A model generated the notes under the pieces. That model was not told where the DNA came from. It saw only the letters and a list, made by a program, of their open reading frames with translations, and did no database searches. Positions 1 through 38,352 of a DNA stretch of 38,352 nucleotides are shown here, piece after piece; positions within the stretch are counted from its first letter, which is position 1, and each line of letters begins with the position of its first letter. Origin of the DNA: Planctomycetota bacterium (GTDB lineage: Bacteria; Planctomycetota; MHYJ01; JACQXL01; JAVHLO01); the NCBI GenBank assembly GCA_031082105.1, contig JAVHLO010000001.1, forward strand, positions 1-38,352. Reading direction: 5' to 3'. The position numbers and the translations under genes were made by a program.

Positions 1-1714
1 AGTGGCGGAAGTGTTCGAGCATCACCTCGGTCTTCTGTGCGATGTTGTGCGGGTGCAGGCTCATGAACCGCGCCAAGGCCCGTGCTGCCTTCTTCTTGTC
101 CACCTGCGGGTCGTCCTCGATGGACTTGATGAGCCGGTAGTAACGCTTGTAGGTCGTGTAGTTCTTGAGTACGTCGAGGATGAAGTGCTCGTCGATGGCC
201 TGCCGCATGCTATAGAGGTGGAACGGGACCGGCTTTCCGTCCACACTTGGACGCCCGAAGACCTCAAGCGTCTTGTACTTCGGCGTGGCAGTGAAGGCGA
301 AGAAACTGATGTTCGGCTGCCTCCCGCGCTTCGCCATCGTCTTGAGGATTTCCTCCTCGTAGTCCGGCAGACCCTCCGACTCCGCCTTCGCCTGGGCCTC
401 TTCCTGGATGGTCTTGCGGGCAAGTACCTTCTTGAGTTCCGTCGCCGACTCGCCGCCTTGGGAGCTGTGCGCCTCGTCCACGATGACCGCGTACTTCCGC
501 TTCGGCAGGTCGCCGATCTTCTCCGTCACGAACGGGAATTTCTGAAGCGTGGTCACGACGATGGGCACCCCGGAGCCGAGCGCTTGTGCGAGCTGGGTCG
601 AGTCCTCGTCAATCTTCTGCACCACGCCCTGCTTGTGCTCGAACTGGTAGATGGTGTTCTGCAACTGCTGGTCGAGGACGAGCCGGTCGGTAACGACGAT
701 GATGGAGTCGAAGACTTTCTCGTCCTTTTCGGTATGGAGGTTGGCGAGCCGGTGCGCGAGCCATGCGATGGAGTTCGACTTGCCGCTTCCGGCCGAGTGC
801 TGGATGAGGTAGTTCACGCCCGTGCCGGCGCATCGTGCGTCGGCCACGAGCTTCCGCACGCAGTCGAGCTGGTGGTAGCGAGGGAAGATCATCGTCTCCT
901 TCTTCACCGTCCTCCCGCCCAACCGCTTCTCCTCGACCTGGATATGGATGAACCGCGCGATGATATCGAGGAAGCTGTCCCGTTGCCAGGCCTCCTCCCA
1001 GAGGTAGACGGTCTTGTGCCCGTGCGGGTTCTCCGGGTTACCCGCGCCGGTGCCGTTCCCCTTATTGAAGGGCAGGAAGTGCGTGGAGTTCCCGGCAAGG
1101 CGAGTCGTCATGTAGACCTCGTCCGGATCAACGGCGAAGTGCACCAGCGTCCGCTTCCTGAACTGGAAGATGAGGTCGTTCGGGTCACGGTCGGTCTTGT
1201 ATTGGTGGATGGCGTTCTGCCAGGTTTGGCCGGTGAGCGGGTTCTTCAACTCCGCTGTGGCTACGGGGATGCCGTTCAAGCCCAGAACAACATCGAGCGT
1301 GCCGCCGTGTTTCTCCGAGTAGCGCACCTGGCGGGTGATCGTGAGCCGGTTGGCTGCGTAGAGCGCCTGGGTCTCGGGGTTGAGACCGCTTGCGGGGGCG
1401 AAGTAGGCCGCGCGGAAGAGTTTGCCGAAGCACTTGAACCCGTGCCGGAGGACCTTGAGGCACCCTTCGGCGTCCGAGTCTAACGCGGCGCAGAGGGCGT
1501 CGAGGAGCGTCTCCTCGGCCTTCTCCTTCCGGACGTTCTGGAGGTAGGCCCATTCCTTGGGCTGGGTCTCGCGGACGAAGGCAAAGAAGACACCCGTATC
1601 AAGGGCACGGACCCGGTCGAAAGCCTCGCGGTCGCCCTTCACGTAGCCGCCCGCCGCGAGCAGGTGTTGCTCGATGGCGGTTTCGAAGGCTATCTCCCTG
1701 TGTTGACTCGGCAT
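1..1714 (-). CDS. hsdR: Type I restriction endonuclease R subunit (HsdR), N-terminal 571 codons; the C-terminus lies beyond the left window edge
   Basis: Absent from the supplied ORF track because it is open at the window edge. My own reverse-strand translation from ATG 1714..1712 reads MPSQHREIAFETAIEQHLLAAGGYVKGD... It has Walker A QHSAGSGKSNS (codons 770-802) and DEAH box KYAVIVDEAHSS (461-499). A GGGGAGA RBS sits 7 nt upstream. The listed + ORF 2..1483 is its codon-aligned antisense shadow. Confidence 0.9.
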   Translation of the reverse strand, partial: MPSQHREIAFETAIEQHLLAAGGYVKGDREAFDRVRALDTGVFFAFVRETQPKEWAYLQNVRKEKAEETLLDALCAALDSDAEGCLKVLRHGFKCFGKLFRAAYFAPASGLNPETQALYAANRLTITRQVRYSEKHGGTLDVVLGLNGIPVATAELKNPLTGQTWQNAIHQYKTDRDPNDLIFQFRKRTLVHFAVDPDEVYMTTRLAGNSTHFLPFNKGNGTGAGNPENPHGHKTVYLWEEAWQRDSFLDIIARFIHIQVEEKRLGGRTVKKETMIFPRYHQLDCVRKLVADARCAGTGVNYLIQHSAGSGKSNSIAWLAHRLANLHTEKDEKVFDSIIVVTDRLVLDQQLQNTIYQFEHKQGVVQKIDEDSTQLAQALGSGVPIVVTTLQKFPFVTEKIGDLPKRKYAVIVDEAHSSQGGESATELKKVLARKTIQEEAQAKAESEGLPDYEEEILKTMAKRGRQPNISFFAFTATPKYKTLEVFGRPSVDGKPVPFHLYSMRQAIDEHFILDVLKNYTTYKRYYRLIKSIEDDPQVDKKKAARALARFMSLHPHNIAQKTEVMLEHFRH

Positions 1715-2070
1715 CGGTGCGTCTCCCCTGCAAAATGTCGGGCGGTCATACCACAAGTGCAGTCAAAGCGCACTTCGGGGCGCTCACTGAGCACTCCAAG
1801 AGCCCGCCACCTGTCAAGTGTACTTTGGTCAGTTTTCGCATACAGTCTATTGCCTGAATCTGGCGTACGTGGCGACAATAGTTGCTTGACCAATATAGAG
1901 TTGCGACACTGGGCTATTGAGAAAGACACTGTCCCGGCACTTACACCTCAGCACTGGGTAGTCACTCGAGGATTTCGTTGAGACGCATCCATGCCACACA
2001 AAACGTCTTGTGTCGCACGGAACGTAATTCATGCGACTATCCGTTGTGGTTCGTTCCCGATTGCCGCGCT

Positions 2071-2092
2071 CTCGACTACATAGCCTTACACA
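2071..2092. repeat. 22-nt direct repeat copy 1 (ctcgactacatagccttacaca) in the spacer upstream of hsdR
   Basis: Matches 2211-2232 at 20 of 22 positions in the same orientation, 140 bp apart, inside a non-coding stretch that looks lower in G+C. Confidence 0.6.
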
Positions 2093-2210
2093 AACGCGAC
2101 CGGATGCGAGTATTGAACAAACACGCGCTACCACTACATATTGTGTCCACGCACTTCATCTATACCACATGTAGGATCTAGTGGCGTGGTCTGCAAGATC
2201 AGCATCGTCG

Positions 2211-2232
2211 CTCAACTACATCGCCTTACACA
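2211..2232. repeat. 22-nt direct repeat copy 2 (ctcaactacatcgccttacaca), 6 nt beyond the stop codon of the AlbA_2 gene
   Basis: Matches 2071-2092 at 20 of 22 positions. Confidence 0.6.
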
Positions 2233-2238
2233 TGTTTT

Positions 2239-3696
2239 CTAGGCCCATGATGGAACGTAGCTTGCGCTCCTGCTGGAACCCGTGCCCTGGCCATGCGGTT
2301 TGACGCGTCCGGCGCAAATCGCGTCTCGAATGATACTGGAGGCCAAGGGGTAGCTGGAATCCTTGATGCCCAAACGATTCCGTAGCGATGCATTGGTCAT
2401 TCGTTTGCCGGATACGTACTGAAGACAGGCATGCTGGTAGCACGCCCGAACGCGCTCCTCACGGTTCATCTGAGCAAACTTGCGAGGACCGTAAAGGACC
2501 GCGACCGTGCTGTTTCCCGCAACTCGGAAGTCCGGCGCGGGGAGCTGAAAAAGCTCCACACCTACTATCACTTTGTCGATGCCGCTGCCGCGCTCTTCGC
2601 AGATGCTGACTCTGCGCATCAGTGCGGCCAACATCTCGTTTCGCGACTGAGGCGGCTCGTCAATGAACCTCTGCGTGTCAATCAGCGGGATGCCTGGGTT
2701 GGATATTTCTATCCGATCGGTGAATATCTCAACCATCGGGCCCGCGCCGGTGACATTGAAGTCCTGGTGGATGAGCGCGTTGGCGACCAGTTCCCGGACG
2801 GCGATTTCAGGATACGTACGGACTTCTTTCCGAAGCGCCTGGCCGATCTGCTCGTTCTGCGGAAGCTGGTCGTCAATGTAGGAGACCGCGCCCTCGAAGC
2901 CGATGGCGTAGCCCTTGCTTCCGGCCTGTTCCTTGATCGTCTCGACGCGATCACTGCCTTTGTAGATGATGACGCGCAGCGCTTTCCTGGCGAGGCGGTC
3001 GAAGTCTGTGAGGTTTCGCGCGAAAAGGATCGCGCCCACGTTGCTCATGTCGTATTTGCCGCCTGAGGTGGGCGCGATCACCTTCTCAGAAGCTAGTCGC
3101 TCCAAAATTGCCGCACGATTTTCCGGCAAGGGTTGCCCGATCAGCCGAAAGTAGTTCGGGTAGTCGAGAAGAGCAAGAACTTCGTCAGATGTCGCGCCCT
3201 CTCTGGCAGTGCCTTGTTCATAGGGTCTCCGGTCGAACCGACGCCAGAGTTCCCGTTCCTTTTCGGGGTGGTCCCGGAGTTTCTTCTTGTAGCTGCCGAT
3301 GCGAATCCATTCTGTGCCTCTGAATCCCACGGGTTTGTGCGATGCAGGCTGGATTTCGAAGAGCACAACGTGCTTCCTGTCCAGTTCGTCTTCGTGGATG
3401 CGCACGTCAACCCGTGGGTCCAATTGAGTCAGCAGCCAGTTCTCAAGTTCCTCATTGCCGACCTTCGCTTGGCGGGGACGGAAAGTTGTGCCGACGACCT
3501 GACCGGACTTGTCGTCCACTCCCCAAAGGACATAGGCGCAGGGCTTGTCATGCAGGGCAGCGGAGTTCGATAGCGCCGAAACATACTCCCCGATCTCGAC
3601 AGGATCGGCCTTACTGTGCTTGCGTTCGACCCATTCCGTTTCCTTGGGCAGGGCGACAAGCTCACGAACCAGACTCTCAAGTTGTGTCTTGTCCAT
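2239..3696 (-). CDS. AlbA_2 (Schlafen-like divergent AAA) + HATPase_c_4 + C-terminal wHTH protein, usually annotated as a putative transcriptional regulator or RecG-like ATP-binding protein
   Basis: 485-aa ORF. The N-terminal region ETEWVERKHS...ALSNSAALHDKPCAYVLWGVDDKSGQVVG fits the AlbA_2 pattern. RELVANALIHQDFNVTGAGPMVEIFTDRIEISNPG fits HATPase_c_4. Its ATG shares 1 nt with the hsdS stop (TAATG, 3694-3698). Confidence 0.8.
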   Translation of the reverse strand: MDKTQLESLVRELVALPKETEWVERKHSKADPVEIGEYVSALSNSAALHDKPCAYVLWGVDDKSGQVVGTTFRPRQAKVGNEELENWLLTQLDPRVDVRIHEDELDRKHVVLFEIQPASHKPVGFRGTEWIRIGSYKKKLRDHPEKERELWRRFDRRPYEQGTAREGATSDEVLALLDYPNYFRLIGQPLPENRAAILERLASEKVIAPTSGGKYDMSNVGAILFARNLTDFDRLARKALRVIIYKGSDRVETIKEQAGSKGYAIGFEGAVSYIDDQLPQNEQIGQALRKEVRTYPEIAVRELVANALIHQDFNVTGAGPMVEIFTDRIEISNPGIPLIDTQRFIDEPPQSRNEMLAALMRRVSICEERGSGIDKVIVGVELFQLPAPDFRVAGNSTVAVLYGPRKFAQMNREERVRACYQHACLQYVSGKRMTNASLRNRLGIKDSSYPLASSIIRDAICAGRVKPHGQGTGSSRSASYVPSWA

Positions 3697-5042
3697 TAGG
3701 CCGCCTCCCCGCGAACATCAATCTTTCCCGTCACCGCCGCCGAGATGAGCGCCGTCCGGTACTCGCGGAGCGTGGCGATGCTCTCGCGGACCTTGGCGGC
3801 CAATGCGTCAATCCGACTGGCCTCTTGATTCAGATATTCAGCGATAGCGTCTTGTTCAATTCGCGGGGGAAATGCAAAACGATAAACGCGCAGTTTTTCA
3901 GCGGTCAGGTGGGCGATTGTGTTGGGATTCCCATGCGCGATGAAAATGCCGCTCCAAGCCGCCGCTCGCATGACATAGTAGAAGTAACGAGGAAGGTCGC
4001 GGTCTGTTCGTGGACGCACCCGATGGATGGCTTTCTGAAAACCGCAAACAGGCAGTTCGCCGCGCCAAATTGCGGTCCGGCCGACTTCCCCGCCCTCGCA
4101 TATCAGAAGGTCGCCCTCTTTGAGGGTGTACCGGTTGCGCTCGTCGGGATGGAAGTCCATCTCATCCAAGTTCTCGGCATTCACGACATTCCATTGAACA
4201 TCAATATTTCGCAGGTATGGAAGGAGGTGTTCTCCAGTAATGCGTTTTGCGTCGAGCATTTTCCCCAACTGGACAATGTAGCGGGCGTAAAGAGGGGCCA
4301 CCTCCCAGTGCGCCGGAATCCTGCCGAGCCACTCGACGCCGGAATCCTTCATCTTCGCGTTGGGGTCGAGACCCTTGATGACGGCGTGGCTGATGAGTGC
4401 GGCGCGCTTCTCTTGGAGGAGTTCAATCTGCCGCTCCTTCTTCCCGATGAGCCCGTCTATCCGCGCCGTCTCGCGGTCGAGAAACGCCGCGATGGCGCGC
4501 TGCTCTGTCAGCGGCGGGACAAGAAACAGGGCATTGTCGAGGCCATACTTACTTAAGCCGTACCGCGTGATCCCCGTCGCCTCCACTCGGAACTGGTCAT
4601 TTATCCCGCGCGCAGAGAAGGCGCGGAAGAGATACCTGCCATCCATGCAATCTGATATCGCACGAACTTTGGCGAGATGATAGCCGCAGAGTACGCCTTC
4701 GAGTTGCTCGGCAACGAAGGCGGGGACGGCGATGTCATCCCATTCTTCGGAATCCTTCGTCACCAGTACGTCGCCATCCTTGATCGTAAACCGCCGGATT
4801 TCTTCCGGGGTGGCGGTAGCCGCCATGAAGTCCAGTTCGGAAGTGATGTAGTCGTGGTAGTACACGTCAATGTAGTTGCAGAGGCGTACTGGTTGCTCGC
4901 CCTCCACTGTATGCTTGTCAACGCTACTGAAGCTGGCTCTGGAAACGTGCTTCAGCCTGCGAATCTCCCAATGTGCCGGGATTCCTCCCAGCCACTCCAC
5001 GCCGGAGGGGCGGTATTCGGGATACGGTTTCCGCGCTCTCAT
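3696..5042 (-). CDS. hsdS: Type I R-M specificity subunit (HsdS) with two target-recognition domains
   Basis: Two duplicated conserved helices: LPPLTEQRAIAAFLDRETARIDGLIGKKERQIELLQEKRAALISHAV and FPPRIEQDAIAEYLNQEASRIDALAAKVRESIATLREYRTALISAAVTGKIDVR. The GVEWLG.IPAHWE motif occurs twice. The start is placed at ATG 5042..5040, which overlaps the upstream stop (TGATG). The longest ORF extends to 5099. Confidence 0.9.
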   Translation of the reverse strand: MRARKPYPEYRPSGVEWLGGIPAHWEIRRLKHVSRASFSSVDKHTVEGEQPVRLCNYIDVYYHDYITSELDFMAATATPEEIRRFTIKDGDVLVTKDSEEWDDIAVPAFVAEQLEGVLCGYHLAKVRAISDCMDGRYLFRAFSARGINDQFRVEATGITRYGLSKYGLDNALFLVPPLTEQRAIAAFLDRETARIDGLIGKKERQIELLQEKRAALISHAVIKGLDPNAKMKDSGVEWLGRIPAHWEVAPLYARYIVQLGKMLDAKRITGEHLLPYLRNIDVQWNVVNAENLDEMDFHPDERNRYTLKEGDLLICEGGEVGRTAIWRGELPVCGFQKAIHRVRPRTDRDLPRYFYYVMRAAAWSGIFIAHGNPNTIAHLTAEKLRVYRFAFPPRIEQDAIAEYLNQEASRIDALAAKVRESIATLREYRTALISAAVTGKIDVRGEAA

Positions 5043-5836
5043 CAGAATATTGCTCGCTGATAGGTCTTGGGCGGCCAAAACACTCCGAGAACCATCCACG
5101 CGTTGAATGGGAACCGGGTCCCCATGAAGAACCGCGTGTCGCGTTCAGGTGAGCACATCTCCTCCATGTATTTCCGCTTCACACTCTTGGCTGCCTCGTC
5201 GTCGGACTGGAGTCGCTCTGATTCTTTGAGAAAAAGAACTCCAAGCTCCCAGTCCAGAATCGTGGCAGTGTGAGGCTTGTCACTGTCCGGACACTCGAAA
5301 ACAAAGCGAAACTCGAAAGGCAACTTGCGCAGAGGCTTCTGCGACTCGCCAAACAGCCTGAGTTGCAGAAAAAGCTCCTGCCACTCGGGTTTCCAATCCT
5401 GTTCTGCGGGAGCGATTTCAAGGTCAAGCACCTTTGAAGGTCTGACAATCCCTAGAGATGTTCTATCAGAATCGTAGAGCGCTTTCAACTCGTTCAAGGT
5501 GCGATGAGGAACGCGGTCAATGACCTCTCTTCGCGCCCGCCAACCATCTTCGGTAGACAGGGGCTCACCAAGCACTCGCAAGGTGTCCAAGCTCGGTCGC
5601 CGGCTCTCCTTGCGGTTGTCGTTGCCCTCCCCACGATCCTCCAACTCTACTTCGACCCACTGATACTTGTGAAACCGCTGTTTTCTCGGTCGGTATCGGT
5701 AGTCTACAGGATAGAGACGCACCCATTGGCACTCCTCGGTAATCCCTGCTGCGCAGACCAACTCCTGATACGCCGTCGAGGGATGCGGATAGGTCATGAC
5801 CGTGACAAGCAGCTTGGTCAGCGTCTTCTTTGTCAA
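5042..5836 (-). CDS. Uncharacterised 264-aa protein (orphan) embedded in the Type I R-M operon
   Basis: Clean ORF with protein-like composition: MTKKTLTKLLVTVMTYPHPSTAYQELVCAAGITEECQWVRLYPVDYRY... The TTG start overlaps the upstream stop (TTGA, 5833-5836) and its stop overlaps the hsdS ATG. I recognise no catalytic motif or family. An alternative ATG start is at 5797. Confidence 0.7.
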   Translation of the reverse strand: MTKKTLTKLLVTVMTYPHPSTAYQELVCAAGITEECQWVRLYPVDYRYRPRKQRFHKYQWVEVELEDRGEGNDNRKESRRPSLDTLRVLGEPLSTEDGWRARREVIDRVPHRTLNELKALYDSDRTSLGIVRPSKVLDLEIAPAEQDWKPEWQELFLQLRLFGESQKPLRKLPFEFRFVFECPDSDKPHTATILDWELGVLFLKESERLQSDDEAAKSVKRKYMEEMCSPERDTRFFMGTRFPFNAWMVLGVFWPPKTYQRAIF

Positions 5837-6702
5837 TGCCGAATCTCCAAATGCCGGACAGGCAAGCTAGTGCGTGCCGCGAGCAGCGCCGCAAGCCGTG
5901 AACGATGACAGTGCTCCGGATTGGTCTCCACGCATACGAGTACCGACGGCCTGCCTGACATAAGTTGGGAGACGAGGGCAATCTCCTTGGACGCCCTGTT
6001 AAGGACTTGGGTCTCGTAGAACCGAAAGAGGTTCTCGTACTCTCGCGGTGTCTCAAGAGAGTCTCGCGCATCGGCAGGAACCCCGAGCGCAGGAAAATGA
6101 ACGTAATCCAAACCCAAGAAACCGCATATCCGCGCAAGTGTAGACTTGTGAAACCCATACCGACGTGAAACCGGATTGCCTCGAACGTCTATCAGCCGTT
6201 CAATTCCAGCTTGAAGAAGACCATTCAAGAAGCTGTCCACGGAACGACCCTCGTAGCCGGCGGCATAAACCGCACAGGTAGCCTTCGGCAACGTCGTTCT
6301 TGGTTTCCGGATGCTCTTCACAGTGAACCAAGGATGTTTTTCATAGACATATTTAGTCAGCGAATCGGCAGACCTTCCGCCATGCCCCAGGAGTGTCTCC
6401 CCGATATCGCGCTGTACGCTTGGCGCAACTCCCGCTACGGCATCCGTGCCCGCGGACGTGACTCGCCAGCGCTTTGGGTCGGGTTCGTCGAGAAACCCCT
6501 GCCGGACCAACGTCGAGACTTCCTGGAAAAGACAAAAAGAGAACGGGCCATGATGATACGGAAGGAAGTCGTAGAACGCGTTTCCTCCGCTGGAGGCCGT
6601 CTCATGTCGGAGAATGAATGCCCACTTCACAACATGGAGATGTGATGCCTCTCCTCCGGCCTTCCCCAGCAGCGCTAGAAGGACTTTCTGCCGATGAATC
6701 AC
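5833..6702 (-). CDS. Fusion protein: N-terminal wHTH-like domain (possibly SocA/GepA Panacea-like, tentative) + C-terminal DUF488 domain
   Basis: 289-aa ORF. The C-terminal half, VYAAGYEGRSVDSFLNGLLQAGIERLIDVRGNPVSRRYGFHKSTL...LVCVETNPEHCHRSRLAALLA, matches the DUF488 pattern as I remember it, including the C-E-x(n)-CHR signature. The N-terminus carries YDFLPYHHGPFSFCLFQEVSTLVRQGFL. The GTG start overlaps the hsdM stop (GTGA, 6699-6702). Confidence 0.75.
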   Translation of the reverse strand: MIHRQKVLLALLGKAGGEASHLHVVKWAFILRHETASSGGNAFYDFLPYHHGPFSFCLFQEVSTLVRQGFLDEPDPKRWRVTSAGTDAVAGVAPSVQRDIGETLLGHGGRSADSLTKYVYEKHPWFTVKSIRKPRTTLPKATCAVYAAGYEGRSVDSFLNGLLQAGIERLIDVRGNPVSRRYGFHKSTLARICGFLGLDYVHFPALGVPADARDSLETPREYENLFRFYETQVLNRASKEIALVSQLMSGRPSVLVCVETNPEHCHRSRLAALLAARTSLPVRHLEIRH

Positions 6703-8771
6703 TCTTCCACCTCCCCGAGCATATCGGCGATCTCACGCTCGATCTTCTTGATGTCCGCCTCGATCTCCGCAAGCGGGCGCGGCGGGACGTACTTGTAGAA
6801 GTACCTGTTGAAGTTGATCTCGTAGCCGGTCTTGGTCTTGGACTCGTCCACCCAGGCATCCGGCACGTGGGGCAGGACTTCGCGCTTCATGTATTCGCCC
6901 ACATCGTCCTTGAGCGGCACGTTCTCGTAGTCGCGGAGTTCCGGGTCCGGCTCAGGGTTGCCTTTGGCGTCCGTGCACACATCGGCGGTCTCGTCCCGTT
7001 CTGAGAGCGCATCCATGACGGCCTTGAAGACGGGCGCGGACGCTTTCACTCCAACGGCGTCTAATGCCTTTTTGACCATTTCCGCGAAGGCCTCACGATT
7101 CTTCACGACGCCTGCCTGCGCCCCGTTTCGCGGGGCAGGCAGCCCGCTCGACGCGAGGGACTGCAGGGCAGCTATGATGGCTTCCTGGGTTTTCCGGCCC
7201 TCTGCAATCTCCGCTTCCGCGCCCCTGGTATCTTTGCGTTTGCGGCTTTCCACCAGCGCCTGGAACGGTCCGGCCTCGCGTAGCCGCGCCAGCCGCTCGT
7301 CGGTCACGGCAAAGTTGAGCCGGAGCGGGCGCTCCACGGTGATCCGGCGATAGCCAAAGTCCTCGTTGCCAAAGACGCGAACGTGCTCGTCGCCTGCCTT
7401 TGCATCGCGCCTAGATGGGTCCTTGAGTTCCCCATAGAAGCGGGTGATCTCGTCCCGCTGAGATTCGCAGATTTCGTTGCGCTTGTTGCCGAGAGACTTC
7501 CGCATCTTCTTGAAGAAGGTAGTGGCGTCCACGAGCTGGATTTTCCCCCGGCGGCTCTTCTCCTTCCGGTTTGTCACGATCCACAGGTAGGTGTAGATGC
7601 CGGTATTGTAGAAGAGCTGGTCGGGCAACGCAACGATGGCCTCGAGCCAGTCGTTCTCGATGATCCAGCGGCGGATTTCGCTTTCGCCGGAACCCGCGCC
7701 GCCCGTGAAGAGCGGCGAGCCGTTGAAGACGATTGCCAGCCGGGTTCCGCCTTCTTTCGGATCCTTCATCTTGCTGATCATGTGCTGGAGGAAGAGGAGC
7801 GAGCCGTCGTTGATCCGCGGCAGACCCGCGCCGAAGCGGCCGCCGAATCCCTGCTCCTCGTGCTCCTTGCGGATGGCGTCCTCCTCCGGCTTCCACTCCA
7901 CGCCGAAGGGGGGATTGGCCAACATGTAGTCGAACCGCTTTCCGGCGTGGTGGTCCTCGGTGAAGCTGTTGCCGAAGCGGATGTTGTCGAGGCTCTGACC
8001 TTTGATGAGCATGTCCGAGCCGCAGATGGCGTAGGCCTGGGCGTTGTAGTCCTGGCCGAAAACCTTGAGGCTCGCGTCCGGGTTCAGCTCGCGGAGGTAA
8101 TCCTCCGCGACCGAGAGCATACCGCCCGTGCCACAGGCCGGATCGAACAGCGTCTTCACGATGCCCTTCTTCGTGAGCACCTCACCATCCGGCAGGAAGA
8201 GAAGGTTGACCATCAGGCGGATTACCTCGCGCGGCGTGAAGTGGTCGCCCGCCTCCTCGTTGGACGCCTCGTTGAACCGCCGGATGAGGTCCTCGAAGAT
8301 GTAGCCCATCTCGATGTTCGGCACCTTGTCCGGGTGCAGGTCGATCTCGCAGAACTTGGAGACGACGAGGTAGAGACGGTCCGCCTTGTCGAGCCGGGCG
8401 ATGTGCTCCTCGAAGCCGAAATGCTCGATGATCTCGCGGGTGCGCCCGGAGAAGCCCTTGATGCAATTGACCAGGTTCGCCGCGATGTTGTTCGGGTCGC
8501 CCTTGAGCTTCTCAAAGGTGAAACGGCTCGTGTTGAAGAACGGCACGCCGGAGACCTTGCAGAGGATGGGGTCGAGGTTCTTCACCTTGCCGCCCTGCAG
8601 GCTCTTGAGCTTCTCCAGTACTTTCTCCTTGGTGGGTTCAAGGACGCAGTCCATGCGCCGCAGGACGGTCATGGGGAGCATGACGTCCTTGTATTGGTTC
8701 GGGCGGTACGGCCCGCGCAGCAGGTCGGCGACCTGCCAGATGAAGCTCACCTTTTCGCCGAAGTTGTTCAT
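6699..8771 (-). CDS. hsdM: Type I R-M DNA methyltransferase subunit (HsdM), N6-adenine type, 690 aa
   Basis: Starts MNNFGEKVSFIWQVADLLRGPYRPNQYKDVMLPMTVLRRMD (HsdM N-terminal domain). Has the SAM motif DPACGTGGML and the catalytic motif LANPPFGVEWK. ATG 8771..8769 has a GGAAGGA RBS about 10 nt upstream. The 81 extra N-terminal codons of the listed ORF (up to 9014) read through palindromic repeats and are rejected. Confidence 0.9.
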   Translation of the reverse strand: MNNFGEKVSFIWQVADLLRGPYRPNQYKDVMLPMTVLRRMDCVLEPTKEKVLEKLKSLQGGKVKNLDPILCKVSGVPFFNTSRFTFEKLKGDPNNIAANLVNCIKGFSGRTREIIEHFGFEEHIARLDKADRLYLVVSKFCEIDLHPDKVPNIEMGYIFEDLIRRFNEASNEEAGDHFTPREVIRLMVNLLFLPDGEVLTKKGIVKTLFDPACGTGGMLSVAEDYLRELNPDASLKVFGQDYNAQAYAICGSDMLIKGQSLDNIRFGNSFTEDHHAGKRFDYMLANPPFGVEWKPEEDAIRKEHEEQGFGGRFGAGLPRINDGSLLFLQHMISKMKDPKEGGTRLAIVFNGSPLFTGGAGSGESEIRRWIIENDWLEAIVALPDQLFYNTGIYTYLWIVTNRKEKSRRGKIQLVDATTFFKKMRKSLGNKRNEICESQRDEITRFYGELKDPSRRDAKAGDEHVRVFGNEDFGYRRITVERPLRLNFAVTDERLARLREAGPFQALVESRKRKDTRGAEAEIAEGRKTQEAIIAALQSLASSGLPAPRNGAQAGVVKNREAFAEMVKKALDAVGVKASAPVFKAVMDALSERDETADVCTDAKGNPEPDPELRDYENVPLKDDVGEYMKREVLPHVPDAWVDESKTKTGYEINFNRYFYKYVPPRPLAEIEADIKKIEREIADMLGEVEE

Positions 8772-8863
8772 GATACGCGTTCCTTCCCGCGAGTTGAGAG
8801 GCCGTGCGGGCAGTTGTAGCAGTTTGCTCCGGCTTCTGTCAAGCAAAAGCTGCCCGCCCCATA

Positions 8864-8908
8864 CCCTCACCCCCGCGCTCTCCCAGGGGGAGAGGGTTAG
8901 GGTGAGGG
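8864..8908. repeat. Family A palindromic repeat (ccctcacccccgcgctctccc-aggg-ggagagggttagggtgaggg)
   Basis: Near-perfect inverted repeat. Related copies lie at 8952-9030, 29013-29045, 38125-38178, 38258-38291 and 38295-38348. Confidence 0.85.
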
Positions 8909-8951
8909 CGTTCTGTTTGCGCCGCGGGAGCGACCTTTGCCACAGGGCGTC

Positions 8952-9030
8952 CGTTCGTCCCTCACCCCCGCCCTCTCTCCCGACTTCGTCGGGATGCCGC
9001 CCCGGCGGCACCAAAGGGAGAGGGAGAAGC
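8952..9030. repeat. Family A repeat split by an internal insert
   Basis: cgttcgtccctcacccccgccctctctccc ... gggagagggag. The left part is the reverse complement of the gggagagggcgggggtgagggacgaacg core seen at 38125-38178. Confidence 0.75.
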
Positions 9031-9038
9031 GCTCCACT

Positions 9039-10217
9039 TTACCGCCAGCAGGGCATGGTGTCGACCATGGGGTCGTTCGTGACGTTCGACTTCTTGTAGT
9101 CGGCGACGTTCATCACGAAGATGTCCTGGTTCCCGTCGCCGATTATGCGCACGAACGCGACCTTCGTGCCGTCGGGCGACCAGCATGGCATCGAGTCGTG
9201 AAAGTCGTTCTTCGTCATGCGCCGGTGCCTCGACCCGTCGGCGTTCATGATGTAGATCTCGTAGTTCTTGTCGCGCGTCGACGCGAATACGATCTTCGAT
9301 CCGTCGGAATTGTACCTCGGCGTGTAGTGGTCACGCCCCGGGGCCAGCTTCGCGATCGCCCCGGAGCCGCTGCGCTTGAGAATCTCTTCCGGATCGCCTT
9401 TCTTCTTGAAATGCGCAAACACGATGGTCGAACCGTCCGGCGAGACGCTCGGATTCCAGCAGCTCACAAGCGGCGCGTCCGCCTTCAGCTCCGTAAGCCC
9501 CTGCCCGTCCCGCTGGATCACGCTGAGCCCGCGCGGCGGTTCCTTGTTCCCGCCGCCAAGGTCCGTACAGACGGTGGTCGCGATCTTCTTGTTGTCCGGG
9601 AACCACGACGGCGCGCCCTCGATCGCCTCGCTGTTCGTCAGCCTGCGCTCGTGCTTGCCGTGCACGTCGATGATGAACAGGTCGCGTTTCTGGCCCCGAA
9701 AAGAGACGAACGCCACCCACCTGCCGTCGCGCGAGACCGCGGGTTCCGCATCGGAGTTTTCGTTCCTCGTGAGCTGTTGAACGTCCATCCCGTCCGGGGC
9801 CATCCGGAACAGCTCGTCCTCGCCGTCGCGTGAGGAGACGAAGTAGATGCGATCCGTGACCGGCTCGATCTTGTCGAGGTGTTCGGGCCAGCCGAGCGAT
9901 AGAAGACAGCGCCGGCACTGCACCTCGGTCGCGGCGCACGATTGGCAGATGACCTCTTCGAACTTCGGATCGAGGTTCTCCCGGCTGCAGATGGCGCAGG
10001 CCTTCGGGGCTTCGAACGAGCCCGGCTCCCGCTCCGCCGCCAGTTCCGCGGTGCACGTGTCGCAGAGCGTGCGCACGGGCGGCTTTTCCGCTTCGCCCGG
10101 CCCGGTCTCCTCGGCGGACACGGGCACACGCGCGCCCGCACAGGCCAGAAAAAGGATCACGGCGCATAGAAAGCCTCGCCGCAAACTTGCCGGATGTGAC
10201 CATTCGGGATATGTCAT
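9039..10217 (-). CDS. Secreted TolB-like PD40 beta-propeller protein with an N-terminal double zinc-ribbon (4x CxxC) module
   Basis: Signal-like N-terminus MTYPEWSHPASLRRGFLCAVILFLACAGA. CxxC motifs CDTC, CAIC, CQSC and CRRC. Repeated PD40-type motifs (SRDGRWVAF, SPDGSTIVF, NSDGSKIVF, SPDGTKVAF). ATG 10217 has a GGAGAG RBS. The longest ORF starts at GTG 10250. Confidence 0.8.
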   Translation of the reverse strand: MTYPEWSHPASLRRGFLCAVILFLACAGARVPVSAEETGPGEAEKPPVRTLCDTCTAELAAEREPGSFEAPKACAICSRENLDPKFEEVICQSCAATEVQCRRCLLSLGWPEHLDKIEPVTDRIYFVSSRDGEDELFRMAPDGMDVQQLTRNENSDAEPAVSRDGRWVAFVSFRGQKRDLFIIDVHGKHERRLTNSEAIEGAPSWFPDNKKIATTVCTDLGGGNKEPPRGLSVIQRDGQGLTELKADAPLVSCWNPSVSPDGSTIVFAHFKKKGDPEEILKRSGSGAIAKLAPGRDHYTPRYNSDGSKIVFASTRDKNYEIYIMNADGSRHRRMTKNDFHDSMPCWSPDGTKVAFVRIIGDGNQDIFVMNVADYKKSNVTNDPMVDTMPCWR

Positions 10218-10259
10218 CTCTGTTCTCTCCAAACGTGAATCGACCACCACGGCCCGGTC

Positions 10260-13200
10260 TCACGTGTTGACACCGCCGCACCTTGCGGAAAGCGCCTCGC
10301 CTATTCTCTCGATCTCCCGCAGGATATTTGTCTGTTTGAACTCCTCCGCCAGGGACCGGGCCTTCTTCAGCTCGACCCCGGCCTTCTCCTTCTCGCCCAG
10401 TCCGGCGTGCGCCTCCGCAAGCACTGCGTACGCTTGCGCCATCTCGGACCGCCCCTGCAACTCTTCCAGGAGCCTCAGCCCCGATTCCGCATCAGCCAGC
10501 GCGCGCGCGTAGTCGCCGGTCCTGGCGCATGCGAAGCCGATCTCAACGAGCACGCGCGCTTCGTCTCCTTTCTTCCCCAATTCTCTGAAAATCGTCAGCG
10601 CCTTCCGCGAGAGCTCCAGGGACCGGCCGTAGTCGCCCCGGCTCTGATGAACACCGCCGATGTTGCCGATGGCCCGCGCAATGCCCGCCCTGTCGCCAAG
10701 CTCGGTCGACAGGCGGAGGTGTTCTTCATAATGTTCCAGGGCGCGAGCGGTGTCGCCCTGGAGCGCGTACACGCTGCCCATGTTGCCCACCGTCCGCGCC
10801 TTGCCGGCCTTGTCGCCCATCTCCTCGGCAAGCCGCAATTCCTTCCGGTAGCAGTCCATGGCGTGCACATAGTCGCCCATGTCCCAGTACACCAGCCCCA
10901 TGTTGCCGATGGCACGCGCCATCCCGGCCTTGTCGCCGAGTTCCTCCGTGAGTTGCAGGTTCTTTCGCAGGCATTCCATTGCGCGCTGACTGTCGCCCTG
11001 GTGCCTGTAGGCGAGCCCGATGTTGCCGACGGCGCTGGCCTGACCCGATTTGTTTCCCAGCTCTTCCGCGATCGCCAGGTCTGCGCGGTAACACTGCATG
11101 GCGCGTTGGTGGTCGCCCTGGTTCGCATAGACGTTGCCGATGTTGCCCAGCACGCGCGCCTTGCCGGCCTTGTCGCCGCGTTTTTCGCAGAGGCGAAGGG
11201 TGCGCTCGTAGTACTCCATGGCGCGCGCGTAATCGCCCTGAAGCCTGCACACGATTCCCATGTTCAACAACGCGGACGCGATTTCTGATTCATCGCCAAT
11301 GCTGTCGGCGAGCTCGAGGTTTCTCCGGTGATACTCCATCGCGCCGACGTAGTCGCCCCGCAGCCGGCGCAGGATTCCCGTGATGCCCATGGCGGCCGCG
11401 CGCCCCTTGAGAAAGCCGATCTGCTCGGCCAGCCGTTCCGCCGAACCCGCGATCCTCTCCGCGTCGCCCATTCGACCGTGCCGCCTGTAGATGAATGCGA
11501 GCGCCACTTGCCCGCCGACTACAAGCTCCCGGGCCGAACGCGCCTGTCCGCCGCCGCCGGCCGCTTCAGCGCTCCGGCCGGCGATCGACAACCCCTCCTC
11601 AGTGTCGCGGACGCCCTCCGCCCACATGCCGATGAAATCACAGACCCTGGCCCGGTCATACAATGCCCTGACGAGCCGGAGCTCACTGCCGGGCAGGGCG
11701 CGGCATCTGTCGACGAGCCGCGAGTAGAGTTCGATCGCCTCGCGGTTCTTGTAGTCCTCAGCCGCGTGTGCCGCGGCCTTCTCCAGGTAGTCAATCTCCT
11801 TGTCGAGGCACTCTCCCTTTCCGAAGTGGTCGGCGAGCTCGCGGCAGAACTCCTTCCGGCCGGGAAAGAGCTCCTCGATGACTTCCGCAGCCAGTCTATG
11901 GAGGTGCGCGCGCACGGACGGCGGCGGCAGGTGATAGATTGCCTTCTGCATCAGCACATGCCGGAACAGGTACGCATCCTCGGCCGACTCCGGCAACGCA
12001 AGGCGGATCCCGGCCGCGGCGCGGTCCGCCTCGACCCCGCGCGCCCCGCGTTCGGGCTGGACGGCCTGGGGAGACTTCTCCGCAACGATCAACCGCTCCT
12101 GTTCCGCGCCGGGCACGACGTCGCCCGGCTCGCCCTCGTACTCGCGGCTCCGGCCCAGGACGCGTTCAAGCACCGTCCTCAAAAAGCGCACGCCCAGTGT
12201 GGCGGCATACTTCAGCCCTTCGCGCAGGTTCGCCTCGAGCCGGTCGAACCTGGCAAGGAGGAGGTCTTCGAGCGTGGCGGGCAGGCGGCCCATCTCGCCG
12301 ATAAGCCTCGTTTCGCCCCGGCTCTCTACGAGCAGCGGCGTGCCGCGCCACCCCGTGGCCAGGTGAAGGCTCATCTGTTCCAGGAAGAACGGGTTCCCCC
12401 CGGTTCGTTCCATGAGGAAGTCAAGCAGCTCCGGCGCCGGGTTCGCGTATCCGCGCGCCTTCTCCAGGAATATCGTGCGCGCCTGCGACTGGTCGAACCC
12501 CGTCAGGATTATTTCATCGACGCGCGCGTCCATTTCTGCGTCCACGCGCGGCCTCGAACCGTCTTCTCCGAACCGGGACGTGAGCACAACGACGAACGGC
12601 ACTGAGCGCACGTTTCGCGTCATGATCTTTACCCATTCCGCGGTCGAAGGCTCCAGCCAGTGCGAGTCTTCCACCTCCAGCACGAGCGGCGACTCGTGGG
12701 CGAGCGCCCTTACCAGCTCCTTTGCCGCGTAGAGCTGGTTCTCGTGTCTCAGTTTCGGATCGTCGACCTGCCCGTACAGCGAGAACGGGGCGGGGCTCCC
12801 GTCCGGCCAATGGCAATTGACGAGCGAACCGAGGAAGGAGACTGCGCGCGTCAGCTCGCGCCGGGTCTCTTCCGGGACGGCGGGGTTCCGGGCGAGTTCT
12901 TCGACGCGGCTCTCGACTTTCCGCCGTTTCTCCTCTTCGGGAGTAAGGGCGCTCACCGCGAAGAAATGCTCGAGGCCTCTCGTCAGCGGTCCCAGCCCGC
13001 TGTCGCGCTCGAGGCAGGGCAGGTGGAGCCAGTGCCAGGGTCGCGTCGCGCGTTCGAGGTCCTTGCGCAACTCCTGGACAAGCCGCGTCTTGCCCATCCC
13101 GGGTTCGCCGTAGATATAGACAAGCCCGGCGAACCTTCCTTCTTCCGCGGGTCTCAGCAGCCCGCGGAGACGCCGCAGTTCCTCGCGGCGGCCGATCATC

Positions 13201-14462
13201 GGGCCCTCGTAGACGAGGGCGCCGGCGCGCGGGATCGATCGTTCGAAACCGAAAACCTTCTCCGGCTTCGATTTTCCCTTGAGCGGACGACATCCGAGCT
13301 CGCGGAAATCGAAGAACTTCCGGGCCGAATCGTGGACGCGCTCGGAGACGAGCGCCTCTCCCCAATCCGCGGCGGACATCAGCCGGGCGGAGGTGTTGAC
13401 GCAATCGCCGATGCACGTCCACTCGTTTCTGAACTCGCCGCCGGTCGCGCCGGAGTATGCCAGCCCCGAATCGAGTCCGGCCTTCAGGCGGGGATGCGCG
13501 GGCGTTTCACCGGGCAGGCGCGAACGCATCTGCTCGACGAAGTCCAGCGCCGCGCGGGCCGGGTTCTCGATTGCCCTCGGGGCGCCGAAGAAACAGAGGA
13601 TGGTCATCCCCTTGTCGCCGAAATCGAGCTTGTTGAACGTCCCGCCGCGCTGCGCGGCCAGTTCGCGCGCGAGGCTCAATATCCGGCCGATGTCTTCGCC
13701 CCGCGCGGTCGCCGATTCGGTCCCCTGCATTGCCGGCACGCGGGCGTCCGCGCCCGCGGCCGCCGCGTCGATCTGGATGAACACCGAGACGACCGGCTTG
13801 ATCTCGGGTTCTTTGCCGAGGTTCAGTATCTCGTCCTGGATGAATGCGTCGAGGGTCTCGGGATTGTTTGGCGGCCCGAAGTCCCGGCTCTGCTCGATGC
13901 GATCTTCGGTCCCTGCGACGAGCAGTCCGCGGGCGCCGGCGGGGATCGACTCCGCGAGCCGGATCTCGCCCGCGGCGGCGGAGCCGACCAGCCTGCACGC
14001 CGTCGCGATCGGCTCACCGAGAAAGTAGTACCCGCATCGGCCGAACGGGTCGATCGCGATCTCCCATTCGATCGTCCCGGCAGCGATCCCGCATCTCGCC
14101 TTGAAATCGAACGTGCCGTCCGGCGTATCCTGCCTGCCGATCTCATCAAACGCCCGGACGATGCCCGCGGCTGCTGAGATTGCGCGGGAGCCGTCGTCAT
14201 CGTCGGGAAACACTGCGGTGAACCCGTCGCCCGCGAACCCGGTGACGATCCCGCCACGCGCGAGAACGGCGTTGATGCACGGATCGAAGACACGGCGCAG
14301 GTTCCGGCTCATGAATTCCGCGCCGCGCTCGCCGAGCGAGAACGCGGTCTCCATGAGGGGAGTGAAGCCGGAGATGTCGACGAACAAGGCGGCGGCCCGG
14401 AGCTCGCCGCGGAGGTCCCGGGCCCGGTATCGCTTCTCAATGAAATCAGGAACATATCTCAT
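10260..14462 (-). CDS. Tandem class III adenylate/guanylate cyclase domains + AAA_16 (STAND-type) ATPase + long TPR array, about 1400 aa
   Basis: First cyclase domain (CHD1): LFVDISGFT ... GFAGDGFTAVF. Second (CHD2): FIQID ... DFGDKGMTILCFFGAP ... CIGDCVNTSARL. Walker A is YIYGEPGMGKTRLV. The C-terminus has about eight 40-residue TPR units (GNxGxVYxxQGDxxRAMxxY). ATG is at 14462; an alternative TTG is at 14501. Confidence 0.85.
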   Translation of the reverse strand: MRYVPDFIEKRYRARDLRGELRAAALFVDISGFTPLMETAFSLGERGAEFMSRNLRRVFDPCINAVLARGGIVTGFAGDGFTAVFPDDDDGSRAISAAAGIVRAFDEIGRQDTPDGTFDFKARCGIAAGTIEWEIAIDPFGRCGYYFLGEPIATACRLVGSAAAGEIRLAESIPAGARGLLVAGTEDRIEQSRDFGPPNNPETLDAFIQDEILNLGKEPEIKPVVSVFIQIDAAAAGADARVPAMQGTESATARGEDIGRILSLARELAAQRGGTFNKLDFGDKGMTILCFFGAPRAIENPARAALDFVEQMRSRLPGETPAHPRLKAGLDSGLAYSGATGGEFRNEWTCIGDCVNTSARLMSAADWGEALVSERVHDSARKFFDFRELGCRPLKGKSKPEKVFGFERSIPRAGALVYEGPMIGRREELRRLRGLLRPAEEGRFAGLVYIYGEPGMGKTRLVQELRKDLERATRPWHWLHLPCLERDSGLGPLTRGLEHFFAVSALTPEEEKRRKVESRVEELARNPAVPEETRRELTRAVSFLGSLVNCHWPDGSPAPFSLYGQVDDPKLRHENQLYAAKELVRALAHESPLVLEVEDSHWLEPSTAEWVKIMTRNVRSVPFVVVLTSRFGEDGSRPRVDAEMDARVDEIILTGFDQSQARTIFLEKARGYANPAPELLDFLMERTGGNPFFLEQMSLHLATGWRGTPLLVESRGETRLIGEMGRLPATLEDLLLARFDRLEANLREGLKYAATLGVRFLRTVLERVLGRSREYEGEPGDVVPGAEQERLIVAEKSPQAVQPERGARGVEADRAAAGIRLALPESAEDAYLFRHVLMQKAIYHLPPPSVRAHLHRLAAEVIEELFPGRKEFCRELADHFGKGECLDKEIDYLEKAAAHAAEDYKNREAIELYSRLVDRCRALPGSELRLVRALYDRARVCDFIGMWAEGVRDTEEGLSIAGRSAEAAGGGGQARSARELVVGGQVALAFIYRRHGRMGDAERIAGSAERLAEQIGFLKGRAAAMGITGILRRLRGDYVGAMEYHRRNLELADSIGDESEIASALLNMGIVCRLQGDYARAMEYYERTLRLCEKRGDKAGKARVLGNIGNVYANQGDHQRAMQCYRADLAIAEELGNKSGQASAVGNIGLAYRHQGDSQRAMECLRKNLQLTEELGDKAGMARAIGNMGLVYWDMGDYVHAMDCYRKELRLAEEMGDKAGKARTVGNMGSVYALQGDTARALEHYEEHLRLSTELGDRAGIARAIGNIGGVHQSRGDYGRSLELSRKALTIFRELGKKGDEARVLVEIGFACARTGDYARALADAESGLRLLEELQGRSEMAQAYAVLAEAHAGLGEKEKAGVELKKARSLAEEFKQTNILREIERIGEALSARCGGVNT

Positions 14463-14505
14463 GGCGGGCTCTTCGCGCTGCGATTCCGCAAGAAGCGGCA
14501 ATGCT

Positions 14506-17500
14506 TCACGCGAGTCTTCGCAGCTCCTCCTCCAGCTCCCGGGCGCGGAGCACGTATCCCTTGCCGCGCAGCGTGCCTATCGTCTCGTTGTACAACACGT
14601 GCGCGGCGGTCTTGTCGCCGAACGCGGCCTCGAACCGGGCCCGCGCGGCCGCGAGATCGACTTTCACCCGAAACGCGGCGCCGTCTCCGATGAGCCGTTC
14701 CGCCTGTTCGAGCGTCTGCGCGGCGGTCTCGTTGTCGCCCAGCTCGACGGCGTCGAGACAGATCTCCAACCGGATCCTCCCACGGAGCGCGGCGGGCAGG
14801 CCGGCCTGGTCTGCGGCCCTGAGCGCATCGCGGGCCATGACGAGCGCCTCCTTGCACCGCCCCTGTCGCCTCAGTGTGGCGGCCTTGACTGTCGCGTCGC
14901 CGACCCGGGCAAGCTCCGCGCCGAGCTCACGGGCGGCGACCAGCGCGGAATCGCACGCAAGGTGAGCCTTCTCGAACTCGCAGCGGGCAAGAAGCACGGA
15001 CGCGAGCGCGGACGACATCAGGCGCGTCTCTGTTTTCCTTCCGACGATCCCGGGTTTTTCAACGCGCTCGCGCAGCGCCTTGAGCGCGCCGTCAAGGTCG
15101 CCCTTCTCCTGCAACGCGAGCGCCATGCTGCATGCGACCATGCGCAGGCCGACCTTATGGTCGAGCCGTTCGCAGAGCGCTTTGCACTTACCGTAGTTTT
15201 CGAGCGCGTGGTCGAGTTCGCCGATGTCGCAATAGACATCGCCCACGTCGCAGAATGCCCTGGCCACGCACCGTTCGTCGCCGATCTCCCGGAAAATGGA
15301 CGTGGCGCGCGCGTAGAGCTTGAGCGCCTGCTCGAACCGCCCCTGCAGCCGGTACACGTTCGCCGCCTCCGAGAGCGCCAGCGCAAGCATCCGCCGCTCG
15401 CCCATCTCCTCGGCGATGGAGATGCTCTGTTCGCAGCACTCGGCCGCGCGGTCGAGCTCGCCCTTGTTGCGCAGCGCCTCGCCGAGGTTGCGCAGGACCA
15501 GCGCCATCCGCCACTTATCGCCTATCTCCTCGCAGATTTTGAGCGCCCGGGTCAGCAGCTCCTCGCCCTGAAGTATCTCGCCCACGTTCACGTGGCGCGA
15601 CCCGAGGTTGTTGAGCGCGGTGACCTGCCCCTGCTTGTCACCGGTCCGTTCGTAGTATCTCAACCGCGCGGTGCAACCTTCGACGTTGTCGGTGTGGTCG
15701 TCGCGGAGCGAGGCTACCTCGCTTAGCTGTTCGAGCCCTTCGAGGGTCAGCTCCTCGCCCGCGTCTCCCTGCGTCCGCGCGAGTTCGATCCCCTGCCTGA
15801 TGAGTTCCTCGCCCTCCGCGATCCGGGACCGGAGCTTCGCCTTGAACCAACCGTAGATGATGAGCGTGCGGGCGTGTTCGAGCGGATCCGCCGCCCCGGG
15901 TCCGGCCGACCGGATACGCTGCAAGGACCGTTCGAGTCTTTCCTCCGAATCATCGAACCGGCCCATGCGGAAATAGGTGCTGGCGAGCCGGCTCTCGAGC
16001 CGCGCGGATGGATTGCCCGTTGCGGCGGCCGAATCTGGCACGACGTCGGTCTTCCACATTTCCACGGCGCGGGCGAGCGCGTCCTTGAACACGGTCTCCG
16101 CCTCGGCAAGCCTGCCCAGCGTGGTGCAGATCAGTCCCATCCTCTCGAGCACGTCGATTCTCTTGCCGGGCGCGAGCTCGGTCTCGAGGAGCCGCCTGTA
16201 TGCGTCGAGCGCCTCCGCCGGCGAATGACGCCGGGCGGCATCGCGGGCGGCGTCTTCGCCGTACTTCGCGTACTTGTCCTTCGCGCCGGCGTCCCACGCG
16301 AGCCGCGCAAGGCGTTCCACGTCTTCGCCCTTCCTTCTTCTCCCTTCGAGGATTTCAGACTCCAGCCGCAGCAGCAGATCGAGGCTCAGCCTGCGCCGCC
16401 TATCCGAATTCATCGCTTGCCACGACATCTCGCGCACGCGGTCGTGGGCGAACCTGTACGTCATCACATCGCCGCTCGGCTCGTGGCGGAGGAGTCCCCT
16501 TTCAATGAGGTCGCGAAGGTCCGGGCGCGCCGGGCGGGCCGTCTTTTTTTTCGACGTCAGCAGGAGATCGATCTCGTCTTCGCGCACCGCCTTGCCCCAG
16601 ACGGCGAGGCGGTCGAGCCAGCCCCGCTCAGTCCGGCCCAGCCTGCGGATCCTGCGGGCGATCACCTCCTTCACGCTGTCGGGGAGCGCGGTGCCCTTCC
16701 ATCGCTTCCGGTCCACCTCCCAGCCCCACGGTCGCCATTTCAGTACCTGTTCGTCCACCCAGCCGCGGAGCACTTCTTCGAGGAAGAGCGGGTTTCCGCT
16801 CTCTTCCACGGCGAGTATTTTCTCCTTGAGCACCCCCGCCTCGTCGCCGAACATCGTCCTGATGAACCGGTCCTGCTGGTCGCGGGACAATGCCTTCAGC
16901 ACGCGCTCCTCCGCGTGGCCCTCGGAGACGAGCCGGTCAAGGATCTTCTTCAGGTCCTCGGTTTCTTCGCCCTCTCTCTTGGTCGCGACGATGAACACCT
17001 TGCCGGTTTCGACGCCGAGCCCGGCGCGCCGGCCAAGGAACTCAAGCAGCCTCAGGCTCATCTCGTCCGCCCACTGGATGTCGTCAAATACGAGGATCAT
17101 CCCCTTTTCCTTCGTCCCCTTGAGGACGAACTCGCTCGCCTTGTCGAGCAGCCGGATGCGCGCCTGCTCGGGGCCGAGCGCAGGCGGCTCCGCGGGCCTG
17201 TACTGCTCGGCGAGCGCGGGCACGATCTCCTTCAGGTAGGGCGCGTAGGCGCGGATGAGTCCGGGCTGAGCGCCGCCGGTGTGTTCCCAGACCTCCACCT
17301 GGCGGACCGCCTTCTCGAACACTTCCTGGGCCAGCCCGAACGGTTCCGGCGCGCCCTCGTTCGCCTTACCTTCCGCGACGGCGACCTGCTGCGTCTGCGC
17401 CCAGATGCGGAACTCGCGCGCAAGGCGGCTCTTGCCTATGCCCGACTCGCCGGAGATTATCGCAATGCGCACGCCTTTTTCCTTCTTCTCCGCCCTCTGC

Positions 17501-18699
17501 CAGAGGCTCCTGAGCCACGCGGATTCCGGCTCCCTTCCGACGAACTCGCCGCTGCTGACGTAGCCCTTGAGCGTTTCCTTCGTCTCGAGTTCGTATTCGA
17601 CGCCCGTGATACGGCTCAACGCCTTTATCACCTCGTTCGCGCTCGGCGGCCTCTGTGCGGGATACTTCGCCATCAGCCGCGTTATGAGGTCCTCTATCTC
17701 CTGCGGCAGGCCGGGCACGGCCTTGCGCACGCGCGGGATCGGCGCCTCGAGATGGTCGGTCATGACGCGGGTCTTGGAATCGCTGTCGTAGGGGAGCACG
17801 CGCGCGAAGAGCTCGTACATGGTCACGCCGAGGCCGTACAGGTCGGCGCGGTGGTCGACCGCGTCGTACCTCAGCACCTCCGGCGATATGTACGGCACGG
17901 TACCGATGACGGCGGGCGTGCCCTGGATCGACCGCTTCGCGCGCGAGGCGCCGAAGTCAACGAGTTTCACGTGGTCTTCCGCGCAGACAAGGACGTTCTC
18001 GGGTTTCACGTCGAAATGGACGAGGTCATGGGTGTGAATGAACTGCAGGCCGCGACAGAGCTGCACGATGAGGGGGACCATCTCCTGCCAGGTCATGTCC
18101 GCGGTGGCGAAGAGGAGATCCTTTCCGCTCAGCAGCTCGCAGGTGAAGAAGTAGCTTTCGCGGAGCGGGTCGGGCCCTTCCTGGATCCTGCCGAAGTCGT
18201 AAACGATCTCGACGTTCGGGTGCCTGAGCCCGGCGAGCAGCTTGAACTCGTTTTCCGGCTTCTCGTCGAGCAGCATCGTGGAGACGGATTCCTTCTGGAT
18301 GGTTTTGAGCGCGATCTGCCTGTCGTCGGAGAGCGTGTCGACTGCGAGGTACACCCTGCCCATGCCTCCCTCGCCGAGGAGCCTGACGATCCTGTAGCGG
18401 CGGTTGATGAGCTGCCCTTCCGCGGCGACGACCTCCTCTATGAGCGGCGCGAACTCGTCGTCGAGGTTCAGCGGGTGCGCATCGCGTACGAGCGGGAGGA
18501 CCGATGGCGCCTTGCGCATCGCGTCGAGGAGCGTCTCGATTTGGGCGGGCTTGAGCATGTTGAGCGACAGGACGACTTCGGTGGCGCTGCGTCCGCTCTC
18601 GCGAACCGCGTCGCGGCACCGGCGCGCCTCTTCATCCGTCAAGAGCGAATGCTGGAGCGCGAACCGGATGAACTGCTCGTTTGTCTGCAATTGGTCCAT
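14506..18699 (-). CDS. Ser/Thr protein kinase + AAA_16 (STAND-type) ATPase + TPR array, 1397 aa
   Basis: Glycine loop LGEGGMGRVY, IALK lysine, catalytic loop HFDVKPEN (non-RD), DFG and SPE. Walker A IISGESGIGKSRLA and Walker B ILVFDDIQWADE. C-terminal 40-residue-period TPR units. Its stop lies 43 nt upstream of the cyclase ATG. Confidence 0.9.
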   Translation of the reverse strand: MDQLQTNEQFIRFALQHSLLTDEEARRCRDAVRESGRSATEVVLSLNMLKPAQIETLLDAMRKAPSVLPLVRDAHPLNLDDEFAPLIEEVVAAEGQLINRRYRIVRLLGEGGMGRVYLAVDTLSDDRQIALKTIQKESVSTMLLDEKPENEFKLLAGLRHPNVEIVYDFGRIQEGPDPLRESYFFTCELLSGKDLLFATADMTWQEMVPLIVQLCRGLQFIHTHDLVHFDVKPENVLVCAEDHVKLVDFGASRAKRSIQGTPAVIGTVPYISPEVLRYDAVDHRADLYGLGVTMYELFARVLPYDSDSKTRVMTDHLEAPIPRVRKAVPGLPQEIEDLITRLMAKYPAQRPPSANEVIKALSRITGVEYELETKETLKGYVSSGEFVGREPESAWLRSLWQRAEKKEKGVRIAIISGESGIGKSRLAREFRIWAQTQQVAVAEGKANEGAPEPFGLAQEVFEKAVRQVEVWEHTGGAQPGLIRAYAPYLKEIVPALAEQYRPAEPPALGPEQARIRLLDKASEFVLKGTKEKGMILVFDDIQWADEMSLRLLEFLGRRAGLGVETGKVFIVATKREGEETEDLKKILDRLVSEGHAEERVLKALSRDQQDRFIRTMFGDEAGVLKEKILAVEESGNPLFLEEVLRGWVDEQVLKWRPWGWEVDRKRWKGTALPDSVKEVIARRIRRLGRTERGWLDRLAVWGKAVREDEIDLLLTSKKKTARPARPDLRDLIERGLLRHEPSGDVMTYRFAHDRVREMSWQAMNSDRRRRLSLDLLLRLESEILEGRRRKGEDVERLARLAWDAGAKDKYAKYGEDAARDAARRHSPAEALDAYRRLLETELAPGKRIDVLERMGLICTTLGRLAEAETVFKDALARAVEMWKTDVVPDSAAATGNPSARLESRLASTYFRMGRFDDSEERLERSLQRIRSAGPGAADPLEHARTLIIYGWFKAKLRSRIAEGEELIRQGIELARTQGDAGEELTLEGLEQLSEVASLRDDHTDNVEGCTARLRYYERTGDKQGQVTALNNLGSRHVNVGEILQGEELLTRALKICEEIGDKWRMALVLRNLGEALRNKGELDRAAECCEQSISIAEEMGERRMLALALSEAANVYRLQGRFEQALKLYARATSIFREIGDERCVARAFCDVGDVYCDIGELDHALENYGKCKALCERLDHKVGLRMVACSMALALQEKGDLDGALKALRERVEKPGIVGRKTETRLMSSALASVLLARCEFEKAHLACDSALVAARELGAELARVGDATVKAATLRRQGRCKEALVMARDALRAADQAGLPAALRGRIRLEICLDAVELGDNETAAQTLEQAERLIGDGAAFRVKVDLAAARARFEAAFGDKTAAHVLYNETIGTLRGKGYVLRARELEEELRRLA

Positions 18700-18919
18700 G
18701 ATCGGCGAAACCCGCTCAAGCCCGGCAAGCGACCGCCGGCGCGCGCCCGATTCGGCGCCGGCGGATCGTTCGAAAGAGGATACCAGAGAACGGAAGTGTT
18801 GTCAAGTCCGGTGGGAAGTCGGCAGGTATTTGGCGACTCCTCCCCGGCCCGCGGTGAAAGGCCGGACACGTGTCAGACTCGCACGGGCATCCCCCCCGTG
18901 CGCACGACACGCGCAAGGC

Positions 18920-18948
18920 TTGACACACGGAAAACGTTGATTCATAAT
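18920..18948 (+). promoter_or_regulatory. Sigma70-like promoter TTGACA-17 nt-CATAAT upstream of the cupin gene
   Basis: TTGACA at 18920-18925, an exact 17-nt spacer, and CATAAT at 18943-18948. It lies about 130 nt upstream of ATG 19078. Confidence 0.4.
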
Positions 18949-19077
18949 ATCGCCGGAAATGTGAAGGCCACTTCAGATTCCAGGTATTGAGCGCGCAGAA
19001 GTGGATTTTGTTGTCGTTCGCGAACGCTCAGTGACTCTGATTGAAGTGAAAGCGCGCTTTTCGATGAGGGATCATCA

Positions 19078-19449
19078 ATGGGCGAACAGAACAAGTACAG
19101 CATCAACCTCGAGCCGAAGTTCGGCTTTCTCGAGCTGATCGATGTTGCGCAGCTCGTTTCAGCGTGCGGAGAACGGTGGTTCAACCAGACACTGTGCCGG
19201 GTGAACGACGCGGTCGTGCGGGTGGGCGTCATGCAGGGCGAGTTCCACTGGCACAAGCATGACGAGGAGGACGAGTTCTTTTTCACTCTGCAGGGCGAGC
19301 TGCTGGTCGACCTCGAGGGTTCGACGGTCGCGCTCAAGCCCATGCAGGGGTTCACGGTCCCGAAGGGGGTCGTACACCGGACGCGCGCCCCGGAACGAAC
19401 GGCCATCCTCATGGTCGAGCGCGGGTCCGTCAAGCCTACAGGTGACTAG
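19078..19449 (+). CDS. Cupin_2 domain protein, 123 aa
   Basis: GEFHWHKHDEEDEFFFTLQGEL ... VPKGVVHRT matches the two cupin His-containing motifs. A GAGGGA RBS sits 6 nt upstream. Confidence 0.8.
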   Translation: MGEQNKYSINLEPKFGFLELIDVAQLVSACGERWFNQTLCRVNDAVVRVGVMQGEFHWHKHDEEDEFFFTLQGELLVDLEGSTVALKPMQGFTVPKGVVHRTRAPERTAILMVERGSVKPTGD

Positions 19450-19498
19450 CCGGACTCTCTCATGAAATTCAATTGGCTGTCATGCCGTGCCTGAAACA

Positions 19499-19585
19499 GC
19501 CGCAGAGACACAGAGGCACAGAGAACACGAGAGAGAACAGCGCCTGCTTCCTGGAGATTCCTCTGTGTCTCTGTGCCTCCGCGGC
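19499..19585. repeat. Family B long imperfect hairpin (gccgcagagacacagaggcacagagaa ... ttcctctgtgtctctgtgcctccgcggc)
   Basis: Arms of about 27 nt pair at roughly 23 positions by hand alignment. Sister copies are at 31798-31884 and 33418-33492. It sits between the convergent cupin and acyltransferase genes. Confidence 0.8.
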
Positions 19586-19719
19586 AATCTGACCCTTCAG
19601 GGAAAACGACAAGCTGTCATGAAGGACAGAAGAACTTCATGTTTCCTTGTCGCGTTGGCGTTCTTGGCGATTTGGCGGCGTAGCGGTTGCTCGCTTTGAA
19701 GGTCAGAATCTCCGCTTCG

Positions 19720-20601
19720 CTACTCGACGAAGTTGTACCACTGGTCCGGATGCCGGGCGATGTGGTATTCGAACACGCTCGCCATTTTCTGCGTTACGCG
19801 CAGTATTTCCTGTTGGCGGTCCGGCGCGGACGGGTCCGCAAGGATCGGCGTCTCCAGGATCGGCCGGTAGGTCCCGCCCCCCTCGTGGACGACGAAGGCC
19901 GGGATGATCGGCGCGCCGGTCAGGGCCGACAGCACGGCCGCGCCCCTCGGCACCATGAATCCGCGCCCGAACATCGAGACCTGCACGAGCGATTCGGAGC
20001 TCTCTCGCTCCGTCAGCATTGTCACAATCTCCCCGCGCCGCAGCGCGCCGAGCATCGCAAGATGCGCCGGCAGCTCACCCTCGCTCCGCGACAGGTAGAT
20101 CGTTTTGACCCCGAACCGCGCCCGCATGCGGCCCCGGAACTCGTTGATGTCGCGGTCCGCAGCCGCCAGGGTGAGCACGTTCACGCGAAAGCCGAGCTGC
20201 GAAAGCAGCACCGCACCCAGTTCCCAGTGGCCGAAGTGCGAAGAGACGACCACTGCGCCCGTGCGCCGGCGGGCCGCTTCGTGCAGCGGCACAAGACTCG
20301 CCTCCGCGCCAGAACCGCGGTCTATCCTGAAGATCGACCTGACCGTCCTCGGCGTGAGCAAGGACAGGAAGACGTACTCGACCAGGCCGCACGCGAAGTT
20401 CTGGAACGTCCTGCGCACGACGGCCTCCCTCTCCGCGCGCCCCTGCAGCGAGCCGTCCTTCCGGTCCGCGTTCCACGCGGCGAGCCAATCCACATTTCGG
20501 ACTACCATCGCGCGCGGGCCCTTCAACACGCGGGACGCGATGCGTCCGAGCGCCAGCGCAATGAGAAGAAACGCCTTCCGCGGCACCAGCCGAGCCAGCA
20601 T
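19720..20601 (-). CDS. LpxL/HtrB-family lipid A (Kdo2-lipid IVA) acyltransferase-like protein
   Basis: VVSSHFGHWELG is the family H-x4-E/D motif. PRGAAVLSALTGAPIIPAFV and the terminal HPDQWYNF are typical of the family. The start is uncertain: ATG 20601, with GTGs at 20604 and 20607. The longest ORF (to 20817) would overlap the hflX promoter and start, and is rejected. Confidence 0.7.
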   Translation of the reverse strand: MLARLVPRKAFLLIALALGRIASRVLKGPRAMVVRNVDWLAAWNADRKDGSLQGRAEREAVVRRTFQNFACGLVEYVFLSLLTPRTVRSIFRIDRGSGAEASLVPLHEAARRRTGAVVVSSHFGHWELGAVLLSQLGFRVNVLTLAAADRDINEFRGRMRARFGVKTIYLSRSEGELPAHLAMLGALRRGEIVTMLTERESSESLVQVSMFGRGFMVPRGAAVLSALTGAPIIPAFVVHEGGGTYRPILETPILADPSAPDRQQEILRVTQKMASVFEYHIARHPDQWYNFVE

Positions 20602-20686
20602 CACCACCGGCCGCAGGAACCGGAAACTGTCCAGCGTGGATTCTCCAACCGTTCTTTCCTGCAAGCGGCTCAAAATTCCGTGCCCC

Positions 20687-20721
20687 AAATCCGCAATCCG
20701 AAATCGCAAATCCGAAATTCC
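20687..20721. repeat. Short degenerate tandem motif aaatccgcaatccgaaatcgcaaatccgaaattcc
   Basis: Iterated (a)atccg(c/a)aa units in the divergent acyltransferase/hflX intergenic region. A related ggaatccgatttcgcg occurs in reverse orientation near 34555-34570. Confidence 0.5.
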
Positions 20722-20767
20722 AGCCGCCCCACTCTTCCATTTTTCTTCATCCGTGTCAAGCCAAAGG

Positions 20768-20796
20768 TTGAAATGTCCGGTGCGACCTTGTATAAT
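20768..20796 (+). promoter_or_regulatory. Near-consensus sigma70 promoter TTGAAA-17 nt-TATAAT, 8 nt upstream of the hflX ATG (leaderless or near-leaderless mRNA)
   Basis: TTGAAA at 20768-20773, a 17-nt spacer, TATAAT at 20791-20796, ATG at 20805. No Shine-Dalgarno sequence can fit. Confidence 0.55.
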
Positions 20797-20804
20797 CACG
20801 TTCC

Positions 20805-22076
20805 ATGAAACGGACAAATCTCACGGTACACCGGGAACGCGCGATACTCGTCGGGGTGGACACGGCCGGCCCGCGGCCCGCGGGCGCCGGCGACTACTTC
20901 GACGAGCTTGCGCAACTGGCGCGCACGGCGGGCGCCGTCGTCATGGACCGCGTCGTCCAGCGAAGGCCCAAGATCGACGTCGCCACCTACGTCGGCACCG
21001 GAAAGGCGAAAGAGATCGCGGACCTCGCCTTGGACCTCGACGTCGACGTCGTCATCTTCGACAACGACCTGCTGCCCGCGCAGGTGCGCAACCTCGAGGA
21101 GGCCATCAAACTGAAGGTGATCGACCGCACGGAGTTAATTCTCGACATCTTCGCCACGCATGCGAGGTCGAAACAGGCAAAACTGCAGGTGGAGCTTGCG
21201 CAGCTCGAGTACGCGCTGCCCAGGCTCAAACGGATGTGGACGCACCTGTCGCGCCAGGAGGGCGGCGTCGGGATCGGCCAGCGCGGGCCGGGCGAGAAAC
21301 AAATCGAAGTCGACCGCCGGCTCGCCCGCAAGCGGGTCGCCGACCTCAAACGGGAGCTTGCGGATATCGAGGCCAGGAAACTACGCGAGGTGGCCGCACG
21401 AAGTCAGAATTTCACCGTGGCGCTCGTCGGTTATACGAACGCGGGCAAGTCCACACTCATGAACGCGCTCAGCGGGACACAAGAACTGGTCGAGGACCGG
21501 CTCTTCTCGACACTTGACACCAAGACCCACGTGTGGGAGCTTCCCGACGGCCAGAAGGTCCTCTTGAGCGATACCGTCGGCTTCATCCGCGACCTGCCGC
21601 ACCAGTTGGTGGCATCATTCCACGCCACCCTGGAGGAGGTTCTTCATGCCGACCTGCTCCTCCACGTGGTCGACGCGGGAAGCCCGCACGCCGAGGAGCA
21701 GATAGATGCCGTGAACGGCGTCCTCAAGGAAATCAGCTGCCAGAATGTCCCGACCGTTCTGCTGCTGAACAAGACCGATCTTCTGGAGGACCGCCTGCCG
21801 CTCCAGATCCATATGCGGCTCCATCCGGAGGCGATACCGGTTTCCGCGCTGCGCCGGGAAGGGCTCGAACAGATCGCGTCCGCAGTGGCGCGACGGATGC
21901 GCGAACGGCAGGCCGAGATCGAGCTGCACGTTCCCGTGACCAACGGCCGCGCACTCGCGCTCATTGCGGACCGCGGGCGCATCCTGTCAAAGCGGTTGGA
22001 AGGCGAGGTGATGATCGTCCGGGCGCTGCTGCCGCTGCGCGAGGTGGCGAAGCTGAAGGAGTTTCGGAAGGGCTAG
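20805..22076 (+). CDS. hflX: GTPase HflX
   Basis: HflX N-domain (ELILDIFATHARSKQAKLQVELAQLEYALPRL, GPGEKQIEVDRR). G1 is GYTNAGKSTLMN, G3 is DTVGF, G4 is NKTD. Confidence 0.95.
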   Translation: MKRTNLTVHRERAILVGVDTAGPRPAGAGDYFDELAQLARTAGAVVMDRVVQRRPKIDVATYVGTGKAKEIADLALDLDVDVVIFDNDLLPAQVRNLEEAIKLKVIDRTELILDIFATHARSKQAKLQVELAQLEYALPRLKRMWTHLSRQEGGVGIGQRGPGEKQIEVDRRLARKRVADLKRELADIEARKLREVAARSQNFTVALVGYTNAGKSTLMNALSGTQELVEDRLFSTLDTKTHVWELPDGQKVLLSDTVGFIRDLPHQLVASFHATLEEVLHADLLLHVVDAGSPHAEEQIDAVNGVLKEISCQNVPTVLLLNKTDLLEDRLPLQIHMRLHPEAIPVSALRREGLEQIASAVARRMRERQAEIELHVPVTNGRALALIADRGRILSKRLEGEVMIVRALLPLREVAKLKEFRKG

Positions 22077-22080
22077 ACTT

Positions 22081-22187
22081 TGATCATTGGCCATTTGTCA
22101 CTTCTCATTGGCAGTTGGCTTTTTGACCTTGCCGGACGCTTGCCGCCCGATGCAAAATGACAAATGATCAATGGCCAATGGCGAATG
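22081..22187. repeat. Family G inverted pair (tgatcattggccatttgtca... / ...aatgacaaatgatcaatggccaatgg) between convergent hflX and the GGDEF gene
   Basis: The arms at 22081-22118 and 22155-22187 are approximate reverse complements. A third copy is at 37080-37112. It may act as a bidirectional terminator. Confidence 0.65.
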
Positions 22188-22188
22188 C

Positions 22189-23361
22189 CTACGTCGCCGC
22201 CTCCAGCCTGTTCTTCCCTTTCGCCTTGGCCTGGTACATCGCGCCGTCGGCCTTCTTCACCAGGTCGGTCACCACCATCCCTTCCTGCAGGTCGGCGATC
22301 CCCATGCTCACCCGGATGTCCAGAGTCGCGCCCTCATAGGTGAACCGGTGTTTCCTCAGCTTCTCGATTATTCTGTTCGCGACGATGAGACCGCCGGAGA
22401 GCGGCGTCTCGGGCAGGATGACGACGAATTCGTCCCCGCCGTACCGCGCCGCCAGGTCTTCCTGGCGCACATAGGAGGCGATCAACTGCGCCACCTGGCG
22501 AAGCAGGCTGTCGCCCGCGGGATGTCCGTGCTGGTCGTTCACCTGTTTGAACCCGTCGACGTCCATCATGATCAGGCACAGATTATGATGGTACCGGGTC
22601 GAACGGTGCACTTCGGCTTTCAAGAACTCGTAGAAAGTCTTGTAGTTGGCGAGCTTCGTCAGTCCGTCCATTCGCGCCTGTTGCTGGATCTCGTTGAAGA
22701 GAAAACTGTTCTGCAGCGCCGCGCCGATGAGGTGGCTCAGTTGTTCTATCACCGGCAGATCGTCCATCTCGTTGAAGAAGGTGCCGTCGGTCTTGTCCGC
22801 CAGGTTCAACACGCCGCATATGATGTTGCCCGCCATCAGCGGCACGCAGAGGCACGATTTTGTCGCGTACTTGAATGCGAACGTCCGGTCAAGTTTCTCG
22901 CCGAGTTGCCTCTCGAAGTCGTCGATGTTTCTGACAAGGACCGGCTTCTTATCGCGGAGCACCAGCCCCATGAGCGAGTTCTGGTGGTGACGAAGCACGA
23001 TCTTCGTGCTTATGTCGCTTTGGTGGTTGTGTTTCTTCAGGGCGAGCTCGTCGTTCTTGTAGTCGTAGAGGAAGAGCGAGACATAGCGCGCACTGACCAG
23101 CAGAGGGATCTTCTCCACGACGACCCTTGCGAGCGCATCGAGATCGAACGTGTTTATCTCGTGGCTGAGAAAATTGAGCTGATTGAGCTTGTCGGTGAGG
23201 ACGGCCATGCGCTGGCGGAGGCTGTCCATGAGCTCGAGTTCCTTGCGGAGCGCCACATTGTCCTTATCGAGGGTATTGATCCTCTCAATGAACCGCGAGA
23301 TCTCGTTTTCTTTCAATCGCAGTTCTGTCCTCAGCTTGTCCTGTTTTGGCGGAACGGGCAT
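22189..23361 (-). CDS. Diguanylate cyclase: coiled coil + GAF + GGDEF
   Basis: RYGGDEFVVILP active-site motif with an RQED (RxxD I-site) 5 residues upstream. A GAF-like central region. A GGGAGA RBS lies in the 19-nt gap after the upstream gene, so the two are probably co-transcribed. Confidence 0.9.
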   Translation of the reverse strand: MPVPPKQDKLRTELRLKENEISRFIERINTLDKDNVALRKELELMDSLRQRMAVLTDKLNQLNFLSHEINTFDLDALARVVVEKIPLLVSARYVSLFLYDYKNDELALKKHNHQSDISTKIVLRHHQNSLMGLVLRDKKPVLVRNIDDFERQLGEKLDRTFAFKYATKSCLCVPLMAGNIICGVLNLADKTDGTFFNEMDDLPVIEQLSHLIGAALQNSFLFNEIQQQARMDGLTKLANYKTFYEFLKAEVHRSTRYHHNLCLIMMDVDGFKQVNDQHGHPAGDSLLRQVAQLIASYVRQEDLAARYGGDEFVVILPETPLSGGLIVANRIIEKLRKHRFTYEGATLDIRVSMGIADLQEGMVVTDLVKKADGAMYQAKAKGKNRLEAAT

Positions 23362-23380
23362 CTGGATAATCTCCCGCGAA

Positions 23381-24502
23381 TCAGTTCTTGTCCAACACGA
23401 ACACCTTGCCGTTCACCGCGCTTCCTACGAAGAGCGAGCCCTTGTACTCCATGAGCGCACCGCGCATGAGGTCGCCGCGCTGGTGGACGTCCGTCTTGCC
23501 GACGAACTCCTCCTTCGGCAGACGCAGCGCCACGGTCCACGAGGTGCCCGACGTCGATTGCCAGAGCGTCCCGGCGCTGTCGATCGCGTAGCACTTGCCG
23601 TCGAGCTCTGCGAAACCGTTGACGATGTCCTTGAACTCTTTCATGCGGATCAGTTTTTTGCCGTCGAACCTGTAGACGACCGGCCCGCTCTCCGTGTAGG
23701 CGCTCAAGAACAGGTGTTTTTTGAACGAGCCGAACCGCCAGACGAAGGTCGCGCCCTTCACGAGGTCCAGCTCGCGCCATTTCGTCCCGTCGAATTCCCA
23801 CAGATCGACGATTATGTCGGGCAGCCGCTGCGCGCGACCGCTCGCGTACAGCTTGTCGTTGAAGACGATCATCTCGAACATCCGCGGGAAATCTCTGGGG
23901 AAGACCACGGTCTTGTACGAGACCCGCCAACCCGCTTCCTCGTCGTCGGACTCCCAGACCGCGCCACGCCGGTCTATCGTGCCGATCGTCGCGTAGAGTT
24001 TGTCCTTGTACTCAGCGATGCAGAGAAGGTGCAGCCCCCACGCGCCCGCTTCGCCCGATTTCAAATGCAGGTCGCGGAAGTCCCACTGTTCGCCGTCGAA
24101 CCTGTAGTATCGACAGGCCTTGCCGTCGCCCGTAAAAACGGACGTGTCCGCCCCCATCACACAGAGACGGTCTTTCAGGACGTTCATCCGGTATCCGCCC
24201 TCTTCGATCGACCCGATCTCGCGTGGGCCGAAGACGGAGGCCGCGCTCTTCGTCTCGGGGTCGTAGACGCAGACCTCGAACGGCGGCCCGTCCATGATGT
24301 AGTCGCTCGCCAGGATGTACAGCCGGTCCTTGTAGACGGCGAAATCCTGGATGGTGGCGCGTTCCGAGGCGTCAAACACGTGAGCGACCTTGAGCGGACC
24401 GGCCGCCTGGGCAAGCGCGGGCTGCAGCCACGGCGCAGTCACGCAGAAGACGATCATCGCAACGGCCGTCCCGGTCAGAAACGGAACACTCCCGGATTTC
24501 AT
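23381..24502 (-). CDS. Secreted seven-bladed beta-propeller protein of unknown function
   Basis: Signal peptide MKSGSVPFLTGTAVAMIVFCVTAPWLQPALAQA. Seven spaced blade motifs: YKDRLYIL, LKDRLCVM, YKDKLYAT, FNDKLYAS, FKKHLFLS, LDGKCYAI, YKGSLFVG. The start is set at ATG 24502 because of the promoter geometry. The longest ORF starts at GTG 24520. Confidence 0.7.
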   Translation of the reverse strand: MKSGSVPFLTGTAVAMIVFCVTAPWLQPALAQAAGPLKVAHVFDASERATIQDFAVYKDRLYILASDYIMDGPPFEVCVYDPETKSAASVFGPREIGSIEEGGYRMNVLKDRLCVMGADTSVFTGDGKACRYYRFDGEQWDFRDLHLKSGEAGAWGLHLLCIAEYKDKLYATIGTIDRRGAVWESDDEEAGWRVSYKTVVFPRDFPRMFEMIVFNDKLYASGRAQRLPDIIVDLWEFDGTKWRELDLVKGATFVWRFGSFKKHLFLSAYTESGPVVYRFDGKKLIRMKEFKDIVNGFAELDGKCYAIDSAGTLWQSTSGTSWTVALRLPKEEFVGKTDVHQRGDLMRGALMEYKGSLFVGSAVNGKVFVLDKN

Positions 24503-24508
24503 GAGCCG

Positions 24509-24537
24509 ATTGTACCACACAGCGACGGTCTTTTCAA
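24509..24537 (-). promoter_or_regulatory. Sigma70 promoter TTGAAA-17 nt-TACAAT, 6 nt upstream of ATG 24502 (leaderless mRNA)
   Basis: The minus strand reads TTGAAA (24537-24532), a 17-nt spacer, TACAAT (24514-24509), cggctc, then ATG. Confidence 0.5.
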
Positions 24538-24557
24538 TCCTTTCTTGCCTGTTTTTC

Positions 24558-24587
24558 TTGACCCCTGCCGCGCTTTGTGGTAAAAAT
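24558..24587 (+). promoter_or_regulatory. Candidate sigma70 promoter TTGACC-17 nt-TAAAAA(T) for the ferredoxin/MvhD-metV-metF genes
   Basis: TTGACC at 24558-24563 and taaaaat at 24581-24587. It is divergent from the 24509-24537 promoter. The downstream gene has a GAGGAAGAG RBS. Confidence 0.35.
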
Positions 24588-24663
24588 GCGCTCCGCTCTC
24601 CTGCCTGAGGCGCGCGAGGCTATCTGCAACGGCGCCCTTTGAGATCGATAGAGGAAGAGATTC

Positions 24664-25830
24664 ATGACAACACCAGCCCTGCAATCCGCCGAGCTCGCGA
24701 TCAGCGTCAACATCGACCTGTGCGGGAACTGTATCTTCTGCCTCTCCGTCTGCCCGTTCGAGGCCATCACCCAGAACCCCGACACGAAGAAAGTGAAGAT
24801 CGATCCCGTCAAGTGCCGGCTATGCGGCATCTGCTACGCCACCTGCCCGTCGCGGCTCATCAGCATCCAGTACTACGACACAGAGTCGCTCGCCAGTTAC
24901 ATCCGGGAACGGATGGCCAAGGAAGGCGCCGACGAGCTGGTCGTCGCCTGCCGCGGCACCGCGCTGACGCCGGCAACGTGGCGACAGAAACTGGGCATAG
25001 ACAGACCCACCGCCATGTACTTCTCGCTCCCGTGCCTGGGCAGGCTGCACCTCAACTTCTACGTCGAGGCCGCGAGCGCGGGCTTGAAGAAGATCATACT
25101 CGTCTCGTGCGAACAGGAGTTCTGCCGCTACAAGAAGGGGAGCGAGACAGTGTCCAACCGGTTTGCGGCCGCGCAGCCGGTGCTCGATGATCTGGGATTC
25201 GGTTCCGACATGCTCGAACTTCGCACCCTTGCGCCCAGGGCGGAGATCGACGACAAGAAGTGCATAACCTGCGGGACTTGCGCCTTCGTTTGTCCGTACG
25301 AGGCGATCCAGATAAAGGACTCCGCCGCAAGGCTGGAAAAGGAGAAATGCAAGGGGTGCGGGCTGTGCGTGCCCGGTTGCCCGGCTATCGCGATCAAGCT
25401 GGAAGGCTCGGACTGCGATGCGGTCACAAAAGAGATCGCGGAATTCGCCGGAGGCCCTGCGAAACCCAAGGTGCTCGTCCTCGGCTGCCAGTGGAGCGAG
25501 TACCGGTCCTGCGATGAAGGCGCGGCCGCGCGCCCGGGCGTGAAATTTCTGAAGATGCCGTGCTCGGGGAGGACAGATGTCCTTCACATCCTGAAGGCGC
25601 TGTCGGCCGGGATCGACGGCGTCATGGTTACGATGTGTCTCGACGACATCTGCAACCTCGAAACCGGAAACAAGCGGGCCTTCTCGCGGGTCGCAAAGGT
25701 CATGGAATCGCTCGCCAAACTCGGCGTGCAGGACCGGGTCAAGATCGCCCCCGTCCATCCGAAATATCTCGGTATGTTCGAGAACGAGCTGAACGCGTTC
25801 GTCTCGAAGCTGGCACAGGGCAAGAGGTAG
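24664..25830 (+). CDS. Polyferredoxin fused to two MvhD/FlpD-like domains (4 x [4Fe-4S] motifs), a putative electron-transfer partner of MetFV
   Basis: Cluster motifs CGNCIFCLSVCP, CRLCGICYATCP, CITCGTCAFVCP and CKGCGLCVPGCP. The second MvhD-like domain reads VLVLGCQWSEY...MPCSGRTDVLHILKALSAGIDGVMVTMC. The first (VVACRGTA...LPCLGRLHLNFYVEAASAGLKKIILVSC) is more degenerate. Confidence 0.75.
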   Translation: MTTPALQSAELAISVNIDLCGNCIFCLSVCPFEAITQNPDTKKVKIDPVKCRLCGICYATCPSRLISIQYYDTESLASYIRERMAKEGADELVVACRGTALTPATWRQKLGIDRPTAMYFSLPCLGRLHLNFYVEAASAGLKKIILVSCEQEFCRYKKGSETVSNRFAAAQPVLDDLGFGSDMLELRTLAPRAEIDDKKCITCGTCAFVCPYEAIQIKDSAARLEKEKCKGCGLCVPGCPAIAIKLEGSDCDAVTKEIAEFAGGPAKPKVLVLGCQWSEYRSCDEGAAARPGVKFLKMPCSGRTDVLHILKALSAGIDGVMVTMCLDDICNLETGNKRAFSRVAKVMESLAKLGVQDRVKIAPVHPKYLGMFENELNAFVSKLAQGKR

Positions 25831-25833
25831 GCG

Positions 25834-25865
25834 AAAACAGGGACTGGAAGAGACTTGTACGAGAG
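25834..25865. repeat. Family F repeat, inverted copy (aaaacagggactggaagagacttgtacgagag)
   Basis: Its reverse complement aligns with the direct copies at 26028-26098 (tacaagtctc..c.agtccctgt). Confidence 0.65.
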
Positions 25866-25941
25866 CAGGAAAACACAACTAGGCAACGATTCGAAATCTC
25901 CGGGGATATCGCGTGACACAGGAACGGCTCTTGAGATTGCT

Positions 25942-25980
25942 GGATTCCCGCTTTTCCGCTGCGGCGGACGCGGGAATGAC
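25942..25980. repeat. Family E hairpin (ggattcccgc ... gcgggaatgac)
   Basis: attcccgc and gcgggaat form an inverted repeat. A related copy is at 36246-36302 and a half-site gcgggaatgac at 36593-36603. Confidence 0.7.
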
Positions 25981-26027
25981 AAAGACGGTCACGTTGAACG
26001 CTCATGGCTGTCCGGATTCATTGATTT

Positions 26028-26098
26028 CTCTTACAAGTCTCGTCAAGTCCCTGTCTTCTTTCTTTCGTCTCTTGCAAGTCTCGTCAAGTCCCTGTTTT
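26028..26098. repeat. Family F tandem direct copies (ctcttacaagtctcgtcaagtccctgt / ctcttgcaagtctcgtcaagtccctgt)
   Basis: The 21-nt core caagtctcgtcaagtccctgt is identical at 26034-26054 and 26075-26095. Confidence 0.8.
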
Positions 26099-26144
26099 CC
26101 CTGTCCCTGATGGAAAGCGAAGAGCGGATTGAGGTATAGGAAAG

Positions 26145-26846
26145 ATGATAGTCACCCAAGAAAAACCCATTGACGAAATCCTCGGTTTCATCGAGCCTTT
26201 CAAGCGGGTTCTGGTGCTCGGCTGCGACGGCTGCACGCAGCCGCCGCGCGGGTTGAAGGAGGCCGAGGTCTGCGCCGAACTTATCAGACTGGCGGGCACG
26301 CTGAAGAGCAAGGGGATCGAGTGCAGGACTTTCACCGTGAGCCGGCAGTGCGACAACAACATTCTGAAGAAGAATCTCGCGCCGCAGATGGAAGGGATCG
26401 ACGCCGTGCTGTCGATGGCCTGCGGCATCGGACCGCAGACGATCGTCGAGGTCTTTCCCACGGCGCACGTCTTCCCGGCCCAGAACACGCTCTGCATGGG
26501 TTCAGAGAATATGGAGCAGGCGACGTTCGCCGCCAGATGCCAGGGGTGTGGGAACTGTATCCTGGACCGGACAGGCGGCATCTGCCCGATCACGCAATGC
26601 GCAAAGAGCCTCCAGAACGGTCCGTGCGGCGGCACGCGCGAAGGGAAGTGCGAGACGAGCAAGGAGATCGCCTGCGGATGGCAGCTCATCTTCGATCGGA
26701 TGAAAGCTCTCGGCAGGCTGCAGGAACTGGTCAAGTTCATGCCGCCCAAGGACTGGTCGACCTCCATCCACGGCGGGCTGAAACGACATGTTCGCAAGGA
26801 TCTGGTCGCGGCGAAGGTCGGAGAACAGTCGAAGGGATCGATGTAG
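26145..26846 (+). CDS. metV: MetV, the methylene-THF reductase C-terminal-domain (MTHFR_C) zinc/FeS protein
   Basis: VLVLGCDGCTQ ... CQGCGNCILDRTGGICPITQCAKSLQNGPCGGT is the characteristic Cys-rich signature of the small subunit encoded next to acetogen-type metF. An AGGAAAG RBS is present. Confidence 0.85.
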   Translation: MIVTQEKPIDEILGFIEPFKRVLVLGCDGCTQPPRGLKEAEVCAELIRLAGTLKSKGIECRTFTVSRQCDNNILKKNLAPQMEGIDAVLSMACGIGPQTIVEVFPTAHVFPAQNTLCMGSENMEQATFAARCQGCGNCILDRTGGICPITQCAKSLQNGPCGGTREGKCETSKEIACGWQLIFDRMKALGRLQELVKFMPPKDWSTSIHGGLKRHVRKDLVAAKVGEQSKGSM

Positions 26847-26918
26847 CCTGGCGCGCGACTCCCCCGCAAGAGAAGACGGACGATGGCCTGGCACGCGGAC
26901 AACGGCCGGAAAGCGCAA

Positions 26919-27073
26919 GTCCCCCCTTAGCAGAGGGGGATTCGGGGGATGTCCGAGAGTCCCCCTTAGCAAAGGGGGATTCAGGGGGTTGTTCAGGTGG
27001 TGTTTGCGAAGCCATCGCGCTTGCGAATTTGAGGGAATAACCCCCTGCGTCCCCCTTTCGTAAGGGGGACTTC
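26919..27073. repeat. Family C cluster: three copies of a cccccttagc(a/aa)agggggattc(g/a)ggggg-type hairpin, two direct and one inverted
   Basis: Copies at 26919-26949, 26958-26988 and 27041-27073 (reverse orientation). They fill the metV-metF spacer. Confidence 0.8.
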
Positions 27074-27150
27074 GCGGCGCCTTCGACGCCACGAAAGCGG
27101 AGCGTGAAGTCCCCGTCCACACGAATTCGGTTATTTTGAAAGACAGAGCG

Positions 27151-28014
27151 ATGAGCAGACTGAGCGAAGCCTTGAAGGCGGGAGAATTCGTTTTTACCTC
27201 TGAAATCGCGCCACCCAAGGGCACCAATGTCGGCCCGGCACTCGACGAGGCGAGACATTTCGGGCCGAAGGTCGCCGGCATAAACGTCACAGACATGCAG
27301 AGCGCCGTGATGCGGGTCGGCAGCCTCGCAACCTGTATCAGGCTGAAAGAGCGCGGGCTCGAACCGATCATGCAGATGACCTGCAGGGACCGCAACAGGA
27401 TTTCTCTCCAGTCTGAGCTGCTCAACGCGTCCGTCTTCGGCATCGAGAACATGTTGTGCCTGACGGGCGACCACCAGGTGCTCGGCGACCACCACACGGC
27501 CAAGGGCGTCTTCGACATGGATTCGGTCCAGCTCATCCATGCCGCGAAGTTGCTGACGACCGGGGTGGATCTTGCGGGCGGCAAGCTCGACGGCGCGCCG
27601 AGTTTCTTCATCGGCGGCGTCGTGTCACCGGGGATCGAGCCGCTCGAGCTCCAGATACTGAAACTCGAGAAGAAGGTGAACGCCGGCGCTCAGTTTATCC
27701 AGACACAGGCCGTCTTCGAGCCGGCAAAGTTCATCGCGTTCATCGAGAAGGTCAAGCATATCAAGGTACCCATCCTGGCAGGCATAATCATACTCAAGTC
27801 CGTCGGCATGGCGCGGTTCATGAACAAGAACGTGGCCGGCGTTTTCGTGCCCGACCCGCTCATCGACGAGGTGAAGAAGGCGCCCGATAAGGAAAAGAAG
27901 GGCGTTGAGATCGCGGTGCGCATCATCCGCGAGATCAGGAGCCATTGTGCCGGCGTGCACATCATGCCGCTCGGCTGGGGACACCTCGTCCCGGCGATCA
28001 TCCAGCAGGTCTAG
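27151..28014 (+). CDS. metF: Methylenetetrahydrofolate reductase, MetF (acetogen/anaerobe type)
   Basis: FVFTSEIAPPKG, INVTD, MQMTCRDRNRISLQSELL, ENMLCLTGDH and AQFIQTQAVF are MTHFR family hallmarks. ATG 27151 is preferred over the upstream TTG 27136. Confidence 0.9.
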   Translation: MSRLSEALKAGEFVFTSEIAPPKGTNVGPALDEARHFGPKVAGINVTDMQSAVMRVGSLATCIRLKERGLEPIMQMTCRDRNRISLQSELLNASVFGIENMLCLTGDHQVLGDHHTAKGVFDMDSVQLIHAAKLLTTGVDLAGGKLDGAPSFFIGGVVSPGIEPLELQILKLEKKVNAGAQFIQTQAVFEPAKFIAFIEKVKHIKVPILAGIIILKSVGMARFMNKNVAGVFVPDPLIDEVKKAPDKEKKGVEIAVRIIREIRSHCAGVHIMPLGWGHLVPAIIQQV

Positions 28015-28170
28015 CAGCCTGTCCGGGTAATGCCAGGCTGACCGATTGTGGAGTGCGGCGGGGTGACTGTGCAACGTCGTCTCCATGGGTTCGGGTTGCA
28101 TCTGTTGGGGCGCGTGCGATTCCGTACCGCATTCCGTGTTTCCACGATTCTGCGTTTCTGTATTCTGCTC
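28012..28170. repeat. Family H composite element starting at the metF stop codon (TAGCAGCCTGTCCGGGTAATGC ... attccgtgtttccacgattctgcgtttctgtattctgctc)
   Basis: Both ends align with 34483-34626: the 5' 22-24 nt with 2 mismatches, the 3' block of about 55 nt at roughly three-quarters identity by eye. The middle differs. Confidence 0.65.
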
Positions 28171-28267
28171 GGGGCCGGCGGGAACTGCGCCGCGAATTTG
28201 AAGCCGCGGCTTGGTTTCTCTCTCCGGGCTTGCACGACAGGCGCGCGTGTCCACACACCGATATTCG

Positions 28268-29122
28268 ATGGACCTCAACTGCGACTGCGGCGAAGGAATG
28301 CCGCATGACCGCGAGCTCATGCAGTACGTCAGCTCGGCCAGCATCGCGTGCGGGGAACACGCCGGAGACGCCGTTCTGATGCTGAGGACCGTCAGGCTGG
28401 CAAAGAAACGCGGCGTCGTCATCGGCGCGCACCCGAGTTTTCCGGGAAGGCGCGGCTTCGGCAGACTCGCGCCGAAACGATTGGACTATGGCAGGCTGGC
28501 GAAGTCGCTTTTCACGCAGATCTCAAGGTTGAATGACATCGCGGTATCACAGGGCGTTGCGGTGGTCTTTGTCAAGCCGCACGGCGCACTCTACAGCGTC
28601 GCCGCGCGCGACGCAAACGCCGCGCGGTGCGTGGTCGAGGCCGCGGCAACAGCAGCCGGTGCGTGCACGGTTGTCGGGATGCGCCGTTCCGCGCTTGGCG
28701 ACGCGTGCAGAAGAACGGGTCTTCCCTTCATACCCGAGGCTTTTCCCGATCGGGCGTACGACCGCGCGGGCACGCTGGTGTCGCGCGCGCTGCCCGGCGC
28801 AGTGATCGAGGATCCGGGGCAGGTTGCGGATCGGGCCGTGCGGATGGCCCTGCGGCGGGATGTGATCTCCATCGAGGGGAAGCGAATCCAGCTCGCAACA
28901 GTCCGCACGCTGTGCATCCACGGGGACAGCGCCCACGCGACCGAAGCGGCCCGCGCTGTGCGCCGCGGACTCGAGACGGCCGGAGTATCCGTCGAGCCTT
29001 TTGTGGGCGGTTCCCTCTCCCTCTGGGAGAGGGCGAGGGTGAGGGCTTTCCGAACGCCCAAGACCCGAACTGCAAAGCAAGACGACATGGGAAGAGAGAA
29101 ACCTTGCCATGACCACCGGTGA
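28268..29122 (+). CDS. pxpA: 5-oxoprolinase subunit A (PxpA, LamB/YcsF family) with a repeat-derived C-terminal tail
   Basis: MDLNCDCGEG, ASIACGEHAGD, GAHPSFP, VKPHGALY and LCIHGD. The last 40 or so codons (GGSLSLWERARVRAF...) read through the family A repeat and overlap pxpB by 14 nt. Confidence 0.85.
   Translation: MDLNCDCGEGMPHDRELMQYVSSASIACGEHAGDAVLMLRTVRLAKKRGVVIGAHPSFPGRRGFGRLAPKRLDYGRLAKSLFTQISRLNDIAVSQGVAVVFVKPHGALYSVAARDANAARCVVEAAATAAGACTVVGMRRSALGDACRRTGLPFIPEAFPDRAYDRAGTLVSRALPGAVIEDPGQVADRAVRMALRRDVISIEGKRIQLATVRTLCIHGDSAHATEAARAVRRGLETAGVSVEPFVGGSLSLWERARVRAFRTPKTRTAKQDDMGREKPCHDHR
29013..29045. repeat. Family A repeat inside the 3' end of the pxpA ORF
   Basis: ccctctccctctgggagagggcgagggtgaggg, the same core as 38125-38178. 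Confidence 0.8.
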
Positions 29123-29783
29123 AGACAAGAAAGCCACGCGCTACTTCCCCATCGGCGATTCCGCGGTCGTCGTGGAGTTCGGCAACACCATCACTCCGCA
29201 AGTCCATGCGCTGGTGCAGAAGATGGCCTTCGCCGTCGGACTCTCGATGATCAATGGACTCGTAGAGGTCGTGCCGGCCTACCGGTCGCTGACGGTCTAC
29301 TACGACGCGCTCTTGACCGACTACGAGACGCTTGTCGCCCAGCTTCGGCTTGCGGAGGAAAGGTCTGAAACTATCCCTCTTCCGCCGTCGAGACGCATCA
29401 AGATCCCCGTCAGCTACGGCGGTCAACACGGGCCGGACATCGAATCCGTGGCGAAGTACAACAACCTTTCCGTCGAGGAACTGATACAGCTTCACTCGTC
29501 ACAACAGTATCTCGTCTACATGCTCGGCTTCACGCCAGGCTTTCCGTACATGGGGAGCCTTCAACGAAAGATCCTGGCGCCGCGCAAGGAGTCGCCGAGC
29601 GCAAAGGTCCCTGCCGGCTCACTGGGGCTCGCGGGCGAACAGACGGGCATATATCCGTTCGAGTCGCCCGGCGGCTGGCAGATCATCGGTTGGACGTCGA
29701 TGAAGATGTTCGATCTCGGCCTGGACCCGCCTGCGACGCTCGCGCCCGGCGATATTGTCGAGTTCGAGGTCGCGGGACACTAG
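29109..29783 (+). CDS. pxpB: 5-oxoprolinase subunit B (PxpB, KipI/allophanate hydrolase subunit 1 family)
   Basis: GDSAVVVEFG, VPAYRSLTVYYD, YMLGFTPGFPYMG and ESPGGWQIIGWT. Confidence 0.9.
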   Translation: MTTGEDKKATRYFPIGDSAVVVEFGNTITPQVHALVQKMAFAVGLSMINGLVEVVPAYRSLTVYYDALLTDYETLVAQLRLAEERSETIPLPPSRRIKIPVSYGGQHGPDIESVAKYNNLSVEELIQLHSSQQYLVYMLGFTPGFPYMGSLQRKILAPRKESPSAKVPAGSLGLAGEQTGIYPFESPGGWQIIGWTSMKMFDLGLDPPATLAPGDIVEFEVAGH

Positions 29784-29833
29784 CCGGGACTATTCGCTAT
29801 CTGTGGAAACGCTTGACAAACGCGCCTTTTCAT

Positions 29834-29916
29834 GTCATTGCGAGCCGCACCGAGGCAATCGCCAAGACCTTTTGCGCGGGACTCAGGGAGATTGCTTCGC
29901 TGCGGCTCGCAATGAC
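29834..29916. repeat. Family D hairpin (gtcattgcgagccgcaccgaggcaatc ... gattgcttcgctgcggctcgcaatgac)
   Basis: 27-nt arms are near-complementary with a 29-nt loop. It lies between pxpB and pxpC. Confidence 0.8.
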
Positions 29917-30011
29917 AGTCTGCCGGCCTTTTCCCCAGGTACGCGAATAGTCGCGGCTAGTTCTTTCGTTCTTCAGCTCTTCCGTTCATTCGTTCTTTGG
30001 TTACGGCTACG

Positions 30012-30959
30012 ATGTTCAACGTGATCGAACCCGGATTGCACACCACCTTCCAGGACGGAGGGAGGAAGGGGTATCAACGCTTCGGCATCCCGCCGGGCGG
30101 TGCGATGGACATGTTCGCCTTGCGTGTGGCGAACCTGCTCTGCGGGAACGACCAGTACGAGGCGGCGCTGGAGTTGACCGCGCTCGGGCCGAAGCTGGAG
30201 ACGCTCAACACAGCGACAATTGCCCTCACGGGGGCCAACCTCTCCGCGATGACCGGAGACCGGCCGCTGCTGATGTGGCGCACCGTCGAGGTCGGCCGGG
30301 GCGAGGTCATCTCTTTCAGGAAACGCATCACTGGCTGCAGGGCATATCTCGCCGTCGCGGGCGGATTCGCCGGCGTCCCGGCCGTGCTGGGGAGCAGGTC
30401 GACCTTTCCGCGCGGCGGAGCGGAAGGCCTCGCGGGGCGGCGGGTCCAGGCCGGGGACGTCCTGCAGGGCCGTTCGCTGGACCGGAAGGTCGCGTTCCGG
30501 GTATTGCCCCCGGTCCTCGTGCCCGACTATCCGAAAGAGCTTGTTCTCAACGCCGTCCCGGGCCCGGAGGCCAACCTGTTCTCGCCTCAGGCAATGGAAG
30601 CTTTTTTTTCGACCGCGTACATCGTGGCCGGCGAATCGGACCGGATGGGCTGCAGGCTTGACGGTCCGCCTGTCAAGCTACAGGTGAAGTGCGAGCCCAT
30701 CTCGGACGCGATGCCGCTCGGAACGATCCAGGTGCCCCCCGATGGAAAGCCGATCGTCATGATGGCCGACCGGCCGACGACGGGCGGGTATCCGAAGATA
30801 GCGGTGTTGACGACCGCCGACACGTGCCGCCTCGCCCAGGCTGCGCCCGGGACGGCCGTGCGGTTTCGAAAGGTGCCGGTCGAGGAAGCGGTCCAGCTTC
30901 TGCGCAGCCACGAGGCGGGCCTTACGCAGATCGCGCAGACGCTCGCAAAGGCGCGGTAG
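30012..30959 (+). CDS. pxpC: 5-oxoprolinase subunit C (PxpC, KipA/allophanate hydrolase subunit 2 family)
   Basis: MFNVIEPGLHTTFQDGGRKGYQRFGIPPGGAMD, ESDRMGCRL and DRPTTGGYPKIAVL. Confidence 0.9.
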   Translation: MFNVIEPGLHTTFQDGGRKGYQRFGIPPGGAMDMFALRVANLLCGNDQYEAALELTALGPKLETLNTATIALTGANLSAMTGDRPLLMWRTVEVGRGEVISFRKRITGCRAYLAVAGGFAGVPAVLGSRSTFPRGGAEGLAGRRVQAGDVLQGRSLDRKVAFRVLPPVLVPDYPKELVLNAVPGPEANLFSPQAMEAFFSTAYIVAGESDRMGCRLDGPPVKLQVKCEPISDAMPLGTIQVPPDGKPIVMMADRPTTGGYPKIAVLTTADTCRLAQAAPGTAVRFRKVPVEEAVQLLRSHEAGLTQIAQTLAKAR

Positions 30960-31000
30960 CAGAAACCTGTCTCGCGCCAACGCTCGAAGGAGAAGGCGCG

Positions 31001-31789
31001 TTATCCTGTCGTCCCGCCCAGGCCGAACGAGAAGAGCGCTTCGATCACGAACGCGTCACGCCACTTCGCCGGCAAGTGCAGAAACCGGAATATCTTCTTG
31101 AGCGTTTCGCCCCTGAAGAGGTAGGAGCCGAGCCGGACGTACTCCCCGCGCAACGCGTACCCGTGTGATTCGAAGTGCTCCTTCAATTCCCCGGGCGTGA
31201 AGATGCACGTATGCGTGGTGTCTCCCGAGAAATCGATCGTCCCCAGCCCTTTCTCGCGCGTGCGGCGCCTGCCCATCCACGTCTTCGCGGTGATCGTGTG
31301 GACCGCCACGACCCCGCCGGGTTTGAGCCATCCCTTGAACCGCTCCAGCGCAAGGTCCGCCTGCTCGCGCGTCAGGTGCTCGTAGAGGCTCACGAACAAT
31401 ACCAGGTCGAACTTCTCCTGCGGGTTCCACGACAGGATGTCGCCGACCTCAAACGCGAGGTTTGGCCGCGCGTATGTCTTGCGTGCGAACTCGACGGCGG
31501 TCGGGGAGATATCGACCCCCACCGCCCGGGCGCACCGCTCCGCAAAATGGTAGGAGAGGTACCCGTAGCCGCAGCCGAGATCGAGTACCGACATCTGCGG
31601 CTGCAGCGCGAAGGTCTGGCCGAGCTTGCGCGTCACCCGGTCGAAGTGCTTCCTGTCGAACGGGTTCGCCTTGATCCTGGACGTGCCGCGCGCATCGTAG
31701 TACTCCGAGTCGTACTGCTCGCCCGCGGGCGGTTGTGCGACCTGGTCGCGTTTCCGTTGGTCTTCCGAGTTTTCTGAAGGTGTGGTCAT
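31001..31789 (-). CDS. Class I SAM-dependent methyltransferase
   Basis: Motif I is VLDLGCGYGYLS, followed by AVGVDIS and LKPGGVVAV. The start is set at ATG 31789 (MTTPSENSED...). The 60 upstream codons of the listed ORF read through a family B repeat. Confidence 0.8.
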   Translation of the reverse strand: MTTPSENSEDQRKRDQVAQPPAGEQYDSEYYDARGTSRIKANPFDRKHFDRVTRKLGQTFALQPQMSVLDLGCGYGYLSYHFAERCARAVGVDISPTAVEFARKTYARPNLAFEVGDILSWNPQEKFDLVLFVSLYEHLTREQADLALERFKGWLKPGGVVAVHTITAKTWMGRRRTREKGLGTIDFSGDTTHTCIFTPGELKEHFESHGYALRGEYVRLGSYLFRGETLKKIFRFLHLPAKWRDAFVIEALFSFGLGGTTG

Positions 31790-31797
31790 ACGGATTA

Positions 31798-31884
31798 GCC
31801 ACGGAGCCACAGAGGCACAGAGAACCGGATCGAAATGCGTGGCTACCTTCTCGCGATTTCTCTGTGTCTCCGTGCCTCTGTGGC
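31798..31884. repeat. Family B hairpin copy 2
   Basis: gccacggagccacagaggcacagagaa ... ttctctgtgtctccgtgcctctgtggc, in the divergent region between the methyltransferase and DUF885 genes. Confidence 0.8.
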
Positions 31885-31952
31885 CAATTTTCAGAGAATA
31901 CCGGACTCCGGCGACTGGTGCAATATAACATTCGCGCCCCGCTCCGTCAAGG

Positions 31953-31981
31953 TTGACATCGAATCGCATTTGTGCTAGGGT
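31953..31981 (+). promoter_or_regulatory. Sigma70 promoter TTGACA-17 nt-TAGGGT, 6 nt upstream of the DUF885 ATG (leaderless mRNA)
   Basis: TTGACA at 31953-31958, a 17-nt spacer, TAGGGT at 31976-31981, gacacc, then ATG 31988. Confidence 0.45.
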
Positions 31982-31987
31982 GACACC

Positions 31988-33403
31988 ATGAGTCGAAGCA
32001 GAAACGGGCTTCTCTTTGCCGTGCTCCTTTGCGCATTCCTTGCCGCGCTCGCGGCCGGCATGGGCTACACGACAGGGGCCGAACCGCGGCCGGCGATCAA
32101 GCGGCTTGAAGCGATGGAGGCCGAATACTTCGAGTACAGGTGGGACTCGAAAAAGAAGCTGAGCTCGCGGGACTATTCGGCGATGGCCGCGTTTGCGCGG
32201 AAGTGGAAACGCAGTCTCGACGCCGGCGAACTGTCCGCCGGGCCGAGACGCGATCTCCGCGTGATGCTCCAGAAAGTCGAAGGGACGCTCGAATGGCGGC
32301 GGCTTTCAGAACAGTACACGGTCGAACTCGATGACGGCCGGACCGAGCCCGGAAACCCGCCGCCCGAGGCGGCCTTCGAGTACCGGTTCCGGTACCAGTT
32401 CGGCCTCGACGCCACCCCGCTCCGGGCCGCGCAGGTCGCGCGACAGGAATGGGACCGCACGTGGGACCGGCTTGAAGACATCGCGCGCGCGTGGTGGAAC
32501 GAGGTGGTCGCCGCAGGCGAGGCCGGTTGCAACACTGCCGGATTGACGGACACGCACGTCGACTGGCGGACATACGATGAACAGATCAAGCGCGAACACC
32601 CCGAGGGAAAAGAGCTCCTCACCTTCGCACGCCGCGCGCTGAACGATGCGCGCGATTTTGCCATCAGGAATGAGCTTGTCACGATCCCGGACTGGGCCGC
32701 CGATGTCGACGCGAAGTTGGGCAACTACGGCGTTGCGGGCGTGAGCGTGCCGTTCGGCTACTACCAGCCATCGTGGGAGAGCGAGGACACGGACTCGCTG
32801 CGCGGCGCGTACGTGGTCAGCCCTTTGAGCAAGCGGCTTTCCCCTGCCGATCGATTGCAGTTCCTGCGCGGCAACAATGTCTGCTGGACCCGCGTTGTCG
32901 CGCTGCACGAGGCGATTCCCGGCCATCACCTCCAGTTCGCCGTCACCGCCAGGAAGGCGTCGCGCGTCCGCAAGACCTGCCACAACCCGGCCTTCATCGA
33001 AGGCTGGGCGCTCTACTGCGAGGGAATGATGGCCCGGAACGGGTATTTTCAGGACAGGCGGGAACGGCTCCAGCAGCAGAAGATGCGCCTCTGGCGCTGC
33101 GCCCGCGTGCTGATCGACCTCGGACTCCATGTCGGTGGGATGACAAAGGAGGAGGCAAAGCGGCTTCTGGTCGAAAAGGTGGGGATCGAACCGTTCGCAG
33201 CGGAACTCGAGGTGTCGCGGTACGGGGAGCGGCCGTTTTACCAGTCAGCTTACCTGCTGGGTAGCCTCGAATTCGAGTCCATGGGCCGCGACCTCGAGCT
33301 GCGCGCGGGAGAGGCGTTCGCGCAGAGGGACTTCCACGACCGGCTGCTCGACTGCGGGCCGATACCGCTCAATATCGTGCGCGGGTTCATCCTCGACCGC
33401 TAG
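31988..33403 (+). CDS. DUF885 family protein (secreted, metallopeptidase-like HExxxGHH motif)
   Basis: Signal peptide MSRSRNGLLFAVLLCAFLAALAAG. VALHEAIPGHHLQF and FIEGWALYCE are typical of DUF885. Confidence 0.8.
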   Translation: MSRSRNGLLFAVLLCAFLAALAAGMGYTTGAEPRPAIKRLEAMEAEYFEYRWDSKKKLSSRDYSAMAAFARKWKRSLDAGELSAGPRRDLRVMLQKVEGTLEWRRLSEQYTVELDDGRTEPGNPPPEAAFEYRFRYQFGLDATPLRAAQVARQEWDRTWDRLEDIARAWWNEVVAAGEAGCNTAGLTDTHVDWRTYDEQIKREHPEGKELLTFARRALNDARDFAIRNELVTIPDWAADVDAKLGNYGVAGVSVPFGYYQPSWESEDTDSLRGAYVVSPLSKRLSPADRLQFLRGNNVCWTRVVALHEAIPGHHLQFAVTARKASRVRKTCHNPAFIEGWALYCEGMMARNGYFQDRRERLQQQKMRLWRCARVLIDLGLHVGGMTKEEAKRLLVEKVGIEPFAAELEVSRYGERPFYQSAYLLGSLEFESMGRDLELRAGEAFAQRDFHDRLLDCGPIPLNIVRGFILDR

Positions 33404-33417
33404 CTGCAGGCTTGAAT

Positions 33418-33492
33418 GAACCACAGAGACACAGAGGGCACAGAGGCGCCCTCTTCTGATTCGTCCTCTGCGCTCTCCGTGCCTCTGCGGCG
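33418..33492. repeat. Family B hairpin copy 3
   Basis: gaaccacagagacacagagggcacagagg ... cctctgcgctctccgtgcctctgcggcg, directly after the DUF885 stop. Confidence 0.75.
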
Positions 33493-33576
33493 AAAAATGC
33501 TGCCGACAGAAGCGCGAGTTCGCAGAGCCTTGTCGCTCGCCCGTTCTTCGGTTCTTTGGTTCTTTCGTGCTGCACC

Positions 33577-34485
33577 ATGTTGACGGGCATTCACTTTCTC
33601 CTGACCTACACCTGCAACTACGAATGCGACCATTGTTTCGTGAGGAGCGGGCCGCGCACAGAAGGCACGTTCACGCTTGCACAGATCAAGGACGTGCTGA
33701 AGGAGTCGAAAAAGATCGGCACTGTCGAGTGGATCTACTTCGAGGGCGGCGAGCCGTTCCTCTTCTTCCCGCTGCTCGTCGAGGGAATCAAGGCGGCGCG
33801 ACGCAGAGGGTTCAAAGTCGGTATCGTGACGAACGCATACTTCGGTATTTCGGAAGAGGACTCCCTTCTCTGGTTGAGGCCTCTTCAGAAGCTCGGCGTC
33901 GAAGATGTCAGCCTCAGCGACGACTCCTTTCACTTCGATGGAAAAGACGTGTCGCCCGCCAGGCGAGCCCTCGCGGCGGCGCGACGGCTCGGATTGCCTG
34001 CCGGGACGATCTGCGTCGAAAAGCCGAAGACCGGGGCGGGTGGCGGCCAGGCGAAGTCCGCACCGATCACCGGAGGCGTGGCCATGTTCAGGGGACGCGC
34101 CGCGGAGAAGCTGACCGAGGGGTTGCCGCGCAAGCACTGGGCGGATTTCACCGAGTGCCCATACGAGGATCTGAGAGAGCCAAAGCGCGTGCACGTCGAT
34201 TCCTACGGCACTGTGCACCTTTGCCAGGGACTGTCGATGGGCAACATGTGGAAGACCCGGCTGTCAAGACTGGTCCGGAAGTACGACGCCGAGATGCACC
34301 CGATCTGCGGCCCGCTCGTGAAAGGCGGTCCGGCCGCGCTCGCGCGAGAGTACGGCATCGGTCAGGAAGCCCGATATGTCGATGCCTGTCACTGCTGCTA
34401 CATGCTGCGCACCGCGCTGCTCGACAGGTTCCCGGAATTCCTCGCGCCGAGACAGGTCTACCCGGCAGGAGAAGGCGAGCGCTAG
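33577..34485 (+). CDS. Radical SAM protein with a Cys-rich C-terminus (possible auxiliary cluster)
   Basis: CNYECDHC is a CxxxCxxC motif near the N-terminus, followed by GGEPFL. C-terminal cysteines: CPYEDL, HLCQG, ICGP and DACHCC. ATG is at 33577; the longest ORF starts at GTG 33556. Confidence 0.75.
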   Translation: MLTGIHFLLTYTCNYECDHCFVRSGPRTEGTFTLAQIKDVLKESKKIGTVEWIYFEGGEPFLFFPLLVEGIKAARRRGFKVGIVTNAYFGISEEDSLLWLRPLQKLGVEDVSLSDDSFHFDGKDVSPARRALAAARRLGLPAGTICVEKPKTGAGGGQAKSAPITGGVAMFRGRAAEKLTEGLPRKHWADFTECPYEDLREPKRVHVDSYGTVHLCQGLSMGNMWKTRLSRLVRKYDAEMHPICGPLVKGGPAALAREYGIGQEARYVDACHCCYMLRTALLDRFPEFLAPRQVYPAGEGER

Positions 34486-34626
34486 CAGCCTGTCCGCGTA
34501 ACGCAGTTTGTAGTAAGGCACGAAGCCGCAGCGGAGTGCCGTTCCTTCGGAGCGGAATCCGATTTCGCGTTGTGATCCCTTGGCGTATTCCGTGTTTCCG
34601 CGATCCCGTGCTTCCGTGTTCTTCTC
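34483..34626. repeat. Family H composite element starting at the radical SAM stop codon (TAGCAGCCTGTCCGCGTAACGC ... attccgtgtttccgcgatcccgtgcttccgtgttcttctc)
   Basis: See 28012-28170. Confidence 0.65.
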
Positions 34627-34705
34627 ACGACTGTGCGAAACTTTTGCATCGGTAGTGCTGTATTTGGTATAGTGACCAAGCGCCCATCCTGAGACCCGTC
34701 CGAGG

Positions 34706-34775
34706 CGCGACCGTTAAGGAGCGACCGACGGCTCGTTCTACTGGGTCGTCGTTTGGTCGCTCGCTTACGCTCGCG
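34706..34775. repeat. Hairpin cgcgaccgttaaggagcgacc ... ggtcgctcgcttacgctcgcg
   Basis: 21-nt arms are approximately reverse-complementary with a 28-nt loop. It lies downstream of convergent lgt. Confidence 0.55.
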
Positions 34776-34866
34776 GCTCGGTTTTCATCAGATCGAGGTT
34801 CCAGAATAGGCTCTCAGTGTCGGCGGGAGTGCCTGGATGGCAGTTGCCACTCGAGGGTGCGCGTGT

Positions 34867-36141
34867 CTACTTGATCAGCCCCTGTTCGCGCCAGCGGCGC
34901 ATCGTCTCGCGCTTCGTCACTATCTTCTTGTGCTGGAGGAAGCACATCATAAGGAAGCTGACAATAAAGATCGCGATGCTGACATGCTGCGAGAACGTGA
35001 GGTTGGTCGCCGCAAAGACCTCGTTGTCGCCCCGCCAGAATTCGAAGACGAACCGCCCCGCCGAGTAGAAGAGCCCCGCGTACGCCACCACGAGCCCCTG
35101 CACCCGCAGCTCCGGCACCTTGCGCATCTTGTGACGCCAGATGTAGGAAAGGATGAGGAAGAACGCGACGCACGCGAGGCCTTCGACGAGTTGTATAGGT
35201 ACGACCGCGAGGGAGCGCGTATCGCCACGCGAGACCATCCCATTCTCGTACTGGTGGACAAACGCGGGGGCGCCAACCGGTATCTGCGCCGAGTCGAGCA
35301 CCCTCGGGAAGCAAATGGCGACTTCGCTGTTCGTCGGTTTGCCGAAACAGCAGCCGTTCAGGAAGCAGCCGATCCGTCCGAACGCCAGCGCCAGCAACAC
35401 CGCGGGTATCGCGAGATCTGAGATCTTCATGATGCCGAACCGCTTGCGGTGCGCGTAGTACGCCCCGCATGCGAACGCGGCGATCAGCCCGCCGTAGAAG
35501 ATTATCCCGCCGTGCCAGATCTTGAAGATGCCCCAATCGTCGAGCCGCGTGGAGTACTGCCGGCCCGTCAGCATCGGGTTCCGGAACACGTAGACTATCC
35601 GGCCGACCGCGACGCCGATCACGATGCAGGCGACGACGAGCCCCGCGAGTCTCATGAGAAACTGCCTGAGCGAGAGACCGGGCGTGCCGTCGCCGGGCGA
35701 GCTGCCCTGGGTGCCGGGCTGCTTCTTGTCCGGCGATGGTCCCGCCTTGACGGGCCGCACACCGGGCGACGGACTCTCGGCTTCCTCGAGTCCCGCCTCG
35801 CGGCGCTTCATCCTGGCTGTCATGAAGAAGTAGAGCGCCAGCACAACAATCCCGCCCAGGAGCGTGCCCAGAAGGTCGATCCCTTCGCCGATATTGAAGA
35901 GTCGCCAACTGAAGTCGTTTCTGAAGACGATGATGTAGTTGATCCGCGCGCCGAGTATGCCCGAGATGATGAGCACGATCCCGAGGTCCATGATATGCTC
36001 GGGCGGGAAGCCGTCCTTGCGCCCGCGCGGGATCGTCACCATCAGCGCGGCAAGGAAGCCGAGCATGACCATGAAGCCGTAGGAGTTGACGGGCAGCGAT
36101 CCCAGTGGGCCGAGCGGAATGTCAAGCAGCTTCGGATGCAT
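34867..36141 (-). CDS. lgt: Prolipoprotein diacylglyceryl transferase (Lgt) with a large hydrophilic insertion
   Basis: PVNSYGFMVMLGFL, GILGARINY, WHGGIIFYGGLIAAF and GRIGCFLNGCCFGKPT are Lgt hallmarks. At 424 aa it is longer than typical Lgt proteins. Confidence 0.9.
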   Translation of the reverse strand: MHPKLLDIPLGPLGSLPVNSYGFMVMLGFLAALMVTIPRGRKDGFPPEHIMDLGIVLIISGILGARINYIIVFRNDFSWRLFNIGEGIDLLGTLLGGIVVLALYFFMTARMKRREAGLEEAESPSPGVRPVKAGPSPDKKQPGTQGSSPGDGTPGLSLRQFLMRLAGLVVACIVIGVAVGRIVYVFRNPMLTGRQYSTRLDDWGIFKIWHGGIIFYGGLIAAFACGAYYAHRKRFGIMKISDLAIPAVLLALAFGRIGCFLNGCCFGKPTNSEVAICFPRVLDSAQIPVGAPAFVHQYENGMVSRGDTRSLAVVPIQLVEGLACVAFFLILSYIWRHKMRKVPELRVQGLVVAYAGLFYSAGRFVFEFWRGDNEVFAATNLTFSQHVSIAIFIVSFLMMCFLQHKKIVTKRETMRRWREQGLIK

Positions 36142-36245
36142 AGCGCGGACTGAAAAACGAACAGGAGACCGACTCTACATCAGGTTCGATACTTTTGCAG
36201 CATCGTCTTGTGTTGCGCAGGAGGCGGATGACCTCCAGCACTTCT

Positions 36246-36302
36246 GGATTCCCTCTTTTCCGCCTCCGGCGGATCCCGCTCAAAGCGGGACGCGGGAATG
36301 AC
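36246..36302. repeat. Family E repeat copy (ggattccctcttttccgcc...gcgggacgcgggaatgac)
   Basis: Aligns with 25942-25980. A gcgggaatgac half-site recurs at 36593-36603. Confidence 0.65.
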
Positions 36303-36616
36303 AGGGACGCGTCTTGTTTCGAAATCGTCAAAGGTGATCTTGATTGGCTCGTCTGGATCGACTGGAGGAGTCTAGCAGGAAACCCGGCGGATGTCAACGA
36401 AATGGGAGAAGCGTCTCGTGAAGTCATCAGCGTTGCGTGGCCGGGGCACTGCACGGCGTGGCCCTTCGGTGGTTTTGGGAGCGGTGGCAAGCGGAGCGCG
36501 ACACCGCTTAGGCTCTTCCAGGGCTTCTCTGTTACGATGAAAAAGCGCCGTCGCCGCTTCGCTCTGCCGGCGCAGTCCATAACACTGCCTTCGCGGGAAT
36601 GACAATGCCCGCTTCG

Positions 36617-37027
36617 TCAGGCTCTCTCCGTCTCCGACTCGGCTGCGCCGCCAGTCCCGCCGTACTCCCCGAGCCGCGCGATGACGAAATCGGCTATGCC
36701 GGCCTCGATGTTCCTGCTCACGCGCTTGAACTCGGCAAGCACGCGGCCTGTGTCGAAGACCCCGTCTGGGACGAGGATCGGTGTCATTCTGGACCAACCC
36801 ACGTCCCCGCTGTCCACCTTCAGATGCGAGAAACCGCGGTCGCTGGTCCAGGTAAGTGCCTTCTCCTTGTGCCCCTTGTCATAGCAGAGCTGAAAGCCGA
36901 CGATAGTACCCTCCTTCGAGAACCATACGAAGAGGTCGTACAGGTCGTCGCTGAACCACCTTCGCTCGGGTTCGCCCGGGATCTGTCTCACTTTTGTGAC
37001 CTCTGCCAGCATCTGTGCGCACTCCAT
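36617..37027 (-). CDS. Hypothetical protein, 136 aa
   Basis: Clean ORF from ATG 37027 (MECAQMLAEVTKVRQIPGEPERRWFSDDLYDLFVWFSKEGTIVGFQLCYDKG...). No family recognised. The upstream 25 codons of the listed ORF run into a family G repeat. Confidence 0.55.
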   Translation of the reverse strand: MECAQMLAEVTKVRQIPGEPERRWFSDDLYDLFVWFSKEGTIVGFQLCYDKGHKEKALTWTSDRGFSHLKVDSGDVGWSRMTPILVPDGVFDTGRVLAEFKRVSRNIEAGIADFVIARLGEYGGTGGAAESETERA

Positions 37028-37079
37028 TCTAATTCTGTCATTGGTGGCGGACCCGGACGGACTCACGTGACCCAATGCC

Positions 37080-37112
37080 GAATGACAAATGATCAATGAC
37101 AAACGGTCAATG
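37080..37112. repeat. Family G repeat copy (gaatgacaaatgatcaatgacaaacggtcaatg)
   Basis: Shares aatgacaaatgatcaatg with 22155-22187. Confidence 0.6.
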
Positions 37113-37141
37113 TCGGCTTTGACAATGTTCCGAGTCTTGAC

Positions 37142-38107
37142 TCAGCTCACGTCCTCTGCATTTTGAGCATTCTGTGCCTTCTTGTGGCCGATTCCATGCC
37201 CGGCCAGCGCTGCGCGTAGGAACCCGCCGCAGTCTCTCAGAATCCGTCGGGCCTCGGCGGGCGATACCTTGCGCCGCCGCATGAGCACGGCGGTCTTGGG
37301 CTCGTACCCCGACCTTGCGAGCAGCGATGCGGCCGTCCGTTCGTTGACGCCGCACAGCTCCATGACGATGCGCCTTGCGCGTTCGCGCAGTTTCGCCGAC
37401 GTCGGTCTCACGTCGATCATCAGGCTGCCGAAGGTCCGGCCTGCCAGCGACATCCCGGCGGTCGTTATCGCATTGAGCGCCAGCTTGGCCGCGGTGCCGG
37501 CCTTGAGGCGCGTGGAGCCTGTCAACGTCTCCGCGCCCGTACGCAGTACAACTAGGACATCCGGCGCAGGCGAACAAGCGGGGCGTGGATTCGACGTGAC
37601 GAGAATCGTCGCCGCACCTTGTCGCTTCGACTCTCTCAGTGCCGCCAGCACAAACGGCGTCTTACCGGAGGCTGTGACCGCGATCACGCAGTCGTTTGCG
37701 TCGATTCGGTGCATCCTGATTGCCGACCTGCCGGCCATGGCGTCGTCCTCCGCGCCTTCGACCGCGCGCCAGAGGACGGGCCGTCCGCCGGCGACGATGC
37801 TGTCGATGCGGCCACGGGGTACGCCGAAAGTCGGCCAGCACTCCGCCGCCTCCTGTGCGCAGAGCCGGCCGCTCGTTCCGGCCCCGACGAGGAAGATGCG
37901 CCCTCCGGCGGAGTACGCGCGAGCCACGACCCAAGCCGCCCGCGCCAAGTGCGGCACTGCCCGGCGCGCCGCCCGCACGGAGTCCACGCCGCCTCGGACA
38001 ATGAGGGAAACCAGCGACCGAGCGCCCGCGGTGTCAAGGCGGACCCGTCTTGCCGCCGAACTCTCAGTCGGAGGGATGCGGTCTTTCTTTGGACGCGCCA
38101 GGGACAT
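37142..38107 (-). CDS. murQ: N-acetylmuramic acid 6-phosphate etherase (MurQ), SIS domain
   Basis: GRIFLVGAGTSGRL, ASGKTPFV, TGSTRLKAGTAAKLALN and the C-terminal UBA-like LMRRRKVSPAEARRIL. ATG is at 38107. The 27 upstream codons of the listed ORF (SLTPALSQRERE) are family A repeat sequence. Confidence 0.9.
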   Translation of the reverse strand: MSLARPKKDRIPPTESSAARRVRLDTAGARSLVSLIVRGGVDSVRAARRAVPHLARAAWVVARAYSAGGRIFLVGAGTSGRLCAQEAAECWPTFGVPRGRIDSIVAGGRPVLWRAVEGAEDDAMAGRSAIRMHRIDANDCVIAVTASGKTPFVLAALRESKRQGAATILVTSNPRPACSPAPDVLVVLRTGAETLTGSTRLKAGTAAKLALNAITTAGMSLAGRTFGSLMIDVRPTSAKLRERARRIVMELCGVNERTAASLLARSGYEPKTAVLMRRRKVSPAEARRILRDCGGFLRAALAGHGIGHKKAQNAQNAEDVS

Positions 38108-38124
38108 GCAATGGCTCAAAAGAC

Positions 38125-38178
38125 AACTCTCCCTCTCCCTTTGGGAGAGGGCGGGGGTGAGGGACGAACGCATACCCC
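38125..38178. repeat. Family A repeat, 54-nt unit (aactctccctctccctttgggagagggcgggggtgagggacgaacgcatacccc)
   Basis: Identical 54-mer at 38295-38348, a 170-bp period. Confidence 0.9.
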
Positions 38179-38257
38179 AGACCAACAAGTATCGCGGCGG
38201 CCTTCACTTTCGAGGGTCGTTTTGTCGCGGGATCTGGGGCCGTGGGTGTTCGGAATT

Positions 38258-38291
38258 CCCTCACCCTAACCCTCTCCCAGAGGGAGAGGGG
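38258..38291. repeat. Family A repeat, opposite orientation (ccctcaccctaaccctctcccagagggagagggg)
   Basis: Same core as 8864-8908. It abuts the 38295 copy and forms a larger palindrome with it. Confidence 0.85.
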
Positions 38292-38294
38292 AAG

Positions 38295-38348
38295 AACTCT
38301 CCCTCTCCCTTTGGGAGAGGGCGGGGGTGAGGGACGAACGCATACCCC
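38295..38348. repeat. Family A repeat, second exact 54-nt copy; the window ends 4 nt later
   Basis: Identical to 38125-38178. Confidence 0.9.
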
Positions 38349-38352
38349 TGAC

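Follow-up and report, generated by a model that had tools for sequence, protein, structure and literature searches.

A PDC-M19 cassette inside a Type I restriction-modification operon as a candidate toxin-antitoxin-like module

The two-gene cassette located between hsdM and hsdS of a Type I restriction-modification (R-M) operon, in other respects an ordinary one, is, as judged from profile matches, a member of the phage-defence candidate family PDC-M19. We give an even chance to the reading that the pair forms an autonomous mobile module of the toxin-antitoxin-like or abortive-infection type that resides in the R-M operon and is neither an R-M subunit nor a regulator; the mechanism that we infer for it is described below. 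The window, which is the whole stretch of 38,352 nucleotides that was analysed, contains the cassette on its minus strand.

The PDC-M19 cassette and its operon

The 289-residue protein encoded by the first gene of the cassette matches the PADLOC model PDC-M19A (PDLC04505) with an E-value of 6.9e-73, and its residues 1–280 align with positions 1–289 of the 294-position model. The 264-residue protein encoded by the second gene matches PDC-M19B (PDLC04508; E 1.1e-76, residues 6–263 aligned with model positions 3–268 of 269). PDC-M19 is one of 145 "guilt-by-embedding" candidates in PADLOC-DB v2, and the cassettes that served to define it lie within BREX, DISARM, and Type I R-M systems (Payne et al. 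2024, bioRxiv 10.1101/2024.01.29.577857). The pair in the window has the same gene order, strand, and Type I R-M embedding, its matches are full-length, and there is no difference at the level of the family. Therefore, the original prediction of a novel module captured a real cassette, yet not a new one, since it had already been catalogued by the same embedding logic. The description of the 264-residue protein as an orphan is not tenable either, because it belongs to a large and highly conserved family, of which at least 1200 relatives were found at a clustering level of 90% and 2401 clusters at 50%. The papers found by a literature search contain no mention of PDC-M19, and its published entry is without domain dissection or mechanism. 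The reading of its domains as Panacea, DUF488, and dual OB, and the partner-swap variants, are new here.

The order hsdM, M19A, M19B, hsdS, AlbA_2 gene is joined by four stop-start overlaps, all of which are present as originally described (Table 1). Read on the minus strand, the overlaps are GTGA between hsdM and M19A (6702–6699), TTGA between M19A and M19B (5836–5833), TGATG between M19B and hsdS (5044–5040), and TAATG between hsdS and the AlbA_2 gene (3698–3694). Four overlaps in a row are unremarkable for an operon, and the feature that exceeds chance is the A-to-B junction, which is kept in other loci. The claim that the overlaps leave no room for internal promoters does not hold, because promoters can lie in the upstream coding sequence despite overlapping junctions; a consensus scan for promoters gave no signal above chance, for or against. 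The GC content of the cassette is 0.545–0.56, lower than the 0.62 of hsdM and hsdR, which is consistent with a separate origin.

Table 1 Features of the operon in the window.
Feature	Position	Strand	Evidence or remark
hsdR, Type I restriction subunit	1..1714	-	Pfam HSDR_N (E 1.3e-16), ResIII, SWI2_SNF2, DEAD
AlbA_2 (Schlafen-type, SLFN_AlbA_2) + HATPase_c_4 protein, 485 aa	2239..3696	-	PF04326 (E 1.4e-19), PF13749 (E 1.4e-21); ATG overlaps hsdS stop
hsdS, Type I specificity subunit	3696..5042	-	Pfam Methylase_S, two stretches; ATG overlaps M19B stop
PDC-M19B, 264 aa, predicted tandem OB-fold	5042..5836	-	TTG start overlaps M19A stop
M19B C-terminal beta-rich domain, second OB-like half, residues ~128–253 (approximate bounds)	5078..5455	-	AlphaFold2 model
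M19B N-terminal OB-like beta-barrel, residues ~4–88 (approximate bounds)	5573..5827	-	Secondary structure of the model
PDC-M19A, 289 aa, Panacea-like N-domain fused to DUF488	5833..6702	-	GTG start overlaps hsdM stop
DUF488 domain of M19A, residues 155–273	5884..6240	-	PF04343, E 1.8e-21, 77.4 bits (cut-off 22.2)
Panacea (DUF4065, SocA-like) domain of M19A, residues ~3–131	6310..6696	-	hhalign homology
hsdM, Type I R-M methyltransferase	6699..8771	-	Pfam N6_Mtase (E 7e-56), HsdM_N (E 9e-26)

The PADLOC MTase_I model (PDLC03029, E 1e-294) aligns with hsdM from residue 82 of the mechanical open reading frame, and the true start of hsdM is probably ATG 8771, not TTG 9014; translation from 8771 begins with MNNFGEK. 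The Specificity_I model (PDLC03105, E 7e-118) aligns with hsdS from ATG 5042 and not from the longer GTG reading frame at 5099. The AlbA_2 gene, which has only weak PADLOC matches, is a second passenger outside PDC-M19. Downstream of it, beyond a 524-bp gap (1715–2238, GC 0.515), lies hsdR, which was not mentioned in the original prediction; it runs off the end of the contig, and its N-terminal 571 residues are present.

Domains of M19A and M19B

M19A has 664 homologues, nearly all of which are about 289 residues long, and its GTG start is in the same alignment column as the starts of 37 of 37 aligned relatives. The N-terminal domain of the AlphaFold2 model (mean pLDDT 92.6) has a winged-helix core followed by a helical extension that ends in the motif YVYxxxPWFTV. 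In hhalign, the M19A family profile matches the Haloarcula protein QIO25564 with a probability of 98.5% (E 2.8e-15, 129 columns), and QIO25564 passes the Pfam model SocA_Panacea (PF13274) with 29.8 bits against a cut-off of 25.7. Since QIO25564 is a bona fide Panacea protein, the N-terminal domain of M19A is homologous to Panacea. Judged by this profile-profile homology, it is probably a divergent antitoxin-type Panacea (DUF4065) domain, although Pfam's own model gives no direct match on M19A of the window. Foldseek returned weak matches of the domain to MarR-type winged helices. M19A had been predicted to be a fusion of a wHTH with DUF488; the DUF488 part was confirmed, and the "wHTH" is read here as a divergent Panacea domain.

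The DUF488 family model (PF04343; E. coli YeaO) was expected to match residues ~150–289 of M19A, and it matches residues 155–273 above its cut-off (Table 1). The modelled alpha/beta domain spans residues ~145–289 and contains five strands in a Rossmann-like arrangement. The motifs GYEG, DVRxNPxSRRxGFHK, C257-x-E259, and C265-H-R267 are invariant in the alignment of 38 sequences, and in the model an invariant Cys ends a strand and the invariant Cys-His-Arg starts the next helix. The domain is similar in fold and Cys/Arg placement to Cys-dependent phosphatases, but the Foldseek matches, to a tetrapyrrole-methylase domain and PTP-fold phosphatases, are weak (E 0.045–0.16), and the spacing Cys-X9-Arg or Cys-His-Arg differs from the canonical CX5R. 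M19A also has a sub-threshold match to the model of the 'active DUF488-N3' subclade.

The relatives of M19B start within a few residues of its TTG codon, and the next ATG would truncate the invariant first strand. The best 120 homologues are 63–71% identical to M19B and come from across phyla. In the AlphaFold2 model (mean pLDDT 86.6), the N-terminal barrel consists of strands 4–15, 29–33, 38–41, 60–66, and 81–88, and is followed by helix 96–106. The C-terminal half has helical inserts and strands 128–131, 135–143, 174–181, 189–193, 235–240, and 247–253. Residues Y16, P17, S20, E25, C28, R40, R47, D73, R75, E77, and S78 of the barrel are near-invariant across the wide family, as are D195, W196, and E197 of the C-terminal half; no sequence repeat between the halves was detectable (hhalign probability 0.3%). 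A Foldseek search of the PDB matched the model to CST, RPA70, TEBP-alpha, Teb1, and RADX (E ~1e-3, probability up to 0.99), and a search of BFVD to the baculovirus single-strand binder LEF-3 (E 9e-5, probability 1.0), with low TM-scores of ~0.3 and sequence identities of 8–12%. Neither M19A nor M19B has a sequence match to a solved structure. No Pfam family matches M19B of the window, and the only recurrent family among its distant relatives is DuOB, the 'Dual OB-containing domain' (PF22557), which was found sub-threshold in five of 118. M19B models as a tandem OB-fold protein like the single-strand DNA binders RPA, CST, and LEF-3, and RPA70, CST, TEBP-alpha, Teb1, LEF-3, and DuOB are its best structural or Pfam likenesses. 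M19B differs from these proteins in its invariant group of polar residues, acidic and basic ones among them, and Cys, which is more suggestive of an active site than of a plain binding groove. The mean column identity of M19B is 71%, compared to 59% for M19A; toxins are usually the more conserved partner. The B gene is split into two reading frames in three loci, and the A gene in none of 75.

Genomic context and mobile relatives

The context of homologous pairs was surveyed in 80 loci from species-representative genomes. In 75 of them, B directly follows A on the same strand; a contig end truncates two of the five other loci. In 71 of 72 measurable pairs, a start codon of B is located between -60 and +15 nt relative to the stop of A, and 34 pairs have the four-nucleotide overlap. 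Homologues of the supposed orphan thus do co-occur with DUF488 genes. The surroundings of the pair vary: integrases and other genes of the defence type occur there, and some pairs lie on plasmids or in a prophage immunity region; the commonest other neighbour family is present in at most nine of the 80 loci. Within 2.5 kb, we found phage integrase in six loci, N6_Mtase in three, and also TIR, AAA_21, SMC_N, OTCase, GUN4, ABC transporters, and many housekeeping genes. The constancy of the pair in variable surroundings agrees with the earlier view of it as a discrete passenger outside the R-M core. At three loci, the place of A is taken by another small protein, which weakly matches ASCH, a type of nucleic-acid-binding domain.

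Two conserved-peptide patterns matched 198 of 185,579 species genomes, which is a lower bound because it is based on these two patterns only, and the distribution is patchy. The close family, with 60–70% identity, is overwhelmingly chromosomal and occurs in Planctomycetota, Cyanobacteria, and Chloroflexota. Since these phyla are unrelated, such identity implies that the pair was transferred horizontally.

Distant relatives of M19B, with 30–34% identity, are convergent with genes of standalone DUF488 proteins of ~150–230 residues. These pairs occur on conjugative plasmids of Burkholderia, Pseudomonas, Rhizobium, and Streptomyces (10 of 22 plasmid matches were typed as conjugative) and in temperate Gordonia phages. 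The B gene of the Gordonia phages overlaps the annotated immunity repressor gene close to the integrase, and prophage-encoded defence genes were shown experimentally at the same position in a related phage (PMC6426606); the resemblance of the Gordonia gene to these defence genes is an analogy of position only. On Rhizobium plasmid pRL8, the pair adjoins toprim and large helicase genes. No annotated R-M genes were present in the flanks of the plasmid and phage relatives inspected. These pairs indicate that the partnership of DUF488 and B is ancient and outlasts rearrangement. Since the standalone DUF488 proteins are without Panacea, the DUF488-B pair cannot originally have worked by Panacea-mediated neutralisation.

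Proposed mechanism and alternative explanations

Of the functions suggested originally, a backup module of the toxin-antitoxin-like or abortive-infection type is best supported by the comparative data, namely the Panacea domain, the co-occurrence of A and B, and the variable context. Panacea is a 'universal antitoxin' domain, which neutralises adjacent toxins through direct binding. M19B may be the effector, which would bind single-stranded DNA, for instance in intermediates of replication or recombination, and possibly also process it. M19A, translated first from the shared message, would restrain M19B by Panacea binding and/or by DUF488 enzymatically reversing or pre-empting the action of M19B. 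Phage infection or loss of the cassette may tip the balance, so that DNA replication stops, either that of the invader or that in the infected cell. The location within the R-M operon would enable co-expression and co-transfer of the module as a second layer of defence. The opposite assignment of roles is also conceivable: DUF488 would be the toxic part, kept inactive by Panacea within the same protein, and B would be the sensor. It is unusual for one protein to combine an enzymatic with a binding 'antitoxin', which counts against the proposed module, as do the many housekeeping genes around the pair and the standalone DUF488 partners that lack Panacea.

SocB, the original partner of Panacea, is a replication-blocking toxin, a thematic parallel to M19B as a predicted single-strand DNA binder. 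In DarTG, which also occurs in some Type I R-M loci, an enzymatic antitoxin reverses a modification of single-stranded DNA. The likeness to DarTG is one of working principle only, as one partner acts on ssDNA and the other, an enzyme, could undo the damage; there is no relation in sequence or fold, since M19B is without the ADP-ribosyltransferase fold and M19A without a macrodomain. PanAT systems, including SocAB, as described in the main text of Kurata et al. 2022 (PMC8832971), share with PDC-M19 the Panacea-type domain in the first gene, the overlapping two-gene locus across phyla, the lack of a conserved third gene, and high mobility. PanAT loci were defined there by two genes less than 100 nt apart, conservation across species, and the antitoxin gene first (PMC8832971), and the PDC-M19 locus has all these properties, with M19A as the putative antitoxin. 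However, the Panacea domain of M19A is too divergent for Pfam's model, and M19A carries a C-terminal DUF488 enzyme domain, whereas that main text gives N-terminal extensions only, HTH and PAD1; a word search of it found neither 'DUF488' nor 'OB-fold'.

It is unlikely that the pair works without toxin-antitoxin logic, with the OB protein recruiting the DUF488 enzyme to ssDNA or DNA ends of the invader or of the cell itself. DUF488 would then remove or transfer a terminal phosphate or sugar-phosphate, and thus block replication, ligation, or packaging, with Panacea only as a protein-protein or DNA-binding adaptor. The Rossmann-like model of DUF488 with Cys and Cys-His-Arg at strand and helix edges, and its best, weak matches, fit such an enzyme, as does the placement of DUF4326 in the rhodanese-phosphatase superfamily (PMC9503650). 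The persistence of the DUF488-B pairing without Panacea makes the enzyme and OB pair the conserved core, and the exchange of A for the ASCH-like protein points the same way. However, all structural matches of DUF488 are above E 0.04, and we know of no substrate or biochemical activity of any DUF488 protein. Furthermore, the Panacea fusion across the whole 289-residue subfamily is left unexplained, Panacea being so far known from antitoxins, as is the overlapping gene order with the putative antitoxin first.

We consider it rather improbable that the module is selfish or serves its element, either as an addiction cassette of the R-M island, plasmid, or prophage, or in establishment or anti-defence of ssDNA that enters by conjugation, because the close family is overwhelmingly chromosomal and the pair in the window is inside a defence operon. 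The distant relatives on conjugative plasmids and temperate phages, the integrases and transposases among the neighbours, and the toprim and helicase genes on pRL8 speak for it. In addition, the early genes of conjugative plasmids classically include single-strand binders, and Panacea systems are classed as toxin-antitoxin modules, the plasmid versions of which serve maintenance. A module can serve addiction and abortive infection at once, and this explanation therefore overlaps with the proposed abortive-infection module.

The remaining suggestions of the original prediction, that the pair senses anti-restriction proteins or modified DNA, or controls restriction alleviation, here taken to work through contact with HsdS or HsdM, are highly improbable as a general function: hsdM adjoins the pair in only ~4–5 of the 80 loci, and a nearby Type I gene is absent in more than 90% of homologous pairs, as are annotated R-M genes beside the inspected plasmid and phage relatives. 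HsdR, HsdM, and HsdS alone suffice for Type I activity. A weak point in favour of an R-M link remains in the recurrence of hsdM, from at least two families, directly upstream of A (loci L028, L061, and L074; in L048 it adjoins A on the opposite strand), and in a Sulfolobus HsdS to the C-terminus of which an M19A-type N-domain is fused (hhalign 98.9%, E 3e-17), but this fusion covers the Panacea-like domain only, without DUF488 or B. The layout hsdM-A-B-hsdS-hsdR recurs in L074, whose HsdM is 51–56% and whose HsdR is 52% identical to those of the window, and a PADLOC HsdS model matches M19A residues 23–133. A housekeeping accessory of DNA repair or replication inserted here by chance, as the OB-fold likeness to RPA-type proteins, some housekeeping neighbours, and the LexA and SMC_N-type genes near a few loci might suggest, is barely credible given the patchy distribution, horizontal transfer, variable context, and plasmid and prophage relatives of the pair.

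The PDC-M19 pair in the Type I operon

The two genes between hsdM and hsdS are, by profile comparison, a new member of the known phage defence candidate family PDC-M19. M19A, the product of the first gene, matched PADLOC-DB v2.0.0 model PDLC04505 (PDC-M19A) with an E-value of 6.9e-73 and 243.6 bits, residues 1-280 aligning with positions 1-289 of 294. M19B, the product of the second gene, matched PDLC04508 (PDC-M19B) over its full length with an E-value of 1.1e-76 and 255.9 bits, residues 6-263 aligning with positions 3-268 of 269. The genes are arranged as the family definition specifies: adjacent, on the same strand, A before B, with a four-nucleotide overlap (TTGA, 5836-5833). The original prediction that the cassette was novel and its second gene an orphan matching nothing does not hold. 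The pair is already in PADLOC-DB. Clustering at 90% leaves M19B with at least 1200 relatives, and an exhaustive profile search gave 2401 clusters at 50% identity. The top 120 relatives are 63-71% identical to M19B, although they span Planctomycetota, Cyanobacteria, Chloroflexota, and further phyla.

The candidate family originates from a study by Payne, Hughes, Fineran, and Jackson (bioRxiv 10.1101/2024.01.29.577857), who gathered gene cassettes found inside BREX, DISARM, and Type I R-M systems, filtered out families already assigned to defence, mobility, or housekeeping, and published 145 candidates, all of them untested. Their Table S8 lists CAS_00089 (FAM_02799>>FAM_02993, two families, count 174) with the remark "Assign as candidate PDC-M19". 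The idea that additional genes within a Type I operon are a clue to defence, from which the original prediction started, is the logic of that discovery. In the literature searched, PDC-M19 is mentioned in no paper's text, DUF488-N3 returned no papers, DuOB returned only unrelated word matches, and the DUF488 papers found include no functional study. The domain assignments and boundaries, the candidate catalytic residues, and the natural variants described here (standalone DUF488 and an ASCH-like partner) are new relative to that literature.

The window is a contig of 38,352 bp that belongs to a metagenome-assembled Planctomycetota genome. The Type I R-M system contains HsdM, HsdS, and HsdR, and is complete except for the truncation of hsdR at the contig end. 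All four stop-start overlaps claimed for the operon are present exactly where they were predicted. Homologues of both middle genes begin at the same positions as M19A and M19B, which backs their non-ATG starts.

Features of the operon, its flanks, and related loci
Feature	Position	Strand	Remarks
hsdM	6699-8771	minus	start 8771 from PADLOC model and MNNFGEK sequence; mechanical ORF reaches 9014
5' extension of hsdM mechanical ORF	8772-9014	minus	81 extra codons 5' of likely ATG 8771; no homology support
M19A gene	5833-6702	minus	289 aa; first of the two middle genes
M19B gene	5042-5836	minus	264 aa; second of the two middle genes
hsdS	3696-5042	minus	
AlbA_2 (Schlafen-type) and HATPase_c_4 gene	2239-3696	minus	485 aa
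Gap	1715-2238		524 bp, between AlbA_2 gene and hsdR
hsdR	1714 to contig end	minus	N-terminal 571 aa: HSDR_N, ResIII, SWI2_SNF2; truncated by contig end
PD40 beta-propeller gene	9039-10250		just upstream of the R-M operon
STAND-type gene	10260-14501	minus	adenylate/guanylate cyclase, AAA_16, TPR; 1413 aa
STAND-type gene	14506-18699	minus	Ser/Thr kinase, AAA_16, TPR; 1397 aa
171-aa protein gene, L027	9577-10089		in place of M19A
171-aa protein gene, L037	9562-10092		in place of M19A
171-aa protein gene, L053	9604-10131		in place of M19A
HsdS with Panacea-like domain, L088	2615-4339		Sulfolobus islandicus plasmid pYN01; 574 aa
hsdM-A-B-hsdS-hsdR locus, L074	7058-14728		uncultured bacterium

Domains and predicted structures of M19A and M19B

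The C-terminal part of M19A contains the domain DUF488 (PF04343; residues 155-273, E 1.8e-21, 77.4 bits against a gathering cut-off of 22.2), as had been anticipated for residues ~150-289. In the AlphaFold2 model of M19A (mean pLDDT 92.6), residues 1-127 form a winged-helix core extended by helices, and residues 145-289 a five-strand α/β domain. The invariant motifs of the DUF488 half, GYEG, DVRxNPxSRRxGFHK, C257-x-E259, and C265-H266-R267, cluster after strands. Strand 4 (residues 253-257) ends at the invariant C257, the loop contains the invariant C265-H266, and the next helix begins at the invariant R267. This placement may correspond to the hallmark of the rhodanese-phosphatase superfamily, which is a Rossmann-like fold with a catalytic cysteine at the end of a central strand, an anion-binding loop, and an arginine at the start of the next helix, although the spacing in M19A is not CX5R. 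The domain DUF4326 has been assigned to the rhodanese-phosphatase superfamily (PMC9503650). The best Foldseek matches of M19A were weak (E 0.045-0.16) and included a tetrapyrrole-methylase domain and cysteine-dependent phosphatases of the PTP fold (E 0.06-0.16 for the latter). Foldseek found no solved structure of DUF488, and searches of solved structures with the single sequences and family profiles of M19A and M19B gave no meaningful match.

The N-terminal half of M19A matched no Pfam or NCBIfam family at permissive thresholds (Pfam, including PF13274, up to E 10), and its 138 residues used alone as a query returned no homologues, versus 664 relatives for the full-length query. A tblastn search of plasmids with this half gave two weak matches, to a Haloarcula "DUF4065 domain-containing protein" and to the C-terminus of a Sulfolobus HsdS. 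The M19A family profile aligned to the Haloarcula protein with an hhalign probability of 98.5% (E 2.8e-15, 129 columns) and to the last ~120 residues of the Sulfolobus HsdS with a probability of 98.9% (E 3e-17). The Haloarcula protein scores above Pfam's threshold for PF13274 (SocA_Panacea), of which the HsdS tail is a sub-threshold match. The profile-profile matches, together with the Haloarcula protein passing PF13274, indicate that the N-terminal half of M19A is homologous to the Panacea family, yet unrecognised by the curated Pfam model. The "wHTH" of the original prediction is therefore probably a divergent Panacea domain. The HsdS from pYN01 shares the motif YVYxxYPxYTV with the N-terminal domain of M19A. 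The occurrence of a Panacea-like domain in HsdS accounts for the match of the PADLOC HsdS model PDLC03184 to M19A residues 23-133, and the fusion hints at physical links of such modules to Type I enzymes.

The AlphaFold2 model of M19B (mean pLDDT 86.6) contains two β-rich halves, and no sequence repeat indicative of internal duplication was detectable. The Foldseek matches are all multi-OB single-strand DNA binders, aligned over 250-300 columns with probabilities of 0.9-1.0 and TM-scores of ~0.3. Since the TM-scores are low, the similarity provides evidence only at the level of the fold. The matches in the PDB were CST, RPA70, Oxytricha TEBP-alpha, Teb1, and RADX (E ~1e-3, probability up to 0.99), and among viral models the baculovirus single-strand binding protein LEF-3 (E 9e-5, probability 1.0). 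The M19B sequence from the window matched no Pfam or NCBIfam family even at permissive thresholds, including the Dual OB-containing domain DuOB (PF22557, cut-off 27 bits). DuOB was, at the same time, the sole Pfam family matched more than once among 118 diverse M19B members, with sub-threshold matches in five (best E 0.0019, 18.7 bits). Residues E25, C28, R40, R47, D73, R75, E77, S78, R102, D195, W196, and E197 are near-invariant across the wide family. This set exceeds the usual need of a plain binding groove, and M19B may therefore have an enzymatic role. A zinc or iron-sulphur site formed by C28, C182, and C228 was discarded as a family feature, because only C28 is near-invariant family-wide.

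Distribution of the pair and its proposed function

A scan of one genome per species identified 198 encoding loci, 80 of which were fetched for neighbourhood analysis. In 75 of these 80 loci, M19B is directly preceded by an M19A homologue in the same orientation, which bears out the expectation that the two genes co-occur; among the five exceptions are two that a contig end truncates. A start codon for B is located between -60 and +15 nt from the stop of A in 71 of 72 measurable loci, with a 4-nt overlap in 34, and the conserved core of M19B starts no more than 46 nt past the A stop in every measurable case. The conservation of the junction makes translational coupling a feature of the family as a whole that does not depend on R-M. 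When all flanking ORFs were clustered, every other family was confined to 9 or fewer of the 80 loci. Among the matches listed for 125 neighbours within 2.5 kb (Pfam and PADLOC) were phage integrases (6), N6_Mtase or Type I methyltransferases (3), TIR, AAA_21, SMC_N, and protein kinases, and the same neighbours include OTCase, GUN4, peptidases, and ABC transporters. The constant pairing amid variable neighbours implies that the pair forms a mobile unit complete in itself, which is found within R-M in only some of the loci.

Based on the domains, gene order, and genomic context, we see about an even chance that PDC-M19 is a toxin-antitoxin-like or abortive-infection module. B would be an effector directed at single-stranded DNA. 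A would be its keeper, by means of Panacea-mediated binding, enzymatic reversal by DUF488, or both. The R-M operon would supply co-expression and co-transfer. Panacea has been described as a "hyperpromiscuous" antitoxin domain that neutralises dozens of unrelated toxins via direct binding, in two-gene loci in which the antitoxin usually comes first (Kurata et al. 2022, PMC8832971). The order of the PDC-M19 genes, their close junction, and the lack of a third conserved gene correspond to the features by which Panacea toxin-antitoxin loci were delineated in that study. Two asymmetries give modest backing to the toxin-antitoxin reading: B is more conserved than A (mean column identity 71% vs 59%), and B is broken into two ORFs in three loci (L017, L037, L065), whereas A is never broken in 75. 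The splits of M19B could reflect either a toxic gene in decay or errors of metagenome assembly, their number being too small to tell. We speculate, tentatively, that the pair represents a new Panacea-linked class of such modules, in which a tandem-OB effector poisons or marks single-stranded DNA at replication forks, and the keeper both binds the effector through Panacea and undoes what the effector has done to DNA ends or nucleotides through DUF488, with its cysteine-based phosphatase-like fold. If true, this would provide the first functional context for DUF488, which is found even in E. coli (YeaO), and bring enzyme fusions and Type I specificity subunits into the range of the Panacea antitoxin domain.

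More distant relatives of B (24-34% identity) are encoded by plasmids (22 records, of which 10 were typed as conjugative) and by temperate Gordonia phages (seven records). A standalone DUF488 gene (~150-230 aa) without Panacea is convergent with B in Burkholderia pYS1, a Pseudomonas megaplasmid, a Streptomyces plasmid, Rhizobium pRL8, and phage Eviarto, and the 3' ends of the two genes abut or overlap in most cases (phage L081; plasmids L083, L084, L085, L086). In three Anaerolineae/Chloroflexota loci, M19A is replaced before M19B by a conserved protein of ~171 aa with a weak ASCH match (E 0.0044, under the Pfam cut-off), which looks like partner swapping. One of these loci, L027, has a DNA methylase gene divergently upstream. 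Taken together, the plasmid, phage, and Chloroflexota variants identify B as the constant component, DUF488 as its usual partner in two gene arrangements, and Panacea as an addition specific to the 289-aa subfamily. The persistence of DUF488 with B in the absence of Panacea speaks for a system that processes DNA ends or single-stranded DNA directly, with no toxin-antitoxin logic, which we nevertheless regard as rather unlikely.

In the Eviarto genome (genes 42-44), B is gene 43 and overlaps the annotated immunity repressor gene 44 near the integrase. Prophage defence genes, which are not homologous, have been demonstrated at that position in another Gordonia phage (PMC6426606). These genes, CarolAnn gp43 and gp44, were rejected as homologues of the phage-borne pair, because they form a RexAB-like membrane system and only the gene position is comparable (PMC6426606). 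The Gordonia phage "immunity repressor" gp44 was rejected as a relative of Panacea or M19A (hhalign probability 0.3%). That the pair provides addiction or establishment functions to the element carrying it is improbable.

The recurrence of hsdM beside the pair speaks for a true R-M accessory. In L028, L061, and L074, the gene directly upstream of A is a Type I hsdM, and in L048 an hsdM lies beside A on the opposite strand; at least two HsdM families are represented. The arrangement in L074 is the same as in the window, with HsdM 51-56% and HsdR 52% identical. The L074 locus has overlapping junctions and lacks the AlbA_2 gene, and a frameshift or an assembly error divides its hsdM into two overlapping ORFs. 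The HsdS-Panacea fusion also favours an accessory role. However, more than 90% of the copies have no R-M nearby, which makes this role very unlikely. Of the interpretations in the original prediction, the independent toxin-antitoxin-like or abortive-infection-type module fits, and the R-M regulator does not. A housekeeping repair function is highly improbable.

By itself, the window locus adds one further example to a family that a public defence database already includes. A bench test is merited, as the family is widespread, strikingly conserved across phyla, unusual in architecture, and cheap to test. Its parts are of biochemical interest: DUF488, Panacea in an enzyme fusion, and a putative dual-OB protein with invariant residues resembling an active site. 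Should the test prove positive, it would add a defence or toxin mechanism directed at DNA replication and give DUF488 a function.

Sequence and genes flanking the pair

The GC content of the M19A-M19B cassette (0.545-0.56) is below that of hsdM and hsdR (0.62). A second passenger of the operon is the AlbA_2/HATPase_c_4 gene, whose translation is coupled to that of hsdS through the TAATG at the hsdS end; its PADLOC matches are weak, and it therefore apparently belongs to no catalogued system. The gap before hsdR has a GC content of 0.515, compared with a window mean of 0.62, and contains only short, probably spurious ORFs. It has no Rfam family or tRNA, and no promoter or terminator match there exceeded chance. 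Across the window, the Rfam and tRNA scans were empty, and the promoter and terminator consensus scan found nothing exceeding shuffled controls, including a sigma-70-like match 5' of hsdM (9064-9036) that was not above chance. Upstream of the operon, the PD40 gene stands ahead of the two giant STAND-type genes, which may belong to an island devoted to conflict or signalling.

Follow-up and report, generated by a model that had tools for sequence, protein, structure and literature searches.

The window analysed here, a 38,352-nucleotide stretch of a Planctomycetota chromosome (contig JAVHLO010000001.1), contains two neighbouring genes, each encoding an N-terminal signalling enzyme joined to an AAA_16 (MalT-like) STAND NTPase and a TPR sensor. 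We put the probability at about 0.7 that these are two separate, anciently diverged STAND regulators, a PknK-like kinase and a bacterial counterpart of the soluble adenylyl cyclase (sAC), which are probably co-transcribed and which lie next to a Type I R-M locus only incidentally. Among the readings offered by the initial annotation, this corresponds to ordinary regulatory machinery, the best supported of them, as both architectures are large families distributed over many phyla. At least 120 homologues of each architecture occur among the matches listed, in Planctomycetota, Bacteroidota, Chloroflexota, Polyangia, and other phyla.

Both genes are encoded on the minus strand, with the kinase-STAND-TPR gene (14506..18699, 1397 aa) upstream of the sAC-like cyclase-STAND-TPR gene (10260..14462). 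The open reading frame of the cyclase as called spans 10260..14501 on the same strand; from sequence comparison, its most likely start is the ATG at 14462, because six of six aligned homologues begin M-x-R/A-Y/F/L-I/V-P. This start would yield a protein of 1400 aa and a spacer of 43 nt (14463..14505, minus strand) between the stop codon of the kinase gene and the cyclase ATG. A search of the 43-nt spacer revealed no hairpin resembling a terminator, and a sigma-70-like promoter match (TTGACA, 17 nt, TG-TATCCT; minus strand, a consensus match only) is located upstream of the kinase gene at 18777..18805, within a 378-nt divergent intergenic region. The kinase and cyclase genes are probably co-transcribed. 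Downstream and in the same orientation, a gene at 9039..10217 (minus strand) encodes a PD40/TolB-like beta-propeller that is secreted, bears a signal peptide, and contains four CxxC pairs. This gene lies about 42 nt past the cyclase stop codon and may belong to the same transcript; its adjacency was not conserved beside the relatives. Beyond the PD40 gene, on the same strand and about 1.3-1.5 kb from the pair, lies the Type I R-M locus, the contents of which include PDC-M19A/B and a Schlafen/AlbA_2 gene. The initial annotation had described two co-oriented genes of about 1400 aa, 43 nt apart, with a co-oriented R-M island nearby, and this layout was borne out in coordinates, strand, and gap when the ATG at 14462 is taken as the start.

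The kinase protein opens with a conserved helical region of about 65 aa that has no Pfam match, followed by a Ser/Thr kinase domain (Pfam Pkinase, residues 102-357, E=2.7e-41), an AAA_16/NOD region (~376-800; Walker A GESGIGKS, Walker B ILVFDD, and a GNPLF motif) with its Pfam AAA_16 match at 385-561 (E=2.6e-22), and a TPR_12/TPR_MalT array (~800-1390; TPR_12, E=5e-34). The Hanks catalytic residues are complete and invariant across the clade alignment (GEGGMG, K132, E151, D230/K232/N235, D248-F-G, and P273-E274), and the kinase is of the non-RD type, with HFD instead of HRD and with Phe, Leu, or Gly at the Arg position in the clade. A structure model of the NOD (pLDDT 90.4) matched Cdc6/Orc1, Apaf-1 (TMq 0.54), and plant NLRs including NRC2 (TMq 0.51) in Foldseek, and as modelled its fold consists of an NBD, a helical domain, and a winged-helix domain (NBD-HD-WHD). 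Judged by its residues, the protein is a PknK-like Ser/Thr kinase of the STAND type with an intact catalytic site. Most STANDs of bacteria are either activators of the MalT type or Ser/Thr kinases like PknK (PMC6468293, PMC4381067). In architecture, PknK of Mycobacterium tuberculosis and other MalT-family STAND kinases likewise have a Hanks-type kinase at the N-terminus, then an AAA_16/MalT-like NOD, and a TPR-type sensor at the C-terminus, and they are described as a major subfamily of bacterial STANDs (PMC4381067, PMC6468293). The protein described here, however, comes from another phylum, belongs to a non-RD clade (H-F/L/G-D), and differs from PknK in its conserved N-terminal extension.

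In the cyclase protein, two cyclase domains, C1 (~18-170) and C2 (~220-410), precede an AAA_16/NOD region (~421-860; Walker A GEPGMGKT, Walker B VLEVED, and a GNPFF motif) and a TPR_12 array with a regular period of 40 residues (~1030-1390; TPR_12, E=4e-48). The Pfam AAA_16 match (436-639, E=1.5e-19) is C-terminal to C2, and TPR_MalT scored above its cut-off in this protein and in the kinase protein alike. Although Pfam detects the second cyclase domain only (Guanylate_cyc, 307-415), the earlier description of a tandem cyclase was correct: in an hmmsearch of the family profile against the PDB, human ADCY10 was matched at E=1e-32 in both C1 (residues 39-199) and C2 (283-466). Similarly, the top 24 Foldseek matches to an AF2 model of the cyclase module were all human sAC (TMt 0.64-0.69, ~470 aligned columns). 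The full set of catalytic residues is present, with D29/D79, K278/T349, and N356/R360 aligning with D47/D99, K334/T405, and N412/R416 of sAC. Sequence and model together indicate that C1 and C2 make up a pseudo-heterodimer of the ADCY10 type. The initial annotation had overlooked that the nearest known relative of the cyclase gene is full-length soluble adenylyl cyclase (ADCY10).

The resemblance to sAC extends from the cyclase module, for which it is the best PDB match by both sequence and fold, to the order of domains, with C1 and C2 in tandem on a single chain and a P-loop STAND NTPase after them. In full-length sAC, a P-loop domain of the STAND type has been predicted (PMC12802110), and bacterial sACs also carry a P-loop NTPase, the group being defined by two catalytic domains, the lack of a transmembrane segment, and a P-loop NTPase (PMC6660944). 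There are also differences: the cyclase module is only ~20% identical to the human catalytic core, and the C-terminal part of the protein is a long regular TPR_12 array. Furthermore, the bicarbonate residues Lys95/Arg176 of mammalian sAC are replaced by Gly75/Cys156, neither of which is conserved in the clade alignment, and activation by bicarbonate as in sAC is therefore not expected. Non-mammalian sACs likewise have no bicarbonate-binding residues (PMC12867704); therefore, this feature marks mammalian regulation rather than the sAC family.

Other known proteins join similar parts in different ways. The mycobacterial proteins Rv0386, Rv1358, and Rv2488c carry a single cyclase domain, which requires homodimerisation, and a C-terminal LuxR HTH output, whereas the cyclase protein here has tandem C1-C2 and no DNA-binding domain detectable by Pfam. 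What they have in common with it is a class III cyclase joined to a MalT-like P-loop ATPase, to which Rv0386 adds TPRs (bioRxiv 10.1101/2024.03.06.583649), and the initial annotation was apt in comparing the pair with PknK and with the cyclase-ATPase proteins of mycobacteria (PMC4381067; bioRxiv 10.1101/2024.03.06.583649). The TOMM kinase/cyclase fusions of TIGR03903 hold kinase, cyclase, and AAA_16-type NTPase in one chain, whereas here kinase and cyclase are on separate chassis. Residues 265-768 of the cyclase protein align with profile positions 325-799, and residues 386-831 of the kinase protein with positions 483-911. Membership of this family was rejected, as the scores (168.9 bits for the cyclase protein and 116.6 bits for the kinase protein) are far under the 705.75-bit cut-off; no TOMM biosynthesis genes were found among the window genes scanned.

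The two proteins do share a chassis of enzyme, AAA_16 P-loop, and TPR array, as Pfam domains and the P-loops GESGIGKS and GEPGMGKT confirm. The claims that the output domain is their sole difference and that they form a tandem paralogous arrangement, in contrast, did not hold. BLASTP of one protein against the other aligned the TPR regions only (25-27% identity), and a phmmer comparison of the two NTPase cores scored 13 bits, versus 445-629 bits for each core against its own relatives. With hhalign, the cores aligned over 362 columns at 22% identity with a probability of 97.6%; together with the phmmer score, this indicates cores that are homologous but anciently diverged. By this homology, the cyclase NOD probably shares the NBD-HD-WHD build of the kinase NOD. 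No DNA-level repeat was found between or within the genes, and the sequences indicate that the two genes are not recent paralogues.

Whether the two outputs are coupled is a separate question. The pair could be a dedicated two-output module of co-expressed, functionally coupled STAND proteins, which respond to related cues, or in which the kinase phosphorylates the cyclase or co-assembles with it, so that one stimulus leads to both phosphorylation and cAMP; we regard this as unlikely, if the more plausible of the alternatives. The 43-nt same-strand gap free of any terminator-like site, with one promoter-like site upstream, speaks for it, as do fusions of kinase, cyclase, and AAA_16 (the TIGR03903 family, and homologue P0240 with Pkinase, Guanylate_cyc, and AAA_16) and the repeated occurrence of kinase relatives beside, or fused to, GAF-GGDEF, another nucleotide cyclase type. 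By our own estimate, two rare giant STAND genes would fall 43 nt apart on one strand by chance in ~1-3% of genomes if each family has 5-20 copies, which makes such a placement a priori uncommon; however, the pair was picked for its adjacency, and this selection effect weakens the argument. The conserved kinase-cyclase pairing that the initial annotation proposed to look for was absent from every relative examined: no kinase-STAND gene adjoined the tandem-cyclase relative at any of 29 genome loci or at the further loci examined. Among the matches listed, the five homologues closest to the two genes all belong to one Planctomycetota MAG, where they lie on five different contigs whose accessions are not adjacent, and the paralogues are dispersed in that genome. 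In addition, the low identity of the two NODs (22%) speaks against their assembly into a shared oligomer. The synteny sample comprised relatives at ≤50% identity, with the contigs of the closest MAG outside it, and the adjacency may reflect a functional link that this sample missed, because kinase-cyclase fusions on one chassis exist in other lineages. A stronger version, in which the kinase gates the cyclase directly and the pair, a split form of the kinase-cyclase fusions, is a lineage-specific, co-transcribed dual-output unit that turns one upstream cue into Ser/Thr phosphorylation and cAMP, appears improbable.

A role in anti-phage defence, with Avs-like STAND sensors or Pycsar-like cNMP signalling forming part of a defence island with the Type I R-M locus, is very unlikely. 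The pair does have the tripartite layout of Avs proteins (N-terminal effector, STAND NTPase, and C-terminal TPR-like sensor) and lies close to the R-M locus with its PDC-M19A/B and Schlafen/AlbA_2 genes, and PADLOC gave domain-level matches, of the kinase to PD-T4-6 and mad6 and weakly of the cyclase to PycC. These matches, however, are confined to generic kinase, cyclase, and TPR domains, and no Avs/AVAST model of PADLOC matched the full proteins or, at E≤1, their NTPase (NOD)+TPR parts. Among the Foldseek matches of the kinase NOD, Avs4 ranks only 37th, after Cdc6/Orc1, Apaf-1, and plant NLRs. The matches of the cyclase to PycC are weak (best E=7.7e-12 over 128 residues), whereas sAC is best by both sequence and structure, and no cNMP-activated effector gene is found beside the cyclase gene, the immediate neighbours of which are the kinase-STAND gene and the PD40 gene without a PADLOC match; a PycC (Pycsar) identity was therefore rejected. 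Codon composition is core-like in the pair, with a GC3 (0.83-0.86) equal to that of core genes, unlike the four inserted genes in the R-M locus (0.59-0.69). Around 23 relatives, the 124 neighbouring ORFs are a heterogeneous set of housekeeping and signalling genes (Response_reg 5, Por_Secre_tail 5, Radical_SAM 4, MFS 3) with sporadic, generic PADLOC matches; the enrichment near defence genes suggested in the initial annotation was not seen, and adjacency to R-M genes was not conserved in relatives. A 2026 survey of STAND proteins judged defence association by neighbourhood and effector type (PMC13581612), and neither points to defence for this pair, in which the effectors are signalling enzymes and a kinase or adenylyl cyclase is no obvious abortive-infection effector. 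The idea of a defence-related module is thus unsupported and weakly refuted by context: the lack of synteny in relatives and the placement of homologues among housekeeping and signalling genes are both outcomes that the initial annotation had itself named as refuting.

As two separate STAND regulators, both proteins combine a P-loop NBD bearing Walker A and Walker B with an N-terminal effector and a C-terminal TPR sensor, and both may work through an ADP/ATP switch. The analogy of MalT and PH0952 suggests that each protein, at rest, would be a closed monomer with ADP bound, with the arm and the TPR sensor being autoinhibitory, until a ligand on the TPR array promotes ADP/ATP exchange and oligomerisation. 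The oligomerisation would in turn activate or cluster the N-terminal enzyme. In the cyclase protein, C1 and C2 would pair within the chain as a pseudo-heterodimer that has a single active site, to which C1 would contribute the metal-binding Asp29 and Asp79, and C2 the adenine-specifying Lys278 and Thr349 together with the transition-state Asn356 and Arg360. From this set of residues, cAMP is the predicted product.

In practice the value of these results is chiefly negative: proximity to R-M genes is by itself no reason to list the pair among candidate defence systems or to call it a conserved two-branch system. A modest positive point is the cyclase gene, a bacterial gene that cleanly exemplifies the full-length sAC layout of C1-C2, STAND NOD, and TPR. 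In a 2025 study, no nucleotide effect distinguished full-length from truncated sAC, and the role of the C-terminal STAND region is therefore still unexplained (PMC12802110). If the pair were a dual-output unit after all, it would be a tractable bacterial model for this region of soluble adenylyl cyclase. More generally, bacterial members of the sAC family with an obvious TPR sensor could provide a test of the STAND region as a ligand-gated oligomerisation switch.

Two long genes lie next to each other on the minus strand: an upstream ORF (14506..18699, 1397 aa) encoding the kinase protein, and a downstream ORF encoding the cyclase protein, whose longest form spans 10260..14501. Because the six homologues of the cyclase protein that we aligned all begin with M-x-R/A-Y/F/L-I/V-P, we prefer a start at ATG 14462; the protein is then 1400 aa long and the spacer 43 nt, in agreement with the initial annotation of two co-oriented genes 43 nt apart. 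In the upstream protein, Pfam assigned Pkinase to residues 102-357 (E=2.7e-41), AAA_16 to residues 385-561, and TPR_12/TPR_MalT repeats; in the downstream protein, it assigned Guanylate_cyc to residues 307-415 (E=1.9e-7), AAA_16 to residues 436-639, and a strong TPR_12 array. The proposed enzyme-AAA_16-TPR layout was borne out by these matches, and both P-loops that had been quoted were found in the sequences.

The two proteins had also been said to differ only in the output domain, which does not hold. Their NTPase cores (NODs) score 13 bits against each other with phmmer, compared with 629 bits (kinase) and 445 bits (cyclase) against their nearest relatives, and profile-profile alignment with hhalign recovers true homology over 362 columns at 22% identity. 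By BLASTP, the TPR regions alone align (25-27% identity), together with a 20-residue Walker A stretch, and no DNA-level repeats were found in the gene pair. These values rule out a recent tandem duplication followed by an output-domain swap, for which comparison of the NTPase and TPR regions had been proposed as a check; judged from their sequences, both proteins have a common type of chassis, yet are not products of recent duplication. Given the short spacers, the lack of any terminator-like site separating the genes, and a promoter-like sequence match upstream of the kinase gene, co-transcription is likely. It would leave room for functional coupling of the two STAND genes, which we nevertheless regard as improbable.

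A profile built from the N-terminal 800 residues of the cyclase protein and 30 homologues returned human soluble adenylyl cyclase (sAC, ADCY10) as its first PDB match (E=1e-32), with the two cyclase-homology domains, C1 and C2, matched separately. Likewise, the 24 best Foldseek matches of an AlphaFold model of the cyclase module (pLDDT 76.7) were all human sAC, aligned over about 470 columns with a TMt of 0.64-0.69. When residues were mapped through the alignment of the profile with ADCY10, D29 and D79 corresponded to the metal-binding D47 and D99 of sAC, K278 and T349 to the adenine-binding K334 and T405, and N356 and R360 to N412 and R416. D29, D79, N356, and R360 are invariant across the cyclase clade, and K278 and T349 occur in six of the seven sequences of the clade alignment. 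A P-loop NTPase has been reported in bacterial sAC (PMC6660944), and full-length sAC is reported to have a predicted STAND P-loop domain (PMC12802110). Based on the PDB and Foldseek matches, the residue mapping, and the reported P-loop NTPase, the most fitting description of the cyclase gene product is a bacterial sAC-like protein with the order C1-C2, NOD, TPR. We predict an active adenylyl cyclase that differs from mammalian sAC in regulation: the bicarbonate-binding K95 and R176 are replaced by Gly75 and Cys156 and are not conserved, so that bicarbonate control of the mammalian kind is not expected. Bacterial sAC-like cyclases that respond to bicarbonate have been known since Kobayashi et al. 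2004 (cited in PMC11006738). One large Planctomycetota clade comprises proteins of about 790 aa (P0012-P0035 and similar), about 40% identical to the window cyclase protein, that have the sAC-like C1-C2 and NOD with no TPR sensor.

The kinase gene product has the same kinase-NOD-TPR layout as PknK, the type of a recognised bacterial STAND subfamily (PMC4381067, PMC6468293). In the clade alignment, its Hanks catalytic residues are complete and invariant throughout, and Phe, Leu, or Gly stands in place of the HRD arginine, making this a non-RD clade. At the N-terminus, a conserved helical stretch of about 65 residues (residues 1-65; 18505-18699, minus strand) carries the clade motif EQF-x-RFALQ-x-x-LLT. 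Searches of the N-terminal 100 residues and the NOD-to-TPR linkers against Pfam at E<=1 gave nothing meaningful, and no tool backed an MshEN/T2SSE_N-like reading of the N-terminus. For the NOD model (pLDDT 90.4), Foldseek matched Cdc6/Orc1, Apaf-1, and plant NLRs, the modelled fold being the NBD-HD-WHD of STAND proteins; the antiviral Avs4 ranked only 37th.

Kinase relatives are repeatedly accompanied by other signalling modules. A GAF-GGDEF-GAF gene precedes P0124, P0126, and the relative at locus L037; at L035 (5563-8022), L036 (7275-10004), and L037 (about 6678-7370) it lies directly upstream of kinase-STAND relatives of 37-44% identity. Fusions that join kinase, AAA_16, and TPR in one chain to GAF, GGDEF, and sigma-54 activator modules (P0127, P0132, P0138, and others) are frequent among the matches. 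These sequence associations suggest a recurrent link of this kinase clade to c-di-GMP-type modules. Kinase and cyclase domains are also found fused on a single AAA_16 chassis (TIGR03903; P0240 is another example), and both window proteins match TIGR03903 with scores far below its cut-off.

By analogy with MalT and PH0952 (PMC4381067, PMC6468293), each protein at rest would be an ADP-bound, autoinhibited monomer. Ligand binding would cause the TPR sensor to free the NOD, allowing ATP binding and oligomerisation, which would in turn switch on the N-terminal enzyme, the kinase in one protein and the C1-C2 cyclase in the other. We infer such an ADP/ATP switch for both proteins.

The proximity of the pair to a restriction-modification island had raised the possibility of a defence-related signalling module. 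The island is a complete Type I R-M locus (2-9014; all genes on the minus strand) comprising hsdM (ORF 6699..9014, PADLOC match from residue 82), DUF488/PDC-M19A (5833..6702), PDC-M19B (5042..5836), hsdS (3696..5099), a Schlafen/AlbA_2 and HATPase_c_4 gene (2239..3696), and hsdR (2..1714, truncated at the window start). We read the last, a minus-strand ORF of about 570 aa (MPSQHREIAFETAIEQHLL...), as hsdR because of where it lies in the locus. Its N-terminal part is overlapped by a plus-strand ORF (2..1483, 493 aa) with no family match, which we consider a spurious high-GC artefact. GC3 is 0.59-0.69 in the four genes that separate hsdM from hsdR, versus 0.77-0.88 elsewhere; the inserts that the initial annotation called novel match the PADLOC candidate system PDC-M19 (E=7e-73 and 1e-76). 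Between hsdM and the cyclase gene lies a PD40/TolB-like beta-propeller gene (9039-10217, minus strand) with a signal peptide and four CxxC pairs, whose product is probably secreted; it was not found beside relatives of the cyclase gene. Upstream of the pair are core genes (cupin, lipid A acyltransferase, HflX, PxpB/C, Lgt, and a MurQ-like SIS protein). The kinase gene is preceded, at a distance of 3.5 kb, by a GAF-GGDEF diguanylate cyclase gene (22189-23361, minus strand), with the cupin, lipid A acyltransferase, and HflX genes between them; this diguanylate cyclase gene is 29% identical to the L035 and L036 partner genes, in the GGDEF domain only.

The defence reading is supported neither by the proteins nor by their surroundings. 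PADLOC matches of the two proteins were limited to generic kinase, cyclase, and TPR domains, and no Avs model matched the NOD and TPR parts at E<=1. Searched by sequence against the PDB, the NOD and TPR parts matched TPR proteins alone (LGN/Pins, designed CTPRs). Relatives were not found in defence neighbourhoods: among 124 ORFs lying no more than 5 kb from 23 cyclase-gene relatives, PADLOC matches were sporadic and mostly generic (sigma-54 activators, OmpA/MotB, radical SAM), and the commonest Pfam families were response regulators, T9SS sorting domains, radical SAM, and MFS transporters. This census is approximate, greedy ORF picking being crude in high-GC loci, and omits eight ORFs >1000 aa and the near-duplicate locus L012. 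The GC3 of the pair (0.83-0.86) is in line with that of core genes (0.77-0.86). In a recent STAND survey, clades were called defence-associated by neighbourhood or effector type (PMC13581612), and the window pair qualifies by neither.

Conservation of the pairing was likewise not found. One genome per species gave 31 loci, 29 of which hold a tandem-cyclase relative (L027 and L028 are kinase-NOD proteins), and none of the 29 has an adjacent kinase-STAND gene. Only L024 (Polyangiaceae) has kinase matches nearby, 5-8 kb away on the opposite strand; no kinase domain was found near L034, and no kinase gene among the called neighbours of L048. Four assemblies (L044-L047) share an identical 803-aa TPR-less cyclase relative (8001-10412 in L044), with a NUDIX gene and an 892-aa plain Ser/Thr kinase divergently upstream and a NikR/CbiMNQO operon downstream; no STAND kinase was found there. 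Across 36 loci, no window neighbours were kept beside relatives save a generic GGDEF domain and a weak PD40 match, the latter in L017, at a distance of 7 kb from the cyclase-STAND match.

The five closest homologues among the matches listed (P0002, P0003, P0004, P0122, P0123), three cyclase-type (43-50% identity) and two kinase-type (54-59%), all come from one Planctomycetota MAG (MDQ7778293 to MDQ7779676), so the lineage is very sparsely sampled. They sit on five contigs of unequal size with non-adjacent accessions and therefore represent dispersed paralogue families in the nearest genome. No relative above 59% identity was among the matches listed from a collection of 5.8 billion proteins, and a metagenome scan with the kinase alignment gave a single close relative, at L037. 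The tandem arrangement and the R-M proximity appear specific to this lineage. Both architectures are abundant, with at least 120 homologues listed for each (a lower bound), in Planctomycetota, Bacteroidota (Saprospiraceae), Chloroflexota, Polyangia, Fermentibacteria, and others. The remaining suggestion of the initial annotation, ordinary regulatory machinery, is the one we retain: the kinase and cyclase genes are ordinary, well-precedented STAND signalling genes.
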